Part shown: positions 1 to 64,000 of the stretch, piece after piece | How the letters are laid out: every line of letters starts with the position of its first letter | How positions within the stretch are numbered: the first letter of the stretch is position 1 | Source of the DNA: a virus | Reading direction: 5' to 3' (one strand) | IMG/VR virus record: IMGVR_UViG_3300007346_000025 | Location: 1-64,000 of that record | DNA length: 64,000 nucleotides | Translations under genes and position numbers: made by a program | Notes under the pieces: generated by a model | The model's database searches: none | What the model was told of the DNA's origin: nothing | Seen by the model: only the letters and a program-made list of their open reading frames with translations

Positions 1-2
1 AT

Positions 3-1004
3 ACTGATAATCCAGTAGCAGGAATTGGTTGTTCTGCAAGTTATGATAATGAAAACAGTATTCTTTATTTTTCTAAAAAAGATTATAAATTAAAAACTGA
101 ATATTCACAATCAATAAGTTATGATAGCAGTATAGATACTTTTATTCATACAGATGAATTTGGATTAAGAACTCCATTTAAAATAGATAGTGATTTTGCA
201 AAAACATATTTTGATGATGCATCTTGGACAGTAAGTTATGATCCTAAGATGCAATACTTTATAAGTTTCCATGATTGGCATCCTGGTTTATACATCCCAA
301 GTAAAGGTAATTTTTCTACTGTACTAAAAAATGGTATCTGGAAACATGGGTATGCATGCAATGACTATTGTAATTTCTATGGTGTACAATATCCATTTGA
401 AATTGAATTACCTTTTATTACCGGTCAAACTGTAACAACATTAAAAGGTGTTGAATACTATTTAGAATGTTATAGAAGAGATGCAAATTATTGTGTGGAT
501 CAATTCCACGTATTAGATTATAACTTTGATAAAGCTGTTGTATATAATTCAGAACAGGTATCTGGATATCTTAATTTAAATATCTTTCCTAAAAACAATG
601 TAACTCTTAGTCAAACTTATCCTAAACTAAATACATCTAACTTACAATCATTTGATATTCTATTTAGTAAAGAAGAGAATAAGTATAGATTTAATCAATT
701 CTGGGATATTACAAAAAATCGTGGAGAATTTCCTATTGGATCAACTTATCCACCAACAGGTCCAGTTATTCCAGGAACTACAGTATTGCAAGGTAACTAT
801 GCTGAAAATAGAATATGGATTACAGAACCTAATGGTTATATTAAACTATTAAATTCAAATGCTGTAGATTATAATAAATCTAATTTACAACGTAAGAAGT
901 TTAGACATTATATTAATTTTTTAACTTTATCTAAAGAAGATTCTAGAAATACTAATATGATTCTAAAAATTATTAATACTAAAAATCAATATTCTCCTAG
1001 ATAA
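3..1004 (+). CDS. Tail stabilization protein (P22 gp10-like, crAss-like), 5'-truncated
   Basis: Frame is open from nt 3 (TDNPVAGIGC...DASWTVSYDPK) into the 249..1004 ORF. The WTVSYDP..FISFHDW.P segment resembles crAss-like stabilization protein C-termini, and the gene precedes the cargo genes. Confidence 0.65.
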   Translation, partial: TDNPVAGIGCSASYDNENSILYFSKKDYKLKTEYSQSISYDSSIDTFIHTDEFGLRTPFKIDSDFAKTYFDDASWTVSYDPKMQYFISFHDWHPGLYIPSKGNFSTVLKNGIWKHGYACNDYCNFYGVQYPFEIELPFITGQTVTTLKGVEYYLECYRRDANYCVDQFHVLDYNFDKAVVYNSEQVSGYLNLNIFPKNNVTLSQTYPKLNTSNLQSFDILFSKEENKYRFNQFWDITKNRGEFPIGSTYPPTGPVIPGTTVLQGNYAENRIWITEPNGYIKLLNSNAVDYNKSNLQRKKFRHYINFLTLSKEDSRNTNMILKIINTKNQYSPR

Positions 1005-4000
1005 TGAAAAAAGTTAAAGTAGGAAAGTCTAAGATTCATGGTAATGGTTTATTTGCAAATGAACCAATTAAAAGAGGTGATGTAATTGAGTTGGTACATA
1101 CCATTAGAGAGATTGAGCCAGGTATGATGAAAACAACCCCAACTCTTTTAGGAAGAAATTATAATCACTCTGATGAACCAAATGCATTAAATGTAATTGA
1201 TGGTAATAATAGATATCTTATTGCTTTAAAAGAAATAGAAAAAGGTGGAGAAATTACTACTAACTATAGAAATAATCCAGATCTTGAGCAACCAGATTCA
1301 TTTACTACTAATGATAACTATATTTCATTTGACTATGATGATACTTTAACTACACCAGAGGGATTTAAGTTAGCTCAGCAAATGAATAAGGATGGAAATA
1401 ATCTTTATGTTATTACAGCAAGAGATAAGATTACTCCTGAAATGATTGAAAGAGCAGAAGCTGCAGGTATTCCAAAAGAAAATATTATTGCTGCTGGATC
1501 TGATAAAGAAAAAGTTAGAATCATTAAAGAAAATAATATTAGTAAACATATAGACAACAAAGACTCTGTAATAAAAGAATTGGGAGATAAAGGAGAATTA
1601 TTTTCTCCAGATGCTTATCCGGATTTAAAAGCAGACTTTGTTGAAATGGATTTATCTGAAGAAGATCTAAATAAACTTAAAGAAGGTGGTTTTATTATTG
1701 ATAAATATCCTGGTAAATATAAAAGTTCATATGCAGTTGGTGGTGCAACATCTCCAAAAAATCTAGATCCAGAGCATATGAAAAAATATAAAGAGGGTCT
1801 TAAAATTAATGAGAACTCTATCAAAGCTGGATATAAAAATGGTCTATGGTATCCTCACCATAGTGTAGAAGGTGGTGCTGATACAATTGGATATGGACAT
1901 AAACTTTCTGGATCTAATAATAGTAAGTACTATAAAGGTTTATCAACGGCACAAGTAGAAGATCTACTTGACTCAGATATATTAAAGCATCAAGCTATTG
2001 CTAAAAGTATAGTAGATAAAAAATATGGTGAAGGAACATTTGATAGTCTTCCACAAGATTCACAAATGCTTTTAGTAGACTATGCATATAATGGTGTTCT
2101 AAATCAGTTTCCTACATTTACAAAAGGTGTAGTTGAAGGTGATAAAAACACTATGCTTAAAGAATATAAAAGATACAGTGGAAGTAACCCATTAACTCAA
2201 AGAAATACTTGGACAGAAAATGTAATAAACACTGGAGATTTTAGTATGCCAGTTAATGCACAAGCAAGTGAAGAAAATAGTGGTGGAATACAATCAGCAG
2301 TAAAAAATTATGTTTCTAGTATAGATCTAAATGAATATGCTAAAGGTGGAGATGTATGTCCTGAAGGATATATGAAAGATGAAAATGGTGATTGCATTAG
2401 GATTCAAGATATTCCTGATATAACTGTGACAAATACATATGATGTTAATGGTGGAAAATGGAAAATTAATAATGGTGTTTGGACACAGTTATCAAATGAT
2501 GCTAAAGTAACAAATGCTCACACAAGAGATAGACAATCTGCATATAAGAAAGGTAAATCAGAAAGAGCATTTAGAAATATAACACCTCAAGGATATGGAG
2601 ATCTTCTAAAAAATTTAGAGAGATATAAAAGGTATACAAATAATTTGGGTAGAGATAAAAATGAATTACGTTGGGATATTTCTCCTGAAGGAAAACAAAT
2701 GTATTACAGTATTCCTCGTAGAGATGATATGTTTAGTCTATATTTAGGTTTACCACAGCAAAATAATTCTTTTGTTCCACAATTAATGTATAGACCTACA
2801 AATGAAAAAGATCCAAGTAGTTTATATTATAAGCCTAATTATTGGACAGAAAAAGAAAAACAAGCATTGCTAGATCAGTATTTGCAAATGTCTAAAAATA
2901 ATTATAATAAGAATATTTATAATGAAAGAGATGCAGTATTAAAACCTATTGTAGATAGTTTAAAAAAAGCTGGTGTTCCTGATTGGGATCCACAATACGG
3001 AACAGTATTTGACAATCCTTTAGGAGATTTTACTGTTACAAAAGGTAAAGATGAGTATGGTAATTATATATCTATTTATGATAAAATAGATTTTAATCCC
3101 TTTCAAACAGGTGCAGGTGCATCTATAAATCCTGCAGGTGCAGCATTACAAGCTTATATGCAATTACAGGGTCATAATGTTAATGCAGATACTGAAGCTT
3201 CTTCTCTTTTTGGTGCAGGTAAACCTTATGAAATTTATGATAGAATTTATTATGATCCAAAAACAAAAAAAGTTATAAAGCAAAATAATTTTGATAAAGG
3301 TGGGGAACGTAGAAAGAAAAAATATAAAGAAACGGAGATTCCAGAAGAAGATAAAACCCCATCTAATTACACTGGTGATAAAAAGACTAGAATACAAAAA
3401 GGATATTATGATCCTGAAAATGAGTCTTCTTATATGCTAGAGACACCAGATTTTAGAGTTTATGATCCTAGTTTATGGGGAAAGTATGGTAGAAAGTATG
3501 ATGAATCTCATGACAAACAAGCTTATATTGATAGAAAAAAAAGACAGTACCTTGCATTACATCCTATATTAAATAGAAAGGCTGGTCTTAGTATGGATTA
3601 CTTTCCAGAGAAAGTAGAACAAAACTTTGCAGGTAATTATGATTATGATAAAAATACTCAATTAGTTAAAGATGTTGCTAAAGAAGAAGGTTGGAACCCA
3701 CATAGAAGAGAGTCTTATGTAGATGATCTTACTAAACAAGGACAAAGAATAGTGGGTAATTCTAAATTCGGAAATAAACTTCAAGCAGATTATTGGGCTA
3801 GAAGTTTAGCAGGTTTACAAGAACTTGGAAACTTTCTTATAAAAACAACATTACCTGGAGAACAAGGTGATGTTTTAAAATATAAAATACCAGGACTTAC
3901 AAAAAAAGAACAAAAAGATATTGCAGACTCTAATTTTGGAGCACTTGAGTCTCTTGCTTTTGCAGATATTCCTGGTGCTGTTATTGCAAATGCTGCAAAA

Positions 4001-6478
4001 AATAGAGGACTATCATATGGTTCAGACTATAAAGAATTACCAGGAGTTTTGTCAGGACAAAAAATGCCTAATGTATCAGATCTTGATGCTACAGCACTAA
4101 ATCCATTTACTTGGGCAGGATTAGCAGATCTACCACAAGCAGCTATAAGTTTAGGAAGAGGAGCTGCAAAATTAAGTAAGTCTGGATATACTTTAGGAAA
4201 AGATGCATATGATCTTGGTAAAGATATTTATAGTGCAGGTAGAGGAGATAATTTATATTTTGCTACTTCAGCGGAAGCTCAACTTGCCAGAGACTTAAAA
4301 GAAGCAGGATTATTAGGAGAAAAGGTTGATCCAAAAATATTTGGTAAATATCCTAATCTAGCTCAAACTGCCACTAAGAGAAAGTTAAAAGATTATAATA
4401 CTACATTCAGAGCTGTTGATCCAAATATTGAAAAAGCAGCAACAGAAGATTTAATTGGAATGTATGAAGCAGGTGTTAACATTGAAGATCCTGTAGATGT
4501 TGCAAAATATATGAGCACTCACGTTCCATCTGAACAATACTTCTGGAGAGTAGGTGCAGAAAGTTTAGGTAGCAACCAAGATGCTTTATACACTGCAAAG
4601 TTTCCAAATATAGAAGATGCTTCAACTGGTCTACATAAGTACGGTACATATGTTACTGAAGTAAGACCTCCTATGGATTTTTCAGAAGGAACACCAAGAG
4701 ATTGGTTTAATCAATACTACAGGGATAAGCCTTTTGCTTATGAAAAAGGAATTGAGGAAGGTGCAGGTTGGACCCGGAAACAAGGACCTATTCAGTCAGG
4801 TACTGTTGTTGCACCAGAATTTGCACAATACTGGCCTTATGTTGGAAATAAAGGAGAAAAGGTATTAGAAGCAGTTAGAACTGTACCAACAAAAATGAGT
4901 GCAGAAGCACAAAGACTAAAAGCACTTAGAGACAAAATAGCTGCAAAAAATCTAGAAGATGTTAATGACATTGTTGGTAAAAGGGTAAATGGTGTTACAG
5001 AGTATGTTAGTTCATCTAAAAAATTACCAGGTGTTTCTAATGGAACATTTGCTTATAGAAATCCAACTCCTAGTAAGGTAAGTCCTGCAATTGAATTTAC
5101 AGGACCTATGAAACATTCTTTTGAGGATACTCCTGAAGTATTAACAGCTTTAAGACAAAGAGGTAGTTATTGGGATAATACAGGAATTCCTGGAAAAGAT
5201 CTCTTACATTCAGATATGATTACTTATCATGGAACTTATTCGGGTAGACCTATAGTAGAAGTTAAAATGCCTGATGGTTCTTCTGAGATGTTTTATAAAT
5301 CTTCTGGATGGGCAGGGAAACAAGGATCTGGTGCAAATAATACAACAGAAGGTATGTGGCAAGTATTTGGGGGGCATGCTGATACTCCAAAAACATCTAA
5401 TTGGTTTATTAAAGATTCCGGCTATAAAGATTACTATGGTAGTAAAACTTTTGCTAATATGGCTGAAAATCTGGATAATGCATTAATGCAAAAGTTAAAT
5501 ATTAAATCAGTAGATGAGCTAGATGATGCATTTAATTTTCAAAACAGATTTGGTAATACAGATAGTTTTATACCATCAGATCCAGGTAGGGAATTTGCCT
5601 ATAAAAATATAACTTCTAATAAAGTGCGTCCTACAAATACAGGATTAACTAATGCTGATATAGAAAGAGAGGCTGCTAAAAACATTGAATGGATTACTTC
5701 TCCTGAATATGCAAAAAGAAGAGCTGCTAATACAGGGGAAACTTCAGAAGAAATCCAAAGGAGTATAAATCAGATTATTAAAGATGCTGGTAATGCAAAA
5801 TTTGATTTAAATTCTGATCCACGGATAGCAGACCTCTATGAACGGTCCGGGGTTATGAAAAAGAAAAGATTGTTCCGTCCTGCAAAAGTAGAAGTTTCTG
5901 CTAGTGCTGAACAACCTTTACAAACATTAAGTCATGAAACAAAGCATTTATATTCTCCAGCAGTACATGATAGTAAGAGAGCCTATGATAATTACCCTAC
6001 AATAGGGGATGTCAATGATCCTTATTTTGGTTCAGGTCCTGAACAACAAGTAAGACATTTAAATGCTAGAGAACAAATTTTAGCAGAAAATAATCTTCCA
6101 ATAGATGCTCAACTATCTGAAGAACAAGTAAGAGAATTTGTAGATAAATGGGCAAAAAGAATGAATAAAAATGATTCTAATGTTAAATATCAAGACTATG
6201 ATCAGTTATGGTCAGATGAAGCTGGTAGAATCCAAAAAGAAATGTTAAAAGCAAAATATAATACTGATGATTTAAGTTATATAGGCACTTTACCCTATAT
6301 GCAAAAACTTAGGTTTATGAGTGATTATAAAGATTTACTCACTAGATCTATTACTAATACTTTGAATAAAGCATGGATGACAATTCCTGTAGCTGGAGGA
6401 CTTGAATTAATGAATTCTGAAAGTGTTACACAAAGACATGGTGGATCAATTCATAAACTTAGTAAGTTTATTAATTAA
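1004..6478 (+). CDS. 1824-aa polyvalent virion-associated protein: SET, HAD-like, lysozyme-like, unknown domains and C-terminal zincin
   Basis: SET motifs IHGNGLFA, NHSDEPN, EITTNY; HAD motif FDYDDTL plus ITAR and HIDN; muramidase-like E...DTIGYGHKL; HETKH at 5933-5947. TAATG-coupled to the upstream gene. Confidence 0.75.
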   Translation: MKKVKVGKSKIHGNGLFANEPIKRGDVIELVHTIREIEPGMMKTTPTLLGRNYNHSDEPNALNVIDGNNRYLIALKEIEKGGEITTNYRNNPDLEQPDSFTTNDNYISFDYDDTLTTPEGFKLAQQMNKDGNNLYVITARDKITPEMIERAEAAGIPKENIIAAGSDKEKVRIIKENNISKHIDNKDSVIKELGDKGELFSPDAYPDLKADFVEMDLSEEDLNKLKEGGFIIDKYPGKYKSSYAVGGATSPKNLDPEHMKKYKEGLKINENSIKAGYKNGLWYPHHSVEGGADTIGYGHKLSGSNNSKYYKGLSTAQVEDLLDSDILKHQAIAKSIVDKKYGEGTFDSLPQDSQMLLVDYAYNGVLNQFPTFTKGVVEGDKNTMLKEYKRYSGSNPLTQRNTWTENVINTGDFSMPVNAQASEENSGGIQSAVKNYVSSIDLNEYAKGGDVCPEGYMKDENGDCIRIQDIPDITVTNTYDVNGGKWKINNGVWTQLSNDAKVTNAHTRDRQSAYKKGKSERAFRNITPQGYGDLLKNLERYKRYTNNLGRDKNELRWDISPEGKQMYYSIPRRDDMFSLYLGLPQQNNSFVPQLMYRPTNEKDPSSLYYKPNYWTEKEKQALLDQYLQMSKNNYNKNIYNERDAVLKPIVDSLKKAGVPDWDPQYGTVFDNPLGDFTVTKGKDEYGNYISIYDKIDFNPFQTGAGASINPAGAALQAYMQLQGHNVNADTEASSLFGAGKPYEIYDRIYYDPKTKKVIKQNNFDKGGERRKKKYKETEIPEEDKTPSNYTGDKKTRIQKGYYDPENESSYMLETPDFRVYDPSLWGKYGRKYDESHDKQAYIDRKKRQYLALHPILNRKAGLSMDYFPEKVEQNFAGNYDYDKNTQLVKDVAKEEGWNPHRRESYVDDLTKQGQRIVGNSKFGNKLQADYWARSLAGLQELGNFLIKTTLPGEQGDVLKYKIPGLTKKEQKDIADSNFGALESLAFADIPGAVIANAAKNRGLSYGSDYKELPGVLSGQKMPNVSDLDATALNPFTWAGLADLPQAAISLGRGAAKLSKSGYTLGKDAYDLGKDIYSAGRGDNLYFATSAEAQLARDLKEAGLLGEKVDPKIFGKYPNLAQTATKRKLKDYNTTFRAVDPNIEKAATEDLIGMYEAGVNIEDPVDVAKYMSTHVPSEQYFWRVGAESLGSNQDALYTAKFPNIEDASTGLHKYGTYVTEVRPPMDFSEGTPRDWFNQYYRDKPFAYEKGIEEGAGWTRKQGPIQSGTVVAPEFAQYWPYVGNKGEKVLEAVRTVPTKMSAEAQRLKALRDKIAAKNLEDVNDIVGKRVNGVTEYVSSSKKLPGVSNGTFAYRNPTPSKVSPAIEFTGPMKHSFEDTPEVLTALRQRGSYWDNTGIPGKDLLHSDMITYHGTYSGRPIVEVKMPDGSSEMFYKSSGWAGKQGSGANNTTEGMWQVFGGHADTPKTSNWFIKDSGYKDYYGSKTFANMAENLDNALMQKLNIKSVDELDDAFNFQNRFGNTDSFIPSDPGREFAYKNITSNKVRPTNTGLTNADIEREAAKNIEWITSPEYAKRRAANTGETSEEIQRSINQIIKDAGNAKFDLNSDPRIADLYERSGVMKKKRLFRPAKVEVSASAEQPLQTLSHETKHLYSPAVHDSKRAYDNYPTIGDVNDPYFGSGPEQQVRHLNAREQILAENNLPIDAQLSEEQVREFVDKWAKRMNKNDSNVKYQDYDQLWSDEAGRIQKEMLKAKYNTDDLSYIGTLPYMQKLRFMSDYKDLLTRSITNTLNKAWMTIPVAGGLELMNSESVTQRHGGSIHKLSKFIN
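5048..5638 (+). repeat. Degenerate 45-bp direct repeat pair (5048-5092 and 5594-5638)
   Basis: FAYRNPTPSKVSPAI vs FAYKNITSNKVRPTN; 34/45 nt identical by manual alignment. Confidence 0.75.
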
Positions 6479-6500
6479 AATGAAATTTAGTATATTTAAT
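6454..6500 (+). promoter_or_regulatory. Palindrome TAAACTT-AGT-AAGTTTA plus TTTAGTATATTTA promoter-like motif
   Basis: Palindrome at 6454-6470; G of GTATATT at 6490; ATG at 6515. The same architecture occurs at 12231-12275. Confidence 0.65.
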
Positions 6501-6514
6501 ATATATCCTGTGTA

Positions 6515-9500
6515 ATGAATAAAAAAGTAAGAATATATAATCCTCAGTATGCTCAAGGTGGTATTACTCAACAAGATATACAAAAATATCTAATGATGCA
6601 ACAACAGCAACAACCACAAATTACTGAAAGCAATTTAGTTGACTTAATTTATAATGAGTTAACTTTATTAGGAGATAAAGGTGGTTATGTTGATTCAGGG
6701 TACATTGATGACTTAGCTGAAAAAATAACAGCAATGTACAATCTTGATAATGACTATGTTATGAACTTAGTTACTGAAGTGTACTCAACTATTGCACCTT
6801 CAGAGTTGAAATATCAAAAAGATGTTATCAAAGAAAATTCTCCAAATCCAGAATTAGAAATGCTTGATCAAGAAAATGATGAAGAAAATCTTGAAGAAAA
6901 TATTTCAACTTATGATGATTATTATGGAGATGATATGGAAATGAAATATGGAGGAGTGTCTAGAAAAAAATTTATAAAAAAGTTTATTAAAAAAGCTCAA
7001 GAGGGTTTAGAACAAGAGTCTAATACATCTATAATAGGTAATAATGATATTCCAGATGGTAGAAATGCTTTAGTAAAAGGATTTGAATCTAGTGTTAAAA
7101 ATTCTGTAGTAGAAGCTGTTGCTAAAAATGAATTTGATAAAATGAAACAGCAAAGTTCTTATTTTACAAATGGTGGGTTTTATAATCCTACTAGTTCAGG
7201 TGATGAAGAAGCATATGCTCATCATTTAAATTTAATGGCACAAGCTAATAAAGATATTTTTAATCAACCTGGAATGACTACTGCTAGAGATGGTAGAGAG
7301 CAACGTAGAGCTAATAGGGATCAAAGAAGAGTTGGAAGAGATGTACAAAGAGTACTTAATAATCTTCCCGGGATGTATCCTGGAGGATTTAATGTATATA
7401 CAATGCCTGGACAAATTGTTCCAAATATGAGTCAATTAAGTCAAGGTATGCCGCCATTTACTATTGAAGGTGAGAGAAATATTTTTGGTGGTTTAAAAAG
7501 TTATAGAGCTACATTTGAAGGAGGTTTACCTGTAAACTTTATGGCAGGTATGATGATGCCTAGAACAATGGGAAGAGGAATGAATATGTTATCGTCAATG
7601 TATGGTTATCCATCATCATTCTATAATCAACGAAGTTATACTTATCCTGGTGAAATAATATACGAAGAAGTAAATAAAGAAGCTCTTAAAGAAGTAGATA
7701 AAAGTACACCAAATAATTCTTCAACAGAAGTAAAAGAATCTACAATACCTAGTCCATCTACAACTCCAGTAGTTCCTGGTATTAAGAAAACTAAAAAAAC
7801 TACAGTCCCACAGATAATCCCACAGACAACTCCACCTTATAAACCTGAGATAGATAGAGCAAAGTTTAAAGATGCTCTAGAACCAGATCCAGGAGAAAAT
7901 TATAAAGAGTGGAGAACAGAAGATGGTGGAGTAGGAGTTTCTTATGAAGCTCCCTATAAAACAGGGATGTTCGGTACAACAAAACCAGCAAGATATCAGA
8001 TTATATATAAACCTGATGGCAGTATAGATAAGAAAAAAAGTTTTGTTGCAGTTGTACAGTCAGAAGATTATGGAGGTGTAGTATATGTTCCATGGGATAA
8101 ACAAGGAACATTTTGGTATGATGATGGAGGAATAGTGATGAATACTAATACAAATCCTTTTGGTGAATTACAAAAGTATGTTTATGGTGGTTATGATCCA
8201 TCTGTTGCAGAACTTGACGGAACTAATCTTGTAGATCCATCAGATCCATATACAAGACAATTTTCTAATGGTGGAACAAAAGAAGAATATCAAAAGTATA
8301 TTGATTGGTATAATGAAGATGCTCCAGAAGAAGGAATGCGTAGAGCAGCTCCTCAATCATATGAAGAATGGATGGCAGAAAATCATCCAGAAATTAAACC
8401 TAAGCAAAATATTATTCCAAATTATAATCCTTATAATGCAGCTTTAGCAGCACAATATATGAATCAAGCAATGAACTTAAATAGAGAAATGCCTATGGGA
8501 ACATTAGCAAGATCTATTAATCCCTTCTCAATAAATAGAAGATTAGTTCAAAAAGGTTTGCCTATGATTGCAGGAACTAATATTCCATTTACTGGAGTAT
8601 TTGGTCCTGACACTAGAATATCTGAAATATATACTGAACCAAGAAGATTTGGTAAAGATGCCATACATTATAAATTTATGATTCCTGGTCAAGAAGGTCC
8701 TATGTTAGGAATGGATTGGCAACAACAAGTTCAACAGCAACAACAACAAAATCAACAACAGCAAGAAGGAGTTGTGGATGATTATTCTACTAGAACTAAG
8801 AAAAGAGGTCTTGAGGATGAAAGTCAAATTGCTATAAGACAAGGTGAAGGAGATGTAAGAAGAAGTACAAGAAGAGCAATGCGTCAAGATCCTGATGCTT
8901 TTTATGAAGGAGAACCATTAGAAGGTATGGTTACTCCTACATCTATGGAAGACTACATGGCAAAAATAAATGCTGATAATGCATTTAAAGTATTAGAAGA
9001 AAGGTTAAAAGAGAAAAATATAAAAGAGAAAAATGTAAAACCAAAATCTGAATATAAATCTAAAAGAGCAGCACTCAATGCTGCACTAAAGGGGGAATCA
9101 AGAAAAGACGTTAAAAATTTAGGTAAAGACTTTATTGGTTATAACCAAATACATAAAAATGTTGAAGAGCAAAAAAGAGTTTTTGATGAAATGCGTAAAG
9201 ATAAAACTCCAGAAGGTTTAGAAAAAACTCTTAGATATGGTACTGATATCCTTACACCTAATATGGAGAAAGTTTTAGCTAGAGGAAAATCTATAGAAGA
9301 TTATCAAGCTAATACTTCAAAAAAAGATAAAAGAAAAAATTTCAGAGAATTTAAAAAAGAAGCTAGAAATAGAGCAGAGGGTGGTTTTGTTCCAGACTAT
9401 ATGGCTTATGGTGGTACACCTATGTATCCTGATGGTGGATTTGTATATAACAATCCTGTAGATAATAGAGATAATACTGTAATGGGTGAAGACTTCTTTA

Positions 9501-9955
9501 CTGTAAATACAAATAATAATAATATTCCAGATTATCTTGAATGGCAATCAACACCTCAACAAGAAGTTGATGTAACATATCAGCAAAAAAATAAACTTAA
9601 TTTTCAACCTAGAGGTTTAATGCCTTTCCTTGGTAATATTGCAAGGAATACTAGAAATGCATTAGATGCTAGTATGATAGATAAGTTTAATACTCAAAAT
9701 ATGATGTCTTCTAATGGTAGAGTAGCTCCAACAGAAATGCTTTCTCAAGGTAGATATGATATTAATACTGGTAGAGAAATTGATAAAGGTTTTGAAGGTA
9801 TAATTGGAGCTGGACTTACTCAACAAACTTACTCTAAATTTGGTGGACAATTAAACTATGAAGAAGGTGGGGAATATGACCTTACAGAAGAAGAAATCCA
9901 AGCACTCATTGATGCCGGTGTAGATATTACTTTATTAGAAGATTATGAAGATTAG
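6515..9955 (+). CDS. 1146-aa low-complexity (Q/M/G/P-rich) putative virion cargo protein with many xxxGG motifs
   Basis: Long ORF in the structural block; poly-Q tracts; about 10 GG motifs such as YAQGG, FTNGG, YDDGG, FSNGG, YPDGG, YEEGG. Confidence 0.6.
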   Translation: MNKKVRIYNPQYAQGGITQQDIQKYLMMQQQQQPQITESNLVDLIYNELTLLGDKGGYVDSGYIDDLAEKITAMYNLDNDYVMNLVTEVYSTIAPSELKYQKDVIKENSPNPELEMLDQENDEENLEENISTYDDYYGDDMEMKYGGVSRKKFIKKFIKKAQEGLEQESNTSIIGNNDIPDGRNALVKGFESSVKNSVVEAVAKNEFDKMKQQSSYFTNGGFYNPTSSGDEEAYAHHLNLMAQANKDIFNQPGMTTARDGREQRRANRDQRRVGRDVQRVLNNLPGMYPGGFNVYTMPGQIVPNMSQLSQGMPPFTIEGERNIFGGLKSYRATFEGGLPVNFMAGMMMPRTMGRGMNMLSSMYGYPSSFYNQRSYTYPGEIIYEEVNKEALKEVDKSTPNNSSTEVKESTIPSPSTTPVVPGIKKTKKTTVPQIIPQTTPPYKPEIDRAKFKDALEPDPGENYKEWRTEDGGVGVSYEAPYKTGMFGTTKPARYQIIYKPDGSIDKKKSFVAVVQSEDYGGVVYVPWDKQGTFWYDDGGIVMNTNTNPFGELQKYVYGGYDPSVAELDGTNLVDPSDPYTRQFSNGGTKEEYQKYIDWYNEDAPEEGMRRAAPQSYEEWMAENHPEIKPKQNIIPNYNPYNAALAAQYMNQAMNLNREMPMGTLARSINPFSINRRLVQKGLPMIAGTNIPFTGVFGPDTRISEIYTEPRRFGKDAIHYKFMIPGQEGPMLGMDWQQQVQQQQQQNQQQQEGVVDDYSTRTKKRGLEDESQIAIRQGEGDVRRSTRRAMRQDPDAFYEGEPLEGMVTPTSMEDYMAKINADNAFKVLEERLKEKNIKEKNVKPKSEYKSKRAALNAALKGESRKDVKNLGKDFIGYNQIHKNVEEQKRVFDEMRKDKTPEGLEKTLRYGTDILTPNMEKVLARGKSIEDYQANTSKKDKRKNFREFKKEARNRAEGGFVPDYMAYGGTPMYPDGGFVYNNPVDNRDNTVMGEDFFTVNTNNNNIPDYLEWQSTPQQEVDVTYQQKNKLNFQPRGLMPFLGNIARNTRNALDASMIDKFNTQNMMSSNGRVAPTEMLSQGRYDINTGREIDKGFEGIIGAGLTQQTYSKFGGQLNYEEGGEYDLTEEEIQALIDAGVDITLLEDYED

Positions 9956-12233
9956 AATAAATAAATTACCTAAAAAACTTACTAAAGCATTAGTAGGAAA
10001 ACAAGTACAAGGATCTCTTGCCATTACTCCATCAGCATGGGGTGGTGGAGATTATAATGATAGTCTTGCTAATAAACAAACTCAAGTTAGAGATACTTTA
10101 CAACCAGTACCAAGAAATCTTGCTAATTTAGAAGCAGAAAGAGGAGAGTATGCATATGGTGGAATCTCTGGTGATAATATTCCAGATAACTTTAAAATAG
10201 GTGGTAAGAGACATTCTAAAGGTGGTACACCATTAGATCTTCCGGAAGGGTCATTTATTTTTTCTGACACAGCATCAATGAAGATTAAAGATCCATCTGT
10301 ATTAAAGATGTTTGATCTTAAACCAAAAAAAGGTGGATATACTCCTGCAGACATTGCAAAAAAGTATGATATTAATTCATACAAAAAATTGCTTTATGAT
10401 CCAAATACAGATGAGTTAACAAGAAAAACTGCAACTATCATGATTAAAAATTATATCATGAAGTTAGGATATCTTTCTATAGTTCAAGAAGCAATGAAAG
10501 GATTTCCACAAGGAATGCCTGAAGTAGCAAAACCTGTATTGGAAACTATGGGTTATTCTATGGAGCAATTTGTTCCTGAACCTGTACAACAAGGTCAACA
10601 AGAAATTATGGCTCAAGAGCAATCTGAAAATGAAATGCCAACAGAAATGCCAAATGGAGAACCTATTGCATCAATGGAAACAATGTATGGTGATGATGCT
10701 AATGCTCAACAAATACCAGTAAACCCTTCTATGCCAATGGCAGAGTATGGAATGACTCTTGGTGGTTATGATATGCCTATGTATCCTAATGGTGGTATGA
10801 TAATTCAACCATATGGAAGAGCAAATACACCTGCAGGAAATGAAACACCCACAGCTAAATCAAATACATGGAGTTCTCGTCAGCAACCACTACCTGAATT
10901 TTTAGCAGGATGGGAACAACATGTTCCAGGAATTTCTCAAATGACAGAAGGTCAAGCTCAAAAAGCAATGTATGAGTGGGCTCTTGAAAATAACCCAAGT
11001 GTTATTAGAGATATGTGGAAGGAATGGGGATTAACTGCTGCAGGAAGAGATATACCTAGTCTTGAAAGATTAACAATACCCGGTGATGATTATAGACATA
11101 GTGGTCATACAGGAGTATTTGATGATGCTACATTAGAAGATATTGAAAACTTAAGAGCTTTACAAGAAGGATTTGTTGATAACAAATTTGGTGCAAGACA
11201 GTTGAGTTATGATTATACACCACCTGAAAAGAAAGGATGCCCTTGTGAGGATGGAACTTACTCTGAAGAATGCTGTCCAGATACTCAGAAAAAGGGCTGT
11301 CCTTGTGAAGATGGTACATATTCTGAAGAATGTTGTCCAGATACTAGAAAGAAAAAATGTAAATGTGTAGATCCACAAACTGGTGTAGAAACAATAACAG
11401 AAATAGCTGAAGGTGAAGAGTGTAACTGTCCAGGAGGATCTTTTGAGCAACAAGGATTTCAAGATACTCCTGTATATTCAGACATAGCTTCTAGAAATAT
11501 TCTTACACAAATGACAATGGATCCAACTGTACCAAGAAGTAGTAGTGTGATGCCTAGTTATACTGAAACACCGGGTGCATATAAAGATTATTTAGCAGAT
11601 ATACAAAATATTGGTAGAGGACAATCTGCTATGATGGATATGATTCAAGGTACAGCAGGTAATGAAGGTAGTGCTTTTGCAAAAGCAATGACAACAGCAG
11701 CTCAATCTCAAGCTGCAAATCAAGCTGCTGTTAATGCAACACAAACAGATAACATTAATGCTGCTAGACAAGTTGGTCAGTATAATGCTCAAACTAAAGC
11801 TCTTAATAATGCTCAAAGAGCTGAGATTATGAACCAACAACTTCTTGCAACACAAGGAGAAAAACTTCAAGAAGTAATAAACCGTAATCAACTAGATCAG
11901 AATAAACAGGCAGCACTTCAAGATGCTGAAAGTGAGTTACAAGGTAGACTACTATCTAATTTTACAAATCAGCAATATGGTACAACATATAGAAGAGGAG
12001 TTCCATATTTTAAACAAGGTAAACCAAATGTTCCTGAAAAATCAACTGATGTTAATGAAAGAGTTAAACAGCTTCAAGCAATATATGGTAAAGATGCTAA
12101 AATAGGAGACTTACTTCAAATTATTAAAATGGAGCAGCAGCAGCAGCAGCCAAAACTTGTTAAAAAAGGTGGGCAAGCAACAGGTGGAGGATATATATTA
12201 GGTGAAAATATTTTTCCATTCATGTTTTACTAA
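9945..12233 (+). CDS. 762-aa crAss-like virion/cargo protein with Cys-rich tandem repeat
   Basis: NLEAERGE...GKRHSKGGTPLDLPEGSFIFSD N-terminal block resembles a conserved crAss-like structural gene; A/Q-rich helical C-terminus. Confidence 0.6.
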   Translation: MKIRINKLPKKLTKALVGKQVQGSLAITPSAWGGGDYNDSLANKQTQVRDTLQPVPRNLANLEAERGEYAYGGISGDNIPDNFKIGGKRHSKGGTPLDLPEGSFIFSDTASMKIKDPSVLKMFDLKPKKGGYTPADIAKKYDINSYKKLLYDPNTDELTRKTATIMIKNYIMKLGYLSIVQEAMKGFPQGMPEVAKPVLETMGYSMEQFVPEPVQQGQQEIMAQEQSENEMPTEMPNGEPIASMETMYGDDANAQQIPVNPSMPMAEYGMTLGGYDMPMYPNGGMIIQPYGRANTPAGNETPTAKSNTWSSRQQPLPEFLAGWEQHVPGISQMTEGQAQKAMYEWALENNPSVIRDMWKEWGLTAAGRDIPSLERLTIPGDDYRHSGHTGVFDDATLEDIENLRALQEGFVDNKFGARQLSYDYTPPEKKGCPCEDGTYSEECCPDTQKKGCPCEDGTYSEECCPDTRKKKCKCVDPQTGVETITEIAEGEECNCPGGSFEQQGFQDTPVYSDIASRNILTQMTMDPTVPRSSSVMPSYTETPGAYKDYLADIQNIGRGQSAMMDMIQGTAGNEGSAFAKAMTTAAQSQAANQAAVNATQTDNINAARQVGQYNAQTKALNNAQRAEIMNQQLLATQGEKLQEVINRNQLDQNKQAALQDAESELQGRLLSNFTNQQYGTTYRRGVPYFKQGKPNVPEKSTDVNERVKQLQAIYGKDAKIGDLLQIIKMEQQQQQPKLVKKGGQATGGGYILGENIFPFMFY
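11229..11348 (+). repeat. 2 x 60-bp tandem repeat encoding KKGCPCEDGTYSEECCPDT(Q/R)
   Basis: Directly visible: 19 identical residues with 9 synonymous nucleotide differences. Confidence 0.95.
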
Positions 12234-12277
12234 ACTTTATAAGTTTAATAAACTTATAAAATTTTAGTATTTTTATA
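12231..12277 (+). promoter_or_regulatory. Palindrome TAAACTT-TAT-AAGTTTA, overlapping 25-bp inverted repeat, and TTTAGTATTTTTA promoter-like motif
   Basis: Palindrome at 12231-12247; TTTATAAGTTTA-A-TAAACTTATAAA at 12236-12260; G of GTAT at 12267; ATG at 12294. Confidence 0.65.
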
Positions 12278-12293
12278 ATGTAAAGAATTTAAT

Positions 12294-15200
12294 ATGGCAA
12301 AGTATCCACAGGGGGTTTCAAGTTTTATTCCACAATATCAACCATACCAGGTTGATTTTAATTATGTGAATAATATGCTTGCAATAAAGCAAGATCAGTA
12401 TGATAGAAATTGGAAAGCTATCAATAAAGTATATGGACAGCTTTACTATGCTGATCTTACTAATCCCGCTAATATTCAAAAAAAAGAACAATTAGAAAAA
12501 CAAATTGATTTTAATTTAAAAAGAGTTGCAGGACTTGATTTATCATTAGATCAAAATGCTACTCAAGCTTTACAAATATTTAAACCTTTCTATGAAGATA
12601 AAAGTCTAATGTATGACATGGCATTTACCAAAAATGCTAAAATGGAAAAACTTACCGGTGAGTCATATAGAACAGCTACTGATGAAAAAATAAGAGAGCA
12701 GGCTTGGTCTGAAGGTATTAAAGCAATAGATTATAGAATTGATGAGTTTAGAAATTCTCCTATAGATGATATATTTTCTATACCTTCTCCTAAGTATGTC
12801 CCTTATCAAAATGTTAGTAAGAAAGCAATGGCTTATGCTAAGGAATTAGGGATTAAAGTAAAAGACTTTGGATTTACACCAGATGGTAGATTTATTATTG
12901 AACAACAAAATGGACAACCATTAGTAGGACCATTATATAAAATGTTTATGTCTGCATTTGGTAATGATGAGTCTATTATGGATGTGTATAGAACACAAGC
13001 ATATGTAAATAGAAAAGATTATATGTATGCTAATAAAGATAAATTAGGTAGTCTTGAAGCAGCAGAAGCTGAGTATTTAAATACAAAATTACAAGGATAT
13101 AAAGCTATTACTCAAGAAAGATATAATTTATTTAAAAATCAAGATAATACTTATACAAAGAATATTCAAAGCTTAGAACGTAGGATTGCTTCTGGAAATA
13201 AAGATCCTAGAGTAGCTGATCAATTAGAAAATATAAGAAAAGCTCAACAGGAAAATCAAGTTTTATTGGCTAAATATCAAAAATCCATAGAAGTAATGGA
13301 TGATGGTATATCTAGAACGGCTAATACTCAAGGAGGGGCTCCATCTAAAGATATAAATGATCTAAGATATAAAGTAGATTTTCTTGAACCTAGTTATATG
13401 TTAGAACAAGATCTTAGAGATGCTGCAGAATCATATGCAACTACAACTTCTGAAAGAACTATTAAAACAAATCAATTTAAACTTCAAGAAGAAAGAGCTG
13501 CACAAGCTAGAAGTTTGGCAATACTTAAAGATAAATTAGATACTAATAGACTTATTTTAAAATATAAACTTGACTCTGGAGAATATGATTTAGTTGAACA
13601 AGACAATCAAAAATTTTTAGTACCTAAAAAAGAACTTAATGAAGTTGAACCTATTAAAACTGAAGGAGGAGAGGGATTTACTAAACAATCAAATGAGTCA
13701 CAACAAGAAGCTCAAAAAAAACAAGAGGAAGTAGAAAGAACAAGAAATGAGCAAAGTGTAAAATCTATGTTTAGTACAATTCTTCAACTTCATGAATCTG
13801 GAGATATGTCTGATGAAGAATTCTTTAGTATAACTCAAGATCTTGGAATGTCTGAAAGATGGAATAGACGGCACCCCACTAAAGAAGCATTTAATTTTGG
13901 TTTTCCATCAAACTCTGATTCTAAAAATGATAGAAGAAGGAAGCTTGAAAACTATTCATCATTAGATATTAATGATATGTCTCCATTCTCTATAGCAGAA
14001 GTAACAGCTGGATTTAAAAATTGGATTACTAAAAAGAATAAACTTCCAGAATATCAAAATAATGGAAATTTTCAAAATGTAATAAATAACTTTAATAATA
14101 TTGAAGATATTGGTGAAGGTCTTATTGCTAAACATGACCTTAAAGTTAAATATGCTGAAGAAACTAGTAGATTATTAAATAAAGAATATAAAACTAATCT
14201 TGGTAAATATCTATTTGATAGTGATGGTAATATGCGAGATGATATTACTATAACTCAAATGATGGTAAATGATGGATTAGTTGTAGATGCAGATGGTAAT
14301 AAAATTGGTGTTGAGGGTGGTAATGATAATGCATATGGAACACAAAATAGAGCTTGGTTGGGTACACCAAAAGGTTTGGCAGCATGGACGGCTGCAGGTG
14401 CATCATTTGGTCTGATGGGTGGACCATTTGCTGAAGTTACAGTTCCTGCTGGTGCTTTCATTGCTGGTGTTGGTTATCTTGGAAGTAGTTTTGGAACAGC
14501 ACTTTATGATAAAATAGTTCAAGGAGATGATCCAAATGTATTAGCTTATGTAAAAGGAGAAAAAGATGGTTGGGAGTATAATAGATCAGTAAAAGATGCA
14601 TTAGAATTTGCAAAAGAATCTTTTGGTGATTTACAAGAAAAAAATATGATTAAAACACCATTATATGGTTATTCAAATACAGGAGGTGGAAAATTTTTAA
14701 CAAGCTCTGGTAGAATTACTGTTATGCCTGGTGCTTTTGGTACAGATAATTTTAAAAGATATTCACAATTAAATAATGCATTTAAAAATTTATCCTATAC
14801 AAAAGATGAAACAAGAGCAAGTGTTTCAGGTTATAGTGAAAATGATTGGAATACTGCAACTGATGAAAAATTAAATTCTGTTACTCAAAGTATACTTAAA
14901 GATCTTTATGAATATTCTAAAAATAAAAAAAATAAAGATAATAAATTTACTTTAGATTTTCATCCAGTTGCAAATGGGTCATTAAATTATTCAGCTGTTA
15001 CAATTGATATACCTGAAAAAATTGCTGAAAAATATAAAATGAAATATGAAGGTAAAGAAAATGAATCAGGTTTCTTAAGTTCACAAGTATATGATAAGTT
15101 AATTACAAATGGTTTAACACTTATTACTAAAAGTTCAAACTTTGCTGGAACAGATCTTTATGATAAGGCATTTATGGATCCTGTAGAAAATAGGGTAAGG

Positions 15201-15455
15201 GCACAATATGCAATTGATGGAACAGGAGTAACATATACAAATCCATACTATGATAATTACTCAATTTCTTTTACACAATTACCAAGTGGAGATATAGAAT
15301 ATAAACAAACAATTCCAATGTGGAATCCAAATACAAAGAGTTATGTGGATGTAGGAGCATCTGCTGTATTATCTGGACAAGGTTTACAACTTCAAAAGTT
15401 TAGAAATAATTTCTGGACTCAAGTTGCAGAGATGAATGAAAAAAATAACCCATGA
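12294..15455 (+). CDS. 1053-aa putative ejection (internal virion) protein
   Basis: Helical/coiled-coil composition; Gly/Ala-rich hydrophobic hairpin (GLAAWTAAGASFGLMGG...GAFIAGVGYLG, about 14370-14500); lies upstream of the virion RNAP. Confidence 0.6.
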   Translation: MAKYPQGVSSFIPQYQPYQVDFNYVNNMLAIKQDQYDRNWKAINKVYGQLYYADLTNPANIQKKEQLEKQIDFNLKRVAGLDLSLDQNATQALQIFKPFYEDKSLMYDMAFTKNAKMEKLTGESYRTATDEKIREQAWSEGIKAIDYRIDEFRNSPIDDIFSIPSPKYVPYQNVSKKAMAYAKELGIKVKDFGFTPDGRFIIEQQNGQPLVGPLYKMFMSAFGNDESIMDVYRTQAYVNRKDYMYANKDKLGSLEAAEAEYLNTKLQGYKAITQERYNLFKNQDNTYTKNIQSLERRIASGNKDPRVADQLENIRKAQQENQVLLAKYQKSIEVMDDGISRTANTQGGAPSKDINDLRYKVDFLEPSYMLEQDLRDAAESYATTTSERTIKTNQFKLQEERAAQARSLAILKDKLDTNRLILKYKLDSGEYDLVEQDNQKFLVPKKELNEVEPIKTEGGEGFTKQSNESQQEAQKKQEEVERTRNEQSVKSMFSTILQLHESGDMSDEEFFSITQDLGMSERWNRRHPTKEAFNFGFPSNSDSKNDRRRKLENYSSLDINDMSPFSIAEVTAGFKNWITKKNKLPEYQNNGNFQNVINNFNNIEDIGEGLIAKHDLKVKYAEETSRLLNKEYKTNLGKYLFDSDGNMRDDITITQMMVNDGLVVDADGNKIGVEGGNDNAYGTQNRAWLGTPKGLAAWTAAGASFGLMGGPFAEVTVPAGAFIAGVGYLGSSFGTALYDKIVQGDDPNVLAYVKGEKDGWEYNRSVKDALEFAKESFGDLQEKNMIKTPLYGYSNTGGGKFLTSSGRITVMPGAFGTDNFKRYSQLNNAFKNLSYTKDETRASVSGYSENDWNTATDEKLNSVTQSILKDLYEYSKNKKNKDNKFTLDFHPVANGSLNYSAVTIDIPEKIAEKYKMKYEGKENESGFLSSQVYDKLITNGLTLITKSSNFAGTDLYDKAFMDPVENRVRAQYAIDGTGVTYTNPYYDNYSISFTQLPSGDIEYKQTIPMWNPNTKSYVDVGASAVLSGQGLQLQKFRNNFWTQVAEMNEKNNP

Positions 15456-18400
15456 TGGAAGAAATGGATTTAAATCAATCATTATCACAAGAGACTAATG
15501 ATCTTTATTCTGGTGTAACGGATTTTAATGAATATTTTCCTATAAGTCCTTCTGAACCACCTACTGTTACAAATTTAGGAACACAGAATTATATTACAGG
15601 ATCTGCTCCAGGAAATCTTCCTTCACAGGTTCCAAAAAATCCAGCATATAATTTTGATGATCATAAAAAAGCTATGCAAAATTATATGTGGAATTTTGCT
15701 CAGCAAAATGCATATGATCCAAATGCTTATGGTAAAATTCAATCTTATGACTTAGGTCCTACTGGTAATGCATATTATCGTAGATATGCTGCATCTGGAT
15801 TAGATGTTATGGATGAACTAGGTTTTTTTCCAACTAAAGATAATGAACAAACTTGGAATGATAATACATCTTGGACAGATGATTTTTCTAGAATGATTAC
15901 CAATTCTTTTGGTACACTTTTTTATGAAGGTGTGGTTTCTGGACCTAAATCATTGTCAAGATGGTTACAGGGAGCTGATTTTTTTGATGTAGATCCAGAA
16001 GCAGCCATGAATTATGAAAGAGCTTCTGCTATAGGTTATAGCTCAAGAAAAGGAGCTGGTGCATTTACAAGTAATCTAGTTATGAACTTTGGTTATACAG
16101 CAGGTATAATTTCAGAGATTATGTTAGAGGAACTTGGAGCTGCTGTATTAGCTCCATTTACTGGTGGTGCATCATCAGCTGCTGTAACTGCAAATGCAGC
16201 TAGAAGACTTAATAGACTTAGTCATATTGATATGAGTACATTAAGAGTTGCAAAAGGATTTGATGCATCTATGGATGGAGCTCGTCAATTTGGTAATGTA
16301 CTTACTGAGTTAAATGATATAAATAATGCAAGGAAAACTTATGAAGCTGTTAAGACATCTAATAATATGCTTAGAGGTGAGAAGTTTTTCTCTAATTATT
16401 TTGTTAAAACTTTAAATCCTGCTACACAAACAGTATCAGAATTATATGATATATACCGTGCACAAGATAATCTTGCTGGGTTTGCCTCTATGTCTAGAAC
16501 TTTAGGAGCTTTTTATAGAGATATTAGAACTATCAATATGGCAAGATCTGAGTCAGCTCTTGAAGCAGGGATGGTTCAAAATAAAGTATTTGAGGATTTA
16601 TATAATAAGTACTATGCAGAAAATGGAGAAGTTGCTAGTGATGAAGAAATGCGTAATATGATGAACCAAGCACATGCTGCTGGTATTGAAACATCAATGT
16701 ATAACTTCCCTCTTATATATGCAACTAATAAAGTTACTTTTTCTAATCTTCTTAGTAAAGGAAAAATTAGTAATTATATAAATCAAAGTATTAGAGAACT
16801 TGGTGAGGTTGAAGCAGGAAGATTTGGAAAACTTGGTAAAGTTGTATATAATCAAAGTACTAAACAATTTGAATTTTGGAAATCAGGTTTAAAAAGTTGG
16901 TGGAAAGGTTGGAGAGCTGATCCTTTTTATAAGTCAGTAGGTAAAACAGTTGGATATTTTAAAGCTAATATTTCAGAAGGTATTCAAGAAACATTCCAAG
17001 AAGTAATTGCAGATGCTGCAGAAAAGTATTATGTAGAAACTTATGATAGTGATCTTGTACAAAAACAAATGTATAAAAATGGTCAGCTACCATATTTAAA
17101 TATTACTGGGGAATATTTTGCTAAAGGTTTTGAAAGATTCAACCCCTTTACAACAGCAGAAGGACTTGATATATTTGCATCTGGATTTTTTATGGGCTTT
17201 TTAGGTGGTGGTATGGATAAAGTCATTAATAATACCTTTATCCGTGCTAATAGAATTGTACAGCCAGAAAAATATAAAGAATATAAAGAAAAGAAATTAG
17301 AAATAACTAGAGACTTAGTTAATAGTTTAAATGGTCAAGGGGTAAGTAACTTCATTAATTCAAGAATGTGGGATGCTGGAGTTCAATCTAAAGCAGCTGC
17401 TGCAAAAAGAAAAGGAAATAAAAAAGAATTAGAAGATGCTGAGAATGAAGCATTTATTGCACATTTTACTGTATTATCTGAAAACGGTGTATTAGATCAA
17501 TATTTAGATGGTTTATTATCCTTAAATAAGTTAGGGGACGAAGAATTTATTGATGCTATGGATAATAGTATTACAGCAGAACAAATACCTCAAGCTAAAC
17601 AAAAAATCACAGATATAGTAGATAGAGCTAAAAAATTAGAAAGTAAATACAACTACTACAAAGAAAAATATCCTAGTCCTGTAGACATGAAACTGTTTGA
17701 TCCAGGAGCTAGTGAAGATTATACAGAAGCATATATCATGAATCAAGCATGGGAATATGCAACTAAGCAAGCAGTATTTTATAATGAGTCATTTGAAAAT
17801 ACTATGCAAAGAATGAAGGACATCATGGAACTGCAATATAATGAACGTCCTGTTAGTAAAATGACTAAAAGACAATCTGATGTATTATTTGTACCAAAAT
17901 TATTATCAAATGAAATAGGTCTTTTACAAAATGAAATTGATGCTTTATCAGAATTAGATGATCCAGCATCAAAAGAATTATTAAAAACAAAGAAAAAAGA
18001 ACTTAACGCACTTATTAAATACAAAGAAAAATTTGATTCATTTGACAGATATTATCATAGAGGTAGATATATTGAGGGTGTAAAAGAAAAATTATCTAAA
18101 GAAAGAGGTGGTGTTGAAATAACTAATGAAGAAGCTTCTGCATATATTCTTGAAGCATTAGGGGTAGATGAAGCTACTGAAGAAAAAGAACTTAAATTAA
18201 TTTCAGAATTAGAGACTGCATATAAAGAATATTTAAGAGGTATTTCTGAAGTAGAAGATGATTATATTTTTACAGATGGTATAGATACTGCATTTGAAAG
18301 ATTACTTGACTATTATAAATTAGACAATGAATCAAGAACTCTTGCAGAAGGTATCAATCTTCTTAATGACCCTATGGGTTATATAAATCTAGTTGAAAGA

Positions 18401-21400
18401 AATAAACAATGGATGACAGATCTTTATTCAAGAAGATCGGAATACTATGAGAAACTTGTAAAAGCTCAACTAGAACAACAGGAAAATAATGCATTATTAA
18501 ATGCACTTGCAGATGAAGGTATTTTTGTTAGTGTGGATGATTTTAAGAAATGGATAGATTTTAGAATCCCACCAAAAGAATTTTATGATCAAGCTAGAGG
18601 TATTGTAATACCAGAAGGCAGCCCAACCTATGATAAATATTATTTTTTATTTGAAAGAGTAGCAAAACTATCTGAAGATACATCCACTGAAATAGTAGAA
18701 GATACTATGGATACTGCTTTAAAGAATGAGCTAGGTAGACTTGATCTTGAAAAACAAGCCAAAATAGATAGTCTTCCTAAAATGACCGTAAGAGAAGATT
18801 TATCAGAAGTATTACCAAACCGTGGTAAAACAATGGGTATCAGAAGAATTGCTGGTCAAATTCCAATTGGTAATTATGCTGATGCTACATATATGGATCA
18901 AGACGTAGAAGAAGTACTTACTTTTTATAAAGATAGTAATGGTAATTTATTCTATGTAGTAGATGGAAATGTAACAAATCAAGTTGAATCTAACCTAGCA
19001 TATAAATTTACAAAAGCTCAAGTATTCAACTTTGCAGAAAAACCAGATCAAGTTGTAGTAGATAATCTTGAAAAAGATTATGAAGAACTTAAAAATGCAG
19101 TAAAAGAAAGATATGCAAAAGCTAAAGAAAATTTAAAACAAGATAAACAAGCTGAAAAAGAAAAAGTCTATACACCAGATACTGATCTAGATGAAATGCC
19201 TAACAGTCTTAAGAAAGAATTATATGAACTCTTTAAAAAAGAAGAGTTTGATAAACTTCCTGAAGAAGTTAGAGTCAACATGAAATACAATCAAGAACAA
19301 AACTTATTTGTTAAATTTATTCAAAGTAATCTTGCTGCAAAAGAAGTTATTGATAACTATAATAAGAAACAAAAAGCTACAAAAGCTACTGCTCCAACTG
19401 GAGAAAAGAATGACTTTACATTTAAGTTCTTGGGTAAAGAAGTAAATACAAAAGACTTAACTGCTGTAGAATTAAGATCTTATCAGAGAAGACTTAAACA
19501 AACAATCAGTGGTCTTACTGAAAAACAAAGAGACAATAGTATTACACCAGAAGAAAAGACTGAGTTAGCGAATGCTAAAGTAGTAAGTATTGATATTGAA
19601 AAATTAATTAAGACAAGATCTAAAAATGAACTTAGTCCTGAATTACAGGAAGCAGTTAAAAAGGTTGAGGATATAGAAGCTAAGCAAGAAAATCTTATTA
19701 CAACTGAACTTGGTGTAGTAGTAGATAACGTAGTGCATAGACCGGTTACACAAGTAACTATTGATAGTACACAAAAAAATGCTGCTAACATAGATGCTAA
19801 GAAAGCTGATGTAGAAAAGTATAAAGGAAAATCTAAATTTTCATATACAATACAAGGAAATAATGTTTATTTGGCTCCAAGTCTATCAGTAGAAAATAAT
19901 CATGAGGAATTAAAAAATACAATATTTGATTTTTTAAATATTCTATCTAAAAATAAAGATCTAAAATATTTAGAAGGAGGTATAAAAAGAGTTATAGAAT
20001 CCAGTAGAACATGGTACCCATTTAGTGTATTAGGTGATTATTTAGCTGGAAGATATAATACTACTATTGATAAAGTAATTTCACAATTTAAGTCTGCAGA
20101 CTTTACTCAAAATGAATTGGATGTACTTAAGTATTCTTTAGAAAATAGAACAAGTCCTTATGCAGAACAAACAACTTTAGAACAATCTTCTACAACACCA
20201 CAATCTACTGCAAATGAAAGTATTAGTTTTATTAATGAACAGTTAGATAATTTATTTACAAAAGACACTAGACCTGTATTTGATGAAACTAAGATAAGTA
20301 GAGAAGCATTTGATAATTTATTTGGGGATAATGGAATCTTTACTACTCTTAAGAAAAGAGAAGAAAATGGAGAGATCTATATTACTAGTAGAAATCTAAA
20401 AGTTTATGACACTGATTTAAAGTTAGCTGGTCAAATTGATTTATTAGTAGCAGACACTAAAAAGAACTTAACTATTGTTAAAGTAGATTTAAGAACTAAA
20501 GAACAGTGGAATGCCTTTGATAAAAAGAATAATGATCAGTTGCTTCCGCAAACACTAAATGCAAATCTGTTACAGAGAATGACTGGTGTAGCACCTAAGG
20601 TTGCTTTAATGCCAATTGAGATTATAACTGATAAGTCAGGTAAAATTACATCAGCAACTAAACCTTCAAGAGAAAATCTTTTAGATACTGAGTTCTTAAT
20701 TACATTAGATAAAAATTTAGTTAAAGACCAAGCTGAAGGAATTGTATCTGCAGTAAAACCAGTTCCTGAGATACAACCTACTGTACAAATGCCTGCTGAT
20801 GCTCAAAGTAGTGATGATCAACAGTCTCCAGCAGTTGAATCTGAAGGTGATCCTGTTGATCCTAAAGATGCATATAAATCAGAAAATGAAAGGATCACTT
20901 CAGAAGATATTGCAGAGAAATTAAAATCTGTAACAACAGAGCCTCAATTACTTAAACTTAAAATCCAGGTTAATCTAGATATTGCAGAAGGTAAAATTTT
21001 ACCAGAAGACATAGATAAAATTACTGAGATGTTAGATAATAAAGATCTTAGTTTATCAGAAGAAATTGATCCTAAAATTTCTCCAGATAACATGATAAAA
21101 GGTACACAACTTGTTGCTAAAAGCCTTATATTTACTGACAAAAATCAGACTGAAATCTTTGCAGAAGAAGATGATACTGTAGTAATTACTTCTACTAATA
21201 AAAAAGAAGGAACAGTAACAGTTCAACCTCTTGGTAAGAAAACACGTTTGAAACTTACTAGAGATGAATTAAATAATTTGTTTACTGAAAAAGAAGCAGT
21301 AATGGAAGCAAAAGAAAAACCAACAACTAAACCAGATAAAGAATCTAAAGCAAATGTTGTAGAAACATTAGATGCTGTAGATACATTTGTAGCTGATCAA

Positions 21401-21487
21401 GATGCTCTTTCTGAAATTGAAAAACAAGCAGAAAAGAAATCTTTGAAAGACTTAGATAATGACTTATTAGATGATATAGATTGTTAG
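15452..21487 (+). CDS. 2011-aa putative ejection protein with hydrophobic segments and a degenerate PD-(D/E)xK-like domain
   Basis: Hydrophobic LGAAVLAPFTGGAS and IFASGFFMGFLGGG segments; LAGQIDLLVAD near 20423; adjacent to the RNAP gene. Confidence 0.6.
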   Translation: MMEEMDLNQSLSQETNDLYSGVTDFNEYFPISPSEPPTVTNLGTQNYITGSAPGNLPSQVPKNPAYNFDDHKKAMQNYMWNFAQQNAYDPNAYGKIQSYDLGPTGNAYYRRYAASGLDVMDELGFFPTKDNEQTWNDNTSWTDDFSRMITNSFGTLFYEGVVSGPKSLSRWLQGADFFDVDPEAAMNYERASAIGYSSRKGAGAFTSNLVMNFGYTAGIISEIMLEELGAAVLAPFTGGASSAAVTANAARRLNRLSHIDMSTLRVAKGFDASMDGARQFGNVLTELNDINNARKTYEAVKTSNNMLRGEKFFSNYFVKTLNPATQTVSELYDIYRAQDNLAGFASMSRTLGAFYRDIRTINMARSESALEAGMVQNKVFEDLYNKYYAENGEVASDEEMRNMMNQAHAAGIETSMYNFPLIYATNKVTFSNLLSKGKISNYINQSIRELGEVEAGRFGKLGKVVYNQSTKQFEFWKSGLKSWWKGWRADPFYKSVGKTVGYFKANISEGIQETFQEVIADAAEKYYVETYDSDLVQKQMYKNGQLPYLNITGEYFAKGFERFNPFTTAEGLDIFASGFFMGFLGGGMDKVINNTFIRANRIVQPEKYKEYKEKKLEITRDLVNSLNGQGVSNFINSRMWDAGVQSKAAAAKRKGNKKELEDAENEAFIAHFTVLSENGVLDQYLDGLLSLNKLGDEEFIDAMDNSITAEQIPQAKQKITDIVDRAKKLESKYNYYKEKYPSPVDMKLFDPGASEDYTEAYIMNQAWEYATKQAVFYNESFENTMQRMKDIMELQYNERPVSKMTKRQSDVLFVPKLLSNEIGLLQNEIDALSELDDPASKELLKTKKKELNALIKYKEKFDSFDRYYHRGRYIEGVKEKLSKERGGVEITNEEASAYILEALGVDEATEEKELKLISELETAYKEYLRGISEVEDDYIFTDGIDTAFERLLDYYKLDNESRTLAEGINLLNDPMGYINLVERNKQWMTDLYSRRSEYYEKLVKAQLEQQENNALLNALADEGIFVSVDDFKKWIDFRIPPKEFYDQARGIVIPEGSPTYDKYYFLFERVAKLSEDTSTEIVEDTMDTALKNELGRLDLEKQAKIDSLPKMTVREDLSEVLPNRGKTMGIRRIAGQIPIGNYADATYMDQDVEEVLTFYKDSNGNLFYVVDGNVTNQVESNLAYKFTKAQVFNFAEKPDQVVVDNLEKDYEELKNAVKERYAKAKENLKQDKQAEKEKVYTPDTDLDEMPNSLKKELYELFKKEEFDKLPEEVRVNMKYNQEQNLFVKFIQSNLAAKEVIDNYNKKQKATKATAPTGEKNDFTFKFLGKEVNTKDLTAVELRSYQRRLKQTISGLTEKQRDNSITPEEKTELANAKVVSIDIEKLIKTRSKNELSPELQEAVKKVEDIEAKQENLITTELGVVVDNVVHRPVTQVTIDSTQKNAANIDAKKADVEKYKGKSKFSYTIQGNNVYLAPSLSVENNHEELKNTIFDFLNILSKNKDLKYLEGGIKRVIESSRTWYPFSVLGDYLAGRYNTTIDKVISQFKSADFTQNELDVLKYSLENRTSPYAEQTTLEQSSTTPQSTANESISFINEQLDNLFTKDTRPVFDETKISREAFDNLFGDNGIFTTLKKREENGEIYITSRNLKVYDTDLKLAGQIDLLVADTKKNLTIVKVDLRTKEQWNAFDKKNNDQLLPQTLNANLLQRMTGVAPKVALMPIEIITDKSGKITSATKPSRENLLDTEFLITLDKNLVKDQAEGIVSAVKPVPEIQPTVQMPADAQSSDDQQSPAVESEGDPVDPKDAYKSENERITSEDIAEKLKSVTTEPQLLKLKIQVNLDIAEGKILPEDIDKITEMLDNKDLSLSEEIDPKISPDNMIKGTQLVAKSLIFTDKNQTEIFAEEDDTVVITSTNKKEGTVTVQPLGKKTRLKLTRDELNNLFTEKEAVMEAKEKPTTKPDKESKANVVETLDAVDTFVADQDALSEIEKQAEKKSLKDLDNDLLDDIDC

Positions 21488-21490
21488 ACT

Positions 21491-24400
21491 ATGAAAATTA
21501 CATGTGCATTAAGCCAAAATCAAATTAAGAATCTATACAGTAATGTGTATGGTAACATGCTCAGCTCATTAAAAGAAGATACTCCTTTTGATGTTAATAC
21601 ATACATGGCAAGTGTATTTGATAAGATTAGCCAGAAGTCTAGTCCAGAAAATGCTGCTAAGTTTGTACAACAAATACCTAAAATGGTTTCTGTTGCTGCT
21701 AACCGTGAAGATTTATTTGACCTAGAAATTGACCTCAATGCAGTTAGAAAACTTGTAAAAGAGTTTGCTAATGAAGATACGGGAATTGAATCTGTAATGA
21801 AAAGATTTGCTCCTAAAAAATCTTCAAGTACTAAAAAAGAGTTAACAAATAAAAAAGCTAATGAAGCTTTTGATCCTACACAAACAGAGGATAAACCTGC
21901 AGAAACAAGACCATTATCATTAAAACCTTTCTCAATCTTTAATACAAGTTATCAAGAGTTTGAGGCAATTGATCCTAAAGCAAAAGAAGAAGGATACCAA
22001 GAAGTAGCAGATGAAACTAAAGAATTTATATATACTGCACTTGGTAAAATTGCTGCAGCAAATACTGATCTTGATAATGCTATGGATACCGCACAGTATC
22101 AAGGTAAAGAACTTAGACTTAAACCTATAGTTTTAGCTTCAGCTCCTGTTGAAATGCTTGATAAGTATTCTACAAGAATTAAAAATGTATCTACATTTTT
22201 TAGAAACTCTAATAAGAAAAACAATAGAGTAATTCAAGCCACTGAAATTATCTTAATGGCAATTTCAGATGAACAAGGTCAACTACTCTATTTTGATAAT
22301 GAAGGTAATATTGTAGATACTCCAGAACAAGGAAGAGTTGTTTATCAATTTTTAAGAAATGTAATTCAAGAGAATGGTAAATATGTAGATGTAAATATCT
22401 ATGGTTATTCTAATCAAATTGCATCACCTGAAGAAATATCTAAAGCTACTGGTGTACCAGTAGAAGAAGTTGCTAAAAATCAACAAGCTGACTTTAAAGC
22501 ATTGTATGATTATAAAAAATCTATCTTAGACGGTAATATAGCACTAGCACCATTAACAGGAATTAGTGAAGGAGTTTCTCCTAAACAATCTAAACAAATT
22601 ATAACATTAGCTAATATAAATCAATTTCCTTTTGGTAGTGATTCAATATTTAAATCTATTAAACCAGTTAAGACACCAAGAGGTATATTTAAAGATGGGG
22701 ATACTACAATTACAATTGAAGGTACTGAATATAAAATTGATAGACCAAATGCTACAGATGACATTATTAATAAAGTAGCTGATGTATTTAGTAATCCTAA
22801 TATATCTAATAAACAAAAATACAATTTCTATTTACAGTTTTTTTCAAAAAAAGCATCTCCATATACAAGAAGACATAATGTAGAATATGCTGAATCAACA
22901 GATGAATTAATTTTTACTTATTCTCCCACTACTTATGCTGAAAAATATTCTAAGTTTCAACCAATTGATAATTTAAATACTCCTGAAGCTAAAGAATTAA
23001 TTGTTGATATTTTAAAAAATGCTTCTGGTACAAAAGGAAAGTACTTTTCTGCTAAGATGAATTATGATGAGACTAATTTATCTAAAAATGGTTTTCTAGA
23101 TTATAACTTAGAAACAAGAACAGTAGATGAAGAATTTAGTAATTATATTGAATTACTAAAAACATTACCAAGAACTACTATATACTTTAGTGAATCTAGT
23201 GATCCTAAGAAGTTCAATGCATATATGAACTTTAGAATCCCAACTGAATTTATTAAAAATGTAGAAAAAGCTAAAGAAAATCCTGCTTTAGTAGAACCTT
23301 CTCCAACAAGAAAACAAAAAAATATTCTTGTTGATTATTTAAAAGGTCAACCTAAAATTACTCAGAATCTTAAATTAAATGTATCTGCTACCACTAAAAA
23401 GGGAATGGAAAATATATCTAATGAAGATTCTGAAATAAAAAATATAGATGAATCTAAATTTAAGAGACTAACTAATACTAATGAAAGTGAAAATGGATTT
23501 AGTGTTGAAGATGGTATTCTAAGAATTAGAGTTGGTGGATTAGATGTGTTTGGAAGAACTGGTGGTGCTACTCAAATAAGTTTAAAAGTACCTGAAGGAT
23601 TTAATCCAAATCTTTTTGCTGAAAAACTTAAGGACATAAGTCATGAAGGAGGAATTACAACACCAGAAGCTGTAAATCAAGTTATTACTGATATTAAAAA
23701 TGCTCTTAATCCAAATGTAACTACTGATATATCAAAGCAAGGTGTTGTAAATACTTCTGCTGCAGGCAATGAATTTGGAACTTTTAATATTACTTCTCCA
23801 GTAACAGGAGAATCACTTGTAGTTGCATTAGATAAAAAGTTTTTTAAAGAAGCTCCTTTATTAACTGTTGGTACACCTGTTTCATTAGCATTAACAACTT
23901 CTGAAACAGAAGATATGTATATCCCAGATATTATTGAAGTTAGAAATTCTGAAGGAAAAACTATTGGTCGTGTAATGGAAACAGACTATGGTAAAAAAGA
24001 AACTCCATTAGATAATTATTATAGAGAGCTTAAGAAACAAAGAAGTAAAACTATTGAGGAAAAAATTGAAGAAAGTACTAATACAAAAGGTACTGCTAAT
24101 CCAAAAGATGGTTTAGCTGGTAAGTTTTTCTTAAGAAGTGGACATTTGCAATATGATGCAACACCTGAGCAGGTTAAAAAAGCAGATAGTTGGTGGAATA
24201 CTAGTGATTTAAATAAGTATTTATCTTTTGAACAAGGAGTAGCAATTGTTAACTCAGATGCATTTGCAAGATTTATTGCTTATGGTTCTATTCTGAATGG
24301 TAAGTTAGGGATGATACAAATTGCAAATAAAGGTTCAATGGTAGATATATACCATGAAGCTTGGCATGGTTTCTCTCAGTTATTCTTAACACCTGAAGAA

Positions 24401-27400
24401 AAAACTCGTCTTTATAAAGAGGTACAAAGAAAGTTAGGTAGAAATAAAAAACTTTCATTTTTTGATATTGAAGAAATTTTAGCAGAAGACTTTAGAACTT
24501 ATGCTAAAAATCCAAAGGCTCTTGAAGATAGTCCTGAAAGAAATTCAATCTTTAGAAGAATATTAAATTTCTTAAAAGAGTTATTGGGTATAGGGTCAGT
24601 TACAAATGTAACAGATATTAAAAAAGTAAGAGAACTTTATAATAATCTTTACTTTAATGAAAATCTAAATCAATACACACCAAGTATTGATAATGTAATG
24701 TTTGATCTTCTCAATAGAAATTCTGGACTTCAAACATTAGCAGATGAAAATATTCAAGCTTTAAATAGACAAGATGCAACCACTGTAAAAAATTCAATGG
24801 ATAGTATCATATCTAAACTTACTGATAATTTATACTCAGAAAGAAAAGAAGATATAGAGCAATTGGGTCAGAACAAATCAGCAACAACTAAATTATTAGA
24901 AGATCCAAGAAATAGAAATGCATTGTATTCTTATATCTTTGATCAACTTGACACAAGAAGAATTGAATTACAAGATCAACTTGATAACCTTGAAGATGAT
25001 ACTAAAAACTTTTTAGAAAAACAAAAGTTAGAAAACAATATTAGAATTCTTACTGCTGCATTAGATAACTGGGGTAATCAATCTAATGGTATGATTAAAT
25101 ACCATATAGAAAACTCAGACTTTAATCTTCTAAGAGAAAAGTTTGTAGAAATGACACCTGAACAAGAAGATGCTGTAGAAGATGTTGAAGATACTGATAC
25201 TGAACCAACTGCTGCTGAAGATACTGAAAGAGTAGGTGATAAAAAAATTGGTGATAGATCTTTGCTTGAGTTAGCAGATAAGGAAGTAGTATATATTCTT
25301 AAGAGTCTATTTAAAAAAGATAGATCTGGTAAAGTAATCTTAAATGAACTTGGATTTGAAGAACTTGTAGATTTTAGAAGTACTTGGAATAATGTTGTTA
25401 GAACTATTGGTGGTGAACAAGATCCTATTGAACAATATAAATTATTAAAGGATGCTATCAAAATTCACCCGGAGTTTGAACAGTTGGTAAATTTTAAATT
25501 AGCAGATCCTAATCCAGACTCTGAAAATGCATCTAATAATTTATATGAAGCTAAAGCTACTACAGCATTTTGGCAAACATTTAGTAAACCAAGAGTACCA
25601 CTTTTACAAAGCACTATTTTTACAAATGGTATAACTCAAATTACAGAAGCTTCAATTGAAGCTGTAGATATATTAAGAGGTTTTGAAAATAAATTTAAAG
25701 CTGATATTAATAATGCATATATTATAAGAAGGAATGAAGATAATGTTCCTATGCTTGCACTCCAAGCATTAGTAGAAGATTTTTCAGATAAAAATGGTAA
25801 TCTTGATGATACTAAATACTATGAGTTTGCAAGAAGATTAGGTATATATCTTGATGATATTACTATAATTAAAAGAGCACTTACAAAGAATCAAAAAGCA
25901 GCAGAAGAATATGGTCTTCCTTACATTTTTAAAACAGTAAAAAAAGTTGCTGATTTAGAAGTAAATCCAAATGCCACTGAAAAGCAATTAAAATTTGTTG
26001 AAGATTTTAAGAAAAATCCTATTTTCTATTTAAGAACACAAATTCCTGCAGGAATAATATCTAATAAAGAAGAAACTCAGAAATATGCACTTAAAAAATT
26101 AGCAGAATTACAATCAAAATATGGATTAGATACTTCTAATTTTGGGGTACTTAATGCAGAAGGTAATACAGTATATGAACTTATTGAAAAGAGTACAGCA
26201 AGTAAAATTGCTTATGCTATAAATAAAGCTGAAAAACTTTCTGATCTATGGAATTCTAGTACTCTTAAATACATGAGTTATTTAAATCCAGCTATTAATA
26301 CATTTACAAATAACTCTAGATTTCTTAAAACAATCTTTGACTTTAATGATCCTGAGTTTACTAAAAGATCTGATAAAGAATTAGAATTATTTCTTTCTTC
26401 TGGTACTCAACAAATTGTTAATGAGGAATTCGGAATAAAAGATGGAAATAACACAACTTCATTAGATACAACTAGTAAGTTTCTTCAAGAAATGAACTCT
26501 ATGCTTAAAGCTGGTGTACAAGAATTCATTCGTCATGCATCTAAAAGTTCTGCATTTGGATTAAGAGTTAGCGGTGATATTATTGGTAGACCTGGTAAAC
26601 TAGATAGTGATCCTAGACTTTGGATTGATATAGATATGTTTGCTGATAATACTGCTGACTCATATGCATTAAAGACACATATTGTACCTTATATTGCAAC
26701 TGAAGCCAATAGAATTTATAAGTTTAAACAAAATAGAACTGAATTTGAAAAATATCAAGGATATAATAATGAAACTCCTAGTGGTAAAATGGCTGGAGAA
26801 GTATTTACTGCATTTGATAATGTATTAAGACCTTCAACTAAACAAGCAATATATTCAGCAATTGATAATGCAATACTTAATAAAGAATACTTTGATTTTA
26901 TTTCTTTTATTAAAACTGATCAAACAGGATTAGCTGATAAAATTAGAACTGATGTATTAGATTATTTTAATGAACTAACTGAAGAAAACTATAATATACT
27001 TCAGGAGACCAATTATATTAGTCCTGATATAATCAATAGACTTAAAAAATTTAATTTATCAAAAGAAGAACAAGATAAATTACTTACTAGAGCTTATACA
27101 TTTAACTCTTGGATACATAATTTTGAAACTATCAATCTTATGTATGGAGATATGGCACAGTATAATCATATTAAAGAAGAGTTACATAAAAGAAATACTG
27201 GTTTAACTTCAACAGGTAGATCTTTTAGAACAGACATAGCTGCTCAGAATTTAGTTAAAGGAGCACTTAGAAAAAATTCTTATGCTGAGAAAAAAGGATT
27301 TAACTATGTAGAATATGATGGTACACTTAATACAGCTATCATTCAAGATATAGAAAGATCATCTGTTTACTTACCAGTTATTGAAAAAGCTTTAATTGAA

Positions 27401-30400
27401 GATTATACAAATAAGCTTAAAGAAACAATAAAGGATCCTGCTAAACTTACTGAAGCTGTAGAATATAGAGTTAAGAAGGACTTAGATGCCTACAAGAAAA
27501 TGGTAGAAGGTGATGGTCAAGGGTGGGTTACTTTTGATACTTATAGAATTCTTAAGAATCTAGAGAATGCTTGGTCATATGAGCAAGAAGAATTATTTAC
27601 TAAAATAACTGATGGAGAATTTGTCTCTCCTACAGAAATTATTCAAATGTTCCCAGTATATAAAATACAAAACTTTGGCCACTTAGCTAATACAGGATTG
27701 CCTGTAAATGCTATGCATAAGTTTGCACTTGCTCCATTAATACCATCTATGATTGAAGGATCAGATCTTCAGTCTTTACATGAACAAATGATGGCAAATA
27801 ACATTCAGTATGTTACATTTCAGTCTGGTTCAAAAGTTGGTTCTGTTACTTCAGAAAAAGATTCTAAAGGTAAAGCAGCAGCAGACATCATTTATAAAGA
27901 TGATGAAATGAAAAATCTCAATAGAGATATTAATTTTACTCCAAACACTATTTACGTAGATTATCTTAAAAATGTTACAAATGTAAATAGCTCATATAAA
28001 GAAAAAGCAACATTCTCCACACAGTTAAGAAAATTAATCTTGGGGTCAATGTATCGTGAAGGTAAAATCATTAATCCCAATAATGAAGCAACTGTAAAAG
28101 AATATGAAAAAACTGTTGATGAGTACACTAAACTTTTAAAATTTGAGTTACTTAATGAAATTGGGTATGAAGAAGTAGACGGTAAGTATATTGGTAATCT
28201 TACAAACTTTTTAGATTTAGTTCAAAGAGAGTTAGGTAGAAGAAAATTACCAGAACACCATATTGAATTTGTTGGTCAAAATCTAGATAGCACATTAAAG
28301 ACTGATTTATCATTACACTTAAGAGCTGATGATATAGAAAAAATTCTAGTTAGTCTTATTGAAAAAAGATTTATTAAACAAAAAGTAAAAGGTGAAGCTT
28401 TAGTACAAGTATCCAGTGCTATGACAAATGGAATCTGGTCCACACCAACATTTAAAAAAGCAACAGCTGAAGAAATTAGAAAGTATATTGGCACTAATAA
28501 CTTACCTTTCTATAATCCAAGTAAAGATGGTACTTCAGCAATGAAAGTAGCAATTGCTTTACAGGGAGACTTTATAAAATTATTGAGAAGAAAAGATGTT
28601 GCAGTAATTGACACTGTTGATGGAAAAAGAACTCTTAATAAAAAAGCTAGTCTTGCTAAGTTAAATCAACTTATAAAAGATGAAGCATGGTTAGAAAATA
28701 ATAGAGATTTAATTAGAATGTCTGCTGTACGTATTCCAGTACAGGGTCTTAACTCTATGGAGTTCATGGAAGTCTATGAATTCTTAGATCCTGCAGCAAG
28801 TAATATTATTATTACACCAACAGAAATTGTTGCTAAATCAGGATCTGACTTTGACGTTGATAAACTCATCACTTTTATGCCTAATATAGATAATAGAGGT
28901 ATGTTTATTAAATCTGGTATGTCTGAAGAACAATTCCAAGATTTTGTAAAAAGAAATAAAAACAATAAAGATAGAGTAAAAGAAACAATTAAAACTCAAA
29001 AATCTGCTCTTGAAAATAAACTTATTACAACTATTAATAATATTCTTGCATTACCAGATAACTATGCAAATCTTGTAAGGCCTAACTCTACATATCTACT
29101 TAAAGATATTGCAGATAAACTTCAAGATTTTGTATCTGAGTATGATAGATTTAAAAATAAACTTGGTCAGGAATATGTAACAATAACTGATAAAGAAGAT
29201 AAAAAAGTAAAAGTTATTAGTCCTACAAGAACACTTGAAACTGGATACAATCTTCATAAACATGATGTAAACTTAACTGGTAAGAAAGTATTAGGTATTA
29301 CAGCTATTGAGAATTCATTAAATCCTATTCTTAATTCTTTGGGTGCAGCAATGCCAAAAACATATAAGCATTCTTATTATGATAATGCTATAAAGAAATG
29401 GGTAGAAACTGATACAACTTATAATACCAACTTGTATTTGCCACATAGAAAAATGGCAGATGGTAGAATTTCTCTTTCACATACTGAAAGCTTAGATGGA
29501 GATTCAATTTCTGATGTTCTATCACAAATGATGAATGGTCTAGTTGACGTAGAAAAAGATGCATGGATATTCTTTATACAGGCTAATTTAGAAATTGCTC
29601 CTACTTTATTGTATTTAATTAAAGCAGGTGTACCAAAAGAACATGCAATCATGTTTGTTTCTAATCCCCTTGTTAGAGATTATGCTAAAAATAAAAGGCT
29701 TTACAATAGTGCTTATTCTGAATTATCAGGTAGAAAACTTGATGATAAATCTTATGCTCAATACCAAGCTGCTACAGATGTAATCATTAGTCAACTTCCA
29801 ACACTTATTGAAGATCAGTTATCTAATATTAGAGATACTGAAACTATATATGTAAGAACAGGACGTTTTAATCCATACTTACAAGAAATGGAGTATGAAG
29901 ATATTCCAATGACTAAGTTGCAACTAATTCAAAAAGTAAAAGACAAAAATTTTGCTGAGTCATTTATTAATGTGCGTAAGGATAGTAAGAAAGGTGGGAT
30001 TATATTTAATAAACCATCTATAAGTAATAAAAAGTATTACTTAGACACTAAGTTCTATACTCAAGCATATATAAATAAAAATAAAGAGTTTGACTTAGAT
30101 CTTATGAAAAGAGTTATTCTTGATCCAAAGTCTTCAAAATATAGAGGAGCAGCAATGGCTATGTTTATGCACTTTATAGAAATTGAAAAACAAATCCGTG
30201 GTCTCCAAACATTAAAAAGACTTGCTAATCCAGATACTAGAACTTCTAAAACATTAGAAGAAGTAATTAGAAGAGGTGTATCACTTGAAGAACTTAAAGA
30301 ACTTTCTAAAGTAGATCCTGAGTTAGTAAGAAAATTAGTTGAAGAATCAATTCTTGGAAGCTTCTTTGATAATAAACTCATTGGAGAATTAGTAAAACCA

Positions 30401-32581
30401 TTGTTTCCACTAAGAAATAATGATAAGGTTACTAATTATGTAATTGCATTGCTTCAAACAAAAGCAGGATCTCTAGTTAAAAAATATGGTACTGGTCCTG
30501 AAGCAACAAGAGCATTTATTTCAGAATATAAAAACTCTATTGTAAACTATGTCTTCCAAAACTATATGTCAAACTTTATTGACGGTAAAGGAAACATAGT
30601 AAATGTTCCTACAGAGTATAAAGAAATGCCTGTAAAAATTAAAAAAGGAATTAAGAATGGAGCTCAAGTAGTTGATAATGTTGTCTATATAGATGAAGCT
30701 AGAATTTCTAAAGACTATGCTGAAAAATTATTTGCAGCAGAATCTGAAGCAGAAAATAGCTATAGAGCCCGTGGTCTTAGACCATTTAGAGCAGCAGAAA
30801 ATGTTTTTCCAACTGAATCTAGCTTCTTTAAATATGTAGTAGAAAGAGAGTATCAAAGATCTATGATACCTTTAGAAAAAGCATTGGAAAATAAAACATT
30901 TAAATATCTTAGAAATGTACTTAAATCATCTATTAAAGATGTTAAAACATTAAATGAACAAACTTATGAGGCATTTTTAAATCAAAGAGCTATGATCTTT
31001 GCATTTAATAGAGAAGCTCTTATGAAAACTATTAACTATTCTTATTCAGATCAGTTAATGGCATTAATTAGAGAATTCTCACAACTCAAAGATAAGTACC
31101 CAATATTAAATCAACTTACTAAACCTGCACTTAAAACAGGTGAAAAAGTAATCTCATTAAATGACTCCAGAATGTTAAAAGATCCACAGCTTGCTGAGAT
31201 CTATTATCAGAACATTAAAGATCTTGGGGATCCTACAGTTAAAAAAGTAGCTTTAGAATCAGACAATGAAAGAATAAGTGAGATGTTTGGTATACTTCCA
31301 TTAGTAGCTGTCTACCAACACGGTATTGGTTATAGCAGATTTGGATTTAATGAAGCACTTCCTTATGATAAATTCTTAGAAGTAATGGATTCTGCATCAA
31401 AGATATTCTTAGAAAAACAACTTAATAATGCTACTCTAGGAAATATCTATTTAAAGCTAATGGATCCTAAGAATAAATTATTTAAAGACTTTGTGGTTTC
31501 TCCAAAAGACTTTAATAATCCTACAGAAGAAACATTAGAACCTGAAGTTACAAATGAAGAGGTTGATGTTGAAGAAGAGGTTATTACTACACCATCAACT
31601 CAATTAGATTCTGAAAATACAATTAATATCTATGCAGGTACAGGAGAGAATGCTGAGTTAAGTAATTTTGCTGTAAGACCTTTTTCTCCAGTTATTGATG
31701 GAGTAGAATTAGGCCAATTTAACACTGTTGAGGGAGCATTTCAAGCAATGAAAATACTTAACTACTCAAGTGATAGACAAGTACAGACTGATAAATATAA
31801 AGCATTAAAAACAGCTACTGGTGCAAATGCTAAAGCTATAGGTCAAAAGGTTACTGGTTTAGACAAAAAATCTTGGGATAAAAATTCTTCTAGAATTATG
31901 AAAGAATTATTATTACAATCATTCCAACAAAATCCAGACGTTCTTGCTAAACTTCTTGCTACAGGTAATGCTACTCTCACTCATGTAGGTACTGAAAAAC
32001 CTAATAGATGGACTACAGAGTTTCCTAGATTACTAATGGAAGTAAGAGAAGAACTAGGTGGTACTCAACCTACAGAAATAAATCAAAAAATAAAAGATAT
32101 TATTGATAAAAGTAATTTAGAAAAAGATGAATATGAAGTAGTATTAGTTAATGGTGTTCAAACTTTTGTTGATTTAAGATTAATGCCAGAAAGCATTAAA
32201 AAAGGATATGGTGTATACTATTCTTTACAGAAAGATGGTTTACTTAAAAGAGCGGGTAAAAAAATAATAGTTCCTGGATATGAAGATATACAACTAATAT
32301 ATGATCAACTTGATGGTTCAATAATAGAATTAAGCACAGGATTGTTAATTCCAACACAAGAAAAAACACAAAGTAAAGTTATAAATGAATTACAGGATAT
32401 GTTTGAATTTAGAAATATTAGACTCGTATTAGAAAAATCTGATAAAATAACTGCTAATGAACCTAATACTGTTATCTCAAGTTTGGAAGGTCTATCTACT
32501 CAACCTACTCAAGAAGAATCTAAGAAAAATGCACCGGAAGGTCTACCTCCAATTGACAGATCTATAGACTCTTGTAGTTAA
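21491..32581 (+). CDS. Virion-packaged DNA-dependent RNA polymerase (crAss-like, phi14:2 gp66-like) with zincin and NADAR domains
   Basis: Catalytic GSDFDVDK at 28841-28864, preceded by RIPVQGLNSM; GDGQGW motif; HEAWH at 24353-24367 with downstream EEILAE; NADAR-like region about 31620-32060. Confidence 0.88.
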   Translation: MKITCALSQNQIKNLYSNVYGNMLSSLKEDTPFDVNTYMASVFDKISQKSSPENAAKFVQQIPKMVSVAANREDLFDLEIDLNAVRKLVKEFANEDTGIESVMKRFAPKKSSSTKKELTNKKANEAFDPTQTEDKPAETRPLSLKPFSIFNTSYQEFEAIDPKAKEEGYQEVADETKEFIYTALGKIAAANTDLDNAMDTAQYQGKELRLKPIVLASAPVEMLDKYSTRIKNVSTFFRNSNKKNNRVIQATEIILMAISDEQGQLLYFDNEGNIVDTPEQGRVVYQFLRNVIQENGKYVDVNIYGYSNQIASPEEISKATGVPVEEVAKNQQADFKALYDYKKSILDGNIALAPLTGISEGVSPKQSKQIITLANINQFPFGSDSIFKSIKPVKTPRGIFKDGDTTITIEGTEYKIDRPNATDDIINKVADVFSNPNISNKQKYNFYLQFFSKKASPYTRRHNVEYAESTDELIFTYSPTTYAEKYSKFQPIDNLNTPEAKELIVDILKNASGTKGKYFSAKMNYDETNLSKNGFLDYNLETRTVDEEFSNYIELLKTLPRTTIYFSESSDPKKFNAYMNFRIPTEFIKNVEKAKENPALVEPSPTRKQKNILVDYLKGQPKITQNLKLNVSATTKKGMENISNEDSEIKNIDESKFKRLTNTNESENGFSVEDGILRIRVGGLDVFGRTGGATQISLKVPEGFNPNLFAEKLKDISHEGGITTPEAVNQVITDIKNALNPNVTTDISKQGVVNTSAAGNEFGTFNITSPVTGESLVVALDKKFFKEAPLLTVGTPVSLALTTSETEDMYIPDIIEVRNSEGKTIGRVMETDYGKKETPLDNYYRELKKQRSKTIEEKIEESTNTKGTANPKDGLAGKFFLRSGHLQYDATPEQVKKADSWWNTSDLNKYLSFEQGVAIVNSDAFARFIAYGSILNGKLGMIQIANKGSMVDIYHEAWHGFSQLFLTPEEKTRLYKEVQRKLGRNKKLSFFDIEEILAEDFRTYAKNPKALEDSPERNSIFRRILNFLKELLGIGSVTNVTDIKKVRELYNNLYFNENLNQYTPSIDNVMFDLLNRNSGLQTLADENIQALNRQDATTVKNSMDSIISKLTDNLYSERKEDIEQLGQNKSATTKLLEDPRNRNALYSYIFDQLDTRRIELQDQLDNLEDDTKNFLEKQKLENNIRILTAALDNWGNQSNGMIKYHIENSDFNLLREKFVEMTPEQEDAVEDVEDTDTEPTAAEDTERVGDKKIGDRSLLELADKEVVYILKSLFKKDRSGKVILNELGFEELVDFRSTWNNVVRTIGGEQDPIEQYKLLKDAIKIHPEFEQLVNFKLADPNPDSENASNNLYEAKATTAFWQTFSKPRVPLLQSTIFTNGITQITEASIEAVDILRGFENKFKADINNAYIIRRNEDNVPMLALQALVEDFSDKNGNLDDTKYYEFARRLGIYLDDITIIKRALTKNQKAAEEYGLPYIFKTVKKVADLEVNPNATEKQLKFVEDFKKNPIFYLRTQIPAGIISNKEETQKYALKKLAELQSKYGLDTSNFGVLNAEGNTVYELIEKSTASKIAYAINKAEKLSDLWNSSTLKYMSYLNPAINTFTNNSRFLKTIFDFNDPEFTKRSDKELELFLSSGTQQIVNEEFGIKDGNNTTSLDTTSKFLQEMNSMLKAGVQEFIRHASKSSAFGLRVSGDIIGRPGKLDSDPRLWIDIDMFADNTADSYALKTHIVPYIATEANRIYKFKQNRTEFEKYQGYNNETPSGKMAGEVFTAFDNVLRPSTKQAIYSAIDNAILNKEYFDFISFIKTDQTGLADKIRTDVLDYFNELTEENYNILQETNYISPDIINRLKKFNLSKEEQDKLLTRAYTFNSWIHNFETINLMYGDMAQYNHIKEELHKRNTGLTSTGRSFRTDIAAQNLVKGALRKNSYAEKKGFNYVEYDGTLNTAIIQDIERSSVYLPVIEKALIEDYTNKLKETIKDPAKLTEAVEYRVKKDLDAYKKMVEGDGQGWVTFDTYRILKNLENAWSYEQEELFTKITDGEFVSPTEIIQMFPVYKIQNFGHLANTGLPVNAMHKFALAPLIPSMIEGSDLQSLHEQMMANNIQYVTFQSGSKVGSVTSEKDSKGKAAADIIYKDDEMKNLNRDINFTPNTIYVDYLKNVTNVNSSYKEKATFSTQLRKLILGSMYREGKIINPNNEATVKEYEKTVDEYTKLLKFELLNEIGYEEVDGKYIGNLTNFLDLVQRELGRRKLPEHHIEFVGQNLDSTLKTDLSLHLRADDIEKILVSLIEKRFIKQKVKGEALVQVSSAMTNGIWSTPTFKKATAEEIRKYIGTNNLPFYNPSKDGTSAMKVAIALQGDFIKLLRRKDVAVIDTVDGKRTLNKKASLAKLNQLIKDEAWLENNRDLIRMSAVRIPVQGLNSMEFMEVYEFLDPAASNIIITPTEIVAKSGSDFDVDKLITFMPNIDNRGMFIKSGMSEEQFQDFVKRNKNNKDRVKETIKTQKSALENKLITTINNILALPDNYANLVRPNSTYLLKDIADKLQDFVSEYDRFKNKLGQEYVTITDKEDKKVKVISPTRTLETGYNLHKHDVNLTGKKVLGITAIENSLNPILNSLGAAMPKTYKHSYYDNAIKKWVETDTTYNTNLYLPHRKMADGRISLSHTESLDGDSISDVLSQMMNGLVDVEKDAWIFFIQANLEIAPTLLYLIKAGVPKEHAIMFVSNPLVRDYAKNKRLYNSAYSELSGRKLDDKSYAQYQAATDVIISQLPTLIEDQLSNIRDTETIYVRTGRFNPYLQEMEYEDIPMTKLQLIQKVKDKNFAESFINVRKDSKKGGIIFNKPSISNKKYYLDTKFYTQAYINKNKEFDLDLMKRVILDPKSSKYRGAAMAMFMHFIEIEKQIRGLQTLKRLANPDTRTSKTLEEVIRRGVSLEELKELSKVDPELVRKLVEESILGSFFDNKLIGELVKPLFPLRNNDKVTNYVIALLQTKAGSLVKKYGTGPEATRAFISEYKNSIVNYVFQNYMSNFIDGKGNIVNVPTEYKEMPVKIKKGIKNGAQVVDNVVYIDEARISKDYAEKLFAAESEAENSYRARGLRPFRAAENVFPTESSFFKYVVEREYQRSMIPLEKALENKTFKYLRNVLKSSIKDVKTLNEQTYEAFLNQRAMIFAFNREALMKTINYSYSDQLMALIREFSQLKDKYPILNQLTKPALKTGEKVISLNDSRMLKDPQLAEIYYQNIKDLGDPTVKKVALESDNERISEMFGILPLVAVYQHGIGYSRFGFNEALPYDKFLEVMDSASKIFLEKQLNNATLGNIYLKLMDPKNKLFKDFVVSPKDFNNPTEETLEPEVTNEEVDVEEEVITTPSTQLDSENTINIYAGTGENAELSNFAVRPFSPVIDGVELGQFNTVEGAFQAMKILNYSSDRQVQTDKYKALKTATGANAKAIGQKVTGLDKKSWDKNSSRIMKELLLQSFQQNPDVLAKLLATGNATLTHVGTEKPNRWTTEFPRLLMEVREELGGTQPTEINQKIKDIIDKSNLEKDEYEVVLVNGVQTFVDLRLMPESIKKGYGVYYSLQKDGLLKRAGKKIIVPGYEDIQLIYDQLDGSIIELSTGLLIPTQEKTQSKVINELQDMFEFRNIRLVLEKSDKITANEPNTVISSLEGLSTQPTQEESKKNAPEGLPPIDRSIDSCS

Positions 32582-32600
32582 AAATTCGTATATTTATATA
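32582..32600 (+). promoter_or_regulatory. TTCGTATATTTA promoter-like motif
   Basis: Same GTATATT core (G at 32588) as upstream of 6515, 12294, 56080 and 56775. Confidence 0.55.
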
Positions 32601-32611
32601 AATAAGAAACA

Positions 32612-35600
32612 ATGCCTTGTAAGACTCAAATAAAAAACAAACTAACCGATCAAGTATATGATCTCGCACAACCTGGTTTAGGTATGTCTCAAGCTAATGC
32701 TAATGCACTTGCTGCTGATATAAATAGAAGTTTTGGTACACAGGTGGTTAGATTTAATAGTTATGTTACAGATGATCTTCTTGAAATGGATATTAATATC
32801 CCGCAAAGTTTAATAGATGTTTACTATGATAATGAACTTATATTAGAAGCAAAAGAACTAGAACAAAGCATTGAAGATGCAAGAAGAGCTCAACAAGAAG
32901 ATGCTGCTCGTTCAGGTGTAGAATATACAGATCAGTATTTATTTGATAATTCTTCTGCGGTAGAGGTAGCACTCTCCAGAGAAGGTATTGAAAGAAGGAG
33001 AGATATACAAATAGCAGAAGCACTTGGTGAGAAATATAGTAAAGCATTTAATATTCCTTATCAAATTATTACTGAGGGTCAAGCTATAGAAATTTTATCT
33101 GAAAGCCCAACACCATATAAAGGTAATATGTCTTCTTTTTTCTATGGGGACATAGTATACTTTGTTGAAGGTAAGTTTAAAGCCGGTAATGTAGTGCATG
33201 AGTATGCACACCCTTTAGTAAAAGGTATTCAGTTTCAGAACCCAAAGTTATTTGATAACTTATTTAATCAACTTAGTTTAAGTGAAACCGGAAAAAGAGC
33301 TTTACAGATTGTAAAAGAAAGATATCCTGAACTTGGAACAGACACGGTAAGATTTAAAGAAGAAGCCATTGTTACTGGAATAGAATTAGATTCTAATAAA
33401 AAACTGGATGAGACTATCAAAGATGATAATTTATTCCAAAGATTCATTACTAATGTAATGGCAGCTATTAAAAAAGTTTTAAGGGCTTTATCCACTAAAG
33501 TAAATCTTAAATCTTTGGATTCTACCACTACTAGAGATGAATTAGTTGATATGCTATTAGATGAAGACTTTGTAATTGAAGATTTAGAATATCAATTGTC
33601 TTTACTTCCAGAGTTTAAAAAAGAAGCTGAAAGTTTTCTAAATGATCTAGAAAAAGCTAAGAGTAAGGAACTTCTAACTGTAATTGATAGATACTATGAT
33701 AATGTTAACTTTCAACTTAATAAATTACGTAAGTCTCCTGATCAAGTAAAAAGTTTATTAGAAGGAAAAGTTGGAGAAGATATTTTAAAAAATATTGAAT
33801 CTTTTCTATCCCCATATATTGTAAGAAGTAAAAACTTAACAGCTGAGGAAGTTGAAGAAATTATCAATGCTATTGAAGAGAGTGAAGAAGATACTAGACT
33901 TAGAGCAATTGCATTTGTAAACAGTTTAGCTGAATCACAAGTTTATGCTGAAAGAATTAATAATGCCTTAGAAAAATTAGTTAGTACAAAAAGACACCTA
34001 ACACCAGAAGGAATTACCCAGGTAATTTACTATAAAGATATGTTGTCTGGACAATTTGCATTTTTTGAAGAAGCTGTAAAACAGTTAAATATTCCAAGAG
34101 ATAGTTCTATTATTCAAAAAATTCTTTCTGTAAAACAAGTTATCAAAGATGATCTAGAAGAAATAAATGAGATAATGTTTGATTTTTCTAAAGATTTAAT
34201 GAATGATGCTACTAAAAATATGCAGGAAAATTTAAATGCAGAATTTAAAGATAGGATAACTCAAATACTTAAAGCAGACGGTTTTAAAGAGGCTGATATA
34301 AATAAATTTTTAAACTCTGTTATTGATCTGATTGATATAAATAATAAAAAAGATTTTAAGGAAAGTGAACTTAATGCTTTACTTCCAAAAGCTTCTCCAA
34401 GAATAAGGTATATATTGAGAGCTGTAAAAAAATATGTAACAAAACATATTACACCAGATGTTATTCAAGATTTTCTTACAGGATATACACAAGATATTGG
34501 TCAAATTGGTTCTAGTTTGGTTCCACTTGGTAATATTGATGATGTATTAGGTGCTGTATTTAACTTTATGAAAGATAGAGCTGCAGATACAGATGTAGAA
34601 TCTCAACGTCAGTTAAATCAAATGGCTGATAGTTTATATCCATTCTTAGAAAAAGTAGGTTGGAATCCAAATAAAACTACTCAGCTTGGTGACCTTTTAT
34701 TATTTAAGGATACTGTTAAATTAGAAAGAAATGGTGAGTTAGTTGAAAAAGAAGTATACTCTTTTATTGATAAGTTTAAAAACTATAGAGCTGATAAAAC
34801 CCAATTAGAGTATGATCTTAAAAGAGCTAGAGAATTAAAGGATCAAGAACTTATTGATAGAGCAACTGAAGCTTTATGGGATTTTCATGAAAAATATATG
34901 CATAGAACTTTTACTCCTGAAGTGTATAAAGTTTTAAATATGTTTAAACAAGAAAATACTGTTATACATCCAGAAACAGGTGAAGTTTTAACGGTATCTA
35001 AAGAACTTTCTATGGAAGCATACCGAGAAAGAAAGAAAGCTTTAGAAACTTTAAATACTCAGAATAAAAGAGACTTTACAGAACTTGATGATTTGTTTGA
35101 TTACAATGAAGCTAGTGTAGCTAAAATACAGTATGAAGAACTATATAGTGTTATTGAACCAACAACCGGTGAATACAAACAAGGTGATGAATTAAAAAAA
35201 GTATTACTTAGAATTAAGTATAGAAATGATTCTAGAAAATTCTATGACTTTGATGTAAACTATGATAGAGTTCAAAGAGATCTAGATAATTTTATTAATG
35301 TAAGACTTGCAGCTAGAGGTATTACTCTTGATGCTACACCAGAAAGATTTCAAGCAGAGTTAGATAGATATCTACGTAAAAATTTTAGAGTTGCATACAC
35401 TGAAGAATATTATAAAGAATTAACAGCAATTTTTAATGAAATAGCTAGAATTAATGCTAAAGCTTCTGAATCAGATGTATCTAAAAAACTTGCTAGTTTA
35501 TATGATCAAAGAAAAACATATGTAAATATGGTTACTGATAAAGATGGAGAACCTAATGCTCTTAATCTTGACAGAGTTCAAATTGATCAAGTTAAACTTA

Positions 35601-38485
35601 TAGAAGATGAAATTGTTTCATTACAAAGTCAATTTGATAAAGCTTCTGGATTAACTAAAGAAGAAGCTGCTAGGTTACAGTTTTATGAAGTAAGATATAT
35701 TTCTAAAGGTAAAACTAATGAGTTATCTGATGAACAAAAATTAGAGTACTATAATCTTTCTAACAAATCAAATAAGTTTGGTTTATCTTCACAAGAAATG
35801 ACCAATTTAAGAAACTTATATAGACGTTTATCTGAACTTACTGATTTAATCCCTACTGATTATTATTTTGAAGCTTTTAACACAGCTGTAAATGGTGTTG
35901 ATATAGAGGAAATAAATTTTGAAAATGCTGATCAATGGATTAATTCTGATAATGTAGTATTAGCAAAAGCAGAAAGTGAAAGATTTGCAGAATGGTTTGA
36001 TAGAAATCATTATCAAAAAATGGTATATAATCCAGAAATAAATAGATATGAGAAAAAATATTTTAGAATTAAAGTATGGAGTGTATCAAGACCAACTGAC
36101 CCAAGATATTACAAAAAAACAGAAGTAATTAATCCTGCAACAAAAGAAAAAATAGAAGTATCTGGTGTTCCAGTTTCTAGATACACTATATCTAAAATTA
36201 AAGATAAATATAGAACAGGATATAATCCACAAACTAAAAAAGTTGAACTTAAAGTTGGAGTTCATATTAACAATAAAGGACAGTTTTTACCAAGAGAGTA
36301 CAATCCTAGTTTAGAAAATTCAGCATATGATAATAAGTATATGAATGAAAAGTATTATAAATTAAATACTAATAGTTCTACTTATAAATTACTTCAAAAA
36401 GTTAAAGAAGAATTTCTAAAAATTCAAGAAGGATCAGGAGAATATGAAAAATTATATTTAGATCTTCCAAGATTTAGAAAAAGAACTAATCTTGAAAGAA
36501 TTCAATCTGGTGATATACAAAGAAAGGGGGCTGCTTTTAAAGGAACATTGAAAGATGTTAAAGCCTCATTTAAAGCAGCAGAGGATGATCAAGACAAAGG
36601 TTTTAATGCTAATATTGATCCTTCATTTGTTCCTACGGATATGGATGGAAATCCAATATCAAGAATCCCAGTTCGTGGTCTATTTGCATTAGATGTTACT
36701 GAAACTTCTACAGATGTGTTAAGAGCACTTGGAGAATATATGTATTCAATAAATAAAACTAATGCACTTAAAAAAGATGAACCATTGTATTTAGCACTAA
36801 GAAATGTTTTATCTGATCCTAAAAATGCTGCTAAAAATATTAATCAAGCAAGTTCTACTCTTAGAAACTCTGGGTTAGGTGTAATGAGACTTCTACCTAA
36901 AAGTGAAAACCGTAAACTTAGACTTTTTAATGAAATACTTGAAAGAGAACTTTATGGTCAAGTAACTGATGATTTTCAACAAAATTTTAAATGGTTTGCA
37001 AAAGCTAGTGGAAAAATAATGGGTTTAGCAAGTTTATCTTTTTATGCTTTAGATGTTCAATCTGCAATGAAAAACAGATTTGGTATGACTGTGCAGAAAA
37101 TGATTCTTGCAGCTGGAGGCAGATTTATTAATACTAAATCATTAGCTACTGGTAAAATAAAAGCAGTTAAAGCTATGACAGAACTTACAACTTCTGGAGT
37201 ATATGAAAGAGGAGCTAAAAGTTTAAATATGCAAATGATGGATGCATTTGATTTAATACCTGGTAGAGCTCAATCTGATTTTGCACAATCTCTTACAAGA
37301 ACTATCTTATCAGATGCTAGTAATGCAACATTTTTATATGATTTTAGAAGATGGGTTGCAAATGAAGCATCATTAGAAGTTGGATATGCAGTACTGGATT
37401 ACCAAATGATAGAACAAAAAATGCCTAATGGTAAGTCTAGAATGATTCCATATTCAGAAGCTTTTGAAATAGGACCTGATAAATTATTAAAACTTAAAGA
37501 TGGCATTAATCCTGAATATGGTATGACTCAAATTAAACATACTTATGTTGATGGAGAAACCTATGAAGATTTGGCTAAGATGTATAACACAACTGTAGAA
37601 AATCTTAAGGATTACAATAAAGTAGAAAACTTATCTGAGTTAGACCCTGGTACAGAAATAATAATTTCCAATGCTAAAGAATTTAAAAATATACGTAGAA
37701 GATTAGCTGGTATAAATAAAAAACTCAATGGATATATTATAAGTATTGATAATCCGTCATTAAGTAGAAACTTACTATATAAACTATTTACTTATTCACG
37801 TAACTATGCTACGGGAATGTTTTTACAAAGATTTCAATTTGATACAGATAAAGATAATTTCTTTGGAGAAGTATATGACTGGGATTTAGATACTACATCT
37901 AGAGGTTTTTATATTACAGGAACTATTGCAATTATTAATTTAATTAGAGACTTTCAAAAATATAAAGGAATAATGACTGCTGATGAAGTAGCAGCTGTTA
38001 AACAAATGATATTTGAATTTGCATATTTATTCTTACTTGCTGCTGCTATTTATTTTGTATTTGGGTATGATCCTGGTGATGAAGATAGATGGGAAAAATT
38101 AAAAGGAAGAGAAGAAGAATACGGTAAGGCTGGTTGGATGGCTAATCAAATTCTTTATCAATTAATTATGGTAAAAAGAGAAAATGAAACATTTATTCCT
38201 ATACCAGGAGTAGGTTATGATGAATGGACTGAATATGTATCTACATCAACTATTGCTCTAGGACCTACACTTGAAGTTTATGAAGATCTTGCAGTAGATT
38301 TGTATCGTCTCTTAACAAACAGTGAAAAAGCATACTATAAACAAGATGTTGGTCCATATAAATGGCAAGAAAAAGGTTCTGCAAAAATATGGAATGATAT
38401 AGGTAGAGTATTTGGTATTAAAGGTAAAAATGTTTCACCAGTATGGGCAATTAAAAAAGCTGAAATGGCTGAAAATCTTAAATAA
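32612..38485 (+). CDS. 1957-aa ejection protein with N-terminal zincin, LysM domain and C-terminal hydrophobic helix
   Basis: HEYAH at 33197-33211 plus EEAIV; LysM-like HTYVDGETYEDLAKMYNTTVENLKDYN...LDPGTEIII about 37538-37666; FAYLFLLAAAIYFVFG about 38018-38066. Confidence 0.7.
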   Translation: MPCKTQIKNKLTDQVYDLAQPGLGMSQANANALAADINRSFGTQVVRFNSYVTDDLLEMDINIPQSLIDVYYDNELILEAKELEQSIEDARRAQQEDAARSGVEYTDQYLFDNSSAVEVALSREGIERRRDIQIAEALGEKYSKAFNIPYQIITEGQAIEILSESPTPYKGNMSSFFYGDIVYFVEGKFKAGNVVHEYAHPLVKGIQFQNPKLFDNLFNQLSLSETGKRALQIVKERYPELGTDTVRFKEEAIVTGIELDSNKKLDETIKDDNLFQRFITNVMAAIKKVLRALSTKVNLKSLDSTTTRDELVDMLLDEDFVIEDLEYQLSLLPEFKKEAESFLNDLEKAKSKELLTVIDRYYDNVNFQLNKLRKSPDQVKSLLEGKVGEDILKNIESFLSPYIVRSKNLTAEEVEEIINAIEESEEDTRLRAIAFVNSLAESQVYAERINNALEKLVSTKRHLTPEGITQVIYYKDMLSGQFAFFEEAVKQLNIPRDSSIIQKILSVKQVIKDDLEEINEIMFDFSKDLMNDATKNMQENLNAEFKDRITQILKADGFKEADINKFLNSVIDLIDINNKKDFKESELNALLPKASPRIRYILRAVKKYVTKHITPDVIQDFLTGYTQDIGQIGSSLVPLGNIDDVLGAVFNFMKDRAADTDVESQRQLNQMADSLYPFLEKVGWNPNKTTQLGDLLLFKDTVKLERNGELVEKEVYSFIDKFKNYRADKTQLEYDLKRARELKDQELIDRATEALWDFHEKYMHRTFTPEVYKVLNMFKQENTVIHPETGEVLTVSKELSMEAYRERKKALETLNTQNKRDFTELDDLFDYNEASVAKIQYEELYSVIEPTTGEYKQGDELKKVLLRIKYRNDSRKFYDFDVNYDRVQRDLDNFINVRLAARGITLDATPERFQAELDRYLRKNFRVAYTEEYYKELTAIFNEIARINAKASESDVSKKLASLYDQRKTYVNMVTDKDGEPNALNLDRVQIDQVKLIEDEIVSLQSQFDKASGLTKEEAARLQFYEVRYISKGKTNELSDEQKLEYYNLSNKSNKFGLSSQEMTNLRNLYRRLSELTDLIPTDYYFEAFNTAVNGVDIEEINFENADQWINSDNVVLAKAESERFAEWFDRNHYQKMVYNPEINRYEKKYFRIKVWSVSRPTDPRYYKKTEVINPATKEKIEVSGVPVSRYTISKIKDKYRTGYNPQTKKVELKVGVHINNKGQFLPREYNPSLENSAYDNKYMNEKYYKLNTNSSTYKLLQKVKEEFLKIQEGSGEYEKLYLDLPRFRKRTNLERIQSGDIQRKGAAFKGTLKDVKASFKAAEDDQDKGFNANIDPSFVPTDMDGNPISRIPVRGLFALDVTETSTDVLRALGEYMYSINKTNALKKDEPLYLALRNVLSDPKNAAKNINQASSTLRNSGLGVMRLLPKSENRKLRLFNEILERELYGQVTDDFQQNFKWFAKASGKIMGLASLSFYALDVQSAMKNRFGMTVQKMILAAGGRFINTKSLATGKIKAVKAMTELTTSGVYERGAKSLNMQMMDAFDLIPGRAQSDFAQSLTRTILSDASNATFLYDFRRWVANEASLEVGYAVLDYQMIEQKMPNGKSRMIPYSEAFEIGPDKLLKLKDGINPEYGMTQIKHTYVDGETYEDLAKMYNTTVENLKDYNKVENLSELDPGTEIIISNAKEFKNIRRRLAGINKKLNGYIISIDNPSLSRNLLYKLFTYSRNYATGMFLQRFQFDTDKDNFFGEVYDWDLDTTSRGFYITGTIAIINLIRDFQKYKGIMTADEVAAVKQMIFEFAYLFLLAAAIYFVFGYDPGDEDRWEKLKGREEEYGKAGWMANQILYQLIMVKRENETFIPIPGVGYDEWTEYVSTSTIALGPTLEVYEDLAVDLYRLLTNSEKAYYKQDVGPYKWQEKGSAKIWNDIGRVFGIKGKNVSPVWAIKKAEMAENLK

Positions 38486-38516
38486 AAAAAGGGGGTCATT
38501 AACCCCCTTTTCTTTT
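38484..38516. terminator. Bidirectional intrinsic terminator between the convergent gene blocks
   Basis: AAAAGGGGGT-CATTA-ACCCCCTTTT hairpin flanked by A and T tracts. Confidence 0.9.
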
Positions 38517-38928
38517 ATGTAGTAGTTGTTGTTTGCTCTATTAAGTTTTTAATTGACCTTCTACCTTTTTCTCCTATTGGAATAGGATTTCCCTCTTCAT
38601 CTATATGTACAAATGTAATATTTGTTTTTAAAACTAGAGACTGAACTCCAGTATAAACATTGTGTGCCCTTGCTTCCATATAAAGCATGACAGAAGTATT
38701 ACCTACTTTACTAGGTTTACCATATATTTTAAGTAACTGACTCTCTCTTGCAGGTTTTTCAAAGTTACATTTATCAATACTTACTGTGACCATTCTAGGT
38801 GTATCACATAACTGCATAGCATAACCTGCAGCAGCTGCATCAATCCATGCTAATAATTTACCTCCAAAGAGATTACCGTGGAAGCCAAGATCTGACTTCT
38901 TAATGGGATGAGAATTTAAGAATTCCAT
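38515..38928 (-). CDS. Acyl-CoA thioesterase (hotdog fold, YciA-like)
   Basis: DLGFHGNLFGGKLLAWIDAAA, VTVSID...F..P, VGNTSV and FVHIDEEGNPIPI motifs. Confidence 0.85.
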   Translation of the reverse strand: MEFLNSHPIKKSDLGFHGNLFGGKLLAWIDAAAAGYAMQLCDTPRMVTVSIDKCNFEKPARESQLLKIYGKPSKVGNTSVMLYMEARAHNVYTGVQSLVLKTNITFVHIDEEGNPIPIGEKGRRSIKNLIEQTTTTT

Positions 38929-39533
38929 TGATTAAAAAAGAATATTTGAAACAGTCTTCCTGTTTCTCTGTTGTGACCAAAGTAATCATTACCTGAGTGG
39001 ATTAAACCACCATCAAAAATAACTAGTCTATTGAATACATTACCTACTGTATCCTGTCTCTCAAATGGAGTGGGATCTAGAAATGTATCTTTAGAAAATG
39101 CATTACCATTCTCACCCACTGACCAATCTATCTGAGAATTATGAAACACTTTTGATTTCTTATTTCTGTAGAAACTAGTCCCTGATTGAGGTGGAGCATC
39201 TGGAGTTAGATATATAACAGCAGCCCATTGTTGTGCATCACAGTGGAATACTTGTGGTACACCACCAATGCAACTCTGATATCTACCGTTAATACCTACA
39301 TCATACCATCCATAACCATCATCTGTATGGTCTGCAATCTTTATCTGCATAATCTCTTCAAATCTTTCCTTAAGACCTTCAAATAAAAACTGCTGACGGG
39401 TTCTTTCACCCACAGCCCCTTCTCCTGGAAAGTATGTCTGAGCTAATGCATGTTCTCTTACAGCCATAGGATCTTCATAGAAGTCATCTACTACAAAGAA
39501 TCTCTTACTTTGGTTTGGATTAATATTAAACAT
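38916..39533 (-). CDS. 2OG-Fe(II) oxygenase-like protein (DUF6445-like)
   Basis: VVDDFYEDP start; HCD...H triad; AAVIYLTP; GTSFY; FNRLVIF; RLFQIFFF. Confidence 0.75.
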   Translation of the reverse strand: MFNINPNQSKRFFVVDDFYEDPMAVREHALAQTYFPGEGAVGERTRQQFLFEGLKERFEEIMQIKIADHTDDGYGWYDVGINGRYQSCIGGVPQVFHCDAQQWAAVIYLTPDAPPQSGTSFYRNKKSKVFHNSQIDWSVGENGNAFSKDTFLDPTPFERQDTVGNVFNRLVIFDGGLIHSGNDYFGHNRETGRLFQIFFFNQWNS

Positions 39534-39535
39534 AA

Positions 39536-39922
39536 CTATTTGATTTCTATAAATTTACTAAGATCTGGTCTAAAATAACCAGGTCCCTTCAAAATTTTTC
39601 CATCTTCACGAAGAATGGGTTTACCATCTTCTCCTAACTTACTCATATTACTTGCTTGTATCTCATTAAATACATCTTCTATAACATGTTGCATACCATG
39701 TTTAAGGATTGTACCACATAGAATATATAACTGATCACCAAGTGCATCAGCTATTTCTACTAATGAGTTCTTATGACATGCTTCTAGATATTCATCATTC
39801 TCTTCTTTCATTAAAGAGTGTCTGAGATTAAATTCATGTTCTTCTAATGGTCTTGGGTACTTACCATTCTCTTGCCCAAAGGCATTGTGGAATGTTTCCA
39901 CAGCTTTCAATTGTTCTCTCAT
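39536..39922 (-). CDS. MazG-like/PRA-PH family NTP pyrophosphohydrolase
   Basis: EENDEY...EIADALGDQLY, SNMSKL and DGKILKGPGY motifs. Start placed at MREQLK (39922) to avoid overlap with the upstream small ORF. Confidence 0.85.
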   Translation of the reverse strand: MREQLKAVETFHNAFGQENGKYPRPLEEHEFNLRHSLMKEENDEYLEACHKNSLVEIADALGDQLYILCGTILKHGMQHVIEDVFNEIQASNMSKLGEDGKPILREDGKILKGPGYFRPDLSKFIEIK

Positions 39923-39923
39923 A

Positions 39924-40097
39924 CTAACTTCCACAATATAAACATCCATCATCATCATCTAATTCTGGATTAGATTCAATCTTAGGATTAAGTTGTTTCT
40001 TAAGTTCATAAATCTGCTGCATAAGCTCTAAGTCCTGGAACATATCACCAGACAGCTTTGCTTTTAATTGTTCTATTTGTTCTTCTAGAGTTGCCAT
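39924..40097 (-). CDS. 57-aa protein ending in DDDDGCLYCGS (not in ORF track)
   Basis: Manual translation: MATLEEQIEQLKAKLSGDMFQDLELMQQIYELKKQLNPKIESNPELDDDDGCLYCGS*. Fits the gap exactly. Confidence 0.75.
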   Translation of the reverse strand: MATLEEQIEQLKAKLSGDMFQDLELMQQIYELKKQLNPKIESNPELDDDDGCLYCGS

Positions 40098-40108
40098 AAA
40101 ACAAAGTT

Positions 40109-40150
40109 AAAAAAAAAGGGGATGACTAAAAAGCCACCCCCCTCTCTTTT
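40109..40150 (-). terminator. Intrinsic terminator
   Basis: Minus strand GGGGGTGGCT-TTTT-AGTCATCCCC followed by T9; the G-U pairs work only on the minus strand. Confidence 0.75.
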
Positions 40151-40180
40151 GTGTATTATTGTTTACCCTTTTACAGGATC

Positions 40181-41401
40181 TTAGAAGAATGCTGCATCAT
40201 CATCCTCATCATCTGAGAAATTAAATGCAAAATCATCTTCCATTTCTTTCTCAAATTGTGTATGATTTTCTGGAGTAGGCTCTAAAGATGCACTATGTGC
40301 ATTTTCTCCTGTCCATTCTTGATCTTCAGCAATTTGAAATTCTTCTTTTTCTTGTTCTACATTCTCACTGATATCATCCATCCAGTCTTCATCCTCTGGG
40401 TCACTGTTGTGAACTTCAGGAATAACAGGAACTTCAAATGTGTTTCCAACTGGATCTGTATAGATAACTGTTTCTTCTATAGCTTCACTAGCACTTTCTT
40501 CAATTTCAAGGTCCTCAAGGATCTCAAGGTTCTCAAGGTCTGTTTTTGGTTCTAATTCTAATGAAGTTTCCTCAGCTTCTGTTCTCTCAATTTCAGTCAA
40601 AATATTAAGCTGATTTTCTGGTTGACCATAATTTTCAGTTAATGGATCTACCTCAGCTTCTATAACTGGTTGTGGTACTGAAGCTGCAGAAAAGTTATTA
40701 ACACTTGATATAAAGTAATGTAATACTCTCTGGTCTTCCATCCAAGTTTTAGGATGTGAAGCCTGGAGTGCTGTAGTTACATAATTATAAAAAGCCCATA
40801 GACTACTTGAGTCTTCAAATACATGTGAAGGTTTACTCATTTCAGATCTTACCATACTAGCCTGCTCAGTAGATAGAATCTGGTATTCAGCAAATAAGAT
40901 ACCAAGAAGTTGAGCTTGTTTTCTCTTGTTCATCTTGATCTCTTTCATTGCATCTTTATCAGACTTTAACTGATCATAATACATCTGAGCATCTTTAAGT
41001 TGATCTTTAATTGTTGCTATCGTTTCTTCATCTGCTGTACCAGTATGTTTTCTGGACCAGCTTCCCATATCTCCGTGTACCATGAATGTACCCGCTTGGT
41101 TTACATAAGCACCAACCCCGCATTTAAATCTTACTTGCTTGTTGTAACTATTAGTCCAAGCAAACATCATAGATAACTCAGGGTCAGAATTATATTGTAG
41201 CACATGGATACCATGTGCAATTTGTCCATCAGCAGTTGCTCTGTATGTTTCAGAGACTACTTTAAAACCTGCATTAGCAAGTTCTGTATATACATAATCA
41301 ATAACAGATTGATGACTAATTACTGTGTAAGTGTCACCATGTGTTGGTAAATCCACAGATACTAACTGTGCTTTTGTCCATTCCGTGATTTTCTTTGGCA
41401 T
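40181..41401 (-). CDS. DUF932/DUF945-like protein with long acidic C-terminal tail
   Basis: LPTHGDTYTVISH, NSYNKQ and SLWAFYNYVT motifs; the last about 165 aa are D/E-rich. Confidence 0.6.
   Translation of the reverse strand: MPKKITEWTKAQLVSVDLPTHGDTYTVISHQSVIDYVYTELANAGFKVVSETYRATADGQIAHGIHVLQYNSDPELSMMFAWTNSYNKQVRFKCGVGAYVNQAGTFMVHGDMGSWSRKHTGTADEETIATIKDQLKDAQMYYDQLKSDKDAMKEIKMNKRKQAQLLGILFAEYQILSTEQASMVRSEMSKPSHVFEDSSSLWAFYNYVTTALQASHPKTWMEDQRVLHYFISSVNNFSAASVPQPVIEAEVDPLTENYGQPENQLNILTEIERTEAEETSLELEPKTDLENLEILEDLEIEESASEAIEETVIYTDPVGNTFEVPVIPEVHNSDPEDEDWMDDISENVEQEKEEFQIAEDQEWTGENAHSASLEPTPENHTQFEKEMEDDFAFNFSDDEDDDAAFF
40506..40541. repeat. 4 x 9-bp tandem repeat TCAAGGnnn within the acidic tail
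   Basis: tcaaggtcc tcaaggatc tcaaggttc tcaaggtct; encodes DLENLEILEDLE on the minus strand. Confidence 0.7.
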
Positions 41402-41402
41402 T

Positions 41403-43301
41403 TTAAAATAAACTTAGTTGGTTATTAATAGGTTCTAAAGACCTTATTTCTTTATAGATATTCTCCAAATAGTATTTGAAGTTAATATCATATTCAGAAA
41501 AGTCTTTCTCTTCATAGTCAATCATAACAGTTTGCATCCATTTCCCGGCTTCTATCTGAATTTGTCTTCCATCAGAATTATTTTCTTTAATAATTTTAGA
41601 ACCAGAATTAGATACAAAATATCTTATAGTATGTTGTAAAGGAGTAACTGAATGTTCCCCATCAACAATAGCATGTTGATAGAAACTCCAATCACCTTTA
41701 ATCTTTACACCACCACAATAATCAAATATGTTTTGGTTTTGAGCTAGATAACTTTCAGGCTCAATACCATCTACAAAATAAGCATGTATTGCTTTAGGAA
41801 TAATTAAGAAACTTTTGTTCTTATGTAGGGCCAGGTTATCATATTCAAACCTACCCTTGCATTTAGACTTACCATCTTCTGTAATAGCAATATAATTATT
41901 TACATCACCCAGAATGATCTTGCTATACTTATCATGCTCTAATTGAAGACTTGTAATATCTTCCCATCTCTTGCAGATATCCATATACTTATCTACATAT
42001 TCTCTTGGGATCATTGTCTCAAGACCATCTGTATTTTGCATTAGTGGAATTGCATTAGGAATCTCTTCACAAATCATCTCATACAACATAGATAAACTTA
42101 GCTGACCATTAATAGTAATCCTCATAGTAAATTCAGGATCATACAAGAAACTATTCTCATCATTACTCAAACCATAGGTTGAATTAAGAATAATCTTATA
42201 TACATAATTCTTGGGGTCTTTCTTAGGAATCTTCTTTCTCTCTTCAAAGAACCACTCATACAAGTCACAGAATTCTTCTTGTGGTAAATGTGCTGGAGCC
42301 CACTTATTTCTAATAGCTAAGTTAGGATAGAAACTAGTAACATCAGATGTCATAATTACCATATCATCATTAGCTTCATAGACCTTAGTAGATCTAGCAC
42401 CATGAATACCACCAAGACCATAGTCAGTCTTAACTCCCTTATACTGTACTGAATATTTAAAACCTCCTTTAGTCTCTCCAGGATAGATAACTACTTCCTG
42501 GAACTTCTTTAGAAGATTTTGAAATGTTGCAGTTTTAAATTCAATATAAGGTAGAATAATATCTTTGACTGTAATCCTAGCTCTATGTGTCCGTGCTTGT
42601 CTGAGATCCCATTTCTTTACCTCAAGTTTCTGACTCAAGAAATGTAAGAATAACTCTTTAGAAATTCTTGGTTCAGATGCAGAATAGAGATTAATACCAT
42701 ACTCTGCTGTCAAGTTTCTTCTAAGATTAATCTGCTCTTTGCTGAGCTGCATAATCTGTTTAGTAGACTTAACATCATTAATACAATATTTAATAATCTC
42801 AGGAATCTGTTCTACTGTAATATGTTCAGTGTGACGGATTGGCATGTCAATAATATTTTTCCAATCCATTGTATACTGAATCCATTTGAGTGAACTCTTC
42901 TTAGCATTATTATCCCAGTGGTTTAGTTTGAATACATCTACCTGGTTAATTTGTAGATCTCTTGGACTAAACTCTAAGAACTCTCCTGAATTATGTTTCT
43001 CAATTACATTCTGTGCTTTACCATAAATCCATTTAGCAATTGTCTCTCCTGTGTTATGAATAACAGAGTCTTTGTTTCTTAGGATATACTCAGTAATCTG
43101 ACTGTCAAACCCAAGACCATTAAAACTAACATGCCATTCTTCAGAACTAATATTCTCTTGGAGAAACTCTACTAGTTCTAGGATATCATTCTGGCTCTCA
43201 TGAACCACAAAGATCTTCTGCTCTTCAGAATTTACAGCTTCAAATACTGCTATGAAACAATTACTAAGAGTTTCATAGTCCATTACCCAATGTGTTCTCA
43301 T
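41403..43301 (-). CDS. Family B DNA polymerase (crAss-like)
   Basis: Exonuclease motifs DYET, FNGLGFD, YCINDV; polymerase motifs SDVTSFYPN, KIILNSTYG, NTDG. Confidence 0.92.
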   Translation of the reverse strand: MRTHWVMDYETLSNCFIAVFEAVNSEEQKIFVVHESQNDILELVEFLQENISSEEWHVSFNGLGFDSQITEYILRNKDSVIHNTGETIAKWIYGKAQNVIEKHNSGEFLEFSPRDLQINQVDVFKLNHWDNNAKKSSLKWIQYTMDWKNIIDMPIRHTEHITVEQIPEIIKYCINDVKSTKQIMQLSKEQINLRRNLTAEYGINLYSASEPRISKELFLHFLSQKLEVKKWDLRQARTHRARITVKDIILPYIEFKTATFQNLLKKFQEVVIYPGETKGGFKYSVQYKGVKTDYGLGGIHGARSTKVYEANDDMVIMTSDVTSFYPNLAIRNKWAPAHLPQEEFCDLYEWFFEERKKIPKKDPKNYVYKIILNSTYGLSNDENSFLYDPEFTMRITINGQLSLSMLYEMICEEIPNAIPLMQNTDGLETMIPREYVDKYMDICKRWEDITSLQLEHDKYSKIILGDVNNYIAITEDGKSKCKGRFEYDNLALHKNKSFLIIPKAIHAYFVDGIEPESYLAQNQNIFDYCGGVKIKGDWSFYQHAIVDGEHSVTPLQHTIRYFVSNSGSKIIKENNSDGRQIQIEAGKWMQTVMIDYEEKDFSEYDINFKYYLENIYKEIRSLEPINNQLSLF

Positions 43302-43341
43302 AAGCTTTATGTTCAGTTAAGCTGTTCCCCCTTCTATCCAC

Positions 43342-43369
43342 AAAAAAAGGCAGCTATTGCTACCCTTTT
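43342..43369 (-). terminator. Intrinsic terminator
   Basis: Minus strand GGTAGC-AATA-GCTGCC followed by T7. Confidence 0.7.
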
Positions 43370-43392
43370 CTGCTGTTAACCTTTAACATCAA

Positions 43393-43734
43393 TTATGAAT
43401 TGATAATGCTAAGATAATCAAAATCTGGATTAACTGCAATAAGATTAATAAATTCTTTAATAGAATCTACATTGCTGATATAATATTCTTGAAATACTTC
43501 AAGCTTATGTCTATCTTGTTTCATTCCTTTAGTACCTGTAATAGCTTGACCATACTCATCAAGTTTAGGAAGCATCTGTAATGTATTTCTCTTTGTTTTA
43601 GAAATTACTACAAATACTTTGCTCTCTGGGTCAAAGATACATTCTACATAGGGACAATTTGCCGTCATTGGGATTGTTCTAAAGCTTGGTTTACCATTCC
43701 ATTCTGAGGCAACAAGCATCATATTTTTTTCCAT
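43393..43734 (-). CDS. Hypothetical protein (113 aa)
   Basis: ORF fits the operon; no motif recognised. Confidence 0.7.
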   Translation of the reverse strand: MEKNMMLVASEWNGKPSFRTIPMTANCPYVECIFDPESKVFVVISKTKRNTLQMLPKLDEYGQAITGTKGMKQDRHKLEVFQEYYISNVDSIKEFINLIAVNPDFDYLSIINS

Positions 43735-43755
43735 ACTGGTTTATTTTTACACAAA

Positions 43756-44322
43756 TTAACTTATAATCTTTAAATTTTCCAAATTAGCTACTTCAATTAA
43801 TAAAATTTCTTTTTCCATATTTGGTTTACTACATAACTCACCAACTGACTCAAGCATATTAATTGGTACATCTAGTAGTTCAGCATATTTTATAAAATAT
43901 TTTTCAGGAAAAAGATAACTTTCAATATAAAAATAGTTTCCACTATTTTTTGCAAAGTATGTTAAAATTTTATTTTTTCTTTCTAAATTAATTTTACTAT
44001 ATTTTCCATTTATAAAATGGAACCAATCTTGTTCTAAATCAGAAAAATCAAAAGTAAATACAGCTGTTTCATCATCTACAATAATATAATCACAGAGTCT
44101 TGTATGCTTTAATAAAATATTTTTTTCAAATTGTCTATATTCAGCATCTGTTCTTATTTTGTAAACACAAATTAGCTTCATATCCTCAGGAGTATAAGAT
44201 GTTCCCCAACCCAAATAGGTTTCTTGAGGAACAGTGCTTACCCCCCTTTTAATATCCAAGAGCGGATATAAAAATATCTTGGACTTTTGAAAATATTTCT
44301 TATAAATCCCAGTTATTGCCAT
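43756..44322 (-). CDS. Hypothetical protein (188 aa)
   Basis: ORF directly follows the nuclease gene; no motif recognised. Confidence 0.7.
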   Translation of the reverse strand: MAITGIYKKYFQKSKIFLYPLLDIKRGVSTVPQETYLGWGTSYTPEDMKLICVYKIRTDAEYRQFEKNILLKHTRLCDYIIVDDETAVFTFDFSDLEQDWFHFINGKYSKINLERKNKILTYFAKNSGNYFYIESYLFPEKYFIKYAELLDVPINMLESVGELCSKPNMEKEILLIEVANLENLKIIS

Positions 44323-44324
44323 AA

Positions 44325-45344
44325 TTATAGTGTTACATTACCTAAAGCTAATTGATACGGTAAACTATATTCTTTGTTTTCATAGTGGTATCTTAATACA
44401 TCTTCTATTTCATCAAATCTAGCTAACCACATCTCCATTGTTTCCATGCTAACTTGGTAAGGATACACTTGATTATACTTGTCAATTACAATGAATGTTA
44501 CCATTATGTTCCATTCTGCTGAATCTTCAAGCTCTCTCAAGAACTCATACCAAGCCATTTTATAGTATATAGACGCTTGAATCCAGTACTTGTAATACTC
44601 TACAGACTCAGGAAAAGATGCAATATCTTTACCTGTTGTCTTTAAGTCATTGATAAACAAGGTCTTAGATGCATAATCTATAACTACATTATCTAGAATA
44701 CCTTTAAAACCATATGGTAAATAATCCAAATCAACCTTGATTTCATGCTCACTAAATGTTTTAATGTGCTTGTCATCATCTGACTTATCTAGTTGTAAAA
44801 GTGTTCTAACTGCTTGATTGGACTTTAGTTCAATAACTGATTCTCTGCAGCCATTCAGAGTAACTTCATCTACTACAGTCTTATCAAGACTTTCTTTGAG
44901 AAAATTAAAATAATTTTTGTTTTCTTCCGTTAGTACTTTATCTAATCTTTGTTGATCAGTTTTAAGACTTTGGTAAAGATTTGCTGTGAGTAGTTGTGTA
45001 AGTATCTCTTGTAAGTAGTCTTCCAAAGATAAAGAATCATTTCCAACTGTACAATGATATTTGAAAATATTATCAATAATTTTTCTTTGGCTATCAGTTG
45101 GGAACTTACCCTGCATACTGATAAAATACTTGTCATAGTTCTCAGGTTCAAATAAAAGACAGTGTAAGACACGACCTGCTACCAGGTGCGTGTCTGTACT
45201 GTCTTCTCTTTGGTTGAGCACATAATGACTGTAAAACATTCTAGGTGAGAACAACAGCTTATTAATGCTACTGTAACTAAAATAGAATTTGTTTTTATAA
45301 AATAGTTCTAGTTCATCAGAACCAGTCAATGTCGGTAGACTCAT
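44325..45344 (-). CDS. PD-(D/E)xK exonuclease (RecB/ExoVIII-like)
   Basis: FSYSSI, GRVLHCLL, FKGILDNVVID, INDLKTT and YWIQASIY motifs. Confidence 0.85.
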   Translation of the reverse strand: MSLPTLTGSDELELFYKNKFYFSYSSINKLLFSPRMFYSHYVLNQREDSTDTHLVAGRVLHCLLFEPENYDKYFISMQGKFPTDSQRKIIDNIFKYHCTVGNDSLSLEDYLQEILTQLLTANLYQSLKTDQQRLDKVLTEENKNYFNFLKESLDKTVVDEVTLNGCRESVIELKSNQAVRTLLQLDKSDDDKHIKTFSEHEIKVDLDYLPYGFKGILDNVVIDYASKTLFINDLKTTGKDIASFPESVEYYKYWIQASIYYKMAWYEFLRELEDSAEWNIMVTFIVIDKYNQVYPYQVSMETMEMWLARFDEIEDVLRYHYENKEYSLPYQLALGNVTL

Positions 45345-46557
45345 TTGTTTCTATTTGATGGTTATTTGATACAAGTTCTGGCTCAGTTTCTACTACAGAT
45401 TCAACTGTTTCTGGCTCAATGTTGAGCTCTATTACTGCAGGAGGATCTGGTAACATCTCTTTTTCTTCAGATTCAATTTCTTTTTCTGGAAGAACATTTA
45501 GTTCAGTTACAGTAATAGCTTGATTATTTTCATCATACTCTACAATACCGGAATATGGTTCATTTATAGCAGTTTCAACTGCAGGTGTAGGAACAAACTC
45601 TCTTACATTAAAAGTTTTACTCCAATAAATATTTCTAATAAACCAATCTATTCTCTCTTGAAGTAGAATATGTGTCCAATCTCTAGTAAGTAAACTAAGA
45701 TCTATAAGCTTGCTAGCAACTCTATCTGGATCTAGATTTCCAATTTCTTTAACTGCCATATTAAAATAACTTACCATAGACTTAAAATTTACATGGTTTC
45801 TAGTATTGCAGGATGAGATTTTATGTTCAAATCCTTCAAGAAGTAGTAGAAGATACAAGGCACTATCTACATAATTAGAATTTGCCATAATCTCCATAGC
45901 CATGATATGATTATCCTGGTCAGAACTCTCAAACATCTTAACTAGTTGTTGATATACCTCAGCTGTAATAGTAACAGCATCATCACCATTAATTAGAGCA
46001 AGTAACTCTGATTCATCAAAAATTGGTTTGTTCTGAATACTATCAAGCATACTTCTATATTCATCTTCAACAAAATAAACACCAGAAGAATATTGTTCAG
46101 ATATTTTAAATCCTGAACTAAGCATATGACTTTTTGTACTATACTCAAGGTATATTACATCTGGATTACATGCATCTACAGCGGTCTTATACTTATCTGT
46201 ATAGTACATATCAAGTCCCTTATCGGTCTTTAACCACTCTACATATTTAGTAAACTCTTCAGTTTCAGCATTGTGCAACCAACGGTAACCTGTAATCTTA
46301 TTTAAAGTTGCTTTACCTGAAATAATAACATTAGCTCTTTCAGGATCTCTAACTATTTTTACTCCAAGATCTAATGCTAGATCTCTAAGTTTAACCCTAG
46401 GAATATTAACTCCTGGCATTAAGTATATACTATCTCCTTGTGCGGGAACATATCCCTTATCTACTGTATAAATATCACTCCTATTCTTTGGTATACCATA
46501 CAATAGTTCTACATCTAATGTATCATCGTTTTTGTTACAAATTATAATTTGTTCCAT
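45316..46557 (-). CDS. Hypothetical protein (413 aa), possible N-terminal BRCT-like segment, SxDxDN helix, acidic tail
   Basis: IYLMPGVNIPRVKLRDLALDLGVKIVRDPERANVII is weakly BRCT-like; MFESSDQDNHIMA motif. Confidence 0.6.
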   Translation of the reverse strand: MEQIIICNKNDDTLDVELLYGIPKNRSDIYTVDKGYVPAQGDSIYLMPGVNIPRVKLRDLALDLGVKIVRDPERANVIISGKATLNKITGYRWLHNAETEEFTKYVEWLKTDKGLDMYYTDKYKTAVDACNPDVIYLEYSTKSHMLSSGFKISEQYSSGVYFVEDEYRSMLDSIQNKPIFDESELLALINGDDAVTITAEVYQQLVKMFESSDQDNHIMAMEIMANSNYVDSALYLLLLLEGFEHKISSCNTRNHVNFKSMVSYFNMAVKEIGNLDPDRVASKLIDLSLLTRDWTHILLQERIDWFIRNIYWSKTFNVREFVPTPAVETAINEPYSGIVEYDENNQAITVTELNVLPEKEIESEEKEMLPDPPAVIELNIEPETVESVVETEPELVSNNHQIETNESTDIDWF

Positions 46558-46562
46558 AATAT

Positions 46563-46590
46563 AAAAATATAGGGGGCTGCTACACCCCCT
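46563..46590 (-). terminator. Possible intrinsic terminator downstream of the MoxR-like gene
   Basis: Minus strand AGGGGG-TGTAGCAG-CCCCCT followed by ATATTTTT. Confidence 0.6.
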
Positions 46591-46596
46591 GGTTAA

Positions 46597-47766
46597 TTAT
46601 TGAATTGCCATCTTTACTACTGCAGTATCTGCCATTAATGCAGAGAACTTAACTTTGTTACCATTTACAATCTCCTTGACCATATAATATCTCAAGTCAT
46701 TTGTAAATCCATCAAACTCAGTAGTAACTTTAGCCAATCTATCAATCATAGCTTTAGGAACTACTCCCTTATCAGCTACAGTAAGTGCATAGTTAATTAC
46801 ACGTGTTGCAATTACACTAGACAAATCTGCACGGAAATCATCTCCTTCACCAACTGAAGCTAACAAAGCACCTTTTACATATACTTCATCTTTAGTTAGT
46901 AAATCTTCCGGAGAAATCATCTTATCAAGCTTGTTATTGATAAACATAGTAAACATGCTAGAGAAATCTGCACCAACAGAACCCTCACCAATCATCTGAA
47001 CAAGAGGTAACTCATCTTCAAACTTTGGAATAGAACTGATAGCATTAAAGAAAGTAGTAATAGATCTTGGATTCACACGTTGTGTTACAAGTTCTGGATT
47101 CATCAACATAAAGTTGATACATCTACCATCAATACCTGCTTTCTCAGCCCACTTAGCCCATACATTGACATCATATTTCATCTCAACAGAAATAAATCTG
47201 GTCTTCTGAGCTACGTCAAGACTAGTAACATTATAGTCACCATTGTCTGGATTAGTAGTCAAAATAACATGCCAGTTCTTTGGAAGTTTCCAAGAGACAT
47301 ATTCTTGTCTATCTAGAATCTCCATAGTAGCTTGCATAAATCTGTGGTCAGCACGAGTATAGTCATCCAAGATTAGGAAACCACCCTCACTTTTACCCTG
47401 AATCCATTCAGGAGCAGCATGAGCCATTCTCTTATCTACAACAGTATAACCTGCTTTAAGAGCACCATTTACTTGAGCTTCAGTAATCCATCTTTGTTTA
47501 CCTTCTTGATTCTTTACAAGAAATTCTTTTACAGGAAAACCAACAAGGTCACCTAATTCTTCTATCTGAGATAGATTAAGTTTTACTACATCCATACCAA
47601 GTTCTTTACCCAACTGCAAGATTGCAGAAGTTTTACCAAGACCGGCATCACCTTCAATATTAATTGCAACAGGAACTTTTCCTTCTGCTTGTATATGCTG
47701 ATTATTCTTAACCATGTGACGGATGAAACCTTTCAACTCATCTACGTTCAATTGTACTGTGCTCAT
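46597..47766 (-). CDS. MoxR-like AAA+ ATPase
   Basis: Walker A GDAGLGKT; DLVGFP; Walker B LILDDYTR; sensor TTNP; LDVAQKTRF; NPRS. Confidence 0.85.
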   Translation of the reverse strand: MSTVQLNVDELKGFIRHMVKNNQHIQAEGKVPVAINIEGDAGLGKTSAILQLGKELGMDVVKLNLSQIEELGDLVGFPVKEFLVKNQEGKQRWITEAQVNGALKAGYTVVDKRMAHAAPEWIQGKSEGGFLILDDYTRADHRFMQATMEILDRQEYVSWKLPKNWHVILTTNPDNGDYNVTSLDVAQKTRFISVEMKYDVNVWAKWAEKAGIDGRCINFMLMNPELVTQRVNPRSITTFFNAISSIPKFEDELPLVQMIGEGSVGADFSSMFTMFINNKLDKMISPEDLLTKDEVYVKGALLASVGEGDDFRADLSSVIATRVINYALTVADKGVVPKAMIDRLAKVTTEFDGFTNDLRYYMVKEIVNGNKVKFSALMADTAVVKMAIQ

Positions 47767-47769
47767 AAT

Positions 47770-48951
47770 TTATAATTCTAATTTTATTACTTGACCTGGT
47801 AATTCTTCATTCATGTCTGATCTCTCTGACAAAACCCACAGAACTCTGCTTCTTGGTTTTACAGATGTATAACACTCACCGTCAGTAAAATACACCAGGC
47901 TAGTATATTTCTTAAGGTTTGCATTGTAATAGTCTAGGACGGGATCAAATTCAGTCCCACCTCTTCCATGTACTTTTAGATCATTTTTACCCTTATAAGG
48001 CTCAATAGACCGGATACTTGTATCACATTGTACTATAGTAATATCAACACCTGCTTTATGGATATGATGTATCTCATTCATAAACTCAGCAAGTTCATCA
48101 TTACTTACAGATCCAGAAGTATCAATAGCCAATAACATATGTTGTTTCATCTTGATTTTAAGACCAGGATTCTCTTCATATCTACGGTTCTCTTTTCTTC
48201 TAATCTTCTTTGTAAAGATTTTAGTACTTGTGCCAGTGAATCTTCTAAGATATCCTTTCCAATCAAACTTGGGCTTGGTAAACTCTTCAACAACAATAAG
48301 TCCTTCAATCTCACCAGGAACATTACCACGTTTCTTAATGGTCTGTTCTTTAGCATCACTTAGAATCTTTTGTACTTGTTTCTCAATGAGTTTCTTCTCA
48401 GCTTCAGAAAGATCATTAAACTCTTCCCATGTAGAATGATCTGGTATGTCTCCATTTGCTATATCATCAAGCAATTGGTCCATACCCTGATTACCTGTAC
48501 TACCTTTCTTTTCTTTCTCATCTTGAAGACGGAGAAGCTGGTCATAGTAATATCTACAACCAGCTTTTTTATCTAGATTGAGTTCTGCATAGTCATCAAT
48601 ATTGATACCTCCTTCTGGCAGCCAAGAGGCTTCAATATACTGATTAATCTCCATATCCATTGCAACATTTGCAAGTTTTTTGTTACTAAAAGAACCAAAA
48701 CTTACAAGGTGTCCAAATGCAATATGAAGTAATTCATGTTTCAGTAAACCCATTTTATGATCATCACTTAGTCCAGTCCAGAATTCTTCATTAATGGCTA
48801 ACTGATAATTAATATTGTGCTTACTTACACCTGCAGTAGGGAGATCTTTTCTCCATACTTTATTCAACATAATGAGAAAGAACCCATAATAGGGCTCTTT
48901 CAACATTAGTTCTTTACTTATTTTACTAAGGCTTTGTACTTTGTCCATCAT
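47770..48951 (-). CDS. Metallopeptidase-like plus vWA domain protein (DUF2201-like)
   Basis: HELLH zincin motif; NVAMDMEINQ; MIDAS DTSGS; GRGGTEF; YFTDG. Confidence 0.88.
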   Translation of the reverse strand: MMDKVQSLSKISKELMLKEPYYGFFLIMLNKVWRKDLPTAGVSKHNINYQLAINEEFWTGLSDDHKMGLLKHELLHIAFGHLVSFGSFSNKKLANVAMDMEINQYIEASWLPEGGINIDDYAELNLDKKAGCRYYYDQLLRLQDEKEKKGSTGNQGMDQLLDDIANGDIPDHSTWEEFNDLSEAEKKLIEKQVQKILSDAKEQTIKKRGNVPGEIEGLIVVEEFTKPKFDWKGYLRRFTGTSTKIFTKKIRRKENRRYEENPGLKIKMKQHMLLAIDTSGSVSNDELAEFMNEIHHIHKAGVDITIVQCDTSIRSIEPYKGKNDLKVHGRGGTEFDPVLDYYNANLKKYTSLVYFTDGECYTSVKPRSRVLWVLSERSDMNEELPGQVIKLEL

Positions 48952-49333
48952 CTTTGATTTTCACATCAATGCTTATTTGATTCATATCATACCCTATCTG
49001 ACCCAACATACTTGTTAGATCTCTGACAAAGTTTTCTATGAACAGCTCAACCAAAAGCTTATCAGCTCCGTGTGTAGTTAATAATCCTAGTACTCTTGCA
49101 CTAGATAGTGCTCCTATTTGTTCAGATATAACTGGCATAAGTACTTTATAAGATTTTGGTGCTTGTTTTTCCCATTCACCATGATCTCTTTTAGAATACT
49201 TATATAATACAATTAACTCCGGTGCAGTTAAACCACTACTTTCTATTGCCTGAAAAGCAATAACATGGTTATCTGCATCTGAAGAGTTAAACATAGAAAT
49301 CAGATTGTTTAATTCAGCTTTACTAAGTTTCAT
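48926..49333 (-). CDS. Hypothetical protein (135 aa) with N-terminal SxDxDN helix
   Basis: Translationally coupled ORF; MFNSSDADNHVIA. Confidence 0.7.
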   Translation of the reverse strand: MKLSKAELNNLISMFNSSDADNHVIAFQAIESSGLTAPELIVLYKYSKRDHGEWEKQAPKSYKVLMPVISEQIGALSSARVLGLLTTHGADKLLVELFIENFVRDLTSMLGQIGYDMNQISIDVKIKDDGQSTKP

Positions 49334-49674
49334 TAGTCTTCAATTTTAAGTGTTTTAATCATCCATTCTGTGGGTTTGTTTATATTATCTACCCACTCTT
49401 TTGCACTTGGGATATATCCATTACAGTCTTCTTTTACATGCTGTTCTCCAATATATCTTACGTACACTTTCTTACCATCAGAGTTTTCAATTATTTGACC
49501 GAAGACTTTCTCACATTCAAATATTCCCTCACTATGGTGACGGAACATTCTATGTTTACTATGACCAATCCATGCTTTTGTAGCATCAAACCACTCATGA
49601 ATCTCTAAATAATCTAACCAAGAACCACCAAACTTTCTAGCTGATGATTTTGCATGTTCTACAGGATGTGACAT
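49333..49674 (-). CDS. DUF6915-like His-rich protein
   Basis: HPVEHAKSSARKFGG...IHEWFD...HRMFRHHSEGIF...GEQHVKED. Confidence 0.75.
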   Translation of the reverse strand: MSHPVEHAKSSARKFGGSWLDYLEIHEWFDATKAWIGHSKHRMFRHHSEGIFECEKVFGQIIENSDGKKVYVRYIGEQHVKEDCNGYIPSAKEWVDNINKPTEWMIKTLKIED

Positions 49675-49676
49675 AA

Positions 49677-50093
49677 TTATAAAGATTGATCAATTAAAGA
49701 ACCATCATGATTAAATGTTTCCACTTCAGTGATTCTAATATTATTTTCTAATTGATACTTACCAGATGGTATTAGAATGCACATTGTACCATAGCCACCA
49801 TCATTGTTCCACCAATCTTCTACATCATTCAAGATCTTTTCTTCAGCAAAATTTGAAATATCAGAACATAAACCTGAGTCAAGAACACTTAGATTTTGTG
49901 GTCCTGGATCCCATGGATTTAATGATTTAATTTCATCAAATGCATCTTCTTCATTTTCAGGTAGTTTATCTGTTGTATAAAGTACTTCCTCTATTGCTCC
50001 AGAGTCTCCACCGCCTTCATAACGTACTTGGATACCAGTCACACCAAGGTCAGCCAACTGAATCAGGAGGCTTGTCATCATTGTTTCATTCAT
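49677..50093 (-). CDS. DUF6878-like protein
   Basis: V.YEGGGDSGAIE and DWWNNDGGYG motifs; adjacent to the DUF6915-like gene. Confidence 0.7.
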   Translation of the reverse strand: MNETMMTSLLIQLADLGVTGIQVRYEGGGDSGAIEEVLYTTDKLPENEEDAFDEIKSLNPWDPGPQNLSVLDSGLCSDISNFAEEKILNDVEDWWNNDGGYGTMCILIPSGKYQLENNIRITEVETFNHDGSLIDQSL

Positions 50094-50095
50094 AA

Positions 50096-50521
50096 CTATT
50101 TAATTTTGTAAAACCTGCCAAGGATATTGGCATTTAAATATTCTTCTTTTTCTAGTACCTCTCTTGTAAATTGGTACTTAGTCTCATGATATGTTAGTTC
50201 TGTCTTAGAAAAACAGATTCTTACCATGAACCTTTTAATGGGAATTCCATTCTTATGTGCATCTTGTAGCACTTTATTGCTACTGTAATAATTCTGATAG
50301 TTAGGTTTTACCTGGATAGTATACTTCTTTGCACGTTTGTCTTCCATATTAGCAACAGCTCTCTTACCAAACTTCTTTTTAGTTGTGGAATAAAAGTTCT
50401 TCTTGCCAACATATCTAACAGACTTACCATCAATGATAGCTTCCATCTCATATATAAACCCAACGGCTCCTTCTGGGATCTTGCTATCATTAAATACTTC
50501 TCCTTTGTATAACCAACTCAT
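50096..50521 (-). CDS. GIY-YIG family nuclease (T4 endonuclease II-like)
   Basis: GFIY...YVGKK, YYSS, conserved E, YLNANILG. Confidence 0.75.
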   Translation of the reverse strand: MSWLYKGEVFNDSKIPEGAVGFIYEMEAIIDGKSVRYVGKKNFYSTTKKKFGKRAVANMEDKRAKKYTIQVKPNYQNYYSSNKVLQDAHKNGIPIKRFMVRICFSKTELTYHETKYQFTREVLEKEEYLNANILGRFYKIK

Positions 50522-51495
50522 ACTGCTTGTTTTAGTAAAGATAATAATTTATCTCTAACAGCTTCAACACCATGATCTTTCACAGAATCTGATAGATCTT
50601 TAGACATGTCAAGATTAATAGATTTAATACCATACTTATCTTGATATCTTTTAGCAGCCTTAAGACCAGGTTCATCATTATCAAACAGTACAATTATAGA
50701 ATTATACCGTTTACTAAGTGATTTGATGATAGACTCACCTATCATAGTATTCTCACTGTCTGGAGCAATGCATTCTATATTACCAATACCAAGTCTTCTA
50801 AAGCTCATAAGGTCTTTAAGAGAAGACACAATCAGTAAATACTTAGAATCATACTTCAGTTGATCCATACCTTGAGTATAGTTCTGGATCTTAATAAACT
50901 TTTTCTCAGGAACCTTTGGCATATAAATTTTATAGAGCTCACCATCTTCACGGAAATAACCATAAACATAGGGTCTAGAAAACTTATAGCTTGTAATAGA
51001 ACCATCTGGTTCAGTCTTAGACATTGTAAAGAATTCCAATGGAACTACATTATACTGACTTAAGATACTAGAACCAATTTTAAATTGTGTCCAATACTTT
51101 TGGTCTAATGTATTCCAGTGTCTCATTTCAAAATCTACAACTTTGAACTTATCATAGAACTGTATAGGACCTCTTTCTACAGGTGCATTATGTTTTAAAT
51201 ACTCCTGATAATCACTTAATATGCGTGAAATAGACTTAATTCTAGTATCATATTGAAATAAATACTTAACAAGTTCTATTTGGTCACCCTGAAATCCTGA
51301 AGAAAAATCCTTGAACTTATACTTACCATTATCTTGATAAACAAACATGCTAGGCACTTTATCTTTAACATTAAATGCAGATAGCATCTTTATGTTCTGT
51401 CCTGTAAGTTTTTCTCTTAAGTTCAAATAATACTCAAATACCCATTCTTTAGGTACTTCATCTAAATCAGATATAATATTCCTTGTTAAAATCAT
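50518..51495 (-). CDS. dnaG: DNA primase (crAss-like DnaG/TOPRIM)
   Basis: FKDFSSG, KIYMP, SSLKDLM, APDSE, LFDNDEPG, KDLSD; ATG at 51495. Confidence 0.85.
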   Translation of the reverse strand: MILTRNIISDLDEVPKEWVFEYYLNLREKLTGQNIKMLSAFNVKDKVPSMFVYQDNGKYKFKDFSSGFQGDQIELVKYLFQYDTRIKSISRILSDYQEYLKHNAPVERGPIQFYDKFKVVDFEMRHWNTLDQKYWTQFKIGSSILSQYNVVPLEFFTMSKTEPDGSITSYKFSRPYVYGYFREDGELYKIYMPKVPEKKFIKIQNYTQGMDQLKYDSKYLLIVSSLKDLMSFRRLGIGNIECIAPDSENTMIGESIIKSLSKRYNSIIVLFDNDEPGLKAAKRYQDKYGIKSINLDMSKDLSDSVKDHGVEAVRDKLLSLLKQAV

Positions 51496-51508
51496 AACCA
51501 ATAAAATA

Positions 51509-51565
51509 TAAAGGGGGAGCCCTTGATTTCAGTTGAAATGTTATTAACTAAAAACTCCCCCTTTA
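51509..51565. other. 11-bp perfect inverted repeat with 35-nt loop containing an inner hairpin
   Basis: TAAAGGGGGAG (51509-51519) / CTCCCCCTTTA (51555-51565); inner ATTTC-AGTT-GAAAT. Confidence 0.7.
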
Positions 51566-51578
51566 AAAAGAGTAAGTA

Positions 51579-52259
51579 TTAGTCTAAACTAAAATCAGAA
51601 GATGTCTTTGAACTCTGAAAAACATCATCATCCCCAAAAGATTTAACTTCTTTAACTTCTAATTTCTTAAGATGTTTAGTTTCATCATAAGGAATAACTA
51701 CACCACCCTCAATAGCACCAAAGGCATATTTCTTACCTTCAGCTTTTGGAAGCCACATGTCATAATTAGTATAACCTGTCTTGCCTTCATATTCTTTACC
51801 AGCAACACAGAATTCTAAGAACTTACCTCTAAAGTCTGCAGTATCATTGAATGCTTTAACAAAGTCTTCAATTGTTTCATGCTGACCATCTTGTTCAAGA
51901 AACCATGAGTCAAGTTCCATAGCATGAGCCAAAGTCCTTAAGAAAATCAAAATAGATCTATCTCTCTGAATTTTAATACCAGATTTAGTTTCACCATCTG
52001 CAAATGCATATTGACTTGCTTTAACTCTACCAATCTGACCCTCATATCTTCCTTTGCTTTCATCATCTTTGTCAATAAGAAAACCTTCAAAACCTTCAAT
52101 AGGTTGAGTTTCTACATGTAACATAAGATGATATGCACCATCAATAAATCTAAAATCTTCTAGCTCAATGCTATTAATTTTTAATACATGATTACCTGGG
52201 GTAATTGTTTTTGGTAGTCCTGAGCCTCCTGTGCCCAAATCAGTTGTGCTTAATGCCAT
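51579..52259 (-). CDS. Putative single-stranded DNA-binding protein
   Basis: Lies between the Sak4-like ATPase and primase; beta-rich; acidic-aromatic tail (DDDVF...DFSLD). Confidence 0.5.
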   Translation of the reverse strand: MALSTTDLGTGGSGLPKTITPGNHVLKINSIELEDFRFIDGAYHLMLHVETQPIEGFEGFLIDKDDESKGRYEGQIGRVKASQYAFADGETKSGIKIQRDRSILIFLRTLAHAMELDSWFLEQDGQHETIEDFVKAFNDTADFRGKFLEFCVAGKEYEGKTGYTNYDMWLPKAEGKKYAFGAIEGGVVIPYDETKHLKKLEVKEVKSFGDDDVFQSSKTSSDFSLD

Positions 52260-52278
52260 TTTTCTTAAAATTTAATTG

Positions 52279-53001
52279 TTAAATAAAAACTTTGTCCCAG
52301 TGAAATTCTAACTCACCAGATTCATTCATCTCTGTTACCACTATTTCTTCATTACGTAAGTGTTCAGGTCTTGCACCGCAAGTTACCTCTTCACTTGTTT
52401 TAAATGACAAAATAGTTTTGTTTCCTTTTCTATACATATAACCTATTGCATCTGCGTTAGCACAGATCAAAGACTTAATCTTACCTGTCAAATCAATGTT
52501 TGCAGCAAGAACCATCTCACCTTTATCATCTACCTGTTTGTCTTTAATGTGACCAGATAGAATAATATGGGGTGCTAATGTATCAATAAAATCTAAAACT
52601 TGAAAGAAAGCTTGTCTTAAATATAAATATCCTGCACCATTTGGTAAGGATAAGACATTATCTCCATCATAGTTTTTACCCATGCTTGTAGCACGGTAAA
52701 GTTTAATTGCAAGAGGCATAACCATATCTTCTAATGCAGTTACAGTATCTATTGTAACATACTTGTATGGATTACCTGCTGCTTTGATTGCTTTTCCTGC
52801 ATCTAACAACTCTTGTAAAGAACCAATCTTTACTTTGAGTGCTTCTACATAATCAGCACCATTCTCTAAATCAAGAATTAAATTGTCTTCAAGACCAGCA
52901 AATGCTGTAGTCTTACCAGTCTTTGGCTTTGAATAAATAATTAATCTCTTTGGATTAACTCTCTCAGCTTTGACTTTCTTAGTTGGAAGTACTATACTCA
53001 T
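52279..53001 (-). CDS. AAA_24 / Sak4-like ATPase (recombinase)
   Basis: YSKPKTGKTT, LDLENG, VTIDTVT, GAGY, ILSGH and ADAIGY motifs. Confidence 0.82.
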   Translation of the reverse strand: MSIVLPTKKVKAERVNPKRLIIYSKPKTGKTTAFAGLEDNLILDLENGADYVEALKVKIGSLQELLDAGKAIKAAGNPYKYVTIDTVTALEDMVMPLAIKLYRATSMGKNYDGDNVLSLPNGAGYLYLRQAFFQVLDFIDTLAPHIILSGHIKDKQVDDKGEMVLAANIDLTGKIKSLICANADAIGYMYRKGNKTILSFKTSEEVTCGARPEHLRNEEIVVTEMNESGELEFHWDKVFI

Positions 53002-53002
53002 A

Positions 53003-53590
53003 TCACTTTAATTTTTGTGCTAGTTTTTGAAAGTCTCCAGCTATTCTTAAAAGTATATCAGATGCAGACTCATCAATAGATAAATCTTCTTTAGTATCTT
53101 TAAGTTTTGGAATATACTGTTCTTCAAAATCTGGAAATACTGATAAAGTAACTTGTTCTTTAGGAGCTTCAGCTTTTCTTTTCTCATAAAGATTATAAGT
53201 AATCTCTTCACCATCAGGCATAATAACCATTAATTCAGATATTGGAACTATATAAGCTTGATATGATTCACCTGCTGTATTTGTACCATCCCTAACATCA
53301 TATTCTTCTGAATAATAAGGATTGAATTTACATTTAAAAAGAGGTCTGTCATCATAGGCAGGTTCAATGTTTTTGTCTCTACCAGATTCATCTCTAACAA
53401 TATCAATGAATTCAATATAGACATCCTCACCTCTCTTTAATTCACTTTCAAATAACTGAACCTGTTTGCCATACTTACCTTTCTGAAAGAAAGCAGTTTT
53501 TAGGACAAAATAAGGATCAGAAATTTGAGCTTTTCTAAACTTATCAGCTTGATAAGCAAAGAACTCTTTTTCTTTTTCTTTTCTGGTCAT
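53003..53590 (-). CDS. Hypothetical protein (195 aa)
   Basis: ORF between dnaB and the Sak4-like gene; no motif recognised. Confidence 0.7.
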   Translation of the reverse strand: MTRKEKEKEFFAYQADKFRKAQISDPYFVLKTAFFQKGKYGKQVQLFESELKRGEDVYIEFIDIVRDESGRDKNIEPAYDDRPLFKCKFNPYYSEEYDVRDGTNTAGESYQAYIVPISELMVIMPDGEEITYNLYEKRKAEAPKEQVTLSVFPDFEEQYIPKLKDTKEDLSIDESASDILLRIAGDFQKLAQKLK

Positions 53591-53592
53591 AA

Positions 53593-54588
53593 TTATAATT
53601 TAATTTTAGTTGCTTGTGGAGGTGTTTCTATTTCAACTATCCTCATGTTTTCTCTATCTAGCTTAAAGAAGCTTAACCTAGTTGTTCCATTCCTGGATTT
53701 TAAGAAGTGAAATGCAAGAAGATCTTCATCATTCACTATAAATCTTTCAGGACCATAGAACCTAATCTTTCTGATAGAAGGTTTATTAATACCAAGTACT
53801 ACATCAGCATGTTGTAATAGAGCATCTGCTCCAAATAAATCAGAATCTAATACATAATTACCATAGTCACCATCTTTGGATCTCTCCGGATTATCTATAT
53901 TTCTATTCAACTGACTCAATATAAGAAATGCCACAGGATAGTGTTTTTTCATATATGTCATGGCTTCACCAAGAGCATATAGTACTTCAAACTTATCTCT
54001 CTGACCTTTTCCTACTTTAAGTAAAGCTGAGTGGTCAATAGTAACCAGAGCATTTGTGTAGTTACCTGCATCATCCTTATGTGCTTCCATATAATAATGT
54101 ATAGTAGCACACATTTCATCAACAGTACACGGATCATATACTACATCTATGACATCAGTATTTTCTGTTTGTTCATAATACTGCACACACCTTAGGTATA
54201 GATCCTTATCCACAGGTTCACCCTTGCTCATTAATGTATTGTAATCAGAACCTGTATTCAGACTCAGCTTTCTGATACCATTGGTCTCATCAAGCATTTC
54301 AAACTGGAACTTAAGGACTCTAAACTTATGGTCTTTATTCTCTTCAATAATATCAGAAATTAACTGTTCCATAAATAAAGTCTTACCTGTTCCTGGTCTA
54401 GCACCAACTACGGTGATAGTTCTCCATTCCAATCCATCACAGAAGGCATCATTAAACTTGGGCCATGAACTTTTGAGGGATTTGAGTTCACCAGATCTCC
54501 TAGCCTTCATCTTAAGGATAGCTTTTCTTAGAGCATCTCTCTCACTCACAGGCTTCAGAGCCCGGGCACCGTTAAATAATTCTGCCAT
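53593..54588 (-). CDS. dnaB: DnaB-like replicative helicase (SF4, C-terminal domain only)
   Basis: GARPGTGKT, FEM, IDH, LSQLNR, ADVVL, KSRNG. Confidence 0.9.
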   Translation of the reverse strand: MAELFNGARALKPVSERDALRKAILKMKARRSGELKSLKSSWPKFNDAFCDGLEWRTITVVGARPGTGKTLFMEQLISDIIEENKDHKFRVLKFQFEMLDETNGIRKLSLNTGSDYNTLMSKGEPVDKDLYLRCVQYYEQTENTDVIDVVYDPCTVDEMCATIHYYMEAHKDDAGNYTNALVTIDHSALLKVGKGQRDKFEVLYALGEAMTYMKKHYPVAFLILSQLNRNIDNPERSKDGDYGNYVLDSDLFGADALLQHADVVLGINKPSIRKIRFYGPERFIVNDEDLLAFHFLKSRNGTTRLSFFKLDRENMRIVEIETPPQATKIKL

Positions 54589-54599
54589 AATTAAGGATT

Positions 54600-54770
54600 T
54601 TATTCTTGTAGTTTAAGTTTTATGTCATTATATGCATAATGAGAAAAACCTACTATAAACTCAATTGCTAAGAACTGTAGAAAGTTCATATCAATTAGAG
54701 CTGTTTTAACTAGTAGCCAAGATAGAATACTACCTACACATGCTACTATAAACATTTTAAATCTAATCAT
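54600..54770 (-). CDS. 56-aa two-helix membrane protein (not in ORF track)
   Basis: Manual translation: MIRFKMFIVACVGSILSWLLVKTALIDMNFLQFLAIEFIVGFSHYAYNDIKLKLQE*. Confidence 0.55.
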   Translation of the reverse strand: MIRFKMFIVACVGSILSWLLVKTALIDMNFLQFLAIEFIVGFSHYAYNDIKLKLQE

Positions 54771-55354
54771 ACTATATTCTCTTTAAAAAATACTGTTTGT
54801 TGATAATCATCTCTTAAAATCATATCACAATAAGTTGCTAGAGTAGAATCCCAGGTTTTATCTGTATTCTGTTTTCTAATAAAATATTGTGAGTTTCTCA
54901 TGTAGTTGTATTTAGTTATAGAATACTCCTCTACATATAACTCAGTAGCTTGAATAACTGTATCCCAAGTATAATCAAATTCCTGAAAGAACCATCTAAA
55001 TGCATTTTCTAAACTCTTTACATTAACTCTTGCATAAACACCACTTGGCAACTTGGTTGCTGGAAATAGTTCATTATAAGTTTTAATGTTCTCTAGGAAA
55101 CTATCACCCATAAGGGCTTTAGATGTTTTCTTCTTAGATTTCTTGAAATAGCCTTCAATTTCTTGTATAAATTTAAGGGTATTACCTGATAATTCCAAAT
55201 TTTCTGTAAGGTAATTACCTGATTTTAATCTAGAAACTTCTAGAGAAGCATTAACTGATTTATCAGGTACAACTTTATTATACATACAGTACAATACATA
55301 AAAAGAATTAGGTGTTAAACCTGCTTTAATTAGTTTATTAAATACTTCTTGCAT
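54767..55354 (-). CDS. Putative replication initiator / helicase-loader-like protein
   Basis: Upstream of dnaB; N-terminal wHTH-like region and YNELFP...YMRNSQYFI C-terminal block. Function is inferred. Confidence 0.45.
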   Translation of the reverse strand: MQEVFNKLIKAGLTPNSFYVLYCMYNKVVPDKSVNASLEVSRLKSGNYLTENLELSGNTLKFIQEIEGYFKKSKKKTSKALMGDSFLENIKTYNELFPATKLPSGVYARVNVKSLENAFRWFFQEFDYTWDTVIQATELYVEEYSITKYNYMRNSQYFIRKQNTDKTWDSTLATYCDMILRDDYQQTVFFKENIV

Positions 55355-56049
55355 TACCAGTGAATTGTGTAATTATACAAATGTTTAACAGTAGTCTGTA
55401 CATCTTGAAAGACTCCTTTAGAATCCCATTTACTACCATTATAAGCAGCACTTGCAGGATGTGAGACTATAAATTTAGTACAATTTTCTCCACATACCTC
55501 TACCCACTCTTGAGATTTTTTACCCATATAAACATAAACTAGTCCAGGACAAAAGTTTTTGAGATAGTCAAATACATATGCAACAAATGGAGCCCACAGT
55601 TCATAATGCTTACCAATCTTACCAACTTCAGTTGTAAGAGCTGTATTAAGCATAAGTATACCCTGTCGGGACCATTTTGATAGATCCAGTGGTCTTTCAT
55701 ATCCGTCTGGGTATAATTTTTCAACTTCATTAAGAATAAACTTTAAAGAAGGCTGTTCTTTTTGAGACTTACTACAACTAAATGCAATACCATCTGCTAC
55801 ACCTAATGTAGGATAAGGATCTTGTCCAACCATTACAACTTTTAAATCATCATAAGGACATTCCTCAAATGCTCTAAATAAGTCTTTAAGCACCGGAGTA
55901 AATCTTTGCCCACTATTAGACATATTGTATAAATCAGTTAGAATCTTTTCAAATTCTAAACTAAATATAAATGGTTTAAGAACTCTTCCCCAACCACTAG
56001 GTTCAAGTTTATTAAATATTTTTTGTTTATATTCTTCAATATCAATCAT
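55354..56049 (-). CDS. ung: Uracil-DNA glycosylase, family 1
   Basis: KVVMVGQDPYP, ADGIAFS, QGILMLNTALT, SHPAS. Confidence 0.93.
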   Translation of the reverse strand: MIDIEEYKQKIFNKLEPSGWGRVLKPFIFSLEFEKILTDLYNMSNSGQRFTPVLKDLFRAFEECPYDDLKVVMVGQDPYPTLGVADGIAFSCSKSQKEQPSLKFILNEVEKLYPDGYERPLDLSKWSRQGILMLNTALTTEVGKIGKHYELWAPFVAYVFDYLKNFCPGLVYVYMGKKSQEWVEVCGENCTKFIVSHPASAAYNGSKWDSKGVFQDVQTTVKHLYNYTIHW

Positions 56050-56079
56050 ATTAATGTATATTTGTTAAAAGTAATTACA

Positions 56080-56382
56080 ATGGCCACAGTAAAAGAATTA
56101 AAAGATGATGCATTAGTTGAAATTAAAATCAATAAATCATTTTACTATATGCTTAAAAATACCCTATATAATTTATTTGTAAATATTAAAGGGGATAAAC
56201 CAGAAGAAAAAGAAGAATACATAAAAGAAATTATGTCTAAATCTTATTCTGAATTATCTGAAGAGCAAAAATCTTTTTTTACAGTTACTCTTGCTATTCT
56301 TGAAGTTGAAAGAGTAGCTCAAGAACAAAATCTTTTTGAAGAAAAAGAAATTACTCTTCCTAAAGATATTAAGAAAGATTAA
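56080..56382 (+). CDS. Hypothetical protein (100 aa), + strand island
   Basis: Start at MATVKE (56080), preceded by GTATATTTG (56056-56064), which matches the Bacteroidota TAnnTTTG -7 element. Confidence 0.65.
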   Translation: MATVKELKDDALVEIKINKSFYYMLKNTLYNLFVNIKGDKPEEKEEYIKEIMSKSYSELSEEQKSFFTVTLAILEVERVAQEQNLFEEKEITLPKDIKKD

Positions 56383-56743
56383 TATTAAACTCCTTACCAA
56401 TTTCTATACAAGCTTCAATAGCTAGTATTAACTGACTCTTACTACAGTCTCCAAAAGACTTACAGTATTCCATGCCATCATCATCAAAACAGAGACCGGC
56501 ATGTTTCTTTACAATTACTTTCATCTCACTAAAAGTATATCCTGATTCCTTTGCCAGTTCACGGATACAAGCATGCACTTTAGCAATCTGTGCAGCAGAT
56601 TTATCATTAGAAGAAAGGTCCATAAATACTTCTATTTCCTGTCCTTCAGAAAGTTTATCAAGAAAAATCTGGTAATTTAATTTGGATTTGTCATCTGGAT
56701 AAACTAACTTCCCGGCACGTTTCACTAATTTTGAAGTAAACAT
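56369..56743 (-). CDS. NinB/Orf-like recombination protein
   Basis: KSAAQIAKVHACIRELAKESGYTFSEMK...KSFGDCSKSQL resembles the NinB pattern. Confidence 0.5.
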   Translation of the reverse strand: MFTSKLVKRAGKLVYPDDKSKLNYQIFLDKLSEGQEIEVFMDLSSNDKSAAQIAKVHACIRELAKESGYTFSEMKVIVKKHAGLCFDDDGMEYCKSFGDCSKSQLILAIEACIEIGKEFNINLS

Positions 56744-56774
56744 AAGCTGATTTTTTAGTATATTATTAATAGAT

Positions 56775-57800
56775 ATGGCAGTAACAAAAAACTCAAGTCA
56801 TCCACAAAAAGATACTGAAATCATTCTAGAGTATCTAGAAAAATTCCCAGAAGCACCTTCTAAAACTCTTGCTAGAAAAATCTATTCAGAAAATACATTT
56901 CTTAGGTCTCTTGAGAGTGTCTATAGTAAAGTTAGGTATTACCGTGGACAATGTGGTACAAAACATAGAAAAGATTTAAAGAATAAAAAATTCCAGAAAG
57001 AACTTAAAGTAGAATTTACTATGAAAGAAAAATTCTTACCAGAGTCTTATGCTAACAGGCGTGATACTTTTATATTTCCAACAGGGTGCAATACACTAGG
57101 AGTTATTGGAGACCTGCACATACCATATCAAGATAATGATGCTATTGAAGCAGCATTTGCAGAAATGGAAGAACAGAACATTGAATCTCTATTCATTAAT
57201 GGTGACATGTTGGACTTCTATCAGCTCTCATTTCATGAAAAAGATCCAAGAATGGTTCATTTCAAACAAGAAATAGAAGCTGGTAGACAGTTTCTTGAAT
57301 ACTGTAGATACAGATTCCCAGGAATTCCAATTTACTTTATACCAGGTAACCATGAAAATAGATTTGAAAGATACCTTAGAGTTAAGGCATCTGAACTATT
57401 AGACATGGATGAGTTCAGACTAGATGTACTTCTACATGTAGCTGAATATGGTGTACAGTATATTCCATTTAGATCTAAAGTTGTCTTTGGTGACTTCCTT
57501 ATAGAACATGGAGATAAAATCCCAGGTGCAGGTGGTGTAGTACCAGCCCGCACTGCTCTAATGAGACTAAAAACTAATTGTCTTATAAATCACTTTCACA
57601 AAACTAGTTCTAGTTCACAAAGAGTTTATGGTCCAGGAGAGTCTACAACTATCCGTGGATATAGTCTTGGATGCTTATGTGAACTAACACCAGAATATTT
57701 AGAAATAAATGAATGGAACCATGGATTTGCTATTCTAAAAAGAAATGGTAACTTAGTACAAGTTAACAATTATAAAATAGAAGGTAATCAAATAGTATAA
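56775..57800 (+). CDS. Calcineurin-like metallophosphoesterase with N-terminal HTH-like region
   Basis: GDLHIP, NGDMLD, GNHE, EHG, NHFH motifs; upstream TTTAGTATATTA (G at 56758). Confidence 0.85.
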   Translation: MAVTKNSSHPQKDTEIILEYLEKFPEAPSKTLARKIYSENTFLRSLESVYSKVRYYRGQCGTKHRKDLKNKKFQKELKVEFTMKEKFLPESYANRRDTFIFPTGCNTLGVIGDLHIPYQDNDAIEAAFAEMEEQNIESLFINGDMLDFYQLSFHEKDPRMVHFKQEIEAGRQFLEYCRYRFPGIPIYFIPGNHENRFERYLRVKASELLDMDEFRLDVLLHVAEYGVQYIPFRSKVVFGDFLIEHGDKIPGAGGVVPARTALMRLKTNCLINHFHKTSSSSQRVYGPGESTTIRGYSLGCLCELTPEYLEINEWNHGFAILKRNGNLVQVNNYKIEGNQIV

Positions 57801-58111
57801 TGTTTCTACCAATTGAATTTCAAGACTCTGATGGTCCATACTTTGAACACTTAAATGTTGTTCATATAACAAGAATTTCCTTCATTAATCCTAGAAACCC
57901 TGATGCTGGTGCAAGAATACACCTAAGAACAGGTGAAGTCTTATCTACTAAAATGCCTTTTGATCAGCTATCCCAAGCTATTGATGAAGCTTGGGAATCT
58001 GCATCTGCTCTTGTACTAAGTACTCTTCTATCTGAAAAAGCACAACTTATACCCTCTGGTAGCCTACAGTCTGGAGAAAAGAAAGTAATTCTTGGGGACT
58101 CTGAAGTCTAA
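57800..58111 (+). CDS. Hypothetical protein (103 aa)
   Basis: TAATG-coupled to the phosphoesterase gene. Confidence 0.6.
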   Translation: MFLPIEFQDSDGPYFEHLNVVHITRISFINPRNPDAGARIHLRTGEVLSTKMPFDQLSQAIDEAWESASALVLSTLLSEKAQLIPSGSLQSGEKKVILGDSEV

Positions 58112-58301
58112 AATTATCAGGCCAATCTAAGTTCATAACATACCAATTACCATCTTGTACTCTATCACTGTCTACTGAACAAAGGGTTAAATTTTCAAAT
58201 ATTTCTAATGTGTAATAGAAATAATCATATCCATTTTGACTCTCTAAGTCATTGACTTCCACTTTGTTAAAGCCAAGATTTGTTAAATCACTTTCTGTCA
58301 T
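58047..58301 (-). CDS. Hypothetical protein (84 aa)
   Basis: MTESDLTNLGF start; 3' end overlaps the convergent + strand ORF. Confidence 0.6.
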   Translation of the reverse strand: MTESDLTNLGFNKVEVNDLESQNGYDYFYYTLEIFENLTLCSVDSDRVQDGNWYVMNLDWPDNFRLQSPQELLSFLQTVGYQRV

Positions 58302-58455
58302 ATGTTAATTGTTTAGCAATCTTCTTAGCTAAGTAAGGAGTGCATTTATATTTGTACATCACATAACCTGCAATAATCCTAGGATTGTTTACTTTAATGT
58401 CTGTATACTCTAATCTCATTGCTTTCACTATGTGATCTACTATTACATTTGCCAT
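58288..58455 (-). CDS. 55-aa basic hypothetical protein (not in ORF track)
   Basis: Manual translation MANVIVDHIVKAMRLEY...KKIAKQLTYDRK*; TAATG-coupled to the upstream ORF. Confidence 0.55.
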   Translation of the reverse strand: MANVIVDHIVKAMRLEYTDIKVNNPRIIAGYVMYKYKCTPYLAKKIAKQLTYDRK

Positions 58456-58868
58456 TATTTAGCTGCCATTGTTTGCATGAATATTTCATGGTTGAGTATC
58501 TCATGTGCATAGTTCTTAGCAACTTTCCAGTATGCTTGGTTTACTTTGCTATACTCACCATGCTCTTCTAATCTGAGTTTTCTAAAGTTCTTGATGGATA
58601 ATGTAACCATATGAAGATTATCTTGGTCTTCAGACTCAAGCATATGTATCATATTTTTTATCTCAACATCATTTATATAACCCATGTGTTTTAGCAACTG
58701 CAGTTCTGCCATATATACAAATGGTCGGAACATACCTGCTTTACTACCTTTATGGTACATATACCATAGATAATGTAGATTCTGATCTACACCATCTGTA
58801 ATGTTATAATGCTCTTCTGCAATCTGTGCAGAGAGTGATTCCATTTCTCTTCTAATATCTTTTTCCAT
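58455..58868 (-). CDS. Hypothetical protein (137 aa) with SxDxDN helix
   Basis: Start placed at MEKDIRR (58868), just after the splB-like stop; contains MLESEDQDNLHMV. Confidence 0.65.
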   Translation of the reverse strand: MEKDIRREMESLSAQIAEEHYNITDGVDQNLHYLWYMYHKGSKAGMFRPFVYMAELQLLKHMGYINDVEIKNMIHMLESEDQDNLHMVTLSIKNFRKLRLEEHGEYSKVNQAYWKVAKNYAHEILNHEIFMQTMAAK

Positions 58869-58869
58869 C

Positions 58870-59739
58870 TTAAAACATGTACCTAATTGTATTCCACGGA
58901 AGTATTCCAGTGTGAATCTGTCTAAACTGATCAATGTATTGAGCTTTTCTTTTGTGCTCATACCTAACATTACTCCCTCCATATTGGGAAATCTTAGCTT
59001 CTTGAATCTCAGGAGTCCAAAGAAATTCTTCACCAGGGATTTTATGTTCCACATTGTACTTGTGTTTTGCTTCATTATGTGTTAAAAAAATTACCTCAGC
59101 TTTAACTCTATCATCAGCCCAACCATTTAATTTTGCTACTCTGTCTATAAGATTAAATAAAGACATGTAGCTCTGTAGCCAATTATCATGTACAATGACA
59201 GGACTAAAGTTCAAATGAACTTCATATCCTGCATTTAGAAAAAGCTTCACAGCAAAAAGTCTGTCATATATATCTGCAGTATTAGGTTCTAGTATTCTTT
59301 GTAACTCTACAGGCATTATACTAAATCTAATTCTGATTTTACCTTCAGGATTAAAATCTAGTAGATCCTTATTAACACACTTAGTAGCAAATGAACCCAT
59401 AGCAAGTGGATGATCTCTAAAGAACTTAAAGATAGTCTTCCAATCATGATACTTAGCATGCAGAGCAAAGTCTTCATTACAAGAGATATCATATGTAATA
59501 TACTCTCCTGTCTGATTTGGTTTGTCTACAGTAGCAAAGAATGCATGTGAATTTATTTCTGTCAGGATATCCGTGGTATTTGTTGCCACAGTTAGTCCTT
59601 CCGGTTTATTCCTCTTCATATAACAGTAACTACAGTTATACAAACAGCCATGACCAAAAGACGGAGCAATAAAGTCTGTGCTCCGTCCTGAGGGTCTAAT
59701 AATCATACTCTTTCTTACAACCTCTTCTACAACACTCAT
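58870..59739 (-). CDS. splB: Spore photoproduct lyase-like radical SAM enzyme
   Basis: GCLYNCSYCYM (CxxxCxxC); DISCNED aligns with the SplB catalytic Cys region; ATK, RIRFSI, FSPVI. Confidence 0.8.
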   Translation of the reverse strand: MSVVEEVVRKSMIIRPSGRSTDFIAPSFGHGCLYNCSYCYMKRNKPEGLTVATNTTDILTEINSHAFFATVDKPNQTGEYITYDISCNEDFALHAKYHDWKTIFKFFRDHPLAMGSFATKCVNKDLLDFNPEGKIRIRFSIMPVELQRILEPNTADIYDRLFAVKLFLNAGYEVHLNFSPVIVHDNWLQSYMSLFNLIDRVAKLNGWADDRVKAEVIFLTHNEAKHKYNVEHKIPGEEFLWTPEIQEAKISQYGGSNVRYEHKRKAQYIDQFRQIHTGILPWNTIRYMF

Positions 59740-59785
59740 AATCTCTTAATCCGTTGCACTTTTCCTAACACTTCTGTAGAAAAGG

Positions 59786-59965
59786 TTATTTTAGAAAGTT
59801 AATATATGCTTGTGCAGATCTTTTTGTAATGTGCACAGAATCACTTCCTGATTTATTCTTTGCAGTTTTCCAGAAGAAACATAATACTCTCTTCTTCACA
59901 ACATACCTGGTCTCATAACCATATTGCTCTTCTACAATTTTGTAGTTCTTTTTATTTACACTCAT
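59786..59965 (-). CDS. 59-aa hypothetical protein (not in ORF track)
   Basis: Manual translation MSVNKKNYKIVEEQYGYETRYVVKKRVLCFFW...SAQAYINFLK*. Confidence 0.55.
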   Translation of the reverse strand: MSVNKKNYKIVEEQYGYETRYVVKKRVLCFFWKTAKNKSGSDSVHITKRSAQAYINFLK

Positions 59966-59968
59966 AAC

Positions 59969-60058
59969 TTAAAATATATAATTAAACAATATATAACCAA
60001 AGCCAATTCCGGCTGAAAAGTAAACAAGATTGTTTACCCATTTAGGATAATTTTCCAT
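59969..60058 (-). CDS. 29-aa single-pass membrane peptide
   Basis: MENYPKWVNNLVYFSAGIGFGYILFNYIF*; TGATG-coupled to the upstream ORF. Confidence 0.5.
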   Translation of the reverse strand: MENYPKWVNNLVYFSAGIGFGYILFNYIF

Positions 60059-60162
60059 CATAGATCAAATATAAAGTGTATAATCAGACCCAATGATACT
60101 ACAGTAATTAATATCATTGTGCCTATAGCTGCTAGGTATTCTTTGTCTTTTCTGTCTTTCAT
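60058..60162 (-). CDS. 34-aa single-pass membrane peptide
   Basis: MKDRKDKEYLAAIGTMILITVVSLGLIIHFIFDL*. Confidence 0.5.
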   Translation of the reverse strand: MKDRKDKEYLAAIGTMILITVVSLGLIIHFIFDL

Positions 60163-60189
60163 TTTATTCTGATTTATCATTTCTATTAA

Positions 60190-60597
60190 CTATATGTGGT
60201 AATTTTTACCCCTTTTCCTTTTTAGTTCGTGTTTTACTATTTCAAAAACTTTATAGGATTCCTCTTCTGCCCATGTAATTATATCTTCTTCATCATCATG
60301 CATGTCAAAAGATTGATGCATTAACTCATGCATTATAAGACCAAAGGTTTCTATATCTGTTGTACATCTTGTAAGATTAATGTACACAAATTTAGGGTCA
60401 CCTTTTTCATAAATACCATCTTCTTGTGGTGCATAATTACACCACCCTGCTATATAAGCACTATCTGGAGTATTATGGTATGCATTACATTCTACAAGAG
60501 ATAGTCCATGCATTTCATCTACATTATAATAAGTAAATACATCACAAGGATTATAACTTAATAAAAGTATATAAGCTCCCCTAATTATTGTTATCAT
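60190..60597 (-). CDS. Small zincin-like metallopeptidase
   Basis: FVYINL...IMHELMH...EEDIITWAEE. Start placed at MITIIR (60597). Confidence 0.6.
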   Translation of the reverse strand: MITIIRGAYILLLSYNPCDVFTYYNVDEMHGLSLVECNAYHNTPDSAYIAGWCNYAPQEDGIYEKGDPKFVYINLTRCTTDIETFGLIMHELMHQSFDMHDDEEDIITWAEEESYKVFEIVKHELKRKRGKNYHI

Positions 60598-60781
60598 TCT
60601 TTGAGTCTTTGTAATCAATAATAAAACCAATTGCCACAATTATATTCATACCAAAGGACATTATAATCTCATGTATATCTTCATAAACTGTTGTCATTAG
60701 ATGTACATGACCTACCATCCAAAAAGGTATGGACAAGTTTTGGCTTATCCATACCACTGTGTATTTAATAAAATGTTTCAT
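60581..60781 (-). CDS. 66-aa membrane protein
   Basis: Two hydrophobic stretches. Confidence 0.55.
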   Translation of the reverse strand: MKHFIKYTVVWISQNLSIPFWMVGHVHLMTTVYEDIHEIIMSFGMNIIVAIGFIIDYKDSKNDNNN

Positions 60782-60796
60782 TAGTCACCTTCTTCA

Positions 60797-61063
60797 TTAT
60801 TCACCCTTAAGAATGATTTTAGTTTCTGCTCTTTTAAATTGGTTGTCCCAATATTCTTTAGTTTGAGCAGCCTTTGTAATCTCTCTTGGGTTCTCTTGTT
60901 TAATCTTGAAAACTCTAATTTTCTCTTGTTCTCTCTCATACTCTTGCCAGTTATAGATTCTTAACTCTTTCATTCTTGCTACATCTGCAATAGTAAGTTC
61001 TTCTGGAATCTTGCCATCATTGGCTTCCATGATTTCCATATAATACTCTTTCATTCTTCCCAT
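60797..61063 (-). CDS. Hypothetical protein (88 aa)
   Basis: MGRMKE start; overlaps the upstream gene stop. Confidence 0.6.
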   Translation of the reverse strand: MGRMKEYYMEIMEANDGKIPEELTIADVARMKELRIYNWQEYEREQEKIRVFKIKQENPREITKAAQTKEYWDNQFKRAETKIILKGE

Positions 61064-61506
61064 AACTTCATAGATTTTTTAAGTAAAGTTTTAATTGTTG
61101 TAGATATCTTATCATCTCCCATAACATCACCATATGCTTTTATTTTTTTATATGTCTTGATGTCAAGGGATAAAACTACTGTAGTTCCTCTTCTTAATTT
61201 GTTTGCTGAAGAAGGAAAGTCATAGGGAAACCTTTGAATAAACTCACAAGCATTTGCTGTAAAAGTAATATCATTATAACTTAATAAGTTATAAGCATGT
61301 GCTTTACTTGCACGTACAGTAGAATCATCTATATTAAATAGATCTGCTATGTACTGTGATCTCTTACCATACTTATAATGTAATAGTCCAATTAAATAGT
61401 TTCTCTTATCAAGATACCCTCTCTCACGTTTCTTCTTAGATGTTCTATTTTGAGCAGCTAAGATCCGACATTCTTCAAGAATATCTTCTAATTTATAATC
61501 TTCCAT
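61051..61506 (-). CDS. Putative DNA-binding regulator (DnaA domain IV/TrpR-like HTH plus RHH-like C-terminus)
   Basis: RNYLIGLLH...IADLFNIDDSTV; C-terminal TVVLSLDIKTYKKIKAYG...ISTTIKTLL. Confidence 0.55.
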   Translation of the reverse strand: MEDYKLEDILEECRILAAQNRTSKKKRERGYLDKRNYLIGLLHYKYGKRSQYIADLFNIDDSTVRASKAHAYNLLSYNDITFTANACEFIQRFPYDFPSSANKLRRGTTVVLSLDIKTYKKIKAYGDVMGDDKISTTIKTLLKKSMKLWEE

Positions 61507-61511
61507 AATTT

Positions 61512-61787
61512 TTAAATTAAATCTAGATCAGCTTCTAATACTTCTGGTTCTTCTTCTTGTAGTTCATAAACTCTTAGGTCTAATGGAATGAACCTATCTG
61601 CATCATAGTACTCATAGGGAAAACAATCAGCAGACATTTGTACTTCTTTAAGAAGTACTCCATGTTTACCATTCTGTAATCCCATTTGTACTATTTTAAT
61701 AATAGTATATACTTCACCTTCTTTTATCCACTGTTCTACAGGGACTTTAGCAGGTTTATTAGTACTATCAATGCATATCACCCTCAT
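61512..61787 (-). CDS. Hypothetical protein (91 aa, SH3-like beta pattern)
   Basis: MRVICID...IKEGEVYTI...YDADRF. Confidence 0.6.
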   Translation of the reverse strand: MRVICIDSTNKPAKVPVEQWIKEGEVYTIIKIVQMGLQNGKHGVLLKEVQMSADCFPYEYYDADRFIPLDLRVYELQEEEPEVLEADLDLI

Positions 61788-62022
61788 AAGGTTCCATTTT
61801 AACTTTTAAATCTACTTTCTCAAGGAATTCTCTCATAGTTTCAATTTGTGCCCAACAACCATATTTTATTGTACACTGACCAGCTAGATCAGCTACAAGT
61901 GCACACTGTTCTGCTTGTATTGGTTCATGACCACAGAATTTAATGAGACAAGCTATAACATAATCTATACTATGTTCATCATCATTAAATAGTATTAACT
62001 TATGATCTTCAGGTAGTTCCAT
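61768..62022 (-). CDS. clpS: ClpS-like N-degron adaptor
   Basis: LILFNDDEHSIDYVI...HEPIQAEQCA...GQCTIKYG, Bacteroidota-type ClpS pattern. Confidence 0.82.
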   Translation of the reverse strand: MELPEDHKLILFNDDEHSIDYVIACLIKFCGHEPIQAEQCALVADLAGQCTIKYGCWAQIETMREFLEKVDLKVKMEPYEGDMH

Positions 62023-62032
62023 AACTGCTAAT

Positions 62033-63124
62033 TTACAATTTTACTCCGTAATCTTTCCAAATAATCTTACTCTCATCAAAAGACTCTAGTGCTTCTTTAA
62101 CCCATCTTTCATCTACAGTACCCTTATAACATAGTATATGTACAATAGCTTTTTCATCAGGATTAAGTCTCAAAAGTCTTCCAATTCTCTGACTTGCTTT
62201 TCTTTCATTACCATAAGCATGCATAATAATACCTTGTCTTAATTGAGGAATATTAACACCTTCATTTAACTGTAGTACACATGATAGCTTATTAATTCTA
62301 CCTTCTTTAAATGCAATAAGATTATCTTCAGAATTACTATTACCACTATGATAACTAAATCTGCAAAGTCTGTCAGCCTGTTCTTGAGTATTAGCAAACA
62401 CAATACACTTAGTATTAATGCTTTCCATTAATTTTTTAGTGTATTTTTCTTTACTTGGATACTCCATCATGGCCTTCATTCTCATTACTCTTAGCATCTG
62501 AATGGGACCTTGACCCATATCTATTCTACCACCCCAGTACTGATAATTCAATTTTTCTGAAGTAACAAAAGATTTAGTCTTCATATCTACTTGATAGTTC
62601 TTTGCTTCATCTAACTTAAGCTCATGTACAATAATTTGGTAATCATTAATGATTCCATTATCAATTGCATCATCAGCTTTAAAGGTATAGACTACAGGAC
62701 AGAACTGTGCTACCATTATTCCCTTCTCAGAGCTTTTATGTTTAGGTGGTGTACCTGTTAAACCCAGGATCCCACCTTTGTACAGATCAAGAAAAACTCT
62801 ATGAGAGTCAAGAAGTGAATGGCACTCATCAAGATAGATATAGTCATACTCATTTGGATCACGTTTAGGTAGACCAATATAGGTAGAAAAAGTAATTCTT
62901 TTTAGCAAATCTTCTTTACCAAATTTTACAGCATCATCAGACCAGGACTGAAAAATAGATTTCTTAGGAGCTACTACTAATACGTTGTGTAGCTCATTAG
63001 TATTATTTTCAATATGTAATAGCCCAACAAGAGTCTTACCAACTCCTGTTCCTAATACTACTGAACACCTTCTTCTTCCTTCAGTTGCCTTTAATGCTTC
63101 TTCTTGAATCTCTTCTCTTGTCAT
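62033..63124 (-). CDS. Superfamily 2 helicase (UvsW/XPB-like)
   Basis: Q motif, GTGVGKT, DECH, GLTGT, LNEGVNIP, QRIGRLLR. Confidence 0.9.
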   Translation of the reverse strand: MTREEIQEEALKATEGRRRCSVVLGTGVGKTLVGLLHIENNTNELHNVLVVAPKKSIFQSWSDDAVKFGKEDLLKRITFSTYIGLPKRDPNEYDYIYLDECHSLLDSHRVFLDLYKGGILGLTGTPPKHKSSEKGIMVAQFCPVVYTFKADDAIDNGIINDYQIIVHELKLDEAKNYQVDMKTKSFVTSEKLNYQYWGGRIDMGQGPIQMLRVMRMKAMMEYPSKEKYTKKLMESINTKCIVFANTQEQADRLCRFSYHSGNSNSEDNLIAFKEGRINKLSCVLQLNEGVNIPQLRQGIIMHAYGNERKASQRIGRLLRLNPDEKAIVHILCYKGTVDERWVKEALESFDESKIIWKDYGVKL

Positions 63125-63342
63125 TTTTCAAGTGCTTTTTGTTCTGCTCTCATTTTAAGTTTAACATCAGTTGCAATATGATCTTTAACTATAAATGATT
63201 TTTCATTTAATTTAACTAACCAACTATTTGGTAACCAAATTTGTATTCTAGGTATAATCTCAAATAGAGTTGCTTTATCTGTTTTCTTTACAATTCTTTT
63301 AAAAGAAAACTTACTATACCCTTGTTCATAATAACGTCTCAT
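63121..63342 (-). CDS. Hypothetical protein (73 aa)
   Basis: TDKATLF...IWLPNSW pattern; ATGA overlap with the helicase gene. Confidence 0.6.
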   Translation of the reverse strand: MRRYYEQGYSKFSFKRIVKKTDKATLFEIIPRIQIWLPNSWLVKLNEKSFIVKDHIATDVKLKMRAEQKALEK

Positions 63343-63347
63343 TATAA

Positions 63348-63758
63348 CTATTTTAAATAACCAAGTATTCTAGCCTCTTCAGGATGTTCATGAACCCAAT
63401 TGTGACAAACTCTACAAGTAGCTTTCCAGGTAGATTGAACTAAATAGAAAGCATCTCTGTTGGAACCGGCATATGTATGGTGTACATCAGTAGCACCATT
63501 CATACAACCGGCAACAGAGATCTGACATATTGGATTCTCAGTAAGAAACCTTTCTCTTAACTTAAGATACTCAGCATCCTTCTTCTTTCTTTTAGAAGAA
63601 ACCTGAGGGACTACAGAACGTTTGGTTGGTTTCTGTGAAATCTCTTTACTATTGTGGCAACTCCAGCAAAGTTTACAGTATCTGAATCCCTCATGGTTCT
63701 TCCATATTTGTGATAGTTTGCCACAACCATCACATTCTTTTAGTTTAACCTTTATCAT
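63348..63758 (-). CDS. HNH-type nuclease with N-terminal Zn finger
   Basis: CDGC...CKLC; CQISVAGC...ATDVHH...CRVCHNWVH. Confidence 0.75.
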   Translation of the reverse strand: MIKVKLKECDGCGKLSQIWKNHEGFRYCKLCWSCHNSKEISQKPTKRSVVPQVSSKRKKKDAEYLKLRERFLTENPICQISVAGCMNGATDVHHTYAGSNRDAFYLVQSTWKATCRVCHNWVHEHPEEARILGYLK

Positions 63759-63999
63759 TTTTAAGTCTTGGTAGTGCTAATGGAGCATCTTTTAAATCCA
63801 AAAAGTTTTTTGGTAAGATTCCTTCAGCAATAAAGATAGTAATAATATCTTTCTTTTCAATACCTAAATCTTTAAAAGTTAAAGTGTTCTTGAACTTCTC
63901 ATCTGTCTCATTATCAGCCAATAAGAACTGTGTAATTGGACTTTTTGGAAACAATTTCTCAAAGATTAAGTTAGAATATTTAATGGTTACTTGCTGTTT
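63745..63999 (-). CDS. Hypothetical protein, 5'-truncated
   Basis: Frame is open to the window edge (KQQVTIKYSNLIFEKLFPK...). Confidence 0.6.
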   Translation of the reverse strand, partial: KQQVTIKYSNLIFEKLFPKSPITQFLLADNETDEKFKNTLTFKDLGIEKKDIITIFIAEGILPKNFLDLKDAPLALPRLKNDKG

Positions 64000-64000
64000 A

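Follow-up and report, generated by a model that had tools for sequence, protein, structure and literature searches.

A NADAR domain in an exchangeable C-terminal cassette of a crAss-type virion RNA polymerase, a candidate injected counter-defence module

NADAR enzymes remove ADP-ribose from guanine, in RNA as well as in DNA, and a number of them also from cytosine. Why should such a domain lie near the C-terminus of a giant phage RNA polymerase, and what might it do there? The question was raised by a first-pass annotation of the window, that is, the whole stretch of 64,000 nucleotides analysed here (IMG/VR virus record IMGVR_UViG_3300007346_000025, positions 1 to 64,000), which proposed a NADAR domain fused to the virion RNA polymerase as an injected factor against DarT. 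The features are collected in Table 1.

Table 1. Features of the polymerase gene, its C-terminal cassette and its two neighbours.
Feature	Coordinates	Strand	Basis
Upstream giant protein, 2011 aa, sole Cys is the last residue	15452..21487	+	Cys count
crAss-type virion RNA polymerase with accessory modules, 3696 aa	21491..32581	+	Single open frame
HEAWH zincin-like motif, residues 955-959	24353..24367	+	Conserved motif; peptidase role putative
RNA polymerase catalytic core, residues 1976-2741	27416..29713	+	Aligned to phi14:2 gp66 residues 945-1681
DFDVD metal-binding motif, residues 2453-2457	28847..28861	+	Pairs with gp66 DFDID 1361-1365
Acidic linker, about residues 3344-3375	31520..31615	+	End of similarity to cassette-less relatives
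NADAR domain, residues 3376-3525, phage-type (His at third catalytic position)	31616..32065	+	Profile, fold, alignment
Catalytic Glu3414 (AdfN E36, PnNADAR E43)	31730..31732	+	Alignment to T4 gp30.3
Catalytic Lys3421 (AdfN K43, PnNADAR K50)	31751..31753	+	Alignment
His3498, at the column of PnNADAR Glu125 / DarG1 Asp171	31982..31984	+	T4 gp30.3 also His
Second cassette domain, no fold assigned, residues 3526-3668	32066..32494	+	Between NADAR and tail
Conserved C-terminal tail ending ...APEGLPPIDRSIDSCS, with Cys3695	32495..32578	+	Identity across relatives
Downstream giant protein, 1957 aa, sole Cys is residue 3, LysM near C-terminus	32612..38485	+	Cys count, profile

The fusion to a virion RNA polymerase was borne out. 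The core of the ORF was matched by HMMER to phi14:2 gp66 (PDB 6vr4) at E 3.4e-20 in three collinear stretches, and the segment SGSDFDVDK of the same ORF was aligned with the catalytic TGSDFDIDK of gp66, the motif being taken from the description of that protein (bioRxiv 10.1101/2020.03.07.982082). When residues 2001-3000 were searched by tblastn, the 18 phage records matched were uncultured crAss-type phages, phi14:2, crAss002 or Dulem virus 41. Homology together with the DFDxD motif thus confirms that the 3696-aa ORF belongs to the gp66 polymerase family. The HEAWH motif is unchanged in 117 of the 118 polymerase homologues that were aligned, and no Pfam family match was found in its region.

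The limits of the NADAR domain were consistent with the 31620-32060 given previously, and every NADAR peptide quoted in its support is in frame in the ORF (ELSNFAV at 31655-31675, NTVEGAFQAMK at 31721-31753, LLMEVREEL at 32030-32056). The Pfam search suggested at that time gave a clear match: against a curated cut-off of 35.1 bits, PF08719 (NADAR) scored 49.5 bits on the complete protein (residues 3387-3498, E 7.2e-13), 53.9 bits on a 360-aa piece (E 3.3e-14) and 54.6 bits in a six-frame search of the genome (31646-31984). E. coli YbiA (2b3w, E 5.7e-5) and a Phytophthora NADAR (8bau, E 1.4e-3) were matched by phmmer. An AlphaFold2 model of residues 3370-3530, built on a 36-sequence alignment, had a pLDDT of 91.1 and a pTM of 0.87. 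Foldseek related it with probability 1.00 to 2b3w (E 5.4e-7, TM 0.70), 8bau (E 5.6e-6, TM 0.66) and 8bat (E 1.2e-2, TM 0.53, or 0.41 when normalised to the target); these are all three NADAR structures in the PDB, and the best remaining hit had an E of 0.75. Profile and model together confirm residues 3376-3525 as a member of the NADAR superfamily with a predicted YbiA-like alpha+beta fold.

Narrower assignments were also tried. PF08010, the gp30.3/AdfN subfamily, scored 29.5 and 33.6 bits, under its cut-off of 36. Several members of the same NADAR clade have a precomputed PF08010 match. Equivalence to YbiA was rejected: TIGR02464 (YbiA riboflavin-intermediate N-glycosidase) gave 51.8 bits, under its cut-off of 73.7, and His replaces Glu at the third catalytic position. 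The DS-32B type (NF053876) was rejected at 26 bits against 240, the neighbours being giant cargo genes with no adjacent PRTase-CE. The domain is not of the DarG1 type either, as His3498 stands in place of Asp, no DarT1 is adjacent, and it lacks the basic N-terminal extension for which a role in ssDNA binding has been put forward in DarG1, just ~14 residues separating the acidic linker from the LSNF motif.

The catalytic Glu and Lys are seven residues apart, the spacing described for PnNADAR (E43/K50) and C7 NADAR (E88/K95) (PMC11543638), and in AdfN the substitutions E36A and K43A are each reported to destroy counter-defence (PMC11257639). Both residues were invariant in the 36 aligned sequences and in all 107 distinct NADAR domains of giant proteins. 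The third column is His in 34/36 and 107/107 of these, respectively, 'LTH' here being aligned to 'LKH' of T4 gp30.3; replacement of the third catalytic Glu/Asp by His is described as defining the phage gp30.3/AdfN-type NADAR (PMC11125620, PMC11543638). In the comparison with DarG1 and T4 gp30.3 that the first-pass annotation suggested, Glu and Lys agree with both, while the third residue is His as in T4 and not Asp as in DarG1. Trp3462 and the LSNF motif were likewise invariant in the 107 domains. Two secondary ADP-ribose-contact positions are atypical for the clade, namely Gln3452 (Arg in 71/107, Lys in 21/107) and Lys3503 (Asp in 103/107). RB69 AdfN is inactive upon loss of its terminal helix, and this helix is present in the model. 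As far as alignment can tell, the catalytic residues look intact and are strongly conserved, and the enzyme is predicted to be competent.

The fusion had been treated as singular, but a widespread exchangeable cassette was found instead. BLASTP alignments of the polymerase body with the relatives P0003, P0183, P0184, P0185, P0186 and P0187 stop at query residues 3367-3383. Apart from P0186, where the tail match is weak, these are the closest relatives whose tail is clearly matched; in these five the body is 74-88% identical, and the tail of ~25 residues is 68-89% identical regardless of cassette. Between body and tail there is nothing in P0184 and P0185, unidentified content in P0183, ART-PolyVal in P0186, an AlkB-like domain in P0187, and AlkB-like plus NADAR in P0003. 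Since body and tail are conserved and the stretch between them varies, NADAR is, by these alignments, one swappable module between the polymerase body and a cysteine-tipped tail. Among the nearest 120 polymerase homologues, NADAR occurs in 23, AlkB-like in 16 and ART-PolyVal in 7. The second cassette domain gave no match in Pfam and PHROG searches and no relatives in viral_contigs; its top Atlas score was 0.77, its single-sequence model (pLDDT 46.6) was unusable, and in the giant-protein search it was found at 87-100% query coverage only in P0002, P0004 and P0013.

The NADAR-polymerase fusion is common rather than a one-off. This NADAR clade was found in 2984 giant protein clusters among 6176 candidates. 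The motif D[FY]D.D was present in 117 of the best 120 clusters; 107 of the best 120 have NADAR on its C-terminal side, with a median spacing of 1004 residues. Short proteins matching the clade numbered only 61, of which 43 come from contigs no longer than 3 kb.

Does such a polymerase enter the cell? The virion polymerase gp66 of phi14:2 is reported to enter the host (bioRxiv 10.1101/2020.03.07.982082), and in crAss001 polymerase and cargo were detected in the virion by mass spectrometry, as described in PMC10172136. Against a cysteine background of 0.9% (replication genes), the polymerase here has two cysteines in all, at residues 5 and 3695, and the facing ends of three consecutive giant proteins are their sole cysteine sites. 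Internal cysteines are absent in 117 of 121 homologues, a cysteine lies within the last 6 residues in 119 of 121, and none occurs in the 107 NADAR domains of giant proteins. From the gp66 and crAss001 precedents and this cysteine-free cargo signature, we infer packaging and injection of this polymerase together with its NADAR domain.

We therefore favour, at somewhat better than even odds (roughly 0.55), the reading that the NADAR module is an injected counter-defence that de-ribosylates nucleic acid, a competent phage-type N-glycohydrolase held in the polymerase cassette. The polymerase with its NADAR would be packed into the particle and enter the cell alongside the DNA. Since the polymerase is packed and enters the cell in the crAss-like phages studied, the module most likely arrives pre-made, joined to the first enzyme to read the genome. 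It would then strip host-laid ribosyl-type base adducts from phage DNA or early RNA before the expression of any phage gene; RNA is also described as a T4 NADAR substrate (PMC11833690). Both the enzymatic activity and the substrate are predicted here. Because HEAWH is conserved, the polyprotein could be processed, and the module might then work free of the polymerase, or in the cell that makes the virions. A NADAR add-on on a packed polymerase would probably be a ready-made counter-defence tool, and candidates for the host system countered are guanine ADP-ribosyltransferases resembling DarT1 or pierisin, and systems of the DS-32 type.

A rival reading, the one first proposed, is that the domain is a classical anti-DarT1 factor, clearing the ADP-ribose that DarT1 places on guanines as the phage genome comes in. 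This is how AdfN and two further phage NADARs act, and all phage NADARs tested in that work are reported to reverse guanine ADP-ribosylation and to counter DarTG1 (PMC11257639); in one study DarT1 toxicity was not rescued by the T4 NADAR (PMC11125620). The domain here has the Glu, Lys and His of AdfN and an AdfN-like loss of the GxxGxNxLG loop. For the presumed host phylum we surveyed 401 genomes of the phylum of a Bacteroidota MAG, and the DarT search gave 39 matches in 34 genomes. A macrodomain protein adjoins DarT in 30 of the 32 loci examined (DarTG2 type), and of the remaining two one lies beside ARH and one beside an unidentified protein. DarT of the DarTG2 type is thymidine-specific. 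Thymidine ADP-ribosylation is not reversed by the published NADARs as described in PMC11125620 and PMC11257639. DarT-NADAR pairs were found at 0/32 DarT and 0/32 NADAR loci examined in the sample; the DarT profile, PF14487, matched 0/14 control genomes, and DarT1 might escape it. Of the original anti-DarT proposal, then, the NADAR domain and its fusion to the polymerase are retained, while its DarT1 target found no counterpart in the sample, and we regard a DarT1-specific role as possible but unlikely.

It seems still more doubtful that the injected NADAR mimics an orphan antitoxin, replacing DS-32B and cancelling the N-glycosidic product of the phosphoribosyltransferase-like effector DS-32A. 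DS-32 (PRTase plus NADAR) is reported as an experimentally validated anti-phage system, and toxin-antitoxin partner swapping has been proposed for it (bioRxiv 10.1101/2025.01.08.631726). PRTase-CE adjoins NADAR in 5 of the 401 genomes, at loci L063, L064, L066, L067 and L071, in the same sample that held no DarT-NADAR pair; on the PRTases of four of these five loci NF053875 passed in 4/4 (262-344 bits against 250). However, the low DS-32B score of the phage domain speaks against this mimicry, as does His where DS-32B-type proteins have Glu, and DS-32 is rare (~1% of the sample) whereas NADAR cassettes are very common.

That the domain instead degrades ADP-ribose-derived immune signals or NAD by-products seems improbable. 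Iyer et al. propose that most phage Macro/NADAR proteins target soluble ADP-ribose derivatives and may be packaged in virions (PMC9503650), relatives combine NADAR and SLOG-type cpYpsA (PF12694) within one protein, and Bacteroidota YbiA-type NADARs lie in NAD/ADP-ribose-metabolism neighbourhoods with NrtR, ARH, Macro and KptA. However, base-linked ADP-ribose is the substrate of every NADAR assayed to date, sister cassettes include an AlkB-like dioxygenase of the nucleic-acid base-repair type, and tethering to a polymerase suits a nucleic-acid substrate better. Very improbable is self-immunity, in which NADAR would limit or reverse modification by the phage's own injected ADP-ribosyltransferase: ART-PolyVal does occupy the same slot in relatives, together with NADAR in P0012 and P0295, but no DarT or other ART family was found in the 43 window ORFs scanned (the record being 61% complete), and of the 23 proteins with NADAR in the set of 120 nearest homologues just 2 also have PF18760. 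Gln3452 and Lys3503 might speak for a domain that is degenerate or serves structure alone, without enzymatic function, but this is hardly credible given the invariant catalytic triad, Trp3462 and LSNF and the confident fold model.

Compared with known systems, the domain shares with DarG1 (8bat; PMC11543638) the superfamily, core fold, Glu and Lys, and lacks the Asp, basic N-terminal extension and DarT1 neighbour of that protein. DS-32 (bioRxiv 10.1101/2025.01.08.631726) is described with a NADAR of the same superfamily and occurs in the presumed host phylum; the domain is no equivalog of DS-32B and has no PRTase beside it. The highest identity among characterised groups, 36%, is to the T5-like Markadamsvirinae NADAR of phage slur09, the group member compared here; NADAR-Bas32 of this group is reported to neutralise DarT1 (PMC11257639). 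The T5-like NADARs retain Glu ('LIE') as well as the long loop, and each is encoded as a separate gene, which is not the case here. AdfN (T4 gp30.3), 25% identical and likewise phage-encoded, has the NADAR fold, catalytic Glu, Lys and His and missing loop in common with the domain. In contrast, AdfN is a free early protein of 152 aa made after entry, and it acts in a DarTG1 setting, whereas no DarTG1 was found in the 401-genome sample of the presumed phylum.

The carrier shares the catalytic core with DFDxD with phi14:2 gp66 (6VR4), and this phage has the giant-protein gene block in common with crAss001 (cargo gp47, gp49, gp50) and phi14:2. Compared with gp66 (2180 residues), the ORF adds ~1090 residues ahead of the motif and runs ~420 beyond the gp66-equivalent end, including the NADAR cassette. 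Like the polyvalent proteins (PMC5512222), in which one virion-delivered polypeptide holds many effector domains, often with a zincin-type peptidase, it combines a polymerase core, HEAWH (a putative peptidase), NADAR and an unassigned domain, and ART-PolyVal of those proteins recurs in its sister cassettes. The term 'crAss' is absent from the main text of PMC5512222 and PMC9503650, and NADAR and AlkB from the main text of the former. Compared with the proteins of those two papers, the carrier here is an RNA polymerase, and a conserved tail delimits its slot.

The peptides from which the first-pass annotation had read a NADAR domain were all found, in frame and at their reported positions, in a single long ORF, and the domain scores well above the Pfam NADAR cut-off (PF08719, cut-off 35.1 bits), with 49.5 bits at residues 3387-3498 and 53.9 bits when a 360-aa piece is searched. 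PHROGs 1017 and 652 match it too, and phmmer returned E. coli YbiA and a Phytophthora NADAR. An AlphaFold2 model of residues 3370-3530, made from 36 sequences, has a pLDDT of 91.1 and a pTM of 0.87. Its PDB matches are YbiA (2b3w, TM 0.70), PnNADAR (8bau, TM 0.66) and the Geobacter DarG1-type NADAR (8bat, TM 0.53); beyond these three, the best remaining match has an E-value of 0.75. The NADAR domain is therefore real, and a chance match is excluded.

The window covers 64,000 bases of a linear IMG/VR virus record that is 72,792 bases long and has an estimated completeness of 61%. Its GC content is about 30%; giant genes follow one another on the plus strand, and the minus strand carries a replication block (see table). 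Megablast of positions 28000-33000 against the phage collection returned no match, so this stretch has no close annotated relative there. A 1000-residue slice of the carrier protein (residues 1901-2900) was matched to 6vr4, the virion RNA polymerase gp66 of Cellulophaga phage phi14:2, in three collinear stretches (E 3.4e-20), and SGSDFDVDK (DFDVD being residues 2453-2457) aligns with the catalytic DFDID motif described for gp66 (bioRxiv 10.1101/2020.03.07.982082). With residues 2001-3000 as query, tblastn matched 18 phage records (among them 13 uncultured crAss-type phages, phi14:2, crAss002 and one Dulem virus). Given the 6vr4 match, the aligned DFDVD and these crAss-type matches, the claim that the NADAR domain is fused to a virion RNA polymerase is correct.

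Elsewhere in the window, a SET domain of the lysine methyltransferase type was seen (PF00856, 34.1 bits against a cut-off of 22.4), as was a protein whose 12 cysteines all lie in paired CxC/CC clusters within an otherwise Cys-poor gene block. In the replication block, PF20903 matches a spore-photoproduct-lyase-like protein (83 bits) and PF02617 a ClpS-like adaptor (51 bits).

Features of the window (nucleotide positions; residue numbers refer to the protein concerned)
Feature	Position	Strand	Remarks
SET-domain protein	1004-6478		1824 residues; SET domain in first ~90
Cys-cluster protein	9945-12233		762 residues; 12 Cys, residues 432-495
Upstream giant protein	15452-21487		2011 residues; one Cys, the last residue
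NADAR-bearing ORF (polymerase)	21491-32581	+	3696 residues; two Cys, residues 5 and 3695
Second variable stretch of polymerase	~23390-23716		residues ~634-742
HEAWH zincin-like motif	24353-24367		polymerase N-terminal extension
NADAR domain	31616-32065	+	residues 3376-3525, near polymerase C-terminus
Downstream giant protein	32612-38485		1957 residues; one Cys, residue 3
Spore-photoproduct-lyase-like protein	58870-59739
ClpS-like adaptor	61768-62022

The catalytic pair of NADARs is reported as Glu43 and Lys50 in PnNADAR, equivalent to Glu88 and Lys95 in DarG1 of E. coli C7. The third catalytic position differs by group: YbiA types have Glu there, DarG1 has Asp and phage NADARs have His (PMC11543638, PMC11125620). 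Counter-defence by AdfN (T4 gp30.3) is abolished by E36A and by K43A (PMC11257639). In an alignment that included gp30.3, taken from the T4 record, the E36 and K43 columns of AdfN hold Glu3414 and Lys3421, and the AdfN His (within 'LKH') is matched by His3498 (within 'LTH'); the proposed comparison of catalytic residues with T4 gp30.3 thus came out in favour of an intact site. Glu, Lys, His and also Trp3462 are invariant in a set of 107 distinct NADAR domains taken from 138 giant proteins. The window is atypical at two secondary positions, namely Gln3452 (Arg in 71/107, Lys in 21/107) and Lys3503 (Asp in 103/107). The GxxGxNxLG loop is absent from the crAss clade and from AdfN alike, whereas it is present in T5-like, YbiA-type and DS-32-type proteins.

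The domain stays below the cut-off for each of PF08010, TIGR02464 and NF053876. Its single PADLOC match is the candidate-system NADAR model PDC-M42C (36.4 bits); the DarG model gave no match. Because the third residue is His, the family profiles are below cut-off and the DarG1 N-terminal extension is missing, we place the domain, by sequence, in the NADAR superfamily as a phage His type, and not as a DarG1, YbiA or DS-32B equivalog; the low profile scores and this His rule out all three, the YbiA-type housekeeping role included.

How common is the fusion? When residues 3340-3696 were used as query, 2984 clusters were found at E <= 0.001 among 6176 candidates (proteins of 2032-6468 residues). 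The polymerase motif D[FY]D.D is present in 117 of the best 120 of these 2984 clusters. NADAR follows the motif in 107 and precedes it in 10, and the two lie a median of 1004 residues apart. Only 61 short proteins (88-282 residues) match, and these are mostly fragments, since 43 of them lie on contigs of <=3 kb. Among annotated crAss-type genomes, NADAR is found in a 2402-aa 'DUF1768 domain-containing protein' beside a polymerase subunit in cr126_1, in a 1401-aa protein in cr131_1 and in a 5801-aa protein in cr130_1. The NADAR regions of the latter two were left out of alignment A2 because of an in-frame stop in the cr131_1 stretch. In cr131_1 (NC_055902.1; L002:8001-8477) this stop, read under table 11, lies within the NADAR-coding part of the annotated CDS and suggests that the phage recodes stop codons. 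A single-domain search for related loci returned two Bacteroidota MAG contigs, which resemble crAss-type fragments and carry no host evidence.

The polymerase and the giant proteins on either side of it have their cysteines restricted to the termini that face each other; for comparison, the replication genes have 0.9% Cys. In 121 polymerase homologues a Cys was found within the last six residues in 119 and within the first ten in 107, and internal cysteines are absent from 117. The 107 NADAR domains are all free of Cys. Since the cassette, the stretch between polymerase body and C-terminal tail, is Cys-free like the remaining protein and lies upstream of the conserved tail, the NADAR cassette would most simply be part of the packaged chain. 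Packaging and translocation have been described for gp66 (bioRxiv 10.1101/2020.03.07.982082), and mass spectrometry of crAss001 virions detected the polymerase-associated proteins, which are modelled as cargo that is ejected (PMC10172136). Location in the virion and ejection are thus established in relatives and, by analogy, probable for the window protein. Of 118 aligned homologues, 117 have the identical HEAWH motif, and its stretch matches no Pfam family; it may mark an autoprocessing peptidase. Given this conservation, the polyprotein may be cut, and the NADAR module would then be freed. About 60-120 residues of the second variable stretch are shared with the related giant protein P0002 and are unaligned in the closest relatives (P0003 and P0183-P0187).

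The cassette itself is exchangeable. Alignments with the nearest polymerase homologues, at 74-88% identity, end at about residue 3375 and resume for the last 18-28 residues (...APEGLPPIDRSIDSCS). This pattern of body plus tail was seen in P0003, P0183, P0184, P0185 and P0187, with a weaker tail match in P0186 (37.7% over 77 residues). Between body and tail, P0184 and P0185 are almost empty, P0186 carries ART-PolyVal, P0187 an AlkB-like 2OG-Fe(II) oxygenase (under its Pfam cut-off), P0003 AlkB-like plus NADAR, and P0183 about 300 residues with no assigned domain. The window protein and P0002 carry NADAR followed by a second domain of about 140 residues, of no assigned family. In precomputed Pfam annotation of the 120 nearest polymerase-core homologues, NADAR occurs in 23, PF13532 in 16, ART-PolyVal in 7 and three more families in one homologue each, and no family is annotated in 76; 16 to 1153 residues lie past the last body alignment. 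The second cassette domain (residues 3526-3668) had no match in Pfam or PHROG and no relative in viral_contigs; its best Atlas score (0.77) is under the useful range, and its single-sequence AlphaFold model has a pLDDT of 46.6. The few proteins that share it are P0002, P0004, P0013 and P0027.

Delivery of NADAR with the polymerase had been proposed to erase DarT1-made ADP-ribose marks from the incoming template. Crassvirales are reported to infect Bacteroidota (PMC10136315), and 401 genomes of this presumed host phylum, that of one Bacteroidota MAG, were sampled. DarT (PF14487) was found at 39 places in 34 genomes, seven of them fragments or in frames with stops. At the other 32, which were examined, the neighbour is a macrodomain at 30 (DarTG2 type), an ARH at one and an uncharacterised protein at one, and NADAR at none, with the limit that PF14487 may not detect DarT1. 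Unusual contexts (L032, L033, L034) include proteins of 720 and 1135 residues that end in a DarT domain, and a DarT whose partner is an ARH and not a macrodomain DarG, with a UvrD-type helicase ahead of it. NADAR is likewise present in 34/401 genomes, with 32 places examined. The 22 high-scoring ones lie mostly in NAD/ADP-ribose metabolism contexts (NrtR, ARH, Macro, KptA, PRPP-synthetase-like genes), none beside DarT, and five of the 10 lower-scoring ones adjoin PRTase-CE. Such DS-32-type pairs occur in five genomes (L063, L064, L066, L067 and L071, in G171, G073, G323, G354 and G037), one of them adjoining an AAA_15/AAA_21 ATPase gene. By NCBIfam, run on four pairs, the PRTase passes the DS-32A model in all four and the NADAR passes DS-32B in two, the other two scoring 235-238 bits against 240. 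DS-32 has been described as a validated anti-phage pair (bioRxiv 10.1101/2025.01.08.631726).

The NADARs described in two reports neither reversed thymidine ADP-ribosylation nor rescued cells from DarTG2 (PMC11125620; PMC11257639); activity on guanine adducts in RNA is reported (PMC11833690), and cytosine adducts are a substrate of some NADARs (PMC12945103). Since nearly all DarT loci examined in the 401 genomes are of the DarTG2 type, none has a NADAR, and the published NADARs spare thymidine adducts, DarT1 is unsupported as the target; a transferase directed at guanine or cytosine, or DS-32, is at least as plausible. Overall, the original observation of NADAR on a virion polymerase is confirmed and its interpretation supported in part.

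From the parts and their conservation, which are observed, we infer the packaging, activity and substrate of the following scheme. The polymerase would be made late during infection, carrying the NADAR module in the slot at its C-terminus; packed as cargo, it would reach the next cell before or together with the DNA. After refolding there, its NADAR module would strip ribosyl-type adducts from bases of the template or of the earliest transcripts. More generally, the polymerase C-terminus might be a dedicated, hot-swappable slot between a conserved body and a Cys-tipped docking tail, loading premade base-adduct-reversing enzymes (NADAR, AlkB-like and others). These would be delivered tethered to the first transcribing enzyme, giving a transcription-coupled removal of defence lesions; in Bacteroidota, NADAR would answer DS-32-type or as yet uncharacterised guanine/cytosine-ribosylating defences, not DarT1. 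We regard this reading as tentative, with a probability of about 0.3.

The crAss-like phages are the dominant gut phage group. The same site holds several interchangeable enzymes, NADAR being one, in thousands of them, and cassette content may therefore show which base-modifying defences Bacteroidota really use. The mismatch in our sample, in which DarTG2 and DS-32 were found and DarTG1 was not, points to uncharacterised targets. The relatives amount to naturally occurring polymerase variants in which mainly the cassette differs, and these can be used for direct tests.

Phage NADAR counter-defence, virion polymerases and polyvalent proteins are already known, and packaging of ADP-ribose-processing domains has been predicted (PMC9503650). 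Such giant proteins already carry the label DUF1768 in existing database annotation. No published description of NADAR, or of an exchangeable cassette, on a crAss-type polymerase was found in a search of texts other than figures and some supplements; the main texts of Yutin 2021 and of the zeta-crAss paper, figures apart, contain no NADAR, YbiA or ADP-ribos*. To our knowledge, the phage NADARs known so far are free early proteins, made after entry. If preloaded on the injected polymerase, NADAR would instead act before phage gene expression, which would be a distinct timing against nucleic-acid-modifying defences.
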